A stretch of DNA of 64,000 bases, taken from assembly GCA_951406725.2 (NCBI GenBank), contig OX597833.1, forward strand, positions 32,364,001 to 32,428,000, given 5' to 3'. The notes below the pieces were generated by a model. The model searched no databases and had not been told where the DNA came from. It saw only the letters and a program-made list of their open reading frames with translations. The position numbers and the translations under genes were made by a program. Origin of the DNA: Octopus vulgaris. Taxonomy: Eukaryota. Of this stretch, positions 1 through 64,000 are shown one piece after another (the first letter of the stretch is position 1; each line of letters opens with the position of its first letter).

Positions 1-1156
1 TCCTGCTTAATACGCCGTCACCTGGTTAAACGCCTTTGGTTTGGGTATCTCTAGCAGAGTCCACTGCTGTGGATAGCTTGATATGTTGATATCGTTATAT
101 CTTCCCAACAAATGCGTGTCATGTTTTCTCCCGTTCTTTTTCAATGGAAACTCTGTAAAAGATCATAAGCTTGGCTATTCCTCTGATAATTGGAATCGTA
201 AAATAATATATATGAAAATAAAGTCTTCAGTGTAATCCTTGCAACTTAATATATTATGGGAATTACTCTCACCATCAGACTGTGAGCTGGTGGTAATTGC
301 AAGAGTTTTGACGGATGTAGAGCCTAGTCAAACGACAAGAGACACTTCATTTAAGGAAGAGGAAATTGGTGCACGAATACAGTTGACATATAGAGATTTC
401 GATAACTAGAAATAAGTTTTCTTTTTAAAACTAAAGACATACTATTACAATGATATAGATTTAAACATATCTACAATTACTTTTGAAAGAGAAGCTATAG
501 CTGGAGGATATCTGACTTGTTAGAAATTTTGTAATCGACTGCCGAGTCTGGCTGGTGACCAAAAGGTTACTATCTTCGTTCCAAGATATGCCACATTCGT
601 TAACAGGGCGCTAAAGTACTGCTTGTAGGTTTTTCAATATGAGCAAAGGAATTCAGTAGAGCGTGTCGACAAATCGGAAGTGTTGCAATGACTTACAACG
701 GTGAATGATATATTGTCTTTGGATACATTCTTGCAGCTACGTGGGCATAGTAAATGAGATCTAAGTGTGTTAGCTGTATGTACAACAGTGAATCTGAGAG
801 GGTACAAACATTCTATCTCTCAGATCAACATCCGATCCAACTTTGCAACACGTCGCTTCATGATTTCAAAAAACCAATATGATACCAGTATATCGTTCGG
901 ATTGACTGAAACTGGTAGTTAAGTAAATTGTTGAAGGATACTATATAGCACCAATAAAAGAACACAATGCCATGAAGCAACTTATTTATGCAGCCGTTGC
1001 AACAAAGTCTTCAGCAACGTAGACAGCCGTATTTTGACAGAAAGTGAGATAAAACAAAGCAAAATACATAGACAACATTGAATTGAAACTCTTGATCTAA
1101 TGTTATGAGAGCCCGATAGCATATCCGCTTGTGGCGATATGAAGACAAGTACTTAC

Positions 1157-1211
1157 CTGAAAGTATCCATTTTCCATTGTTATTACACACCATGGGACCA
1201 CCGCTGTCTCC
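1157..1211 (-). CDS. Serine protease exon with catalytic Ser (GDSGGPMVCNNNGKWILS-G); the gene continues beyond the left edge
   Basis: GDSGGP motif. Acceptor ttcag|, donor |gtaagt, 55 nt (phase 0 to phase 1). Confidence 0.95.
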
Positions 1212-3746
1212 CTGAAAGAGAACGATATATGCAGAAAACATTACAAATAGTAAGAACAGATAAAGACATACGAGGGGAAATGGGAATAAATGGAGAGGGA
1301 GCAGTTAAGAGGTAGATAAATCATCTTATGAAAATATAAGGTGAAGGTAGCATATAGGAGATAATAGAACCCTTTTATTATTTTATTCTTTTATTTGTTT
1401 CAGTCATTTGGCTGCAGCCATACTGGAGCACGGCCTTTAGTCGAGCAAATCGGTCCCATGACTTATTCTTTTTAACATATCAGTGGTAATACCATACAAC
1501 AGTAGAAGCAGAAACAGCTATTTGATGGAATGCAGTCTATTCGTTTTGAATTAATAAATAATAATTGATGTAAGTCAATTGTTGTTCATCGACATTTCTA
1601 CATTTTCTACCTTCTTTAAATTTTGATTCTTGATAAACTCATGTTTATCCTTGTCTTTACCTATAATTTATGAGCATAATATGTTCACATATGTATGCCC
1701 ATGGTTAAACTTAGCTAATATACATGTAGTGTAATGGATACTTCTATCCCCTAAACGGTTATTTTAAATTCTAACTCAGTTATCCTATATATATGTATTT
1801 ATGTATTTGTTTGTGTTTGTCTCCCCACCATCATTTGATAACTGATGTTGGTGTGTTTACGTCTCCGTAACTTAGCAGTTTGGCAAAAGCGATCGATAGA
1901 ATAAGTACTAGGCAACGTAGACAGCCGTATCTTGACAGAAAGTGAGATAAAACAAAGCAAAATACATAGACAACATTGAATTCAAACTCTTGATCTAATG
2001 TCATGAGAGCCCAATCGATAGAATAAGTACTTTGATCGACTAAAGGTGGTGCTCCAGCATGACCGCATTCAGTAAAAGAATAAAATAATGAAAGAATAGA
2101 TGAGAGCCATGTTGAAGTGGCGATACACATTACTTCTCAGTATTGTTACTACTATCATCTCTTTTAGAGATTTTCTAACTAGCTAATTTGCTTGTTGCAA
2201 GATCAGTGATTGTTTGTTACTTAGTTTCAATATACTGCGAGCTGGGGCAAACTACTTCTACCTCTAGCAGACGGCTATCCACCGCCAAGAATGAGCCCAA
2301 AGAGCTCGAAACCGTATGGTTTGGTGGTCCTGTCGCTGGAAGATGGTAGGCGTTATCTCCCCTACTTATATATCGGGTGCAAATATATATATATAATATC
2401 AATAAACAACAAATCTATTGGCATCCCCAGTACGAGTTTCCCTCCACCAAATTTCATTCTCCAGCTGTTGATCCTCCTGAGGTCATCACAGAAGATACTG
2501 GCACAAGATATGCAGTGGAATCGAATCTGAAAACTTATGGCTTCGAAATGAGTTTTCTAGCCACGCAACCATGCAAATTTATATCTCTCTTCTATCTCTC
2601 TTTTATCTCACCTGTCAAATTTCTATCTCTCTTTTTCCTTAATGTGAATTCATCTGTTATGTGTAAGTACACTTTCACTGGGGCTCCCTTGTGTTCTTCC
2701 GCAGATTACTTGACTGGACCAATTTCACCGCATTTTCCCTTTATTTTCCCTTCATATTTTAGTAAACTAGGCTCAATTATGCCAGAATCTTCGCACGCGA
2801 TTAATGGAAGCTGTGTATGAACACATGCGTGTGATTGTATGTGTGTATATTTATGTGCATGCGTGCGTGCATGTATGTCAAAATCTCACAAATACACAAA
2901 TACGAAAACAAATTCACACAGCTGCACTCATATACTTACATTTTAAAACGTGCAGAAAATTAAATTCGCAAAATGAGAGGAACTTCAATCGTTATATCAC
3001 ACATAGATACTTTAAACGCTACATTATCCAATATGAGTGTTTGCTTCACTGTCCTGTTTGTGTTACCAATTTTGACCTCCCGCATAATCACAAATTTTAT
3101 TAAATTTGCTTTGCAGGAGCTACTATTTTATCGAAAGCGTATATTGTTGTTAAATGCTCGAAATACAAGACTAGAAAAAACAACCAACAAATGATGAAAG
3201 GTCGTTCTTTATGTTGTTTATTTTGTTTTCCATTTGTGTCTTTCGTTGTTCGAAAGAAAAGATCATATTCCATGTACTCGTGCTTCGTACTTTTTTGTTG
3301 TACACGTTTCGTGACGTCCTGTGCCCACATATGCATATATATACGTATAGATGTAAGTATGTATATATGCATATATATTATTCATATTATATTATATTAT
3401 ATTATATTATATTATATTATATGTGTATATGTATATATATATATATATATTTTTTTTTTTTACAGAAGGCAGAACATGGAGAAATACCGATGAACAACAT
3501 TTGACTTTGGTCGACCCGAGTCTATAGCAGAAGACACTTGCCCAAGGTGCTATGCAAGCGGACTGAACCCGGAACCGTGTGGTTGGGAATGAAGCTTATT
3601 ACCACAGAGCCACTCCTGCGCCTATTATAGAGATTTTCTAACTAGCTAATTTTCGTGTTGCAAGATCAGTGAATGATTTAGTGCGCGTGGATTTGGTTAT
3701 TGCGATTTATGACATGAAGAAGTAAAATGAATTCCTTCGTACTCAC

Positions 3747-3895
3747 ATTACAGGCATCAAGTCCACCTTCAGGGTAACCGAGACAAACCATATTTTCCTC
3801 GTGATATCGATTTCCATAGTATTCAGGTGATCCACATAAAGAACCGTTGATGACAGGTAATGTTAGTTCATTCAGGGCAGTCCTTGATCCTTTAC
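3747..3895 (-). CDS. Serine protease exon (GKGSRTALNELTLPVINGSLCGSPEYYGNRYHEENMVCLGYPEGGLDACN)
   Basis: MVCLGY..GG.DAC motif with the Asp189 equivalent. Acceptor atcag|, donor |gtgagt, 149 nt (phase 1 to phase 0). Confidence 0.95.
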
Positions 3896-3982
3896 CTGAT
3901 GTGATAATAATAATAGTAACAACAACAACAACAATAATAATAATAGTCATGATGGGTATACTTGGCTTCAATAATAATAATG

Positions 3983-4048
<66 letters not shown>

Positions 4049-4075
4049 TTTATAATAATAATAATGATGATGATG

Positions 4076-4149
<74 letters not shown>

Positions 4150-4150
<1 letters not shown>

Positions 4151-4400
4151 GGTGCCCTTGGAGTGATAGCAAAAGGGGCTGATTCCTACCTAGCTCAGAT
4201 ACCAGAAAACTTCAAAATGCAGGAATTCAAAAGATAGTGCTCATGGGACTACCCATATTCTACGTAAAATACTGTCTAGGTTTCTTACGTTTTCTTAAAC
4301 ATTCTCTAGAACAATATTATGTGCAAAACCAAAATATATGACACTCTAGGCATAACACCAGCTTGAACTTCTAACTTGTGTCTTGCAGTTTAAGCAAAAT
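4150..4400 (+). mobile_element. 5'-truncated R4/Dong 3' fragment in (AAT)n
   Basis: Encodes IGALGVIAKGADSYLAQIP and has a 3' UTR similar to 9490-9830. (AAT)n on both sides. Confidence 0.85.
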
Positions 4401-4430
4401 AACAGTAATAATAATAATAATAATAATAAC

Positions 4431-4507
<77 letters not shown>

Positions 4508-4847
4508 GTAGTGGGGGAGCATCATAGCCATGTGTTGAGAGGGATTCTTTGGGGTTTGAATAGTTCACCTCTGGAAACATGGGTGGTTCTTTCAACATCC
4601 TTAAACAACCCTTATTCAGGGACCGTTTGAGCGGGATGGGCTACTCAACCTGAAGAAAATTCTAACTGGGCCCCACCTGCAAGGTCATGTGCTGTTTATC
4701 TTGATATGAGATCACCATGTGGCGCACATATGGTTGTGATGCATGTGCCTGGTGTACCTTTATCAGACGGGTAGTCATGATGGGTATATTGGGCTTCGTA
4801 TATTTTACCCCAGTGTCACTTTGATGGCATGAACTGCTCTCTCACTC
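4508..4847 (+). mobile_element. Unclassified non-coding (AAT)n-associated repeat, copy 1 of 5
   Basis: Similar sequence at 10664-11139, 11200-11667, 12051-12413 and 23687-24217. Common 3' end ...gctctctcactc(aat)n. Confidence 0.8.
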
Positions 4848-4896
<49 letters not shown>

Positions 4897-5779
4897 TTAA
4901 TAATAATAATAAGAAGAAGAAGGCGGCTGGATGTGACAGAGGATGGACGTATTTTTACGATACTCTGAACTGGCAACAGCGAACCCAGCAGGACAACTGA
5001 AAAAAACAACTGTAGAAAACTGGAAGATCTACTGCTTTCTGTGAGTAATTTGAATTTCCCTCAAAATAAGTTAAAAAAAACTTACATATCTACAGCTCAT
5101 ACAAACGTACACCTAACAAGAAAAATTAGAAACATAAATATCTCCAATTCTGTGTGAACATTTACATTTAGTCGTCTCTCATGACTATAAGAATGTGTAA
5201 AATTGCCTTTTAAATTACCTTTTATTGTAACAACACAATTAAATGCACGATAAATTGTTATGGAATTAAGCACCTACTAATATATACATACAACTGAATT
5301 CAGAAATTTAAAAAATATATACATAACATTGAACTCAGAAAGTTTTTTTTTTTTTTAAATCATCGACGTAAACATCAGATAATATGTGTGAGTGGGTATA
5401 CATATACATATACATATGTATGTGGAGAGAAAGAAAAGAGAAAGGAAAGGAAAAAAAAGATAAATGTAAACAGGTTTGACCTTTTACTGACCATTAACGT
5501 CCTTTGTCTCCACCATCTGCCGAATCTATTTATAGACCCAAAGAACATGAATTCTTTAACCAACCATTCTCCCACACAATGCAGTGTTGATGGTGACTGT
5601 GGCTACGCATAAAACAATGTCATTGATGATGATGATGGTGATGGTGAGGTTGCTGATGATGGTGATGGTTTTGAAGGTGATAGTAATAACAATAATAACT
5701 GACAGATCCCGTCTTTTTCCCTTTCTTTTTGTTTCCTTCTCCGTATTTTATTCTCATTATTTCGAACTAATACAGGCAG

Positions 5780-8700
5780 AGTGAGCCTTGAAGAAAGGAA
5801 GAGGAGGAACAAAAAAAAAAAATGTCCGGAGATAAAACTATCAACAAAAAAAAAAATACAGACGAATATAGATCTGCTAGTCTTAAGAAGCTGCGCTATG
5901 AGCAATGCTTACATGTAGAGAACCCTAAACTGACAGATCCATCTCCTAATATAAGAATGGATACTCGTCATGCTTCAAGGTCAACAAATCAAACAATAAA
6001 CCGCATTGGTCGTTGCGCGGATTACAAAAGACCACGTACCCGAAAATTGAACCAAATTCTGATTGAAAAATCAGCTACTGGATCAAATCCTCCCAACACA
6101 CAGGAGCTGGACGTACCCCACAACCGAAATATTCCAACAGATGGCCATCCATGCTCATCACCAAATAATCAAAAGAAAAAGAAGGAGAAATGGTCTAGGG
6201 AAGATAATAAAGAAGTTCTTGAGGCCTTCTACCATGCCATATATTTCCCCACAGATAAATCTAGCACTGTACAAGCATACTTAAACTGGAGACAGAAACA
6301 CCCTGAAGTAAGACCCTACATAGACAGTAACAAACTTGCCAACGTCAGAAGAAACAGTATAAAAAAAAATTACTGACTGAAGTAGAGATTGATCAGGTTA
6401 GACAAGCAATATCGGATAAAATGAACGAAGCTGCAGCTAGAGAAGATAATACAGAGGAAATAATTGTAGACCAGCCCAGGGCTGATAAAAACGAAGTGAG
6501 GATTGAAGAGTAAGTATAAGTGATAGGCAAAGTGAAATACTCCCTGAACCAATCATAAACACTAAGACAGATGAGCATCAAATAGATAAAGAAAGTCACA
6601 CAAATATTGACCCAACAGAACTACATGAGCTAAAAAATCAAATCATGATTGAATGACTGAAAATTAAAGAAACCAGCATGGATGAACGTGATACACTTCC
6701 TAAAATCCGCAACTCTAACCAAAACATGAAAATAATTGGTAAAATCCGGCTTGCACTTAAGGATATAATTTCAGCTAATGATGTTGATATCACAAACCTC
6801 AACCACCTATACTATGCATCCGCGAAAATCTCAACGATCCTATGTGGTGTAAAGATTAGAAAACGGCAACATTCCCACAAAAAGCCTTCTTGGCAAGAGC
6901 GTCTGCAACAACAAATTAAGATATTTAGATCTGACATTGAATATTTGAAAAGCCTTAAGGCTCACAAGACTACCAAACCTACAAAAAACCCAAAAATTAC
7001 TGAAAAAATACAATATGAAAACTATACTTGATATTGATGCCACCATAGAAACCATCAAAGAAAAGGTATCTGCCAAAGCTGCCCGCATAGCGAGGTATGA
7101 AAAGCGTGTTAGATTTTTCAAGGACAACAACATGTTCAAAAATAGCACCAAGAATTTTTACAGGAAGATAGGAAAAACAGCGTTTACTGCAAGGTCTGTA
7201 CCATCAAAAGAAGAAGTGCAGGGATTTTGGAATAAAATCTGGGCAGAAGAAAAAACACACAACGAAAAGGCCCCCTGGATTGACAGAATATCTACAGAAC
7301 TGGACTCCTTAGAAGAGCAAAAGTGGGAGGGTGTCAAGGTAGAAGATATAAGATCTGCTCTCAGGAGGTCAAGCAAATGGAAGTCTCCAGGAAAGGATAA
7401 AATTCCTAACTTCTGGCTGAATGCCTTCCCAGAGAGCCATGAACTGCTACTGTACAATGATGTTTTGCAACACCCTAGTATGATGCCTCCTTGGCTAGTT
7501 AATGGGTTAACATTCCTGCTTCCAAAAAGTGAAGAAACAAATGAACCAAAAAACTATAGACCCATAACCTGCTTAACAAAACACTAACATCTGTCCTGAC
7601 GGAATATACCTATAGTTTTTTAACAGACAGCAGCATATTCCCTAATGAACAGAAAGGATGTAAACGTGGATCCTACGGCTGTAAAGACCAACTACTCATC
7701 AATAAGATGATCTTAAAAGATTGTCACAAACGACACAAAAACTTATCAATAGCCTGGATAGACTATAAAAAGGCTTTTGATAGCCTACCACATAGCTGGA
7801 TTAGGAAATGCCTGGAAATGTATAAGATAGCACCTACTCTGCGAAACTTCTTGACTGTAAGTATGAGATCATGGAGAATCACACTAACTCTGAACAGTGA
7901 CAATGAATCTCTAAATGCTGGTGATGTAAAAATTTCGTGTGGCATTTTCCAGGGTGACTCACTGTCACCACTCCTCTTTTGTTTATCCTTAATACCTCTC
8001 TCAAAGCTGCTCAATGACGCGCAGTACGGGTATAAAATGTTTGATAAAAATATAAATCATCTCATTTATATGGATGATTTAAAGCTTTTTGCAAAAAATG
8101 ACCAACAACTCAAGGGCTTACTAGCGATAGTCAAACAATTCAGTGACGACATCAGAATGCAATTCGGCCTCGATAAATGTGCAAAAGCTACCTTTATCAA
8201 AGGGAAAATGACAGAAACATCTAACGTTAACCTTGACCAGCAGAATGTCATAAAAGAACTAGACCCAGCGGAGAGCTACAAGTGCCTAGGGGTAATTGAA
8301 GGGAACGGAATAAGGCATTCAGAGATGAAGGAAAGGATCAGGAGAGAATGCTATCGAAGAGTGAGAGCAATACTCAAGACAGAGCTGAATGCAAGTAACA
8401 GGATCGAAGCGATCAATGCATTAGCCATACCAGTCGTGACTTACAGTTTCAACATTGTTAACTGGTCAATTACTGAAATATGTCAGCTCGACAGAAAAAT
8501 AAGGAAACTGTTGACAATGCATAGAATGCACCACCCTAAGGCAGATAGAGAACGACTCTATCTGCCAAGAAAAGAGGGAGGCCGTGGACTTTTGCAACTG
8601 GCAATAACAATGAAGATTGCTACAATTGGCCTAGACACCTACCTGAAAAACTCTGAGGACTGGATGTTAAAACTTGTCTCAAAACATGAAAACAAGAAAG

Positions 8701-9832
8701 CATCATACTCAGTCACAAAACAGGCAAAGGAATATCTAAGTGAATTCCGAATACAACCAATTTCGGAACTAGAGATAGACATACAAGAAACAAGCACAGA
8801 AAAAGCTAGGCGCATGAAAACCCGTGCCAAAACTGCGGCCTTAGATATTCTGAATAATAAATGGCAAGAAAAACCTCTCTATGGCAAATACCCAAAGAGA
8901 GTGAATAATGCAGATATCGACAAAGCCCTGACCCATCAATGGCTAATGGCCTCTGGCTTAAAATCTGAAACAGAGGGGTTTATCACAGCAGCTCAAGATC
9001 AATGCCTACCAGAAGAAACTACCAAGCCAACATATTAAAGAACGGCAGTAGCCCAACATGTCGTGTATGCCGACAACAAAATGAAACCATTGATCATGTT
9101 GTCTCTAAATGCAGTCTTCTAGCGCATACAGAGTACCTCAGTAGGCATGATAGAGCTGCACAATATATTCACAGGGTAATTTGCAAAAACCTGGATTTGC
9201 CCCATGAAAAAACTGGTGGGAACACAATCCACCTCCAGTGCTTGAAAATGACCACATCTCACTCCTCTGGAACTTCACCATTCAAACTGACAGGAAGATA
9301 GATGCAAATAGGCCAGACATCATATTGAAAGACTTCAGACAAAGAACATGCCTCCTCATTGATATGACTGTCCCAATCGATATAAACGTATCTGTCAAGA
9401 CCTACCAAAAACTGAGCAAATATAAAGATCTTGAAATAGAAATCAGCAAAATGTGGAACCTGAAGACTAAAACAATACCTGTTGTCATAGGTGCCCTGGG
9501 AATGATAGCGAAAGGGACTGATTGCTACCTAACTCAGATACCAGGAAACCCCAAAATGGCAGAAATTCAAAAGATAGTGCTCATGGGAACTGCTCATATC
9601 CAACGTAAAATACTCTCTATGTAATCCCAAGGTTTAAAACAAACCTTTTTTTTATGTATTAGACATTCACTAGTACAACACCAAAAAAAAAACCGAGAAA
9701 GAAAAAGGGAAAAGGAAAAGGGGACCCCCCCCCCAAATATATGGCACAGAACTTCCAACCTGTTGTCTCTTGAGGTCTCTGGGAGAGACTTGGAGCCAAC
9801 TTGTACAGACATAAAGCAAAAGTCAAACATAG
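5780..9832 (+). mobile_element. Near full-length R4/Dong-clade non-LTR retrotransposon (RT + CCHC + restriction-like endonuclease), frameshifted
   Basis: ORF pieces 5822-9624 contain KWSREDN, SPGKDKI.NFWL, YRPITCL, WIDYKKAFDS, IFQGDSLSPLLF, YMDDLKL, CRVC..ETIDHVVSKC, RHD and RPDII..LIDM..P.D..K..KY. The 3' end abuts (AAT)n. The 5' boundary is uncertain. Confidence 0.92.
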
Positions 9833-9844
9833 AATAATAATAAT

Positions 9845-9996
<152 letters not shown>

Positions 9997-10050
9997 CATA
10001 ATAATAATAATAATATTATTATTATTAATAATAATAATAATAATAATAAT

Positions 10051-10624
10051 ACACCATTCAAACTGACAGAAAGATAGATGCAAATAGGCCAGATATCATA
10101 TTGAAAGACTTCAAACAAAGAACATGCCTCCTCATTGATATGACTGTCCCAATCGATATAAACGTATCTGTCAAGACCTACCAAAAGCTGAGCAAATATA
10201 AAGATCTTGAAATAGAAATCAGCAAAATGTGGAACCTGAAGACTAAAACAATACCTGTTGTCATAGGTGCCCTGGGAATGATAGCAAAAGGGGCAGATAG
10301 CTACCTAACTCAGATACCAGGAAACCCCAAAATGGCAGAAATTCAAAAGATAGTGCTCATGGGAACTGCTCATATCCTACGCAAAATACTTTCTATGTAA
10401 TCTCAAGGTTTAAAACAAACATACTTTTCGGTTTTTAAAAAAAATTAAAAAAAAAAAAATTTTTTTTTTTTTAGACATTCATTAGTACAACATCAAACCC
10501 TTCCCCCCAATATATGGCACACTAGGCATAACAACAACACGAACTTCCAACCTGTTGTCTCTTGAGGTCTCTGGGTGAGACTTGGAGCCAACTTGTACAA
10601 ATATAAAGCAAAAGTCAAACATAG
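10051..10624 (+). mobile_element. 5'-truncated R4/Dong copy (RLE domain + 3' UTR)
   Basis: Near-identical to 9277-9832. Flanked by (AAT)n. Confidence 0.9.
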
Positions 10625-10663
10625 AATAATAATAACAATAATAATGATAATAATAATAATAAT

Positions 10664-11139
10664 AGTCTTGGTATAAAAGATGGGCTACAGCAAATATTCT
10701 GCTCAATACCACAGATTTGCTTGTCAGTTGTTTGACCTTAACCAGTTGAGCAGGTCCCTTAGTGGCTGACGATATGTGCATCTCTGATCATGAGCAGAAA
10801 TAGTGGGGGAGCATCATAGCCATGTGTTGAGAGGGATTCTTTGGGGTTTGAATAATCCACCTCTGGAAACATGGGTGGTTTTTTTAACATCCTTAAACAA
10901 CCCTTATTCAGGAACCGTTTGAGCGGGATGGGCTACTCAACCTGAAGGAAATTCTAACTGGGCCCCACCTGCAAGGTCATGTGCTGTTTATCTTGATATG
11001 AGATCACCATGTGGCGCACATATGGTTGTGATGCATGTGCCTGGTGTACCCTTATCAGACGGGTAGTCATGATGGGTATATTGGGCTTCGTATATTTTAC
11101 CCCAGTGTCACTTTGATGGCATGAACTGCTCTCTCACTC

Positions 11140-11198
<59 letters not shown>

Positions 11199-11667
11199 TA
11201 CAGGCAGTGGCTCTCATGTACATGTGTTATCTTGGTATAAAGATGGGCTACATCAAATATTTTGCTCAATACCACAGATTTGCATGTCAGCCGAGCATGT
11301 CTCTTAGTGGTTGAAGATATGAGCACCGCTGATCACGGGTAGAAGTAGTAGGGGAGCATCATAGCTATCTGTTGAGAGGAATTCTTTGGCCTTCGAATGA
11401 TTCACTTGTGGAAACATAGGTTTCATTCATCATCCTTAAAAAAACCTTATTCAGGGACCTTTTGAAGAAAATTCTGACTGGGCCCCACCTGCAAGGTCAC
11501 GCGCTGTTTATCTTGTTATAAGATCACTATGTCGCACACAAATGGTTGTGATGCACATGCCTGGCGTAATCTTTTCAGACGGGTAATCATGATGGGTATA
11601 CTAGGATTCGTATATTTATACCCCATACCCCAGTATCACTTTGATGACATGCGCTGCTCTCTCACTC
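10664..11667 (+). mobile_element. Two tandem copies of the unclassified (AAT)n-associated repeat
   Basis: 10664-11139 and ~11200-11667, separated by (AAT)n. Confidence 0.8.
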
Positions 11668-11739
<72 letters not shown>

Positions 11740-12005
11740 TCATTCTTTTATTGACCATGAGAGCTAATGTAAAGATACATAAAATTACATGACACATAAA
11801 CGAAAACACAAGACGATACAATGGGTTTTCAAATCGAGTAAATGTTATAAAGAACAAAAACTCAGGGGAGGCGCTTTAACATCCTCGTGGAAATGCCCAC
11901 AAAAGCCACGGGTGTCTGATCAGCAGGGCAAGAGCCCTTCTCCTTTAATTTTTTACAGGTGTATGCTCAGAACTGGTCCTTTCACATTGGCCATTCTTCC
12001 AGCAA
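11740..12005 (-). mobile_element. L1/Tx1-like 3' end fragment
   Basis: Similar to 27585-27860 (ttattggccacaaggg...agggcaagagcccttctcc). Confidence 0.65.
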
Positions 12006-12050
12006 GTCAACTTGTACAAACACAAAGCAAAAGTCAAACATATAATAATA

Positions 12051-12413
12051 TGCCTTGATGCAGTACCAAGCCGTGGCTCTCATGGTTTCTGATCTCAACT
12101 GATTGAAAGTGTTATCATGTACATTGTTTTGTCTTGGTATAAAATATGGGCTACAGCAAATATTCTGCTCAACACAACAGATTTGCTTGTCAGTTGTTTG
12201 ACCTTAACCAGTTGAGCATGTTCCTTAGTGGCTGACGATGTGTGCATCTCTGATCACAAACAGAAGTGGGGGAGCAAGATAGCTATGTGTTGGGGTTTGA
12301 ATAATTCACCTCTGGAAATATGGGTGTTTCGTTCAACATCCTTAAACAACCTTATTCGGGGACCTTTTGAGCTGGATGGGCTACTCGACCTGATAAAAAT
12401 TCTAACTGGGCCC
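12051..12413 (+). mobile_element. Unclassified (AAT)n-associated repeat, copy with the longest 5' end (3' part replaced by a SINE)
   Basis: Aligns by eye to 23687-24050. Confidence 0.75.
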
Positions 12414-12555
12414 CAGCAAAGGCAAAGTCGACCTCGACTTTGAACTCAGAACGCAGCGGCAGACGAATTTCCGTTAAGCATTTCGCCCGGCATGTTAACC
12501 ATTCTGCCAGTTCGCCGCCTTAATCATAATGATAGTAATAATGATGATGATGATG

Positions 12556-12626
<71 letters not shown>

Positions 12627-12749
12627 ACTACTACTACTAATAATAATAATAATAATAATAATCATCTTTTCAGTCACACGAGTCAAACACAAAACAAGAA
12701 AGGACAATACGAAACAAGGCCATGAGTGGGGCTTGGCACGAAATTACGT

Positions 12750-13830
12750 GTAAACAATAAAAACAATAATAATTAACAACAATAACTAAACACTGAAATT
12801 TCCTAAAGGGGGAAGCTCCACCCAGGATCAACCAAGAATCCTTACACATCTTCGTCACCCCGACTGTCAAGGACACCTTAGGCGGACCCCTCTCTCCTCA
12901 ACCTCTCCAGCATACAAGCATATGTGCAGGGAGGCCCATTCACACGGGCCATCCTTGCTGCATTCACCCACTCCCCCAAAATACTGATGGGTGAAAATAC
13001 TGATTCACGGGGGAATGAAGAACTTTCCTCTCCACCTGCACTCATCCCTTGTGTTGTAATGTCCTAGACAGGGACAATATAATTCAATGGACAAGTGGTG
13101 TTTGAAACAACGTCGAGTATACAATAAGTAATAATAACGGTTAACAGTACAATTAAACAATAAGAAATCCCCACAATGGAGGACTTCCTCACAGGGACAA
13201 CCAAGGAACCCCCCACATACTGGTTACTCCGACTACCGGGTGCACCTCAGCAGGGACCCCTCTCCTCAACTCTTCCGGTTTACAAACAAATTTTCAGAGT
13301 AGGTCCATTCACGCGAGTCATCTTCGCCACATTCGCCCCACCTTTCAATGAAAATACTAGAGAGAAGTACTTCCCTTTTCACCCTCACTTCCCTTTTCAA
13401 GTGGAACTTGAAAAGTCTATGAGAGCTTGATCGAAGAGGAAAGTATCTGTTTTCAATTCTTTCAAATTCTTCCACCATACTATCTCTTTCGCCATTACCT
13501 GCAGACAGAGGAAAACAGTCGAACCTAACCGGCTAAATCAAGGCGGTGGGGCGATCTTCATGATAAACTCGGCTAATAACTGGGTCCGTCCTACGTGCGT
13601 CAACAGCTGTTCGACAAAGCTTGATAAGTCAGCAACGCACGGACACTGGTTGAATTCATGCAAAACGGTTTCATCGCGCTTCTCAGACAGGTCCGTTCTA
13701 ACAGCATTTCCGTGCCTGTAGAGTTTCTCTCGGAACCGCGGAGCTTCCCGGCAACACTGCCAATCCAAGGATTTCTGGAAATTATGCATAGGAATGTTTG
13801 ACGGCCAGAGCTTCATCCCTGAAGGCAACT
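12750..13830 (-). mobile_element. Stacked L1/Tx1-like 3' fragments (ORF2 C-terminal zinc-finger region)
   Basis: FQKSLDWQCCREA..REKLYRHG...ETVLH..QCP, homologous to 28027-28404. Confidence 0.75.
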
Positions 13831-14229
13831 GAAATATCTACAAATTGCTTCGCGTGGGAAGCCTCTCAACGCCTCAAATTTCTGCAGTAGTAGCTTAAGA
13901 GCTAGCGCATACAGAGACGAAAGGGGACCCTATGACAAGCGAATATTCAGAGTAGGCCCTCACACATACACACACACACACATTCTTTGCTTTGTCCTGT
14001 ACTGTCCAAAATGTTTTTTTCTTAATGTAAACCCTTACGGTTAATAAAGTAATCACTATTCGTTTATTGGCCACAAGGGCTTACATAAAATTACAATAAA
14101 ACACATACAACATAAAAGACAAAAACAAGACGATACACAAGTCTATATTTAAGAGATGAGGAATTATGTACATTATTTACATTTGGCGGATATTTGTCAT
14201 TATCTTATTTGTGGTGTGTGTGTTGTCTA

Positions 14230-17200
14230 AGGTATTTCACTAGGGCTATGTTGTCGGTGTCGATGGCTGTGAGGCTGGTGGTGCTTGTGCTGTTTGTTTA
14301 TGTCGGTGTTTGAGGTGGTAGTGCTGGTGTTGTTATTGCTGTTGGTTATTGCGTGTGTGTATTGCTGCTGTTAGATATTTCCTCTCCTCTGCGCCTCCCC
14401 CTCTTTTATTCCACTGTCTTTTGTTTTCTGTTTTTGGGGGTAACAGTTTGCCACTACCCCCTTCTCGACCTCAATGCTCGAACAGTCCAAGTTGTTTTGA
14501 TTGGAAAGGGGGTTATTCTCTGGCTGCTCCTTTTTTTGGTGGTGTTCATATGTTGTTGTTGTTGGTGGTGGTGGTACTCCAGCTGGTGTTGGTGGTACTC
14601 CAGCTGGCGTTGGTGGTACTCTGGTTGGCGTTGGTGGTACTCCGGCTGGTGTTGGTGGTACTCTGGCTGGTGTTGGTGGTACTCCTGCTGGTGTTGGTGG
14701 TACTCTGGCTGGTGTTGGTGTTACTCAGGTTGGCGTTGGTGGTACTCCGGCTGGTGTTGGTGGTACTCTGGCTGGTGTTGGTGGTACTCCTGCTGGTGTT
14801 GGTGGTACTCTGGCTGGTGTTGGTGTTACTCAGGTTGGCGTTGGTGGTACTCCTGCTGGTGTTGGTGGGACTCCGGCTGGTGTTGGTGTTACTCAGGTTG
14901 GCGTTGGTGGTACTCCGGCTGGTGTTGGTGGGACTCCGGCTGGTGTTGGTGTTACTCAGGTTGGCGTTGGTGGTACTCCGGCTGGTGTTGGTGGTACTCC
15001 TGCTGGTGTTGGTGGTACTCTGGCTGGTGTTGGTGTTACTCAGGTTGGCGTTGGTGGTACTCCTGCTGGTGTTGGTGGGACTCCGGCTGGTGTTGGTGTT
15101 ACTCAGGTTGGCGTTGGTGTTACTCCGGCTGGTGTTGGTGGGACTCCGGCTGGTGTTGGTGTTACTCAGGTTGGCGTTGGTGGTACTCCGGCTGGTGTTG
15201 GTGGGACTCCGGCTGGTGTTGGTGTTACTCAGGTTGGCGTTGGTGGTACTCCGGCTGGTGTTGGTGGGACTCCGGCTGGTGTTGGTGTTACTCAGGTTGG
15301 CGTTGGTGGTACTCCGGCTGGTGTTGGTGGGACTCCGGCTGGTGTTGGTGTTACTCAGGTTGGCGTTGGTGGTACTCCGGCTGGTGTTGGTGGGACTCCG
15401 GCTGGTGTTGGTGTTACTCAGGTTGGCGTTGGTGGTACTCCGGCTGGTGTTGGTGGGACTCCGGCTGGTGTTGGTGTTACTCAGGTTGGCGTTGGTGGTA
15501 CTCCGGCTGGTGTTGGTGGAACTCCAGTTGGTGTTGGTGGTACTCCTGCTGGTGTTGGTGGTACTCTGGCTGGTGTTGGTGGTACTCAGGTTGGTGTTGG
15601 TCGCACACCGGCTGGTGTTGGTGGTACTCCGGCTGGTGTTGGTGGTACTCCAGCTGGTGTTGGTGGTACTCAGGTTGGTGTTGGTGGTACTCAGGTTGGT
15701 GTTAGTGGTACTCCAGCTGGTGTTGGTGGTACTCAGGTTGGTGTTGGTGGTACTCCGGCTGGTGTTGGTGGTACTCCGGCTGGTGTTGGTGGTACTCCCG
15801 CTGGTGTTGGTGGTACTCCGGCTGGTGTTGGTGGTACTCAGGTTGGTGTTGGTGGTACTCCGGCTGGTGTTAGTGGTACTCCGCTGGTGTTGATTGTACT
15901 CCAGCTGGTGTTGGTGTTGGTGGTACTCCGGCTGGTGTTGGTGGTACTCCGGCTGGTGTTGGTGGTACTCCTGCTGGTGTTGGTGGTACTCCGGCTGGTG
16001 TTGGTGGTACTCCAGCTGGTGTTGGTGGTACTCCTGCTGGTGTTGGTGGTACTCCGGCTGGTGTTGGTGGTACTCCAGCTGGTGTTGGTGGTACTCAGGT
16101 TGGTGTTGGTGGTACTCCGGCTGGTGTTGGTGGTACTCTTGCTGGTGTTGGTGGTACTCAGGTTGGTGTTGGTGGTACTCCAGCTGGTGTTGGTGGTACT
16201 CAGGTTGGTGTTGGTGGTACTCCAGCTGGTGTTGGTGGTACTCCGGCTGGTGTTGGTGGTATTCCGGCTGGTGTTGGTTTTACTTCGGCTGGTGATTTTG
16301 GTTGTCCTCTGCTGCTGCACTGGAGCGGCCCTCGCTTCTGTAAACGCAGCTTTTTTTCCTTTCTTTGTATTTGCGGCAGTCGACCTTGAGGTGCTGGTCG
16401 TCCCCACAAAAGTAGCACCTTGGACGCCTGCCCTTCACGACCACGTGCAGTACCGTGTCGTCTGGTAAATTTATGGCGTCAGGGATTGAATTTATGGCTT
16501 CTTGTTCAATTTGAACAAGAAGCTCTAATCCCTGACCCGTCCAGTTTTGTTGATGCAATTTATGTACCACCAGTATATTGGTGATGTCCTCTATATCATA
16601 GAGGACAGCTGCAACCAGTCAGCCTACATTTACTTCGCGGGGCACCACCCCAATTTTAATTTTCGTCAAGCGCCGACCAAGGTATGTCGACACGAGCAGG
16701 AATTCGTCTGTTTGTAGGGGCACAGTGGAATGCTGTCTTGTTTCCTTCTCTTTAGTAAAACTCACTTCCACCGTGCCGAAGCGCTTTCCTCTTGTCACAT
16801 AGGTTTTATTGGTCCAAATCACTCTGACGGCCATTTCCATCAGTTGTTGGCTGGCTCGTTCTACCCTTTTCTTCTTGATGTTTAAAACTCTCTATATTAC
16901 TGATTTTCGATCCGTCTCCTTTATTAATTCCCGAGGAGTGTTAAGGAAGACATTATTTCCTTCCTTCCTTAACAACTCCTTTCAATTTGTAGTTCATTTT
17001 TTTGTTAAATTCAACAACTCTTTTGTCTGCTTTGCTGCCGAGGCGAAACCGTTGCCGCTAGATTTGCTGTTCGTGTTTGTGGTGTTAGTGTCATTGTTTT
17101 TTGTTTTTCTTTCTTCCTCCTTCTCTTTTTCAGGAACATTTTCTTGGTTTTCTGTATTTTCTTTGTTGTTGCTGATGGTGGTGTTGCTGATGGTTGGCAT

Positions 17201-17505
17201 CGCTGCTCGTGGTTGTGCTGTTTAGAGGGGGGAAATATTGACTGTACTGGCCGTCAGAACAGCCACTGTCACTCCCCTCAACAAAAGAAGCCATCTTGTT
17301 CTTGTTTTTTTGTCAAACGAAAAACTAATTTTTTTTTTAAATGGACAAAATTCGCCCTTAAAAGGGGGAAATTTTCAACAGAAAAAAATCCTCCTGCACA
17401 CTAAAAGGGTTTCGGAAAACAAAAACCAACAAACAAACGGTCAATAAACTTAAAAAATAACAACAAATTTCAAACTGACGGAGCTCTGAAAAACATGTCT
17501 TACCT
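14230..17505 (-). mobile_element. L1/Tx1-like 5' end with a disrupted ORF1 (gag-like CCHC knuckle) and an internal minisatellite
   Basis: PRCYFCGDDQHLKVDC (CX2CX4HX4C), a T/N/K-rich N-terminus at 16994-17200, and stop codons. Neighbours L1/Tx1 3' fragments of the same orientation. Confidence 0.75.
14560..16290. repeat. 21-bp minisatellite (GGTGGTACTCCGGCTGGTGTT)n, about 80 copies, with a higher-order 63-bp block
   Basis: Directly visible. Variants ccg/cag/ctg/cct alternate regularly over about 15120-15500. Confidence 0.97.
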
Positions 17506-17561
17506 CGACGACAACAACAACAATAATAATAACAATAACAATGAATAAATATATAACCTAC

Positions 17562-17833
17562 CAAATGTCATGCCCCATCCAGCAATTTTGCAGAGTCTTC
17601 CAGTTTTTAATGGCTTGTCATCTTTGGGCAAACAAATTGGTTGTGTTCGACAATTGTAATTGAGAGGCTTGGAAAGCTTCAGTAGAGCAATGTCATTTTC
17701 GTTGGTGGGCGCCACATAACCAGGGTGAATCACAATTTGGGAAACTGGCCACTCTTGTTCTGTTGTGTCTGTACAGTTAGAATGATGCTTTCCTGACGTC
17801 ACAGTCCAGAGGCTAGCATTGCGCAGCTGAGCG
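17562..17833 (-). CDS. Serine protease exon with catalytic Asp (AQLRNASLWTVTSGKH...HPGY...NDIALLKLSKPL...PICLP...CKIAGWGMTF)
   Basis: DIALL, PICLP and GWG motifs. Acceptor ggtcag|, donor |gtaggt, 272 nt (phase 2 to phase 1). Confidence 0.95.
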
Positions 17834-18228
17834 CTGACCATATATTGAAAGGAAAAGCATAAAATAAATAACAGCATCAACAACAGCAGCATTACGACGA
17901 CAACGACGACGGCGATGGTTACGACAAGACTGATGATAATAATGGTGGTGGTGGTGGTAGCAGTGACTTCTAAAGTAAAAATAAGGTTGCAAATTGTGTG
18001 GAGGAGGCAGGTTCGTTTCAATCAACCTCAGTACACGACTGGTACTTTATTATTATTGTGGTGATAAATCAATTTGGTATAAAAGATACTGACATCTATT
18101 ACTATATTAACCTCCCTCCTGAAGTATGAGGTGCATGTAGAGAGGTTTTCTTTATCGAAACCTAGTGTGACTAATATAGCAACCATCCTATTTAGTGTTC
18201 CATAATAACGATACTACTACTACTACTG

Positions 18229-18296
<68 letters not shown>

Positions 18297-18311
18297 ACTA
18301 CTACTACTACG

Positions 18312-18378
<67 letters not shown>

Positions 18379-18442
18379 TAACCACTGCTGCTGCTGCTAC
18401 TACTGATAATAATAAAAACAACAACAATAATAATAATAGTAC

Positions 18443-18913
18443 TCCACTCCTTTTCTGTTTAGCACTGACACCTTTATCTGACATGCTAAATAGAACTGGA
18501 TGCGGATACAAATGTTGTGGCAAAACAATCAGCCACCTTTTATATATGGATGACCTAAAACTATACGCTACAAACGATAAACAGTTAGAAACACTAGTAC
18601 AGACAGTACATGGGTTTACCAAAGAAATAGATATGAAATTTGGATATGAAAAATGTGCCAAAGCAACCCTGAAAAGAGGAAAACTAGTTAAGAGTAGCAA
18701 CATCACACTAGATAAAGCCAATGAAATAAGAGAATTAGACTAAAGCCAGACATACAAATATTTTGGAATCAATGAACTAGATACGATACAACACACACAA
18801 ATGAAAGAGAAAATAAAGGAAGAATACTATAGACGAGTGAGATCAATATCAAAAACAGAGCTCAATGCTAAAAACAAGATAATAGGTATTATCACTTTAG
18901 CATTCCCAGTTAC
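18443..18913 (+). mobile_element. R4/Dong-family RT fragment (divergent subfamily)
   Basis: PLLFCLALTPLS, HLLYMDDLKLY, FGYEKCAK. Confidence 0.85.
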
Positions 18914-19183
18914 GTGGAGACCCCACGAAAAATCCACAAGCGTTACGACTACTAGGGCAACAGCCCTCTCCCCATCTTCCTCTCTCAGTCTTGGAAACTC
19001 AATGCCGCATGGTCAAAGTACGCCCGTTGACACAGAAATGTAAAAATCTTTAGATACAACAATATTATCTGTAAAAATTAAACAAAAGTTTACAGCTCAC
19101 AAACACTTGTCCTTCCTCTTTGAAATCCACGAACAGAGTCCAGTAGTGATTATGATGATGATGATGATGATAATAATAATAAC

Positions 19184-19260
<77 letters not shown>

Positions 19261-19261
<1 letters not shown>

Positions 19262-20413
19262 CTCTGAGGACTGGATGTTAAAACTTGTCTCAAAACATGA
19301 AAACAAGAAAGCATCATACTCAGTCACAAAATAGGCAAAGGAATATCTAAGTGAATTCCGAATACAACCAATTTCGGAATTAGAGTTAGACATACAAGAA
19401 ACAAGCACAGAAAAAGCTAGGCGCATGAAAACCCGTGCCAAAACTGCGGCCTTAGATATTCTGAATAATAAATGGCAAGAAAAACCTCTCTATGGCAAAT
19501 ACCCAAAGAGAGCGAATAATGCAGATATCGACAAAGCCCTGACCCATCAATGGCTAATGGCCTCTGGCTTAAAATCTGAAACAGAGGGGTTTATCATAGC
19601 AGCTCAAGATCAATGCCTACCAACAAGAAACTACCAAGCCAACATATTAAAGAACGGCAGTAGCCCAACATGTCGTGTATGCCGACAACAAAATGAAACC
19701 ATTGATCATGTTGTCTCCAAATGCAGTCTTCTAGCGCATACAGAGTACCTCAGTAGGCATGATAGAGCTGCACAATATATTCACTGGGTAATTTGCAAAA
19801 ACCTGGATTTGCCCCATGAAAAAAACTGGTGGGAACACAATCCACCTCCAGTGCTTGAAAATGACCACATCTCACTCCTCTGGAACTTCACCATTCAAAC
19901 TGACAGGAAGATAGATACAAATAGGCCAGACATCATATTGAAAGACTTCAGACAAAGAACATGCCTCCTCATTGATATGACTGTCCCAATCGATATAAAC
20001 GTATCTGTCAAGACCTAACAAAAAACTGAGCAAATATAAAGATCTTGAAATAGAAATCAGCAAAATGTGGAAGCTGAAGACTAAAACAATACCTGTTGTC
20101 ATAGGTGCCCTGGGAATGATAGCAAAAGGGGCTGATCGCTACCTAACTCAGATACCAGAAAACCCCAAAATGACAGAAATTCAAAAGATAGTGCTCATGG
20201 GAACTGCTCATATCCTACGCAAAATACTTTCTATGTAATCTCAAGGTTTAAAACAAACATTTTTTTTAGACATCCACTAGTACAACACAAAAAACAACCA
20301 AATATATGGCACACTAGGCATAACAACAACGTGAATTTCCAACCTGTAGTTTCTTGAGGTCTCCGGGTGAGACTTGGAGCCAACTTGTACAAATATAAAG
20401 CAAAAGTCAAACA
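19261..20413 (+). mobile_element. 5'-truncated R4/Dong copy
   Basis: Near-identical to 8651-9832. (AAT)n on both sides. Confidence 0.9.
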
Positions 20414-20449
20414 TATAATAATAATAATAATAATATTAATAACAATCAA

Positions 20450-20815
20450 AATGTCTCAAGAAAGGAATACGTCAAGCTTTCTTACAATAAAGATCTGCAA
20501 ATTGAAATCACAAAAATTTGGAAGCTTAGTACTACGATAACACCAGTAGTAATTGGTGCGTCGGAAATGATAAAGAAGTTAGCTGAGAAGTATATTAAGC
20601 AACTTCCTTGTAACTCCAATCTCCAGGAACTACAAAAGATAACCTTGATGGGTACAGCTCATATACTATGGAAAACACTCTCCATCTAAAATGGAATAAG
20701 TGTGGTGATAATTTTGTCATGCATAGCAAAACAAAAGTGCTTTTGTTACTCTTGGCCTCCGGAGGATGCCCGGTACTAAGGTAGCTGAAATAAAGTTATT
20801 ATGAAAGGAATCCAT
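20450..20815 (+). mobile_element. Degraded R4-like 3' end (different subfamily)
   Basis: Remnant of KDL.IEI...PVVIGA...ELQKITLMGTAHIL, followed by (AAT)n. Confidence 0.7.
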
Positions 20816-20816
20816 A

Positions 20817-23423
<2,607 letters not shown>

Positions 23424-23468
23424 GAATAATAATAATAATAATAGTAATAATAATAACAATAATAATAA

Positions 23469-23515
<47 letters not shown>

Positions 23516-23614
23516 ATAGAAATAGTAATAGTAATAATAATAATAATAATAATGACGACGACGACGACGACGACGATGACGATGACGATGATGATGAAGA
23601 TGATGATGATAATG

Positions 23615-23686
<72 letters not shown>

Positions 23687-24217
23687 GGCTCTCATGGCTT
23701 CTGATCTCAACTGATTGGAAGTGTTATCATGTACATTGTTTTGTCTTGGTATAAAATATGGGCTACAGCAAATATTCTGCTCAACACAACAGATTTGCTT
23801 GTCAGTTGTTTTACCTTAACCAGTTGAGCATGTCCCTTAGTGGCTGACGATATGTGCATCTCTGATCACGAGCAGAAGTAGTGAAGTAGTGGGGTAGCAT
23901 CATAGCCGTGTGTTGAAAGAAATTCTTGGTGGTTTGGATAATTCACCTTTGGAAACATGGGTGTTTCGTTCAACATCATTAAATCCTTATTCAGGTACCT
24001 TTTGAGTGGGATGGGCTACTCGACCAGAAGAAAATTCTAATGGGCTCCATCTGCAAGGTCATGCGCTGTTTATCGTGATATGAGATCACCATTTCGCGCA
24101 CATATGGTTGTGATGCATGTGCCTGGTGTATCCTTATCAGACGAGTTGTCATGATGGGTATACTGGGCTTCGTATATTTTACCCCAGTGTCGCTTTGATA
24201 GCATGCACTGCTCTCTC
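23687..24217 (+). mobile_element. Unclassified (AAT)n-associated repeat, copy 5
   Basis: Same sequence and 3' end as the other copies. Confidence 0.8.
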
Positions 24218-24248
<31 letters not shown>

Positions 24249-24249
24249 T

Positions 24250-24370
24250 TAAGAAGAAGAAGAAGAAGAAAAAGAAGAAGAAGAAGAAGAAGAAGAAGAA
24301 GAAGAAGAAGAAGAAGAAGAAGAAGAAGAAGAAGAAGAAGAAGAAGAAGAAGAAGAAGAAGAAGAAGAAA
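24250..24370. repeat. (AAG)n microsatellite, about 40 units; one of many (AAT)n, (ACT)n, (TA)n, (CA)n, (TATG)n and (TATC)n tracts
   Basis: Directly visible. Confidence 0.97.
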
Positions 24371-26365
24371 CATGGCAACAAAAACTCCAAGTAAAGGCTA
24401 AAAAAATATTAAGGTTTGAGAAGAGAAACAAGTTTTGCAATCAAAATAAACTGTTCACATCCAATGCGAGAGATAGAGAAGGAGAAATTAACCGGTGAAT
24501 GAAAGAAGTTGAAAACTTCTGAAAAAATATCTGGAGTGATGAAAAGACTTACAATGAAAAGGCAGACTGGATTAGACGCACAGAAGGGTCCCACCAAAAC
24601 TTACCAGAACATGCATGGAGAGACCTCAGAATAACACTCAAGAAAGCTCATAAGTGGAAATCCCCTGGTAATGATAGGGAGCCACATTTTTGGCTCGCCT
24701 TATTCCCGTGCACACACGAAAAATTTGTCCAGTTATTCAATGAAATTATGAGAGATCCAATGAAAACACCTGATTGGTTATCCAGAGGTATTACCTACTC
24801 CCAAAGAATTCAGTAAAGAGAGCGGGACTTTGGCCTTGATAAGTGTGCTAAAGCAACTTTTGTAATAGTCAAGTTCAGCTTCCATTAAATTAGATACCGA
24901 CACTATCATCAAGGAGCTTGACCCACAAGAAAATTACGAATACCCAGGGATAAACAAAGGAGATGGTATACAACATGCTACTATGCAGGATAAAATAAGA
25001 AAGGAATATTACAGGAGAATAAGATTCATATTGAAAACTGAACTCAACTCTAAAAATCGCATTGAAGCCATTAACACCCTGGCACTCCCAGTAGTTCAAT
25101 GTAGTTATAACATCATTAACTGGAATCTAACAGTGCTCCAGCATCTGGACAGGAAGACAAGAAATAATAACTTTTAAGAACATGCACCACTCAAAAGCAG
25201 ATGTTGACCGTCTGTACCTACCTAGAAGTAATGGGAGAAGAGGAATGATGCAAGTAGAACTGTGCTATAAAACCTCAACAATAGTAAGGAACAGGTACTT
25301 ATCTATTACAGAGGACTGGACACTGACTTATGTGCAAACACGAAAGCAGCAAAAGAATCCCATTCTATTGTAAATGAATCTTGCAAATTCGCAAGGGAAC
25401 TCGGCATTAACCCTGAAATAGTTGAAGAATCTGAAACCACTGCCACAAAACAAGCAAAACGGATCAAGCAAACTGCAAAAATGAACGGGCAGAAACAAAT
25501 TGAGGAGCTGTGGAGCCAGAAGCCTCTATATGGACAGTATCTACTTCGAAGTCGAAATGCTGATATACATCAAGCAACAAACCATCACTGGCTGAGAAGT
25601 TCAGGACTGAAACCAGAGACTGAAAGTTTCAAGATCAAAGCTTGCTCAGAAAAAGCCACCAGGCTAACGTTCTTCAAAACGGTTCTGACCCTAAATGCAG
25701 ATTCTGCGACACAGTTGACGAAACAATAGAACATCTCTTATCTCGAGATGTCCTGTGCTGATACCAAATGAATACAAAAATCACCACGATAGGGTAGGAC
25801 AGTATTTACATTGGAAAATATGTAAACACTACAAGATCAGCACTCCTGCTTACTGGTATGAACATCATCCTGAGCCAGTCGTTGAAGATAAAAATGTCAC
25901 TATACTGTGGGATATTCTAATCAACACTGAAAGAATGATCCAGCCTAATCGATCAGACATAATTATTAGAGACAGGGAAGAAAATACTTGTACGCTAATA
26001 GATGTAAGTGATAAAATATATGTCAAGGAATTTAACAAACTAAGTAAATATAAGGACCTGGAAATTCAAATACAAAATATGTGGCATCTTAAAACGAGAA
26101 CTGTTCCTGTTACTGTACGTACCCTAGTTATGATAAGAAAGGGATGTCAGAAACATCTAGATAAGATCCCAGGAGAACTATGTTCAGAGAAATCCAAAAG
26201 ATTGTGCTGACAAGTACTGGTCACATCCTTAGGAAAAAACCCTTTCCATTTAAATGTCTGTATTGTGTAAGCTTTCAGTCATACTGTAATATCTCTTATA
26301 CTTCACTCGCCCCAGGACGCTGGATGTGTCTCGGCAAGTGACCGTAACAAACATGCAGATTAAAG

Positions 26366-26368
<3 letters not shown>
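24370..26368 (+). mobile_element. Old, internally deleted R4/Dong-like element
   Basis: WKSPG, FGLDKCAK, EYYRRIR..LKTELNSKN, HDRVGQYLHWKIC, KLSKYKDLEI. Ends in (AAT)n. Confidence 0.85.
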
Positions 26369-26405
<37 letters not shown>

Positions 26406-27300
26406 CAAGTATTTATTGTAGGACATTACTGAGTTGAATGCCAGGTTGTATGTATTTACAACTTCGTCTAAATCATGAACTTTATATATATATATATCCC
26501 TTGTTATGTCTGTTATTTCCTATCTGTCTTTTAAGCTCACCTCTATATACGCACCATCACCGCCACTACTAGTGTATCATTGCTTCCTACTAGAGCTTTG
26601 TATCATTCTTTTTCCGATGATGGAATAAATCACAATTATATTATGGGCGGCTGATCGCTTGCGCATCTATTCTTAAAAAACAACTGTAAGTGACTTTCTG
26701 CACGTCTTCTTTCCCCCTTTTTTCTCACCCAATTTCAGATTCTACCTACGATGACCAACTTTACCAATAATTCGAACTTACCATATCACAGTTCAAATGA
26801 TTTGGCTGCGTAAAGTGAAAAAAATGTCGTAAAATGGATGTGGTTAAGATATTGATTTAAAAAATAGACATGGTTAAATTACACATTATGATGGGATATA
26901 ATTACGATTTATCGCAAGACAATAAAGTTAAAATATAAATTAATACGGACAATTGAAACACCAATTAAGAGGGGAAGAAGGTAACACATAGATTAAAACA
27001 GGATTAATACATTTTATGATTAAGATCTATATTAAGATAAACTATGATGATGATATAAATTAAGACGGATAATATCAAAATATAGATTAAAACATGGTTA
27101 TATACAGTGTGAACTTTCATATGATAACTATAGACCAGTGTATCCATACACTTTGTAAAACATTATTGATATACTTTATCACAGTTACATTATATATATA
27201 TATATATATACGCACACACACAAATACATACGTATACACACATGTGTGTGTGTGTATATGTGTGAGCGTGTGTGAGCGTATGTGTGTGTGTGTATGTGTG

Positions 27301-27345
<45 letters not shown>

Positions 27346-27449
27346 TGTGCTTGTGTGTGTATAGATGATGTAGAGAGCAGAAAAGTGTATCAAGTAAGTT
27401 GAGGTGAATCGATGCATGAAGTTAATTTCAAGAAACCAAGTTGTCTTAC

Positions 27450-27538
27450 AAGTCAAAGCAATGTGCTGCTGTCAATACCCAGTCGTTGTTGAGGATTGTT
27501 CCTGCGCACAGCCGGACACCGCTCGCAAGGAGCATCAC
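27450..27538 (-). CDS. Serine protease exon with catalytic His (VMLLASGVRLCAGTILNNDWVLTAAHCFD)
   Basis: TAAHC motif. Acceptor ctgtaaag|, donor |gtaag, 89 nt (phase 0 to phase 2). Confidence 0.95.
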
Positions 27539-27584
27539 CTTTACAGAAAAAGAGAAAAGAAATAAGATTAAGGATAATAATTAA

Positions 27585-28800
27585 TTCGTTTATTGGCCAC
27601 AAGGGTTTACATAAAATTACATTAAGACACAACAACATAAAAGACAATAACAGGACGATACAATGGGTTTTATAACGTGTAAACAGTATATATATAACGA
27701 TTAAGTATTAAACAATTTAAAACTCTCAATAGGGGAAGCACATTAAGGACCTCGTGAAAAAACCCACAAAAGTCAACAACAGGGCAAGAGCCCTTCTCCT
27801 TTTCTTTACAGGTGTACGCTCAGAATTGGTCCTTTCTCACTGGCTATTCTTCCAACATTCATCCACCTTTAAACAAACTTACTAGAAGGCAACACTTCCT
27901 TCTCCACCCTCAACTTCCTTTTCAAGTGAAACTTGAAAAAGTTGATGAGGGCTTGGCCAAAGAGGAAAGTGTCTGTCTTTCGCACTTTCAAACGGGTCCA
28001 ACACGCTACTTCTTTCGCTACAGCCACTAGACAAATAAAAATTGCCTTCCCCTCCGACCAAAAGAGAGCGGCGGGGCAATCTTCACCATGGATTCAGCTG
28101 ATAGCCGGATTCGTCCCACACGCGACAGCAGGTGTTCGACATAAACCCATAGGTCAGCAATACTCGGGCACTGGACGAGGGCGTGCAGAACAGTTTCATC
28201 GTTCTGGGCGCACCTCCGACAGGCCCGGCTGACGGCACATCCGTGCCTGTAAAGTTTATCTCGAACAGGCAGCGCCTCTCGGTAGCACTGCCAGGCAAGG
28301 GATTTCTGGAAGTTGTCCATAGGTCCAGGCCCGAAAGTTCTCCGAAAAAGACTGTTTAGTTGATCTTCATCGGCGCCCAGAGTTTTCCCGAGAACTCGTC
28401 GCACATTCCCTCCACTAGCCTTTTATAGAACTAACACCTACCGCATTTCCCGCCTGGCAGAGGGCTGTGAGCGCTTGACGGCTTTCGAGGTGCCAAGCGC
28501 CCCTCCTCGGTCTACGCCTAATCCATGATTGCAACTCAGAAGGTAAGTTGTTGATCCTAGATGTGAACAGCAGTAATTACGGTGCTTTCAGACTGGTGGC
28601 TGCTTACGCTCCGACAGGGGCAGGGCGGTCTGATTACTTCAAGCGTCTGGAGGTTTTCCTGAGAACGTCTCGAACTTTGTATTAGTAGGGGATTGGAACG
28701 CTGTCTTAGATGGACGTTTCGATTGCGTAGGAGTATATGATAGGAGAGTGGGGTGGAAAAGCCTCAAAAACCTGCTCACACGTTTTCAGTTGTGTGACAG
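27585..28800 (-). mobile_element. L1/Tx1-like insertion: minus-strand ORF2 3' end joined to an inverted (plus-strand) APE endonuclease fragment
   Basis: Minus strand encodes FQKSLAWQCYREALPVRDKLYRHG..CRRC..ETVLHALVQC. Plus strand 28538-28710 encodes EGKLLILDV..FRLVAAYAP..LVGDWNAVLD. Confidence 0.82.
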
Positions 28801-30033
28801 ATACTGGCATATCTCTTCTACCTCTATTTACTCTCACTATATTGCAGACTTCCCCTCCCTCTCCCCACCCTGTATTTTCTATTGTTCTTCCTCTATCTCT
28901 ATGTTCACATTCCCTAAGCTGCTTACATCCTCTTCCTCCCAGCTACTTACTCCATTTCATCCTCTTCTCTGCTTCAAGCTTTAAATCTCTAGAACTACTA
29001 TATGAGCTGCTCTTGACAATTTTTCGCATGATATAGGAAGCCAGATTTGTGATATCTGTATGCCACCATTTTGTAGTTGTATATCCATGACTTTTTGTAC
29101 ATTCCATCTGCTAATTAGGAATATTACGACTATTACATAATTTCGAGCTCTCAGAAGTAATTGTCGAGTTAAAAGAACTAGTAATCTTTTATTTTTTATG
29201 CTCTATATAAATATATTTGCCTACATATATATAAATGTGTATATGCATGTATATATGCATTTATTTTCTGAATATATTCAAGGCGGTACCCCAGAATAGC
29301 CGCAGTCTAATGACTGATACAAGTAAAAGATATGTAATATAAAAAACAGAACAAAAACGAACAAAAACAAAAAAGCACTACTAGTCAAAACGGCGTACAC
29401 AGTAAATATATTAGACTGACGCTCAGCGAAAGATTACGATGAAAAATACAGGAGGCATGACGTTTCGAGCGTCACACACACACACGCATACAGACACGCA
29501 CGCACATACGCACGCGCGCACACACACAGCGGCACACATATCTATATTATATTTTTCATCCATGTACCGACAGACATGTTTTTCTCAGACTATTCTTTCC
29601 TTCTCTCCGGATATTTCTCTCTTTCTTGTTTTTGACGAAGAATCATGCTCGAAACGTTATTCCATTTCCCCACTCTACTTTGCATCTTGAACTTCATTCT
29701 AATATATTCTCTGTGTACGTTCATTTGATTATTAGTGTTTTTTCCTGTTTTTGTTTTTATTTTTCATTTGCCTACACACACATACACATACTTATAATTT
29801 CTTTATTCTTTTATTCTTATACTTTGTCATTCATTTGACTGTATCCATGCCGAAGCACCATCTTTTAGTCGAAGAAATCGACCCCAGGACTTATTCTTTA
29901 CAAGCCTGGTACTTATTCAATTGGACCCATTTTGCCGAAGCACTAGATTACGGGGACGCAAACACACCAACATTGATTGTCAAATGATGATGTGTGTGTG
30001 TGTGGGGAGGACAAACACAGACACAGAGACACA

Positions 30034-30085
<52 letters not shown>

Positions 30086-30274
30086 AAAAAAGCAACAAGA
30101 ATGGATTAAAATCTCGGTACAATTGTTTCGTACGAGGACATCTTTAATAAGCTACAAAAAAATGCAGTAAATACAGATGGCTCGTACTTGTCAGCCGAAA
30201 AAACATCAGAGAATTCCCAAACATCAAAAGGGGTAGATACAAAAGAGGGTGTAAGATTAACTGCATTGAAGAAA

Positions 30275-30722
30275 GTTCGATTCCTGGAGGTCCGATGAAA
30301 GGTCTTAAACTTACAGAATTTGTGCATGTCTATATATAGCTCATATTGAATTGCTAATCAAGTTGTGTGAAGAAATTTCGGATACAGTCATGCGAAATTT
30401 CTGAAAATCCGAGTAAGAAGCAAAGTGACTGTCATATCGTGTAGAGGAAAATCTGAGTAAGAAGCAAAGTGACTGTCATATCGGGTAGAGGAACTGATTG
30501 TTATTGAAATTTACAAGAATCGCAGATAAGTTCGATTCTTGGAGATCCGATGAAAAGTCTTGAACTTACAGAATATGTGCATGTCCTTATAGTTCATAAT
30601 CCAGTTATGTGAAGAAATTTTTGGTTACAATCATGCGAAAATATCAGGGAATCCGAATGAGAAGCAAAATGACAGTCTTATTCTGTAGAGGGGCAGATTG
30701 TTATTGAAATTTACAAGAATCA
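30275..30722. repeat. Diverged tandem duplication (~200-250-bp units) with an internal ~43-bp duplication
   Basis: gttcgattc[c/t]tggag[g/a]tccgatgaaa...gttattgaaatttacaagaatc occurs twice. Confidence 0.8.
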
Positions 30723-31141
30723 CAGAGGGAGGAGGAAGGAAGTAGAATTTAATCAGTTACTGCTATTAATGCTATCAAAGAGAAGGGAACGGGAAGCTAA
30801 GGGGATGGACACAAGTTGATACTATAAGAAAATCTAAGCTTGTTTAGTGCAAAATTCGAACTGAGGTCAACAATTTATTTCTTTATTTATAAATGTTACT
30901 ATTAATAGATTGTCAGGTTACAATGAGAGGTCATTAGAAAGGAAAGAAAAAAGGGGTTGTTTTTTAATGAAACCAAACAATTATATTATTATTATACTAT
31001 ATTATATTATATTATATTATATTATAATACATTACAATAGGTTTGGGATTAGCAGAATTAATTATTAGTGTAAAAGAAACTAAGAGATTTAACTAACTAA
31101 TTTTTATATATGGGTTAAAGTGAAAATATATAAATTTAAAT

Positions 31142-31174
<33 letters not shown>

Positions 31175-31218
31175 AATTTATATAAATTTATAAATATATA
31201 AATTTAAATATATATATG

Positions 31219-31268
<50 letters not shown>

Positions 31269-31545
31269 TACACACGAGGCTATAGTAGAAGAAGCCACTT
31301 ACCAAAGGTGCCAATTGAAGATAGAACAATGAAGCCTAATGATATTTCATTGCTAACTTTATGCCAGAAAGACTTCGTTCTTCACTCTCAGAGATGGGTA
31401 AAATAAGCGCAAGGTAAAATACTGCCATCGAAATACTCGTTTAAAACCCTTGAAGAAATTTACTGTACCAGTAAAGAAAGTTAAAGAAAGCAAGGAAAGA
31501 AAGCAAAGGTAGCAAAGAAAATCAATGATAAAATAACAGACGTAC

Positions 31546-31757
31546 GATCCATGGCCAGGATCCAGGGTAAGCTTCCGTGCCTCCCACTATATAGGAGATT
31601 CTCTTCCGGATGAAACTAATTCCACATTCATTCGTGTGACCAGTAGACTTCATAGCATTGCATACATTCTGGCCGATTTTGGAAATATCTTGGTGACAGG
31701 GTGGCGGTCTCTCACCAAGGGTTATTAGCTCCGAGTAAGATGCGGCAATGAATGAGA
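31546..31757 (-). CDS. Serine protease exon: propeptide and activation site (SFIAASYSELITLGERPPPCHQDISKIGQNVCNAMKSTGHTNECGISFIRKRISY-IVGGTEAYPGSWPWI)
   Basis: Hand translation shows IVGG...PGSWPW. Acceptor tttgaag|, donor |gtacgt, 212 nt (phase 1 to phase 0). Not in the ORF track. Confidence 0.93.
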
Positions 31758-31872
31758 CTTCAAAGATAGAAAGTAGAATTGGAAATTCAGGACATATGGA
31801 ATTGAAATAGAAAATATGTGCTTATACATATATGCATGCATGCAGACATACATACACACAAACACACACACA

Positions 31873-31962
<90 letters not shown>

Positions 31963-32156
31963 CATACACACACACACTCATACACCACGCACACAGACAC
32001 AGACACACGCACACACGCACATACACACGTATATATATATATATATATAGAAATTCGGGGTGAGTACTTGATAATTATAAGCACCTGTGTATACCGTTTG
32101 GTGGTGTAGGTGGTGGAGTAAATTGATCAAAATAAAAACATGATGCGAAGGATTCA

Positions 32157-32234
32157 GCGGTACATATGTTTCGGGCCTTTATTAGACAGATTTATAACAA
32201 TGCATAATGTATGTCTGTGGCCTTCTTCAGCCGC
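32157..32234 (-). ncRNA. Type I hammerhead ribozyme motif (mirror copy, sense to the protease pre-mRNA)
   Basis: Reverse complement of 33530-33607. Confidence 0.75.
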
Positions 32235-33529
32235 GCACAACAGCTTCCACAAGGACATGTGTTACATCAAAAATTCTTGGTTGGGGATGCAAATCCTCTC
32301 ATTCGCGTACGACATATTGCTGCAGCAGCATAGAATTGAAGCGTCCATCTCTTTCTTCTCTCAATGTAGAATGAGGAAATTTGGATGTTGAAGTAATGCA
32401 AATAAATAAATACATATATAGACGTGAAGATGGAGGGGCGAGAATTCAGGACGAGGGATAAAAAATGTATAAAAAGTGTAAGTATAGAAAAATATAAAAA
32501 TGTAGAGTATAAAGATATAAAGGGATATAAGGAGATGTAAAGGGGGTATAAAGAATATAAAGAAATATAAAGAAATATAAATGAATGTAAAGGCATAAGG
32601 TTATAAAGTAAAAATAGAAATAGAAATAAAAGTAAAAAGTAAAAAAATAAAAATAGGAATAAACATGATAAAAATGTAAAAAAATATAAAGATAAGGGAT
32701 GTATAGAGGTTACGGACCAAACATGGTGGTCAGGAGATTGAAAAAATTTAGTTGTAGAAGTTTTGGGTGTCAATAAATCAACAGTGTCGTCTGGGGACCT
32801 AGTGTGTTGTAAATCAGAGTTGTTGAGCGTTTAATCTAGTTCTTTGAATTAATTGGTCATCTTGTACATACATAGCATCATGATGGTATGTATGTATGTA
32901 CAAGATGACCAATTAATTCAAAGAACTAGATTAAACGCTCAACAACTCTGATTTACAACACACTAGGTCCCCAGACGACACTGTTGATTTATTGACACCC
33001 AAAACTTCTACAACTAAATTTTATCAATCTCCTGACCACCATGTTTGGTCCGTAACCTCTATACATCCCTTATCTTTATATTTTTTTACATTTTTATCAT
33101 GTTTATTCCTATTTTTATTTTTTTACTTTTTACTTTTATTTCTATTTCTATTTTTACTTTATAACCTTATGCCTTTACATTCATTTATATTTCTTTATAT
33201 TTCTTTATATTCTTTATACCCCTTTACATCTCCTTATATCCCTTTATATCTTTATACTCTACATTTTTATATTTTTCTATACTTACACTTTTTATACATT
33301 TTTTATCCCTCGTCCTGAATTCTCGCCCCTCCATCTTCACGTCTATATATGTATTTATTTATTTGCATTACTTCAACATCCAAATTTCCTCATTCTACAT
33401 TGAGAGAAGAAAGAGATGGACGCTTCAATTCTATGCTGTTGCCGCATTATGTCGTACGCGAATGAGAGGATTTGCATCCCCAACCAAGAATTTTTGATGT
33501 AACACATGTCCTTGTGGAAGCTGTTGTGC

Positions 33530-33607
33530 GCGGCTGAAGAAGGCCACAGACATACATTATGCATTGTTATAAATCTGTCTAATAAAGGCCCGAAACATAT
33601 GTACCGC
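33530..33607 (+). ncRNA. Type I hammerhead ribozyme motif
   Basis: GCGG-CTGAAGA-aGGCC...GGCCc-GAAA-CATATG-TA-CCGC. Stem I GCGG/CCGC, palindromic stem III, GUA cleavage triplet. Confidence 0.75.
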
Positions 33608-33624
33608 TGAATCCTTCGCATCAT

Positions 33625-33661
<37 letters not shown>

Positions 33662-34455
33662 TAAGTTCGTTAGATCGAAACAATATATACACACACAACA
33701 GTATTACGTAAATATCAAACTTGGTACATAAGTATCGGCGAATGATATTCATGCAGTGTATGTAGACAATTAGACCCAGCTGAGTAAAGAAATCCACTCT
33801 TGAGCTATTCACACGTGTACCTTATATTAAATATACAGTCCATAATATTTCTAGAGAGGTAAAAAAATTTTAATGAGTTACAGTAGAGATACAGATGTCA
33901 TTTTTTATATATTTATATATCTTGTTGTATGCTTTATACTTTTATATACCTTATATTTACAGTTTCAAGTTTAAAATTTTTTATATCTGAATACACTCCT
34001 TTATATATTTTTAAATAACGTAATTACACTGGTCAAGAATTTTTTTTTGAAATGGTGTCAAGACACCAAATATCTTTTTTAGCTAATTTGAGAGCGCTGG
34101 ATCTGAAAAACGACCTTACTTTTTCTTGGTTAGCTACAGTTTTTGCTGTACAGAAATGCCTAATTTTTTTTTTTGGGGGGGGGGGGGGGGCAAAAAAAAG
34201 CATTTTTTCATTTGTATTCTGTATATTTGATATTCGTATTTTACAAAATTATATACGTATATTTATTTATTTAATTATTTTATTGTTTTTATCGTGGACC
34301 TGAAAAGTGGTTATATTTAAATTGAATTGATTTTACTATTATCAGTTTTTAAATATAGCCACGAAACACGTGTAGTCATTTTACCAATCATATACTTTTT
34401 ATTTATTATTTTGTACATTACTTAATCATTGGTATATGTTATTATGTGTTTTTTC

Positions 34456-34492
<37 letters not shown>

Positions 34493-34596
34493 AAATAAGG
34501 ATAAAATCTTTATAAGAAATTATCAGTAGTTAGCGTGAAAAACCTCGTAAGAGAAAAAATCTGTAAATTTTTCCACTTTGAAAATATTTATTTATA

Positions 34597-34740
34597 TTAT
34601 ATAGAGGGTACTATTATTCATAGGTACCGCACGCTAGGAGGTACTCTTGCAGTCAAAACTACTAAAATAAAATTTATTTTAGTAGTTTTCACTGCAAGAG
34701 TCCCTCCTAGCGTGCGGTACCTATGAATAATAGTACCCTC

Positions 34741-34750
<10 letters not shown>
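34597..34750. repeat. ~150-bp near-perfect hairpin next to (TA)n (duplicated at about 40027-40183)
   Basis: tatagagggtactattattcataggtaccgcacgctagg...cctagcgtgcggtacctatgaataatagtaccctctata, with 2 arm mismatches shared by both copies. Confidence 0.92.
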
Positions 34751-34838
<88 letters not shown>

Positions 34839-35615
34839 TGTCCTTTCTAAATTCAGGCTTGTGCCTATAATAAGGAAAATATCTCGAGCAGACTCGGTTT
34901 ATTTGCGTTGTTTCTTGGAAATTCTGCTACCCTGCAATGTGAGTTCGCCTTTGGCTTGTTACCTGTTTTATATTATTTTGTGAATAGAACTGTTGTCCGT
35001 TGTCAGACAGAAATTTTCGTCTTACGGGGCGGAAATTATATTGTGGAACACTGTTTAAAAAATATTTTGTGAATTATTTGTGAAATATTTTTTACCAGTT
35101 GACGGGTTGTGAATTTTCTGTTAATTTGTCATTTTTTGGCAAAGATTAAAAAAATTGTCATGGAATTCAACATTGAATCCAACCTAGACTTCTCCGAGAT
35201 GGGAAAAGTAAATGAAAGTCAAAATGCGAGTTCAAAGGATATACAAAAGGGGAAGGAAAAACAAAGTTTAAAATTAGAGAACAACAAGTGGGTGGAGGAA
35301 AGAAAAAAGGGGAAAGGAAGAAAAAGAAATAAAAGAAAAAGAAACAGAAAATTAGGGAGAGAATGCAAAAAATAGATAGAGGTAGAGAGAGTGAAATGAT
35401 GGCAATCCAATAATTATCTAATGAAAGTTAGATACTTCGTTCAGCTTGCGAAACGAACACATATAAAACGCACACATAATACAAACATACATACAAATAC
35501 CATACATATATAGACACACATACAAATATACAAATAAATATATACGCAAATACATGCCCACATATATATTTATATATATATGCATGCACGTATATATATA
35601 AATATATATACATGC

Positions 35616-35677
<62 letters not shown>

Positions 35678-35788
35678 GTACACACATATATACACATACA
35701 TACACATACCTACAATATGTACATACACATAAATATATAGAGACATGTCTTCACATGAAGACAAATATATACACCATAACGTATATAC

Positions 35789-37111
35789 CAATACCCCAAA
35801 AAGGCGATTTGTCCCTCGTCACCAACTACAGGGGCATATCTCTAATGTCAATTGCTGCAAAACTGTACAACAAAGTGATCCTAAATCGTCTTGTCCTTTT
35901 TGTTGAACCTTTGCTCCGAAAGAACCAAAATGGATTCAGACATGGGCGCTCAACGCTGAGCCAGATACTATGCCTGCGCAGACTTATTGAAGAATCAAAA
36001 GCATTTAATCGGGATCTTGCAATGGTATTTGTAGACTTTTCTAAAGCGTTCGATTCTGTAGATAGGTACAAGATGTTTGAAATCCTTAAGCTCTATGGGA
36101 TACCAGACAAAATTATTTCTGCCATCAAGGTCCTCTACACAGATACGTTTTCAACCATCTTAACCCCTGATGGAGAAACATCATCTTTCCCAATCAAAGC
36201 CGGAATACTGCAGGGAGACACACTTGCCCCATTTCTTTTCATCATTGTTGTTGATTATGTGCTACGTATGTCAGTTGATACCATCTCTGGCAAGGGCTTT
36301 GAAATAAAACCAAGAAGAAGTTCCAGACACCCAGCTGAGTACTTGACAGACACTGACTTTGCTGACGACATCGCTCTTATCAGTGATTCTCTCTCCAATG
36401 CCCAGTCTCTTTTACAATCTCTTGAACAAGCCTCAAATTGTGTAGGTCTTTACCTCAATGAGGCCAAAACTGAATACATAAACACGTGCCTGTCCAACAG
36501 TGATTGCATCATCCACACTCTCAACAGTGCGCCTTTAAATATGGTTTCTGATTATAAATATCTTGGGTCATACATATCATCATCTGGAAAAGACTTTCTA
36601 ACTAGAAAGGGTATGGCCTGGTCCGCCTGTAATGACATGCATAAGATCTGGTCATCAAATCTAAGTAGAGACTTCAACTTGAAATATTCAAAGCCACAGT
36701 CGAACCAATTCTACTATATGGCTCAGAAACCTGGACGTTATCAAAGAAGCTTGAGAGGCGGTTGGATGGAACCTACACTCGCCTCCTTATGAGAGCTGAA
36801 AATATCCCGTGGAAGCGCCATCCAACCAAAATGCAAATATATGGGAAATTACCACCTTGTGAAAGGTAGGAGAGTCCAGTTTGCTGGACATTGTTGTAGA
36901 GCTGAAAAAGAAGTAATTTCTACTCTTTTCCTCTGGAAGCCATCTACTCGCAATACCAGAGGGCGCACACTCTCCTACCCTGATGTAATATCCAGGGATA
37001 CAGGCATCCAGCAACAGGACCTCCGTAATGCCATGATGGACCGTGAAGTCTGGCGTAACATAGTAAATTCCATTGTCTCAACCACGGTCGAACAATGATG
37101 ATGATGATGAT
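35789..37111 (+). mobile_element. 5'-truncated RTE-type LINE with 8-bp TSD GTATATAC and a (TGA)n tail
   Basis: YRGISLMS, QNGFR, FVDFSKAFDSV, GILQGDTLAPFLF, FADDIAL. TSD at 35781-35788 and 37112-37119. The empty site is visible in the right IR arm. Confidence 0.95.
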
Positions 37112-37599
37112 GTATATACGCAATCATTTTTAAAATCTGTCTGGTATATATAATATTAAAATGTTAAAATAAGGAAATTGCACAATAAATTAATATAACA
37201 TAATTAAATGCGTGAGGGAACAATAAAAATAAATCTTTGGCGAAGCTTAAGCTTAAATTTGTAAAACAGACGAAGACTTTCTGAAAAGTGAAGTCGAAAT
37301 ATACACTAGCATTGTAATTAACGAAATAACTATAAGGTGTAAATTCAAATTCAAATGCGACAGTCAAAATTTTCCGAAAGTCAAAAGATTTTACCCATTC
37401 GGTATTTTATTGGTTGACACTTTGAACCTCGCGGCGTGCCTGCAGGAATTTAAAATTCGCGTCTCTGGTTCAAAGCATGTTTATCCTGGAACATGTTTCG
37501 TATTTATGTGCTTACTGTAGTGTAACCCGCTCCTTTTTTTTTTTAGAAAGTTTGAGCGATCTCCACAAGCAGGAAGAAGGAAATGGAACTTTACCCATT

Positions 37600-38700
37600 G
37601 GATTTCCTTCTAAATATTATACCCATCCCGGCACAGAAGCAATACATCAAAAGTCTTATCGAAAAACCGGAGGATTTTATCTGAAGAATGAGATGGAGAT
37701 GGAAAGCCTTCTTCTTTGATACAAACCAGAAATCTAATGGAAACAAATATGGCCTTAAATATTCTAAAAATCTACCACCTATTTCGGAATAGTAAGCCTT
37801 TGAAAAAGATCTCTTCTGGCTTATTAGAAATATTAAATTCCACATATTCAACAACCAACTCCAGAGCGATATGGAGTTAAAAGAGAGACATAAAGAACAT
37901 GGATAAGACCTTCATAAATATTGCCGTCAAAAAACTTATATGCGGCTGACAAAAATGTTTATAAACGTCTAATTTCGAACAGCATCAGAGACACTTACAA
38001 AAAAGATAACTCAAGTTTATGTAAAGAGGTGAAATTGGAGGCAAGAAGTATTACTAACAACCTTAAGGTTAGTGATAGGATAGAATACCTCCCCAACCAC
38101 ACCAACCCTTTATTACCCTGAAAGACTACAAAGCTAATTTCAAGAGAAACCTTGGATCTTTTCGGTTTCAACGGCAGTTTTTTCTAGCGGTGTCATATGA
38201 AATTGTCACCCATAATTATGATTCTAGTATCGATCTATTGCATTTCAATCTGTTTTAGGGTTAGGGTTAGTTAGGGTTAGGGGTGGGGGAAGGGTATCTT
38301 TTTTCTTCACAAATGTAAATAAACCCAATCTGTTTCTTAAACGAGGGACATATTCATACGGCACAGAATGTTTTTTACCTCAGTAGACGTCATTGATTGG
38401 TTGAAATTGCAGAAATTGAAGAAAAAAACAAATATCTTACAAACTATAGAATTTTTTCAATAAAGCCAAGAGAAAAAGATGTTTTATAAACAGATTCTAC
38501 CAGTATACGAAGTTTAAAAGTGTTTAGTTACGTGGAAAATATTAAAAAAAACTGCCGTTCAAACCGAAAAGATCCGAAATCCTAAATGTAGACTAATTAA
38601 TCCAGCTAAAACTGAAATTGGTTCAAAGGAATTAACCATAAGCATAACTGCAAATTTACGCATTTTGATATTGTCAATTTTTACCCGTCAATATCTTTTT
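37600..38700 (+). mobile_element. Degraded Penelope-like RT N-terminal region in the IR spacer
   Basis: Remnants AFEKDL..LIRNIKF, TYKK, FITLKDYKANF..NPKCRLINPAKTEIG, FDIVNFYPSI. Confidence 0.7.
38154..38575. mobile_element. 422-bp MITE with ~30-bp TIRs (GGATCTTTTCGGTTT[C/G]AACGGCAGTTTTTT), probable 8-bp TSD, internal TTAGGG repeats
   Basis: TIRs at both ends. Flanks gaaacctt / gaaatcct. Removing it restores the NFKRNPKCRLINP reading. Confidence 0.88.
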
Positions 38701-38702
38701 AA

Positions 38703-38856
38703 GGTGGTGAGTTGGCAGAAACGTTAGCATGCAGGCGAAATGCTTAGCGGTATTTCGTCTGTCTTTACGTTCTGAGTTCAAATTCCGCCGAGGTCGACTT
38801 TGCCTTTCATCCTATCGGGGTCGATAAATTAAGTAACAGTTGCGTACTGGGGTCGA
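38703..38856 (+). mobile_element. tRNA-derived SINE
   Basis: A-box-like TGGCAGAAACGTTAG and B-box GAGTTCAAATTCC. Related minus-strand copies at 12415-12520, 56190-56360, 57200-57420 and 57440-57590. Confidence 0.8.
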
Positions 38857-39105
38857 TTTAAGCTTAAGCTTCGCCAAAGATTTATTTTTATTGTTCCCTC
38901 ACGCATTTAATTATGTTATATTAATTTATTGTGCAATTTCCTTATTTTAACATTTTAATATTATATATACCAGACAGATTTTTTAAATGATTGCGTATAT
39001 ACGTTATGGTGTATATATTTGTCTTCATGTGAAGACATGTCTCTATATATTTATGTGTATGTACATATTGTAGGTATGTGTATGTATGTGTATGTATGTG
39101 TGTAC

Positions 39106-39160
<55 letters not shown>

Positions 39161-39945
39161 TGTATATATATTTATATATATACGTGTATGCATATATATA
39201 TCAATATATATGTGGGCATGTATTTGCGTATATATTTATTTGTATATTTGTATGTGTGTCTATATATGTATGGTATTTGTATGTATGTTTGTATTATGTG
39301 TGCGTTTTATATGTGTTCGTTTCGCAAGCTGAACGAAGTATCTAACTTTCATTAGATACTTATTGGATTACCATCATTTCACTCTCTCTACCTCTATCTA
39401 TTTTTTGCATTCTCTCCCTAATTTTCTGTTTCTTTTTCTTCTATTTCTTTTTCTTCCTTTCCCCTTTTTTCTTTCCTCCACCCACTTGTTATTCTCTAAT
39501 TTTAAACTTTGTTTTTCCTTCCCCTTTTGTATATCCTTTGAACTCGCATTTTGACTTTCATTTACTTTTCCCATCTCGGAGAAGTCTAGGTTGGATTCAA
39601 TGTTGAATTCCATGACAATTTTTTAAATCTTTACCAAAAAATGACAAATTAACAGAAAATTCACAACCCGTCAACTGGTAAAAAATAATATTTCACAAAT
39701 AATTCACAAAATATTTTTTAAACAGTGTTCCACAATATAATTTCCGCCCCGTAAGACGAAAATTTCTGTCTGACAACGGACAACAGTTCTATTCACAAAA
39801 TGACAAAATAATATAAAACAGGTAACAAGCCAAAGGCGAACTCACATTGCAGGGTAGCAGAAATTCCAAGAAACAACGCAAATAAACCGAGTCTGCTCGA
39901 TATATTTTCCTTATTATAGGCACAAGCCTGAATTTAGAAAGGACA

Positions 39946-40037
<92 letters not shown>

Positions 40038-41129
40038 GAGGGTACTATTATTCATAGGTACCGCACGCTAGGAGGGACTCTTGCAGTGAAAACTACTAAA
40101 ATAAATTTTATTTTAGTAGTTTTGACTGCAAGAGTACCTCCTAGCGTGCGGTACCTATGAATAATAGTACCCTCTATATAATATAAATAAATATTTTCAA
40201 AGTGGAAAAATTTACAGATTTTTTCTCTTACGAGGTTTTTCACGCTAACTACTGATAATTTCTTATAAAGATTTTATCCTTATTTTAAAATTAAATATAT
40301 ATATATATATATATCTATATATATATACATATATATATATAATAAAAAACACATAATAACATATACCAATGATTAAGTAATGTACAAAATAATAAATAAA
40401 AAGTATATGATTGGTAATATGACTACACGTGTTTCGTGGCTATATTTAAAACTGATAATAGTAAAATCAATTCAATTTAAATATAACCACTTTTCAGGTC
40501 CACGATAAAAACAATAAAATAATTAAATAAATAAATATACGTATATAATTTTGTAAAATACGAATATCAAATATACAGAATACAAATGAAAAAATGCTTT
40601 TTCTGCCCCCACCCCAAAAAAAATAGGCATTTCTGTTCAGCAAAAACTGTAGCTAACCAAGAAAAAGTAAGGTCGTTTTTCAGATCCAGCGCTCTCAAAT
40701 TAGCTAAAAAAGATATTTGGTGTCTTCACACCATTTAAAAAAAAAAAAAAATTCTTGACCAGTGTAATTACGTTATTTAAAAATATATAAAGGAGTGTAT
40801 TCAGATATAAAAAATTTTAAACTTGAAACTGTAAATATAAGGTATATAAAAGTATAAAGCATACAACAAGATATATAAATATATAAAAAATGACACCTGT
40901 ATCTCTACTGTAACTCATTAAAATTTTTTTATCTCTCTAGAAATATTATGGACTGTATATTTAATATAAGGTACACGTGTGAATAGCTCAAGAGTGGATT
41001 TCTTTACTCAGCTGGGTCTAATTGTCTACATACACTGCATGAATATCATTCGCCGATACTTATGTACCAAGTTTGATATTTACGTAATACTGTTGTGTGT
41101 GTATATATTGTTCCGACCTAACGAACTTA

Positions 41130-41164
<35 letters not shown>

Positions 41165-41401
41165 AATTGCAGCGTGGAAGGTGTTTATTAGCCATTTAAG
41201 AAACACACAAAAGCCGTTCGATTCACTTCAACATTTAAGTTTAAACTTAAATGTTGACAAATTAAACTTAAATGTTGAAGTGAATCGAACGCCTTTTGTG
41301 TGTTTCTTAAATGGCTTATAAACACCTTCCACGCTGCAATTGTTTTCGTTTCAGCACACGATCTCAGATCAAATTACTTGCTATGCGAGTACATCTCCGT
41401 A

Positions 41402-41473
<72 letters not shown>

Positions 41474-41530
41474 GTGTGTATGTGCGTGTGTGCGTGTGTC
41501 TGTGTCTGTGTGCGTGGTGTATGAGTGTGT
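38856..41530. repeat. Right arm of giant inverted repeat
   Basis: Reverse complement of the left arm, with few mismatches. Confidence 0.93.
41161..41402. repeat. ~185-bp palindrome plus a one-sided tail, inserted in (TA)n
   Basis: aaacaattgcagcgtggaagg...ccttccacgctgcaattgttt, then ~55 nt of unique tail. (TA)n on both sides. Confidence 0.88.
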
Positions 41531-41542
41531 TTCTACACATAA

Positions 41543-41574
<32 letters not shown>

Positions 41575-41639
41575 GTACATATGCGTGTGGGCTTGTAACA
41601 TGGGTATAAACTGAAACTATATTAAAAGAATTCTGATAC

Positions 41640-41670
41640 CAAAAGAGCAGAACACTGAAAATTGCATATA

Positions 41671-41712
<42 letters not shown>

Positions 41713-41751
41713 TATGTGTATGTGTATGTGTATGTATATGTATGTGTGTAC

Positions 41752-41786
<35 letters not shown>

Positions 41787-42740
41787 TGTATATATATTTA
41801 TATATATACGTGTATGTATATATACATAAATATATATGTGGGCATGTATTTGCGTATATATTTATTTGTATATTTGTATGTGTGTCTATATATGTATGGT
41901 ATTTGTATGTATGTTTGTATTATGTGTGCGTTTTATATGTGTTCGTTCCGCAAGCTGAACGAAGTATCTAACTTTCATTAGATACTTATTGGATTGCCAT
42001 CATTTCACTCTCTCCACCTCTATCTATTTTTGCATTCTCTCCCTAATTTTCTGTTTCTTTTTCTTTTATTTCTTTTTCTTCCTTTCCCCTTTTTTCTTTC
42101 CTCCACCCACTAGGTTGGATTCAATGTTGAATTCCATGACAATTTTTTAAATCTTTTAAATGCAATATTTGCTTCTCAGAAAAGCTCTTTATCCTGTTCC
42201 AGGATAAACATGCTTTGAACCAGAGACGCGAGATCTTAAATTCCCGCAAGCACGCCACGAGGTTAAAAATATCAACCGATAAAATACCGAATGGGTAAAA
42301 TCTTTTGACTTTCGGAAAATTTTGATTGTCGCATTTGAATTTGAATTTACACCTTACTTTGTATTACAATGCTACGGTATATTTCGACTTCACTTTTAAG
42401 AAAGCCTTTGTCTGTTTTACAAATTTTACAAATGAAAGTCAAAATGCAAGTTCAAAGGATATACAAAAGGGGAAGGAAAAACAAAGTTTAAATTTGTAAA
42501 ACATATTTATTTGTATATTTGTATGTATGATTGTATTTACATGTAATTCTGTGTGCGTTTTTGTATGTGTTCGTTTCCCAAGCTGAACGAAGTATCTAAC
42601 TTTCGTTAGATACTTATTGGAATGCCATCATTTCACTCTCTCTACCTCTATCTATTTTTCCCTTTCTCTCTCTAATTTTCTGTTTCTTTTTCTTTTATTT
42701 CTTTTACTTCCTTTTCTCCTTTTCTTTCCCCCCACTTGTT
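41640..42740. repeat. Scrambled extra copies of IR-arm and spacer sequences
   Basis: 41710-42150 is a direct copy of 39070-39630 with a deletion. 42200-42420 is an inverted copy of 37258-37495. 42500-42740 is another partial copy. Confidence 0.85.
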
Positions 42741-43733
42741 ATTCTCTGATTTTTTCTTTTCTTTCTTTCGCCTGTAGCAACTAACTTGTATAAGCATGCA
42801 CCAGGAGATTTTGTGCGCATGCGTATGTGTTCGTGCATACATTTATATGCATTTGTATATATTTATGTTGCCTATATTTGTCTGTATATGTATGTAGCCC
42901 ATGTACCTACGTCTGTATGCTTAGTGTATATACGTATAATATAGATTGCTTGGTATGTGTATATATTGCTAAATGTATATGTAATTTAGCGAGAACATTT
43001 TTTAAACGGATATATCTTTTAATTTATTATTATTTTTAAAGATAATTATTTACCCTGGGTATTCAGGCCTTTTTCTTTATTTATAAGCTATTTTTGAATT
43101 AAGGCTGTCTTCGATTTTTATAGTAATATGATTTTAATCCGCAATTTGCTATTTCATGCAACTCGTTATTGAAAGGACCGGGAGTTGAAAGGACCAATGA
43201 AACAAAACCATTTTCAAATGTGTATATATCAAATTAATTATATTTCTGCATATAACTTTATCTTGCTTCATTCTAAACAAAACTTTCCGACGAACGGGAA
43301 CGGAAAACTCTGAGTAATAATTTTTGTGATATTTTTGCTGCTTTTTAATAAAGCATATTATTCTCCCTCTGGTATTCAAGTACTATTTTTCCACCTTGTT
43401 TCGCATTTATGTGCTTACTCTTGCATATATATATTTATACGCATACACACACACGCGCACGCACGCGCACACACACACACATACACACACACACACACAC
43501 ACACATATAATACATACAGATATGTAATATAGAGTGCAACGACTATTGATACATTGACATAGAAACTTAAATTCTTGAATATAAGTTATTCAATAAATAT
43601 GTATACATATATGCATATACATATATATACATATGTGTATGAATATAGGTATACGTGTGTGTATGTCTATGTGTAATGTATTCAGTGTATGTGTAATGTA
43701 TTATGTGTATTTAAAACGTTTTAGAAAACTTAC

Positions 43734-43755
43734 CCAGCAAAAGAAGGCAGAACAT
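43734..43755 (-). CDS. Serine protease (S1A) first coding exon: start of signal peptide MFCLLLL(V)
   Basis: Minus strand reads ttcag|aattccgttgaacacttgcgATGTTCTGCCTTCTTTTGCTGG|gtaagt. The phase-1 end joins the phase-1 start of the 31757 exon to give MFCLLLLVSFIAASYS, a hydrophobic signal-peptide-like N-terminus. Confidence 0.72.
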
Positions 43756-44882
43756 CGCAAGTGTTCAACGGAATTCTGAAATATAGAATTTCTAGACTTT
43801 AGTTAGTGGTCATAATATTTCTGTTATTTTGCTTGGGTATATTTAAACATTTAGCCCATTATGATAGGTTTTGGCCCATTCAACTTGACCTGTATGAAAG
43901 TCTTTTTCTACGTGGTCAATACTCGAATTGTTTGGGTGTTAAAAAACTGTATATGAGTTGTTTCACTTCAGCAACACTCCGATGCTGGTTAACCCCATTC
44001 TTATTCATGTTCTACTCACTATGATATTCCAGTTACCAAATCTTTCTGTAGATTTAAGTATTGTACCGTCAACGTACATTTTAATGAAACAGTATTTAAA
44101 AAAATGTATTTCTCTCTCATTCCTTTCTGATTTATTTACAGTTTGACATTATCACAAGGCCAGTGATTTTTGAAGGACATTAGCAGTACCTTGCGCTAAG
44201 TTTAGTGAAATAGTTATAATAGGGAACTTGAACAGGTGGGGATATTCTAGTTTTGTTTTACAAAACGTAAAGTTAGAATTAGGATGACCTTTATCAAAAG
44301 TTTTGATAAATTCGTGACCGTGCATGTTTCATATATTTGTATTAGTATTTGATATAGATTCTTAATCATGTCTGTTGTGTACTTCAAAGTAGAGATAAGC
44401 TCACAGCAAACCAAATCTCGTAGGTAACCTCAATTCCAGATTCTAGTTACGCTATTACAATTGATGCCAACAATGTACTTGAATTTGACATTATTTTAAA
44501 CAATGCATAAACTTATTTCGAGAGAAAAAGATGTTACGTCGCACGTCATTCATTTACGTAATCCTAACTTGTAGGTTTCACTTTTTGAATTTGTGGATTA
44601 CTGGAGGTCATGCAAAAAATGAACCTCCCCACCAAAAAAACCCCCCAAACCCCCCTAAATACCAGAAAACAAAAACTAACACACTAGTAAAATATACAAT
44701 GCTTTTTAAAATCACTATTTCTTAAATAAGTGCAAGGCCAGAAATATTGTAGAAAGAGAAAAGTTTATATTCATCTACATTACTAGCTTTCAAGTATCTG
44801 GGATTTAAAAACTTATTCGCACACGAACACGTTCACACAAACAAACGTACATTTATAACATGATATAAAAAATGTTTATTTA

Positions 44883-45010
44883 GGTGTAGGCGTGGGTATG
44901 TGGTAAGAAGTATGCTTCCCAACCAATCGGTTCCGGGTTTAGTCCCACTGCATGGTACCTTGGGCAAGTGTCTTCTACTATAGCTTCCGGAAATGGAAAC
45001 TGAGAGAAGC
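44883..45010 (+). mobile_element. tRNA-derived SINE (second family)
   Basis: gtggtaagaag..ttcccaacc..ggttccgggtttagtccca..ccttgggcaagtgtcttctactatagc. Related minus-strand copy at about 3505-3622. Confidence 0.78.
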
Positions 45011-45015
45011 TCGTC

Positions 45016-45051
<36 letters not shown>

Positions 45052-45508
45052 CGATCGACCAGACTATCAGACGTTGTTACACATCGCCGGTTACGATGCG
45101 CTTTCGATCGTTTTAGGCTTCGAATGATGTCACACTGTTGACTAGATGAGCAGGTCAACATTCCCCGCTGATCGAAAGGGGCGCTGAAGTAACGTGAAAT
45201 GAAGTGTTTTGCTCAAGAACACAAAGCGCCGTCCGGTTGGGAAATCTAACCCACGACCTAGCAATAGTGAGTGCAACAACCTAACCACTAGGCCACGTGC
45301 TGCATGGCTACAGTCAAATGACTGAAACAAATAAAAGAATATATATATAATTATATATATTATAATTTAGGATATCTACGAGATACCGCCATGCTGAAGA
45401 TAGCAGCCAGAATCTGACTCTAAAACCACCTTAAATGTTCATATAGCACAAGGAGAGAAGACAAAAAGACAAAAAGACAAAATAAAACTAGTAAAAAATT
45501 ACTGGATA

Positions 45509-45567
45509 ATTCCAGATCCCGGATTTCTGGCTTTGCATTTAGAAATGCTTTGCCTCATCAGTGGAAT
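45509..45567 (-). ncRNA. Type I hammerhead ribozyme motif (inverted copy)
   Basis: Reverse complement of 45915-45973. Confidence 0.78.
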
Positions 45568-45914
45568 ATACTCAGAAAGTAACATAAATACACATATATA
45601 TGTATACATACAACGTACGAATACTTTACCTTGAAGGTTTTTATTTCCATGCTGGCCACTTAATAGGATCATTATTTAATTTGAATTAACGATCTTATTC
45701 TTATTTATATAAATTTTAAATTTATTTAATCATTGCATTTACTGCAGTGATGTTTTAACCATATCGAACAGGGAGTTACGAAGCGGACAATTTAAACTGG
45801 TCGTGTTGCATACGTGCATATATATATATATATGTATATGTTCGTATATGTAAGTATTCGTATGTTGTATGTATATATATATATATGTGTGTATTTATGT
45901 TACTTTCTGAGTAT

Positions 45915-45973
45915 ATTCCACTGATGAGGCAAAGCATTTCTAAATGCAAAGCCAGAAATCCGGGATCTGGAAT
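45915..45973 (+). ncRNA. Type I hammerhead ribozyme motif
   Basis: ATTCCA-CTGATGA-GGCaaaGCATTTctAAATGCaaaGCCa-GAAA-TCcggGA-TC-TGGAAT. 6-bp stem I, intact core, AUC triplet. Confidence 0.78.
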
Positions 45974-46429
45974 TATCCAGTAATTTTTTACTAGTTTTAT
46001 TTTGTCTTTTTGTCTTCTCTCCTTGTGCTGTATGAACATTTAAGGTGGTTTTAATATCAGAGGCTGGCTGCTATTTTCAGCATGGAAGTATCTCGTAGAT
46101 ACCCCAAATTATAATTTTAATAATAATTATTACCTTTCAAGGTTTTTATTTCCATGCTGGCCACTTGATAGGATCGTTATCTAATTTAAATTAACGATCT
46201 TATCCTTATTTATATAATTATATATAGATATATATAAACGACGGGTTTACTTATATATATATGTGTGTGTGTGTGTATGTGTGTGTATGTGTGTGCTGGG
46301 TGTGATGCTATTAGAAGCTAACAATCCACTCTGAGTACCAGAAGAAATGTTGCTAACACTGAACCGTAATAGAAATGCGAAACGTGTGTAACTGTGAAAC
46401 ATGTTTTAACTTGTCAGAGATAAATTTTG

Positions 46430-47200
46430 ATAAATCTATCATCAATTTCTTGGATGCACTTTGACCACAGTCTATGGGTCGCTGTTATGTGTTTTGATAG
46501 TGGGCGGATCCAGCACATTGAGGTTGTAGGAAATGACATGTTCAATACCGTGTATGCCCTCCTGGATGTTCAAAATGGCCATACACTGTCGGTACATGGA
46601 GTGCATGACGCGGTTCACAAAAGCCATTGGTATCTGTACCCTCACTCTGAGGAAAGTTGCCTCCACTCTATACGAGTTGTCGGCCTTGCGACTACCAGGT
46701 TCAGCCGTCCCTGGATTTCATCCTACAGGTGTTCAATTGGGTTCAAATCCGGATTGAGAGCCTGAAGCGGCATGGTTCTAATGTTGTGCTGACGCAGGAA
46801 GTCCGTGGTGACCCTGGCCGTGTGGGAGGGAGCATTGCCCTGCTGGAACACTTGGCAATGGTGACGCGAGATGGGCATGATGTGAGGTCTTAGGATCTGG
46901 TCAACGTAGCGCTGCGCTATGATGTCATTCCTTCTACTTGTAGCAACATTTTGGAACACGTGGGGCCCAATTCTCTGATTCAGGCCTATTACATCCCAAA
47001 CCATGATGCTTTGGCCACCCCACACATCTCTTTTCATGACACATACGTCTGTGTAGCGTTCACCTCTCCTACACCACAGCCTCACTCTGCCATCCGAGGT
47101 GGAAATGCAGTACCGCCTCTCGTCAGAGAAGACTATCGACCTCCATTATTCATATCACCAATGTCCGTGCTGTGTAGCCCACTGTAGTCATGCCTGATGG
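46430..47200 (-). mobile_element. Tc1/mariner transposase relic
   Basis: WRSIVFSDERRY, GGQSIMVW, FQQGNAPSHTA, NPDLNPIEHL (degenerate DD34E catalytic domain). Confidence 0.88.
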
Positions 47201-47439
47201 TGGCGGGCGGTGAGGAAGGCCCTCGAACAGGACGAGCAGGACAAGCAGGAGGAGCAGGACGAGCAGGACGAGCAACGCAGGTTGTTGGTGGCCAGTCGAC
47301 GTCATACTGTGTCGTCGCAGATGAGTCGCTGTCGAGTGCCAATGGTCTCGCGAGCTGTCACACTGGCCGGTCTGAAGTGATTTCGGATTTGACCGAATAA
47401 TATGATGTGGATGATCGAGCGTCGGTGGAGATAAATTTG

Positions 47440-50400
47440 GGATACGTGGGCTTGCAGAATAACTCTGTCACTATTCTCCTTCCAGGAAACTTAACTCTTG
47501 TGTCCAAAAATTTCATGCTAGCTTTTGAAAAACTAGACGTAAATTTTATGTTGGACTTGAAACCACAACAGTCACAGAAATACAAGAAAGCAATTAAACT
47601 ATCCTGTGATTCCTCCCAAACAAAAAAGACGTCATTAATGAACCGTAGCTAAAGTATTGGTTCATAACCATGAAAGGATCTGAATGTCTTCAGTAGCTGT
47701 GTCTCGAATGTCGTCATGGGAGTACCCATTGCTGGTAAAATCTTTGTCCAAATTTCATTGTGTTACTTTGTTACACAAATCTCAATAAGCTACAGAGAAA
47801 ATATGATGGAATACTGTTGTTTGACCGCTTTTCGAAGGCATCCATGCATGCTTCTAACCCTTCATCCTGGTCAATATTGGGATATAAGGAAGAAACATCC
47901 ATGGTTACCAAAAAACAGTTCTCGACACAGCCTCGGTGCTTAAAAAAGTTGTTGATTTTAGACACAAAATCAAAGTATCCCGAATATAGGAACTAGATCT
48001 TTTTGCTACAAGGAGTAGAAAGTCATGCAGCCATTCCGAAATCTTGGCTGTACAGCATTCATATCCGCTGCAAATTGTGGGTGCATTGAAGGAAATCTTT
48101 CGAACTTTTTGTGTATTTTAGGGAGACCATGAAATACAGGTGTTCTTTCTGAACGTAAAATCCTGGATTCGGCCTTATTAATAAAATTGTTTTCCTCCAT
48201 TTCCAGAATTATTTTGTGAAGTTCCTCTCTGTAATTGGAGTTTGGATCGACAGGTAATTCTTCCTATGAAGTTTTATCATTTAAAACTTCACAAGCCGAA
48301 ATGTACTCACTTTTGTCCATATTTACGATAGCGCCTTTATCTGCCACTTTAATAATAGAATCGTTATTAGCTAGACGTCGGCGTACGTAACGTTAGGAAT
48401 TTGTGAGGTTATTCCAGAACTTCTTTCCAGTTTTGAGGCTTTTTCTAATACCTGTCTGATAAGATTCAAGAAATTCCAGTAGTGCTTGTGAACGTCCATC
48501 CCGAACTTTTTCTGGATACCAATTGGGATTCTTTTCAATCCAATTATGCCAGATTTGATGATCACCATTTTAATTTTCAGTAAGCATAGGGTTTTCTGAC
48601 TCCTCGTTACCAGTTTTTCCAAAAAATATTCCTTCAGCTTGTGACGGCGGACAAACTGAAATAGCTCAAGCTAGTTTATTCTTGTCGAAATTCTTAGTGC
48701 TTGAGCAGAAACTCAGTCCAAGCTCCAAGACTGAGACATCGTCGGGCGAAAGTCTTAGTATAGATAAATTTATGACTGACTTATTCTCTAGTGTGATGGA
48801 TTTTCTCGGGCAAATGGTTTTCAGAAGCTTACCATCATTAGATTCCTGACTACTTTTTGGGATTTGCTCGAAATCTTCACTTAAAACACGGAACCTATTG
48901 GGTGATAAAATTTGTTCTGAATGTTCACGTGAGAAGTTATATTTTTAGTCGTCTTTCTAGGGGTAATCCATTTCTGGGTTGGTGATAGAAAGTGAGTGAC
49001 TTCTGTGGTTTTTGTAGACATTTGAAAAACTTTCGGGAAAAAAAAAAATTATTGTTTTCGACGCAAAATCTTAAATGTGCTCACATTTTTGACTGATCGT
49101 TTCCAATGACCACTTCAAATACATACGCCAGGGAAAAGGCCACAATCATATGCGTCAACTCGGGGATTAGTTATATAAAGTTGTTGAACTGCAGGAATAA
49201 CGGTTGTTTGTGGAGAGTACATTGTTATTTGTACTATTAGGTCCTGTGAAACTGGTAAGTTCAAAATGTCATAAATATAATCATCTCCGAAAAATTGGTC
49301 GACAAAACAAAATGATTGTTCCTGGTGCGATGAATGAATAGTATGCGATGTCGACTGTATTTTAGAAATTTCGTGTGAGAAAAAATGGTCGATGGTATTG
49401 AAATTTCAGGAATATTTTCCGCTACAATTTTCAAACCGGCGTCAATATCACTTAATATTTGTCACAAAAGTAAAAATGACTTCTCCTCATATTGCAAAGC
49501 AAATGTTCTCAACCAAAATGTTTCCTTGCCCACTGGCTCAGGGGAATGGGAAATCAGCTTTTTCAGCTACTTTTCTTTTTTTGTCTTCAGGGCCGAAATT
49601 TCTTTTTTTTTTCAAAGTTCATCAAACAGTTATATAAATAATTCAAACGATTTTTAGAACATACCTTTTCAAAGACACTATTTTAAAAGGATTGACGTAA
49701 CTCTTCACAAAGACAATTACTGTCTGCACCAAGCAGTATTAATTTTGAACGATAGTGTTCAATAATAGCTTCCATTACGTTAAATGATTTGATCTCACCA
49801 ATTAATTTAATCTTTTGAAGCAATGAATTGATGCACTCATTGGTATATTGATGTAAGACCGTCCAGTATAACTTTTCGTGTTTGCATGTTTCCAGAAATG
49901 ATAAATGGCTTTTGATTTCAGCACGAAAACGATTAAGTTTTTTCACTGATACGAATGTCGATTTCTCAATTTCTGATTCGTATTTGAATGGTACGAAATC
50001 CATTGGCCCAGGACTGGGCTCAACACTGGGTTCAAGCCAGTTGTAAGAAGGAATAAAACGCAACAGCTGTAATTTACACTACGATTTTCCTTAGACACTG
50101 CTTTGATAACTTCCAGAATTTCTATATGTTTCAATTCTTATTCTGTGTACCATAAAATCAATCATCTCTATCTACTTGATTTTGATATTTTAAAAGGATT
50201 GACGTAACTCTTCACAAAGGTAAACAGTCAAGACAAAAAGCGTGATTAGATTGTAACAGATATTTTATTGGTCAAACGATATTTCGACAGTAAGCCTGCC
50301 TTTGTTGAGTTCAAAATAAGTGATAAAAATTCAAAATTATAGAAATTTAAATTTGAAGTATGAACGAGAGAAACCAGCGCCCACACGTTGATGGAATGAC

Positions 50401-50480
50401 ATCAGTATTTAAGTTTCACTTTTATAACAGACGAAAAGAAAAAAAAAAAACAGAGAAAAGGCAGAAAAATAGAGGAGAGT
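47440..50480 (-). mobile_element. Penelope-like element 5' part (pLTR + N-terminus + RT), degraded
   Basis: VLELGLSFC, IKVADKGA, PVFHGLPKIHK, FLVTMDVSSLYPNI, AMGTPM, FLDTRV..TELFCKPT. Confidence 0.88.
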
Positions 50481-50539
50481 AAAAAAGAAAGGGAAAAAGA
50501 ATATTTAATCAAACGGTTTTGTATAAATTTGATGATATT

Positions 50540-51800
50540 CCCCTGTCATATTATTCATTCCTCCGGGGCGTTCATACACATCATATTATTCGGTCAAATC
50601 TGAAATCCTAATTTTTGAGGATACAACGGATATGTACTGACATAAGGGATTACTGGAAACATGCAAATACTTTTGTACATCATCATGTCAAGTGCGGTTA
50701 CAGTGAATCACGATTAAAGGAAATAGCAAATGAAATAGCTAAGATTAGCAAAGATAGTCAAACCTTCACGCATAATTTTAGCAAATACAATACAATAGAT
50801 GATAGAATTTCTATAGTGATTAACTGGCACCGAAATTTCGCTGGCATTTCAAATGTTGCAATGAAAGCTACCGGCATGTGGCGAAAAAATATCTGCGTTT
50901 CAAACAGATTTTTCCTCAGCCGCCTACTGTAGCCTTTCGACGGAATAAATATATAAGAGATTTATTTCTGACTCCAAGAAAACGAACATTGTAGTATCTG
51001 CACGCTGTACCTTGAAAAACAGTCGCAGGAGAGGTAAGCCTTGTTCATTGTGCAACAACATGAGTCAAGTGGATACCATCAGGAATCATAACAGAAATGT
51101 TTATACAGAAGGTAGGACATGAAGAGATTCCAATTTGGTATACGCGGCAAAATGCACGAAATACAACCTGATTTATGTTGGTTGTATAATAGAACAATTA
51201 AACAAAAGATTTGATGGGCACAGATTGGATGTCAGGCACAATAACAGTAGTTCCACAGAACTTGATTAACATTTTGCTTCAAAGATTTGATGGGCACAGA
51301 TTGGATGTCAGGCACAATAACAGTAGTTCCACAGAACTTGATTAACATTTTGCTTCAAACGGCTGCAATTTTGAAAAAGACTTGAAAGTGCATATTCTAA
51401 GAAAATATTCTGAATCTGTTTCACTTTCACTTCTCAAAATACACGAGGAGAAATATGTTTGCGGGTTATTAACATCACGCCCTGGAGGAATGAATAACAG
51501 GAGAATATCATCAAATTTATACTAAACTCTTTGATTCTTCTGTTTTCTTTTTCTTTTTTCTTTCCTCTTTCTGTCTTTTTTATCTACCTTTTTCTTTTCG
51601 CCTTTATAAAATTGAAACTTTAAGGCTGATGATGTCATTCCATCAACGTTTGGAGGCTGGTTTCTCTCGTTCATACTTTAAATATAAATTTCAATAATTT
51701 TGAATTTTTATCACTTCTTACTTTGAACTCGACAAAGACAGGCTTACTATCGAAATATCGTTTGACCAATAAAATATCTGTTACAATCGAATCTCGCTCT
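50540..51800 (+). mobile_element. Penelope-like element 3' part (thumb, Cys-rich linker, GIY-YIG endonuclease) + pLTR
   Basis: LRIQRICT, PTVAFRR, PCSLC, NLVYAAKC..LIYVG..LNKRFDGHR. 51600-51790 is an inverted copy of 50248-50430. Internal ~77-bp tandem duplication at about 51205-51357. Confidence 0.85.
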
Positions 51801-51847
51801 TCTTCTTGACTGTTTACTTTTGTGAAGAGTTACATCAAACTTTTTAA

Positions 51848-51924
<77 letters not shown>

Positions 51925-51949
51925 CAACAACAGCAAAGTCTCACTGATA

Positions 51950-53352
51950 TGCAGAATATGGATAGAAAGATCCCTAAAATCTTTACAAGGTACCGAATGC
52001 ACCATCCAAGATCAGATGTAGACAAGATTTATCTCCCACGAAAAATAGGTTGAAGAGACCTGATACAGCTCGAACAATCTTTCAAATCAGCAATAATAGG
52101 CCTTCAAACGTACCTTAATACGACAAGTGATGTTTTCTTACGAACTGCACTGAAACATGAAAATTCCAAGTAAGCTTCAGTCATGATGCTTAGTCAGAAA
52201 TTAAAAAAAAGTCTCTTGGCCTGTAAGTTAGCAATAAGAATGACCAAAGACACCCAAATACTGACAGATCTACCATTGCTTCTCTTGATTTAGAAATTAA
52301 CAATCAGAAAGACAGTCTAGATCCAAATAGTGACAAACCTAATATCACTGAGGCTTGCATGAATAATATTGTAGACAACTGGAAAGGTAAACTCCTGCAT
52401 GGAAAATACCCTAACCGTCTGTCCAAGCCAGATATTGATCAAAATCTAACACACCAATGGCTGCAAAGGATAGGTCTGAAAGTGGAAACAGAAGGTATTG
52501 TTATTGCAGCGCAAGATCAGAGCTTACCGACCAGAAACTACCATGCAAACATCTTTAAAGATGGATTTAACCCCTAGTGCAGAATTTGCAGAAAATTCAG
52601 AGACAATTCCGGCTGCCCAGTGCACGCTGAAAAGGAGTACCTCATAAGACATAACAGACTAGGGCAGTACATCCACTGGAATGCTTGTAAATACTATAAA
52701 ATAATATCAATGTTAAGTGGTACACGCACCATCCAGAGGATGTAGTTAATGGCGAGGACGTCACCATCCTTTGGAACTTCCCAATACAGAAAAAATTACA
52801 AGACATTATGATCAAGGACTGCAACAGAGGAACATAATAATAAAAATGATAATAATGCGAATAGGCCAGGCATTATATTGACGGGCTTGAAACAAAAAAC
52901 ATGCCTCCTCATCGATATGACTATTCCAATCGACATAAATATATGTGTCAAGACCGACCAAAAACTGAGCGAGTATAAAGATCTTGAAATAGAAATTGGC
53001 AAAATGTGGAACCTCAAGACTAAAACAATACCTGTTGTCATAGGTGCCCTAGGAATAATAGCAAAAAGGCCTGATTCCTACCTAGTTCATATACCAGGAA
53101 ATCCAAAAATGGCAGAAATTCAAAAAATAGTGCCCATATATATCCTACCTAAAATACTGTCTATATAATCTCAAATTTTAAAACAAACCGATAATTTTCT
53201 GATGTTTTTTTAAACATTCTCTAGAACAATACTTTGTGGAAAACAAAATATATGGCACCCTAGTCATAACATCAAATTGAACTTCTAACTTGTTGTCTCT
53301 TGAGGTCTCTGCGTGAGACTTGGAGTCAGCTTGTACAAATACAAAGCAAAAG
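51950..53352 (+). mobile_element. Degraded 5'-truncated R4/Dong-like element
   Basis: MHHPRSD, LHGKYP, ETEG..IAAQDQSL.TRNY, KTIPVVIGALG. (AAT)n flanks. Confidence 0.85.
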
Positions 53353-53374
53353 TAATAATAACAATAACAATAAC

Positions 53375-53430
<56 letters not shown>

Positions 53431-53619
53431 TACTAATAAGCGTTTTACATCCTACGTAAATGTGTTTTATATTCTACGTAAAACACTTTCAATACAATAA
53501 CAATAAAAGCATCACAACAGACAACAGCACATACCCAAGGCGCACAGAACTGCGCTCAATTTGTGCAATGAAAGCACGTAATAAAAATAAGATTACTGAA
53601 GAATAATAATAAATTAACG

Positions 53620-54500
53620 AGCTATAAGAAGTTCCTCATGTTATTTATAGCTTCAATATGTTGAACTGGAATATCAGTGAAATATAGAAAATTAACAGGA
53701 AAATACGTAAGCTGCTAACTTGCAATAAGATGCATCACCCAATGCAAGACGCAGATCGTTTTTACCTTCTCACACCCCAAGGAGGTCAAGGCTTGATCCA
53801 ATTTGAAATCTCTTTCAAAACTACCACAATTGGACAGGCTAAATATCTTGAAACGTATAATCATTGGGTGTTAAACCTGGTAGAAAATCACGAGAGAACT
53901 AAGAAGCTTCATTCTATAATGGAGAACAAAAACGTGGTAGGGAGTTCATGAATAATACCCAGCTTGAATAGTATGATGGAAGCGCGGCAGCTGTTATTGC
54001 AAACAAGGTGAAATCAATGATAAAGAAAGAAGCCTATGAACAATTGGCTGATAGGTGAGAGCAAAACCTCTGCATGGCAAATGTGTGGCCCGTAGCAAAG
54101 AAGCTGATGTAGAAAAGAAGCACACTACGGAGCTCAGGGATAAAAACAGGATATGGAAGCTTAATCTTAGCTGCTCAAGATCAAAGATTATTGACTTGGA
54201 ACTACCAATCCAATGGGATGAAAACTAGAATAGATCCGATGTGCCGGTACTGCAACGATGAGATTGAAACAGTGGACCGCCTAATCTCTGGATACAAAGT
54301 TTTAGCACCCACAGAGTATAAATCAAGACATGGGAGAGTTGGCCAATAACTACACTGGTTAATATGTTGGCATCATAAAATCAAAACTGCTGGCAAATGG
54401 TATAAGTATCAACCTGAGGCTGAAACTGAGGAAGAAAATGTAGCGATTCTTTGAGACTTCCCAGTACATACAGACCGGACCATCAAAGCTAACAAACCGA
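53620..54500 (+). mobile_element. Degraded R4/Dong-like fragment
   Basis: MHHP...GGQGLIQ, AAQDQ, CRYC..ETVD.L.SG remnants. Confidence 0.75.
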
Positions 54501-55169
54501 AAGGAAGGTGGCGTTCGTTTTGTGTTTTTAAATGTTTATTAGTATTTTCAGAGAAGACCGATACATGCATCGCAAGAAAATTAGATACATAGATAGAAAG
54601 AAAAGTAGATACATAGATACATAGACACATTGTTAAATCAAAGACAAATAACTAAAGCAAATATTGGATATCACTTTCACTTTTCATTATCACACGAGGA
54701 TAAAATTAACGCGCAAACTCCACAGACATGCATACCATTAACGTAGTTCTCAGGGAGATTCAACCTCACACTGAATGTGACAAGGCTAACCCCTTTCAAT
54801 TATAGCTACAACTCATTTTGGTCAGCTGAATGGACTGGAGCAAGATAAACCTTCAAGTGATTGGAAGAAAACGAAAAAAGATCCTAATTAGTGGCAGGAA
54901 AATCTTTTTAATCTTTAGGTTCACTATGGGTGTTAATTCTGGTCCTAACAACAGCATTCGTGGGTCTCACAAATCTAAAGGCCCAAGCCCACAGATAAAC
55001 ACCGATGCACAGGCTGTTGTAACAAACTGAGTGTAAGTCGAGGGTGATGGCATTACACGACGGAATAGCAATTATTTCCTCTTAGCTTTCACTGCTTATA
55101 CTAAACACATGAAATATTTTCCTTACGATATGGAACAGTTCCTTTTCTTTCACTCTTTTTAAAAACTGA

Positions 55170-55470
55170 AGCACTGTCGGTTACGACGACGAGGTTCCTG
55201 TTTATTTGATCAACGGAACAGTTTGCTGGTGAAATTGACGGCAATTGACTAAGTACTCCACAAACATGCATACCATTAACATAGTTCTCAGGGAGATTCA
55301 GCCCCACACAGAATGTCACAAGGCTGGACCCTTTCAATTACAGCTACAACTCATTTCTGCCAGCTGAGTGGACTGCAGCAAAGTGAAGTAGAGTACCTTG
55401 CTCACCGGAAATCGTACTCATGATCTTACTATCGTGGGACGAATACCCCTAACCACTGAGCCACGCACCT
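55170..55470 (-). mobile_element. tRNA-derived SINE (third family); partial copies at about 54710-54850 and 45170-45300
   Basis: Minus strand starts ggtgcgtggctcagtggttagggg...ggtgagcaagg. Shared body with 54720-54840. Confidence 0.7.
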
Positions 55471-56079
55471 TCACTCTCTTAACCGCAGGGAAAATGAGTG
55501 AAAGGATAGAGACAGGGAAGGAAAGCCTCAGTAATTTGAAATGACAATTACACTGAAATACGATCGACCTTTTCTAGCTTCTTTACTTTTGAGAATAAAG
55601 AAGAGGGAAGGAGATTTAGTAATGAATAAAGGGTAAATCTTTCAGGTGTTTAGGTTTTCATTCCGAGAGTTCTAGAAGGATCGAGTGTTAGTTCTCTCTT
55701 CTTTCCCCCAAGCCCGGTACTAATTCACCTTGTTTGATAATTCTTCTTGTGTTATAGTTGGGGGGAAAGATCATGTCTTTTTTCTTCAGGCACGTTAACG
55801 TTTTCTCTACAAACTACAAACAATCCCACTTCCCATTCCCTCTTTTCTTTTCATACAAAAGCTAATGCAAATTTCGAACAGGGTACAGCTGAGAAAAGAG
55901 CCCAGAAAAACGGGTAATACCTCTACAAAATGGGTTGGGGAGAAAAGTTACCAACAGGTGGCTACACGAAATTCTACTCTATACTTTATAGAGTGTCTTC
56001 TACTATAGCCTCGGGCCGACCAAAGCCTTTTGAGTGGATTTCGTACATAGAAATTGAAAGAAGACGGTCGTATATATGC

Positions 56080-56143
<64 letters not shown>

Positions 56144-56189
56144 CTTTATTGCCCACAAGGGGCTAAACATAGAGAGGACAACCAAGGAC

Positions 56190-56918
56190 AGACAAAGGGA
56201 TTAAGTCGATTACATCGACCCCAGTGCGAAACTGGTACTTAATTTATCGACCCCGAAAGGATGAAAGGCAAAGTCGACCTCGGCGGAATTTGAACTCAGA
56301 ACGTAACGACAGACGAAATACCACTAAGCATTCCGCCCGGCGCGCTAACGTGTCTGCCAGCTAACGTGTCTGCCATATATATATATATATGTATGTATGT
56401 GTGTGTGTGTGTGTGTGTGTGCGCGTGCGTGTGCGTTTGTGTCTCTCTTTGTCCTCACCTCGCTTGACAACCGATATTGGTGTGTTTGCGTCCCCATAGT
56501 TTAGAGGTTCGGCAGAAGAGTGTTATAAAATAAGCACTAGGCTTACAGGGTATAAGTCCAGGGGTCGATTTCTTCGACTAAAGATCGGTGCTCCAGCATG
56601 GTCACCATCAAATTACTGAAACAAGTAAATCAATAAAAGAATACCAGAAGAAGGTTCCGTTCCACTAAACCAAGAAGGTTTTTTTGAATATGAACGATAT
56701 ATCTTAAGGTTAAATAGAAATTCTGTTTACGTATGCGTAACTGAGATATTTTAGTTGAATTATATAGTTATAGGTTTTACACTTATTTCTATATTCTATA
56801 AGTGTCACAATATAGGAACATTTCTCATGGCACCAGCACAAAATTTACAGATGCTAACGTTTTTTGTTCTTTCCGTGAAGATTTCACGGGTCCAACTAGT
56901 ATTATAATAATAATAATG

Positions 56919-57015
<97 letters not shown>

Positions 57016-57590
57016 TAACAACATTAATAATAATAACATTAATAATAATAATAATAATTACGCAGAACACTTTCCATACAATAACCATCAGAGCATCACA
57101 ACAAATCACAGCACATACCCAAGGCACACAGAGCTGCGCTCGGTAGTGAAGTGAAAGCACGCTAAAAAAATAAAACTACTGAATAATAATAATAATAATA
57201 ATAATAATCCTTTCTACTAAAGTACAAGGCCTGAAATTTTGGGAGAGGGGACCTGTCGATTACATCGACCCCAGTATTTCACTGGTACTTAATTTATCGA
57301 CCCCGACAGGATGAAAGGCAAAGTCGACGTCGACTGAATTTGAACTCAGAACGCTGCGACGTGTGAAATACCACTAAATATTTCGTCCAGTGTGTTAGCA
57401 ATTCTCCCAGCTCGCCGCCTTAACAACAATAATAATAATCCTTTCTACTATAGGCACAACGCCTGAAATTTGGGGGAGGGGTTTAGTCAATAACATCGAC
57501 CCCAGTGTTTCACTGGTACTTAATTTATCGACCCCGAAAGGGTGAAAGTCAACCTCGGTGGCATTTGAACTCAGAACGTAGCAGCGGGCG
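56190..57590 (-). mobile_element. Cluster of SINE copies, plus a short R4-type 3' tail (57060-57180) in (AAT)n
   Basis: Repeated ctggtacttaatttatcgaccccgaaaggatgaaaggcaaagtcgacc. 57060-57180 matches 53470-53600. Confidence 0.7.
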
Positions 57591-58539
57591 AGCAACAACA
57601 ATAATAATAACAGCAATATGTGGTACTAAAAATAATAAGTTCAAACTTACATAAGATGAGTTCCTGAACAGAAAACAAAGTAAATGTGTTTATTATATTT
57701 CAATATTTTGTGGCAGTTATAATCAAATTTTGTGCTACATTGCTTTAACAGATGACAATCAGAGGATAAATTCTCATTAAATAAATCTCTCTTTGCAACT
57801 TTTAAAACAATCTCTTTGCTTCATTTTATCGCATTGATAAGTACCGTCATTATATATGTGTATATGCTGAGGTGTTAACATTTCCCGTGTCTGTATAATA
57901 TATATACATGTGTATGTGTGTGTGTGTGTGTGTGAGTGTGTGTGTATGTGTAGAGGTAAGATCCAAAGATTAAGGTGTAGGAAGTTGGTAAGCTTCGAGC
58001 AGTCCGTAGAATGTATAAAAAACAACTTTCAGGAATAATAGTGGTTTATTGACGAAGAAAATGGTTAATTTTCTAAAAAAGTTATTTTATAGTTGATGGT
58101 TACCAACTGGAGTTGCTGTATATCCGAATAAAAATCCAAACTAAGGGAATGGAGTAAATAAAATCCAGTCTGCATATGTTTCATAGCTAGCAAAACCTCG
58201 GAAGTAATTACTTAAACGAAGGGTAATCCGCTCGCTACTCACCTGGCCAAAGATACCTTAGTTAATTGAATGTTACATTGTCGTCATGGGATTGCATGTT
58301 AACTTGCAGCAGATTTGATCGGAAATGTGGGGAAAGCACCGAGTGAGAAGAAATAATATATGGGAGTGGGTGAATGTCTAGATTTGAAAAGGAAAAGAAC
58401 AAGTGAGGGAATAGCGGGGGCGGATTTGATATTATTGAAGCTGGTCTGGGGAATATCTTTGTGAATTTAGGCTGGGGTAATCTACTATGTCTACTGTAGA
58501 ATAAATAAATGAATGTATTGTATATATGTATGAATGTCA

Positions 58540-60170
58540 TTATTCAGTATCATTTTAAGATTTCTTACCAATAGAGAAAGATTCGGTTTCTAACGTAGAT
58601 CCAAGGCTCCTTCATTGGAATTTGAACATCAACAACAAGGTATTTTTGTGTTTATATACGTGCAGATTTGTATGTTTTCCTTTACGTATGACATCTCATG
58701 CATTTATTAGCATATCTAGACATGCTCATATATACTTAAATTATAATTTCTGGAAAGTTTTACAGAATTTTACAGTTCCAGTGATGGTTTTGAGAAGCCT
58801 AATTTCTCAAGATTGGACTACAGCATTCTCAGTAGTTCAGCGTAGGTATTCTTGTTTTCACCGATCTTCAGCCTTATGCTAACATCCGCCGGGCAGCTGA
58901 TTTCTACAACTGTACACAGTTTCTCTTTATCCCAAATCATTATATCAGGTTTATTGCTTACATTATATTGACGTTTTCACTGGGACATTCCACCAGCACT
59001 CCCTTTTATTATGAGTGCCTATGGCGTCCGCCATACTGTGGGTTCTTTATTTTTTTGTCCTCGGGATTATCCTTTCGACGGACCTCGTTATACAGTGACC
59101 TAGCTACAACACCATGTCTCATTGATAGATAATAAACAATTTTGGCTGCTGCTTATGATGTTGGTGATATCTCCGGTGTTGAATCTGCAAAGTCTACATC
59201 GGTTGTCACATTTTACTGCTTTTACTGCCTCTCTGTTTCTTTTGGTTGATATTCTTGTTCCTGGATTGCAAACGCATACCCTTCAATGTGGGAGATAGTA
59301 ATCCGGCTGTTGGTGCATGATAGACTGTTTTGATGATCAATGTTACCATCAACTCTGAGCTTTCTACTAACATATCTACACATATATGCTCATCCTTTCA
59401 TCTGATGATATGTTGCGGTTGAGTCTTGCGACTTATTTGGACATGTATTGTAGGTTGTCAGGCAAGGAATGCTGCTCAAGGAGCTGCCTTCCAAGTCTTA
59501 TGATGTTATCAGCCTCATGTATGCAAACTTAGTGAAGGGATGCACTTCGACATTTAGCGGTTAAAAGATGTTGCCGAAGGGATGTGATACGGTATTCAAG
59601 GAATTTTAGATTGATGTCAAGCTTCTGCCGCCTTGTTTTCGTTTTAGGTAGAGGCAGTCTGCGTTCCTGTTAATGTGGAAATTGTGTGTGCTTGTTAGTA
59701 TTTTCCGGGTTTCCACATCAATGGTTCGGATCTCATCAAGCGTCCAACCAAGCAGCCCAAATGTTGGTAAGAGTACTGGCACTGCAAACACATTGTGGGC
59801 TACTGTTTTATTGAAAGCATAGAGTTCTGAGGTCCAAATTTTCTTTATTCGGCTGTAATATTCTTTAGTGACACGCGTTTTGTTTCAGATTCCATTGTAA
59901 GATATGTTTTCATCCACCCCTAGATACCCGCAACATTCCTCATCAGATATAGCGGAAACAATCAAGTTGTTGATGGAGATGCTGCTTGTCTGATGTACAG
60001 TTTCTTCCTTTTCCCAACCATACAACAACATTTATTCTGACTAAACTCAAACCCTATCTCCTTTGAGAATGTTGTGACCAGGCCAAGGCTCTTTTTCATC
60101 CCATGCATATTCTTACATAAAGTTTCAAGTGTGTAATTTTGATATTTCTGTTTCCTAAGCATGTATGTCA
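58540..60170 (-). mobile_element. Degraded R4-like RLE retrotransposon, second family
   Basis: Minus-strand remnants FAVPVLLPTFG, LYLKRKQGGR, FAIQEQE, CRLC, KPDIMIWD. Confidence 0.8.
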
Positions 60171-61340
60171 TACTTCAGTTTGTTTCAAGATTTCTTACCA
60201 ATAGAGAAAGAATCGGTTTCTAACCTAGATCCAAGGCTCCTTCATTGGAGTTTCAACATCAACAACAAGGTATTTTTGTATGTATTTATGTATGTATTTA
60301 TGTATGTATGTATGTATGTTGTGCAGATTTGTATGTTTTATGTATGCATTTGCATGCATATAGTTGCATATCTAGGCATGATCATATATACTTAAATGAT
60401 AAACTTCTGGAAAGTTTTACAGTTCCAGTGATGGATTGGATCTGTAGTCTTCGAATTAGCTCCCTCCTTTCTGGTTTTGAGAAGGTTAATTTCACAAGAT
60501 TGGTATTTAGGCAGTGTGTTACATATCTCAGGGCCCCAATTATTACAGGTATAAACCTGAACTTGTAGTCCGGATAGAGTAACTGCAGATTTCTCAATAG
60601 TTCAACATAGGTGTTCTCTTACTGGTCTTCAGCTTTATGTTAACATCCGCTGAGCAGCTAATTTCTACAAATGTGCACAGTTTCTTTTCTCCATCCCAAA
60701 TCATTATATCAAGTCTGTTGTGCTTACATTTTATTGAGGTCTTCACCAGTATATTCCACCAGCATTCCTTATTATTATGAGTGGCTATGGATTCTACTAT
60801 ATCGTGGGTTCTTATTTTTTGTTCTCAGGATTATCCTTCCGACAGATTTCATTATAGAGTCTCCTAGCTAGAATATCATATCTCATCGGTAGATCGTGGT
60901 GACATTTTCGGACAACTGCTTATGATGTGTGTGATATCTTCAGTGTGAACTCCACAAAGTCTGCATCGGCTGTCACATTTAATGGCTTTCCTTGCATCTC
61001 TATTCCTTTTGTGCACCAAGTACTTGGTTGATATTTCCTGTTCCTGGATTGCAAACACATACTCTTCAATGTGGGAGGTTCTCATCCGGGAGGTCCATGA
61101 TAAATTGCTTTGATATTCAATGTTACTATCATCACGGAGCTTTCTGCTGACATATCCAGGCATAGTCTTCTGCTCATATAGGCGCATTCTTTCATCTGAA
61201 GATACGTTGTGGTAGAGTCGTGTGACTTCTTTGGGTATGTATTCTAGGTTATCATACAAAGAGTGTTGCTCAAGGAGCTGCTTTCCAAATCTTATGATGT
61301 TATCGACCTCATGTATGCAAACTCGGTCAAGGGACACACT
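60170..61340 (-). mobile_element. Second 5'-truncated copy of the same R4-like family
   Basis: FAIQEQEISTKYL, CRLCGVHTEDITHIISSCPK, LRNLQLLYPDYKF.FIPVIIGAL. Shares its 3' UTR with the 58555-58640 region. The 5' end abuts (TATG)n. Confidence 0.85.
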
Positions 61341-61397
61341 ATGTATGTATGTATATGTATGCATGTATGCATGTATGTATGTATGTATGTATGTATG

Positions 61398-61433
<36 letters not shown>

Positions 61434-61903
61434 TGCATGTAGGTATGTGTGTATGTATGTATGCGTGAAGGAACGTGGCTCACTGGTTAGGGTGCTGAGG
61501 TCACGGTCTATATTTCTGGACACGAGTTTGGAACCATGGTATGGATACAATAATTGCTTATTAAACACACATACACACAAACACACACACATACAGACAC
61601 ACACAGACACAAACAGACAGACCCCCCCACATACACGCATATAAATTCGCTTATATATAGACTTTCACTGTTACTAAAGAAATAACGAAAACATAAATAA
61701 AAAAAGAACTATATACATAAATACAAACACTACTAAAAAATATGAGAAAGGTGACTGTGTCTGAGCAGTATTTCCATTAATTAAACACGGTTTAAATCGT
61801 TCCTCACCATATTTATGTATTTTAAAGTAATTGATTAGTAGATTAATCACGTAAATTTTATTTTTTATCACTGCTTCATTCCGTCTCTTTTTCTCTCTCT
61901 CAC

Positions 61904-61975
<72 letters not shown>

Positions 61976-62031
61976 TGTACGTGCGTCCTTATATATGTAT
62001 TCTGGTAAATCTCTCTCTTTCTCTCTCTGTA

Positions 62032-62067
<36 letters not shown>

Positions 62068-62072
62068 GTATA

Positions 62073-62122
<50 letters not shown>

Positions 62123-62298
62123 TAATATGTAATATATATATATATACATGTATGTATGTATGTATATTGGATACATATATTAAATATATGCTTTAGCATT
62201 TGTATATAAATGCAGGCTCATGAACAAACTGGTATGATATCTGTATGTTACTTTGTATGTCTATTTGGCGCTTTCTTTCATTCTCTTTCTCTAACGCA

Positions 62299-62355
<57 letters not shown>

Positions 62356-62785
62356 GCATATACATGTGTGTGTAGAATATATTTCTTGGTTGCTTTCCTG
62401 GAGTTGCTCATTTTGCACATTCCACTTAAACACGCGGTAGAAAATGTGCTGTCAAGCTTAGGCATAGAACATTATATTAGGAAAAATAGACACTCAGAAG
62501 TCGCAAGAAACAAGAAGGAAGATTCGTTGTTGAAGAAGAAGGAGGAGGAGGAAGGGGAGGAAAAGGAAGGAGGAGGCGGAGGAGAATAAGAATAAGAAAG
62601 AGGAGAGGAAGAAAACAAATAAAGGAACAAAGAATAGAAAGCGAACTTACTTTAAATGAAGAAGTAATGAAAGGAAGAAAGGCTATCAGGAATACTCGAT
62701 GAAAAAAACAACAAAATAAAAAGAAATTAGCCATACAATATCTATTTTGCTAAAGTATTTTTTTAAAGAAAAAGAAAAGAATAGG

Positions 62786-62903
62786 ATGGTGTGGTTTCGA
62801 GGAAAGTTAAGTTTGATCCTTTGTAGCCTGCAAGGTACCTTCATAGCGATCTATGCATTGTATATGGAACACACAGATGTCGAAAGTGAATTTTCCTATG
62901 CAG
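62786..62903 (+). CDS. Rh-family (Amt/Mep/Rh) ammonium transporter, coding exon 1 (MVWFRGKLSLILCSLQGTFIAIYALYMEHTDVESEFSYA)
   Basis: ATG at 62786, a TM1-like hydrophobic stretch, and donor CAG|gtaagc in phase 1 matching the next exon. Resembles the Rh N-terminus (RGK...LQ..FI). Confidence 0.85.
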
Positions 62904-63274
62904 GTAAGCTGAATGAACTATTCGCAATATGTACCTGTTAATTTATGACCTACTCCTATCTCATTGATTTTTCTTCCCCAAAATACAAGGCCTCATATAA
63001 CTTAGTCAACCCCACCCCTCTTCACATTAAAGTCCGTTGGAAAGTCATGAACGCCACAACTTCCTATTCTGCTGCTGATTTATGTCATTGGGCATGCTGG
63101 GGAATAGCCTTCATTAATATGAATCCCACTGTTTGTCGAAAGGCAATTTATCTTGTGGTATTGTGGTATTGACTCCTCTTTTGGAGTCAATAACAAGAAA
63201 TTTAGACGGATATAGTCACTCACATCTACATCTATGGATGTACCTCTCTCTCCCTCCCTCCCTCACTTGGTATG

Positions 63275-63350
<76 letters not shown>

Positions 63351-63661
63351 CCACCGGAGGGAGAACTTCTGCCGACATATTTCAATCTGAAAGTAATGGT
63401 CAGGGTGAGATTAAAACATTCTCTAAGCTGTAGCACATTAGTATCGTAATCAAAGAACGAGCTTCTTAACCATGCAATCACCACTATCTCCAGTTTTTCA
63501 TAAAATGTCGGTCATTGCATCTTAGAACAAAGTTTAAAAAAATCGAGGACAGTTATATCTTAATGTATTTTTAAAATTAAACATCAGTTATGAAATTGTC
63601 AGAAGAAAAACAAATATTAAAACTCAGACTGATTGTATTTTTGTTGTTGTTTTCCTGACAG

Positions 63662-63854
63662 TTTTTCAAGATGTCCAAGGACTGCTTTATTTGGGTATCG
63701 GTTTCTTGCTGACTTTTCTGAAGCGACATGCCTTTTCCGGGATCAGCTTTAACTTACTCGCAACTGCCCTAGGTGTCCAATGGGCCTGGATTGTTCAAGG
63801 GTTCGTTGGTCCCGAAGGCGTAGTTAGTAATAAAATTAAGATGGATTACTCTAC
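63662..63854 (+). CDS. Rh-family ammonium transporter, coding exon 2 (FQDVQGLLYLGIGFLLTFLKRHAFSGISFNLLATALGVQWAWIVQGF...)
   Basis: Close to the Rh signature FQDVHVMIF.GFGFLMTFLKRYGFS...FN....QW. Acceptor cctgacag|, donor |gtaagt. Not in the ORF track. Confidence 0.92.
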
Positions 63855-64000
63855 GTAAGTTATTTTTATATATTTTCGAAGTTGAAAATCTATCAAAAGC
63901 TCTTTTTTGGCCTGGTATCCTCGGCAACACTTTGACTACGTACCCAGGCAATGTCTTTGTTGGGATCCATGCTATATCCCCGCTAAATACCCAGTTATTA

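What the first reader, a model, noticed from the sequence alone, without database searches (positions are those of the whole stretch)
31970..41530. ~9.5-kb nested fold-back inside a host intron, with different palindromic insertions at the same (TA)n site in each arm
Seen: arms of ~2.4 kb shared sequence (31970-37258 vs 38856-41530) around a 1.6-kb spacer, all within the protease intron 31758-43733. At the equivalent (TA)n tract, the left arm holds a 1.5-kb palindrome (32050-33627) and the right arm holds an unrelated 185-bp palindrome (41161-41402). Both arms share a 150-bp hairpin with the same 2 mismatches, so that hairpin predates the duplication. Only the left arm has the RTE, so the RTE postdates it. 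Inference: the pre-mRNA could form multi-kb dsRNA, a strong ADAR substrate if the host is a coleoid cephalopod (known for extensive A-to-I editing), and a possible siRNA source or cruciform hotspot.
Basis: partly seen in the sequence, partly recalled or inferred. Interest (0 to 1): 0.72.

Follow-up and report, generated by a model that had tools for sequence, protein, structure and literature searches.

The report
Local inverted duplication with Penelope stubs
About 2.4 kb of repeat-derived DNA in an octopus protease intron is present twice in mirror image, likely copied by a DNA replication or repair slip, and the hairpins inside it are likely ordinary stubs of Penelope-like jumping genes that favour TA repeats, so it looks like a common genomic scar; RNA editing there is untested.

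Summary
The fold-back is real in the assembly. About 2.4 kb is shared at 0.95% substitution divergence, inside a 12-kb first intron that an annotated Octopus sinensis protein supports. It is not a foldback transposon: the arm is a patchwork of dispersed repeats found whole only here, with no target-site duplication. Its inner end cuts an old Penelope-like element (PLE) and fuses to a SINE. This fits a local template-switch duplication with deletion. The 1.5-kb palindrome is the 3' end of a young Hydra-type PLE plus its inverted copy. The two small hairpins have the same head-to-head-with-tail design and recur at many loci. All three families sit at (TA)n (21/23, 13/21, 19/23 copies, against 4.5% background), which explains the double hit. 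In 800 kb of control DNA I found 23 palindromes and one 2.9-kb, 98% inverted repeat. Editing is plausible but untested and would be ordinary. The RTE-after-duplication order is parsimonious, not secure. A haplotype chimera is not fully excluded. The scan has noted PLE stubs and local inverted duplications elsewhere in this genome.

The parts
43734..43755 (-). First coding exon of a hepsin-like trypsin-family protease (MFCLLLL, start of a predicted signal peptide)
   Evidence: Matches N-terminus of O. sinensis P0121; donor GTAAGT at 43733
31534..31757 (-). Second coding exon of the protease (contains IVGG)
   Evidence: tblastn 95% to P0121
31758..43733 (-). Intron 1, 11,976 bp, holds the whole structure
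31970..37258 (.). Left arm (ancestral copy by inference), with the PLE palindrome and the RTE inside
31970..32049 (.). Outer CA-rich piece shared with 41453-41530
   Evidence: 34-mer occurs twice in the assembly
32050..32882 (-). 3' 833 bp of a young Hydra-type PLE, ending at (TA)n; minimal hammerhead motif at 32230-32161 on the pre-mRNA strand
   Evidence: 95-99% copies genome-wide; linked to an RT + GIY-YIG ORF in L086-L088; motif
32883..33627 (+). Inverted copy of the same PLE end, lacking the last 82 nt; joined through the palindrome CATG; hammerhead motif at 33534-33603
   Evidence: 4 of 687 sites differ between the halves
33667..33900 (.). Old dispersed repeat, 77-90% to other copies, unassigned
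34222..34440 (+). Dispersed repeat whose relatives carry a minimal hammerhead motif (core changed in this copy); likely a PLE end
   Evidence: 4 of 18 loci; PLE RT beside L016
34490..34760 (.). Head-to-head stub of a ~487-bp hammerhead-bearing tandem repeat (retrozyme-like); forms the 177-bp hairpin; mirrored at 40018-40288
34881..35269 (+). 5' fragment of an unassigned low-copy element
   Evidence: L090, 83%
35248..37493 (-). Inverted 3' end of an old PLE, interrupted by the RTE; the duplication breakpoint 37258 lies inside it
   Evidence: contiguous in other copies and beside a GIY-YIG ORF in L089
35789..37111 (+). 5'-truncated RTE-type LINE with (GAT)n tail and 8-bp target duplication; left arm only
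37494..38698 (+). Decayed 5' part of the old PLE ORF, interrupted by a very high-copy ~425-bp element with 33-bp terminal inverted repeats (38154-38575)
38699..38861 (+). SINE-like repeat, 3'-truncated at the junction with the right arm
38856..41530 (.). Right arm (derived inverted copy by inference)
   Evidence: inner junction in an exact short-read contig, 38832-38927
41161..41402 (+). Head-to-head stub with 57-nt tail of a repeat family whose longer copies carry a G3-C8 swapped hammerhead motif
   Evidence: 10 of 21 loci
41531..41665 (.). 135-bp near-unique filler between the right arm and the third copy
41666..42156 (.). Third, partial inverted copy of 35734-35141 with a 99-bp internal jump at 2-bp microhomology
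42157..42773 (+). Direct 3' end of the old PLE (GIY-YIG C-terminus and terminal repeat), 83-90% to the left copy

Best explanation
This is a single-locus inverted duplication of about 2.4 kb of intronic repeat debris, likely made by microhomology-mediated template switching during replication or repair, and likely decorated afterwards by independent (TA)n-targeted Penelope-like insertions and one RTE. Shown: the arms, junction sequences, uniqueness of the arm, family identity of each piece, TA bias and a third copy. Inferred, step 1: an old PLE lay here in the usual inverted arrangement (3' end inverted at 35248-37493, ORF start at 37494, direct 3' end at 42157-42773). Step 2: synthesis switched from the SINE at about 38860 to the opposite strand at 37258 (2 bp of microhomology certain, up to 6), copied to 31970, and switched again to give the third copy, replacing the middle of the old PLE. 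Step 3: each arm's (TA)n then took a different PLE-type stub; each stub is palindromic because the enzyme likely primes on both strands from two fixed RNA sites and the two copies join head to head. Step 4: if the gene is transcribed, the intron would fold and be edited as a bystander, with no selected role.
For: No third whole copy: every arm segment searched gives the two arms first and then only partial matches at 95% or less, apart from the local third copy; the outer 34-mer has 2 hits. The old PLE end runs through 37258 on the left and in other loci but is cut and fused to a SINE on the right. In 274 bp the left, right and third copies carry 1, 2 and 2 private substitutions, a star shape (read from the alignment). 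The 833-bp unit flanks an RT + C-terminal GIY-YIG ORF; 2 of 3 full elements examined carry inverted arms of 1.6 and 2.8 kb. (TA)n lies at the tail end in 21/23, 13/21 and 19/23 copies vs 4.5% of control 40-mers. The palindromic form recurs in 15 of 23 and at least 9 of 21 other loci, with varying turn points but a fixed outer end (position 96 in 9 of 15; 58-60 in 7 of 9). Control: 23 palindromes and 8 inverted-repeat rows in 800 kb, one with 2.9-kb arms at 98%. Literature passages: inverted truncated copy, tail and (TA)n targeting in PLEs (PMC8557442, PMC3846280); cleavage and extension of both strands from two RT start sites in vitro (PMC11167929); opposite-strand non-tandem duplication with deletion as a recurring class (PMC5829575).
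Against: No read spans both arms; no listed contig spans the laid stretch. The RTE has more private changes than its inferred age predicts (13/1,304, p about 0.04). The palindrome counts are enriched because the query was itself a palindrome. No PLE ORF lies within 1.5 kb of any locus of the two small families, so they are assigned by architecture and motif only. Rfam gave no hammerhead hit and the single-strand fold does not recover the hammerhead (z +1.0). Microhomology at the main junction is short.
Confidence: 0.75

Rival explanations
1. Haplotype chimera: the segment was moved and inverted on one haplotype, and the assembly joined the two alleles through the spacer, so the arms are alleles and not copies.
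For: About 1% divergence with presence/absence insertions is what two alleles of a polymorphic animal could look like (inference). It would remove the RTE age tension. No spanning record was seen.
Against: Three distinct versions of one segment exist, so at least one duplication is real. The inner junction occurs in an exact 96-bp contig of run X2 at depth 32 against 17 for the unique spacer contig. That contig has only 24-30 letters on the SINE side, short of the tool's 31-letter rule; contig depth is no copy number; X2 may be the assembly's source. It needs a cut-and-paste inversion without transposon ends.
Confidence: 0.08
2. PLE-driven duplication: PLE nicks at (TA)n or the old PLE's inverted ends triggered the copying, so the two different stubs are part of the event.
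For: The inner breakpoint lies in an old PLE end, the last junction lands on its direct 3' end, and the outer breakpoint is only ~80 bp beyond the TA tract holding the stubs. PLEs can carry host DNA between terminal repeats (PMC3846280, passages).
Against: Both stubs lie inside the arms, with shared unique DNA beyond them. About half of the arm (by coordinates) derives from PLE-like repeats, so a breakpoint in one is expected. No PLE terminal repeat or target duplication bounds the copy. The 0.8-kb direct repeat around a control PLE proved older (2.06%) than that PLE (1 change in 1,403 sites).
Confidence: 0.08
3. The fold-back is a selected RNA element (ADAR substrate or siRNA source) that regulates the protease.
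For: It lies in a supported intron and offers exact duplex blocks up to 308 bp. Young repeats are the main ADAR targets in animals (PMC9989829, passages); squid ubiquitous edits fall mostly in introns and 3' UTRs overlapping repeats (PMC9068888, passages).
Against: It is young (0.95%), built wholly from mobile-element debris, and has taken three insertions that break the pairing. Comparable structures occur in control DNA. Being edited would not show function.
Confidence: 0.05
4. A foldback-type DNA transposon with long terminal inverted repeats.
For: Kilobase inverted arms around a spacer. Merlin-type foldbacks were noted elsewhere in this genome (e1-9995917, unchecked).
Against: No second copy; no flanking target duplication; no transposase-like ORF among ORFs of 100 aa or more; ends fall in a microsatellite and in the middle of an older element.
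Confidence: 0.03

Closest known systems
[quoted passage not shown]
   Same: Nearby segment copied in inverted orientation, loss at the target site, a second partial copy, edges near transposon fragments.
   Different: Ancestral state here is inferred from repeat anatomy, not from an outgroup genome; the copy has since taken three insertions.
Hydra clade of C-terminal EN+ Penelope-like elements (Craig et al., PMC8557442, passages seen)
   Same: RT then GIY-YIG, DKT, CxCX5C linker, no CCHH, CxxC and CxH, hammerhead motif, (TA)n target, inverted truncated copy with one-sided tail.
   Different: RWA in place of RWK; tail of 70-82 nt against 30-40 nt described; the three full copies examined have stops or frameshifts; no tree was built.
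Inverted-pLTR insertions with a palindrome at the junction (Adineta vaga Penelope, PMC3846280, passages seen); two RT start sites in vitro (PMC11167929, passages seen)
   Same: Head-to-head copies, short overlap at the turn, one arm longer by a fixed tail.
   Different: Here solo stubs without ORF; target duplications cannot be read inside (TA)n.
Non-LTR retrozymes, non-autonomous PLE derivatives (10.64898/2026.07.22.740005, first fifth of the text read) and minimal hammerheads (PMC4209133, passages seen)
   Same: The 177-bp hairpin family has a ~487-bp tandem unit with a type I hammerhead motif and no ORF nearby.
   Different: The window copies are cut before the motif; no RNA evidence.
Intronic inverted repeats as ADAR substrates (PMC9989829, PMC9068888, passages seen)
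   Same: Young, near-identical inverted copies in one pre-mRNA.
   Different: Arms come from a local duplication, not two insertions of one family; editing is untested.

Membership tests
Foldback-type DNA transposon | Dispersed copies sharing both termini | tested here: not met
Foldback-type DNA transposon | Target-site duplication flanking the whole element | tested here: not met
   the left flank is microsatellite, so a very short one could be obscured
Foldback-type DNA transposon | Transposase in the spacer or a related autonomous element | tested here: not met
   spacer holds PLE ORF debris, a small TIR element and a SINE
Template-switch local inverted duplication | Single-locus copy near its source, in opposite orientation | tested here: met
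Template-switch local inverted duplication | Microhomology at junctions | tested here: inconclusive
   2 bp (up to 6) at 38856; 2 bp at the jump in the third copy; other junctions in simple repeats
Template-switch local inverted duplication | Both copies on one DNA molecule; ancestral allele in an outgroup | not testable with these tools
   no long reads listed, no relative genome held
EN+ PLE, Hydra clade (parent of the 1.5-kb palindrome) | RT followed by C-terminal GIY-YIG endonuclease | tested here: met
   L086, L088; Atlas hits to RT clusters at 0.93-0.96; Pfam gave no hit
EN+ PLE, Hydra clade (parent of the 1.5-kb palindrome) | DKT, CxCX5C linker, CxxC and CxH, no CCHH | tested here: met
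   ADKTG, CQLC, CIH in L086; CNCICASEC in L088; one Cys between GIY and YIG
EN+ PLE, Hydra clade (parent of the 1.5-kb palindrome) | RWK motif | tested here: inconclusive
   RIRWAAY in L086; RMRWKAF in the old spacer family, L048
EN+ PLE, Hydra clade (parent of the 1.5-kb palindrome) | Hammerhead motif in the terminal repeat | tested here: met
   motif in 19 of 23 other copies; 2 hits in 30-45 kb vs 0 in 100 shuffles; cleavage untested; not found by Rfam
EN+ PLE, Hydra clade (parent of the 1.5-kb palindrome) | Insertion into (TA)n; tandem or inverted structure with tail | tested here: met
   21 of 23; L086 tandem, L087 and L088 inverted
EN+ PLE, Hydra clade (parent of the 1.5-kb palindrome) | Placement in an RT phylogeny | not tested
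   no reference set at hand
PLE-mobilised stubs (185-bp and 177-bp hairpins) | Hammerhead motif, TA target, head-to-head form with fixed tail | tested here: met
   8 of 24; 10 of 21
PLE-mobilised stubs (185-bp and 177-bp hairpins) | Link to a PLE ORF | tested here: inconclusive
   0 hits within 1.5 kb of the fetched loci with three PLE queries
ADAR-edited intronic dsRNA | A-to-G clusters in RNA against same-animal DNA | not testable with these tools
   no RNA reads available

The most novel reading that the evidence does not exclude
Penelope-like elements are an engine of kilobase inverted duplications of host DNA in octopus: nicks at (TA)n and old inverted PLE ends set off template switching, seeding introns with long, young double-stranded RNA that would load ADAR and RNAi, and this locus records the whole sequence of events.
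Probability: 0.1. Interest if true: 0.55.

Novelty: new member of a known kind. Interest (0 to 1): 0.15.

Why it matters
As read here it matters little: it is one more local rearrangement in repeat-dense DNA. It is a clean worked example of how octopus introns gain long hairpins. PLE stubs are palindromic by design and target (TA)n, giving about one hairpin of 100 bp or more per 35 kb in the control DNA. If PLEs also caused the larger duplication, they would be a general source of ADAR substrates in an animal known for heavy editing, and that can be tested genome-wide.

Tried and rejected
Reads: no RNA holder listed, which is no evidence either way. Contigs of four runs were laid on the spacer and inner junctions only; high-copy repeats swamped the tables and no piece spanned the stretch. 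The outer arms and the two palindromes were not checked against reads. Rfam: 91 hits below gathering score, all microRNA-type hairpin matches, no hammerhead; rejected as generic. Neptune or Naiad assignment of the young PLE: dropped, since the nuclease is C-terminal and CCHH is absent. Long target duplication by a PLE at the control locus: rejected on age. Fossil A-to-G editing between the arms: no skew (by eye: A/G 4, G/A 2, C/T 3, T/C 1). Arm-to-arm gene conversion: not seen in the 274-bp three-way comparison (left-right 3, left-third 3, right-third 4 substitutions), low power. Two different source RNAs for the 1.5-kb palindrome: not supported, as both halves share 2 private and 3 subfamily variants. 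A first regex for the swapped-core motif failed by design error and was redone. Tissue of expression of the protease: one literature search, listing only, nothing specific. No paper on this locus appeared in seven searches; supplements were not read, and the Hydra family lists in PMC8557442's supplement may already hold this family.
Full report
Setting. The window is G000:C20:32364001-32428000 of a 2.80-Gb assembly. Its minus strand encodes a trypsin-family protease whose exons match the annotated Octopus sinensis protein P0121 at 92-100%, so the host is an octopus. P0121 starts MFCLLLLVSFIAASYS. The first seven residues are encoded at 43755-43734 and the rest from 31757, which supports intron 31758-43733.

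Observation. The self-comparison confirms the arms, the spacer, both palindromes, the shared hairpin and the one-sided RTE. Outside simple repeats the main arms differ at 17 of 1,795 sites (0.95%, 95% interval 0.55-1.52). A 34-mer from the outer CA-rich piece occurs exactly twice in the assembly, so the arms do extend beyond both insertions. The RTE has an 8-bp target duplication and the right arm has the empty site.

The arm is not a transposon. Four segments were searched in the genome (best 40 candidates scored each). Each returned the local copies first and then partial matches to separate repeat families. There is no target duplication at the outer ends and no transposase.

Ancestral layout (inferred). 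Positions 35248-37493, without the RTE, are one repeat: the 3' end of an old PLE on the minus strand. It is contiguous in other loci and abuts a GIY-YIG ORF in L089. It is followed head to head by the decayed start of a PLE ORF (37494-38698), and a direct 3' end of the same family lies at 42157-42773. That is the usual inverted PLE layout with the middle missing. The middle is now occupied by a truncated SINE, the right arm, 135 bp of near-unique filler and the third copy. The right arm starts inside the old PLE end and is fused to the SINE, so it is the derived copy. Microhomology there is 2 bp against two SINE copies in the window, and up to 6 bp if the SINE was the variant implied by where a contig begins. 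The third copy has a 99-bp jump at 2-bp microhomology. In 274 shared bases the three copies carry 1, 2 and 2 private substitutions, so they are of similar age. This fits serial template switching, the class called non-tandem opposite-strand duplication with deletion in PMC5829575 (passages and Table 2 seen).

The 1.5-kb palindrome. Its left 833 bp belong to a young family with 95-99% copies on many contigs. Full elements carry an RT followed by a GIY-YIG nuclease, with DKT, CxCX5C, CxxC and CxH and no CCHH. These are the Hydra-clade marks in PMC8557442 (passages); RWK is RWA here, Pfam found nothing and no tree was built. A minimal hammerhead motif is present in both halves and in 19 of 23 other copies; none arose in 100 shuffles. 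Rfam and single-strand folding do not recover it, as may be expected for motifs proposed to work as dimers (PMC4209133, passages). The inverted half lacks the last 82 nt and joins through CATG. Of three full elements examined, two have inverted arms of 1.6 and 2.8 kb and one is a direct tandem.

The small hairpins. Both are stubs of dispersed families. The head-to-head form recurs at 15 of 23 and at least 9 of 21 other loci, with varying turn points but a nearly fixed outer end of the shorter half; the share is inflated because the queries were palindromes. Longer copies carry hammerhead motifs: standard core in 8 of 24 loci of the 177-bp family and G3-C8 swapped core in 10 of 21 of the 185-bp family. 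No PLE ORF was found within 1.5 kb of them. The fixed tail matches the two RT start sites and two-strand priming reported in vitro for an anole PLE (PMC11167929, passages); applying that here is inference.

The double hit. Alternating TA of 10 nt or more lies at the tail end in 21 of 23, 13 of 21 and 19 of 23 copies of the three families, against 4.5% of control 40-mers. Two different stubs in the two copies of one TA tract therefore need no special cause.

How unusual. Four 200-kb control blocks, taken at round coordinates and compared in 10-kb pieces, held 23 palindromes of 100 bp or more and 8 inverted-repeat rows with arms of 300 bp or more. One has 2.9-kb arms at 98% around 1.2 kb and is a PLE with its inverted copy. 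None of the eight was shown to be a patchwork duplication like this one, so the host-DNA type is rarer than PLE-made fold-backs, but long intronic duplexes are common.

Order of events. The hairpin predates the duplication. The 1.5-kb stub (4 of 687 between halves) is compatible with being younger. The RTE has 13 private changes in 1,304 sites against 19 close copies, about twice the expectation (p about 0.04). Source-specific variants inflate such counts (2 are shared by both halves of the 1.5-kb stub), so insertion after duplication remains the simplest order but is not secure.

Assembly. An exact 96-bp contig of run X2 crosses the SINE-arm junction at about twice the depth of the unique spacer. 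It falls short of the 31-letter bridging rule, and X2 may be the assembly's source. No record spans both arms, so a haplotype chimera keeps about 8%.

Function. Exact duplex blocks reach 308 bp, so the pre-mRNA could pair. Young repeats are the main ADAR targets in animals (PMC9989829, passages), and ubiquitous squid edits fall mostly in introns and 3' UTRs overlapping repeats (PMC9068888, passages). Editing is thus likely if the gene is transcribed, but as a bystander effect; nothing here was tested on RNA.

Verdict. Real, explained by known processes, new only as an instance. Interest 0.15.

Noticed in passing
L189 (G000:C9:60010814-60017714): [quoted passage not shown]
   Followed up: partly
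window 45347-46127 and 50186-51851: Two older inverted pairs (about 280 bp at 90%, about 390 bp at 83%) upstream of the protease start codon.
   Followed up: no
window 14560-16317: GC-rich 21-bp minisatellite of about 82 units inside a protease intron, beside retroelement-like ORF fragments; open frames of 460-650 codons on both strands.
   Followed up: no
window 5800-11700 and 18400-24300: Nested, partly tandem copies of an RT-bearing retroelement with (AAT)n tails, 85-93% alike, in two protease introns.
   Followed up: no
window 38154-38575: Extremely high-copy ~425-bp element with 33-bp terminal inverted repeats and an apparent 4-bp GAAA duplication, inserted in the old PLE ORF.
   Followed up: partly
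window 32230-32161 (minus strand): An intact-looking minimal hammerhead motif lies on the pre-mRNA strand of intron 1; it would be buried in the 750-bp hairpin.
   Followed up: partly
L141 (G000:C10:3202031-3202419): A palindrome of the 177-bp family turns at family position 245-246, close to the predicted hammerhead cleavage site; the window's 185-bp stub also turns near its family's predicted site.
   Followed up: no
L168-L187 block, G000:C1:50108304-50109963: Overlapping inverted repeats of 500-600 bp at 99.7-100% identity.
   Followed up: no
window 63538-63858: Open frame ending in a stretch that by recall resembles an ammonium-transporter/Rh-type membrane protein exon (plus strand); not searched.
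   Followed up: no
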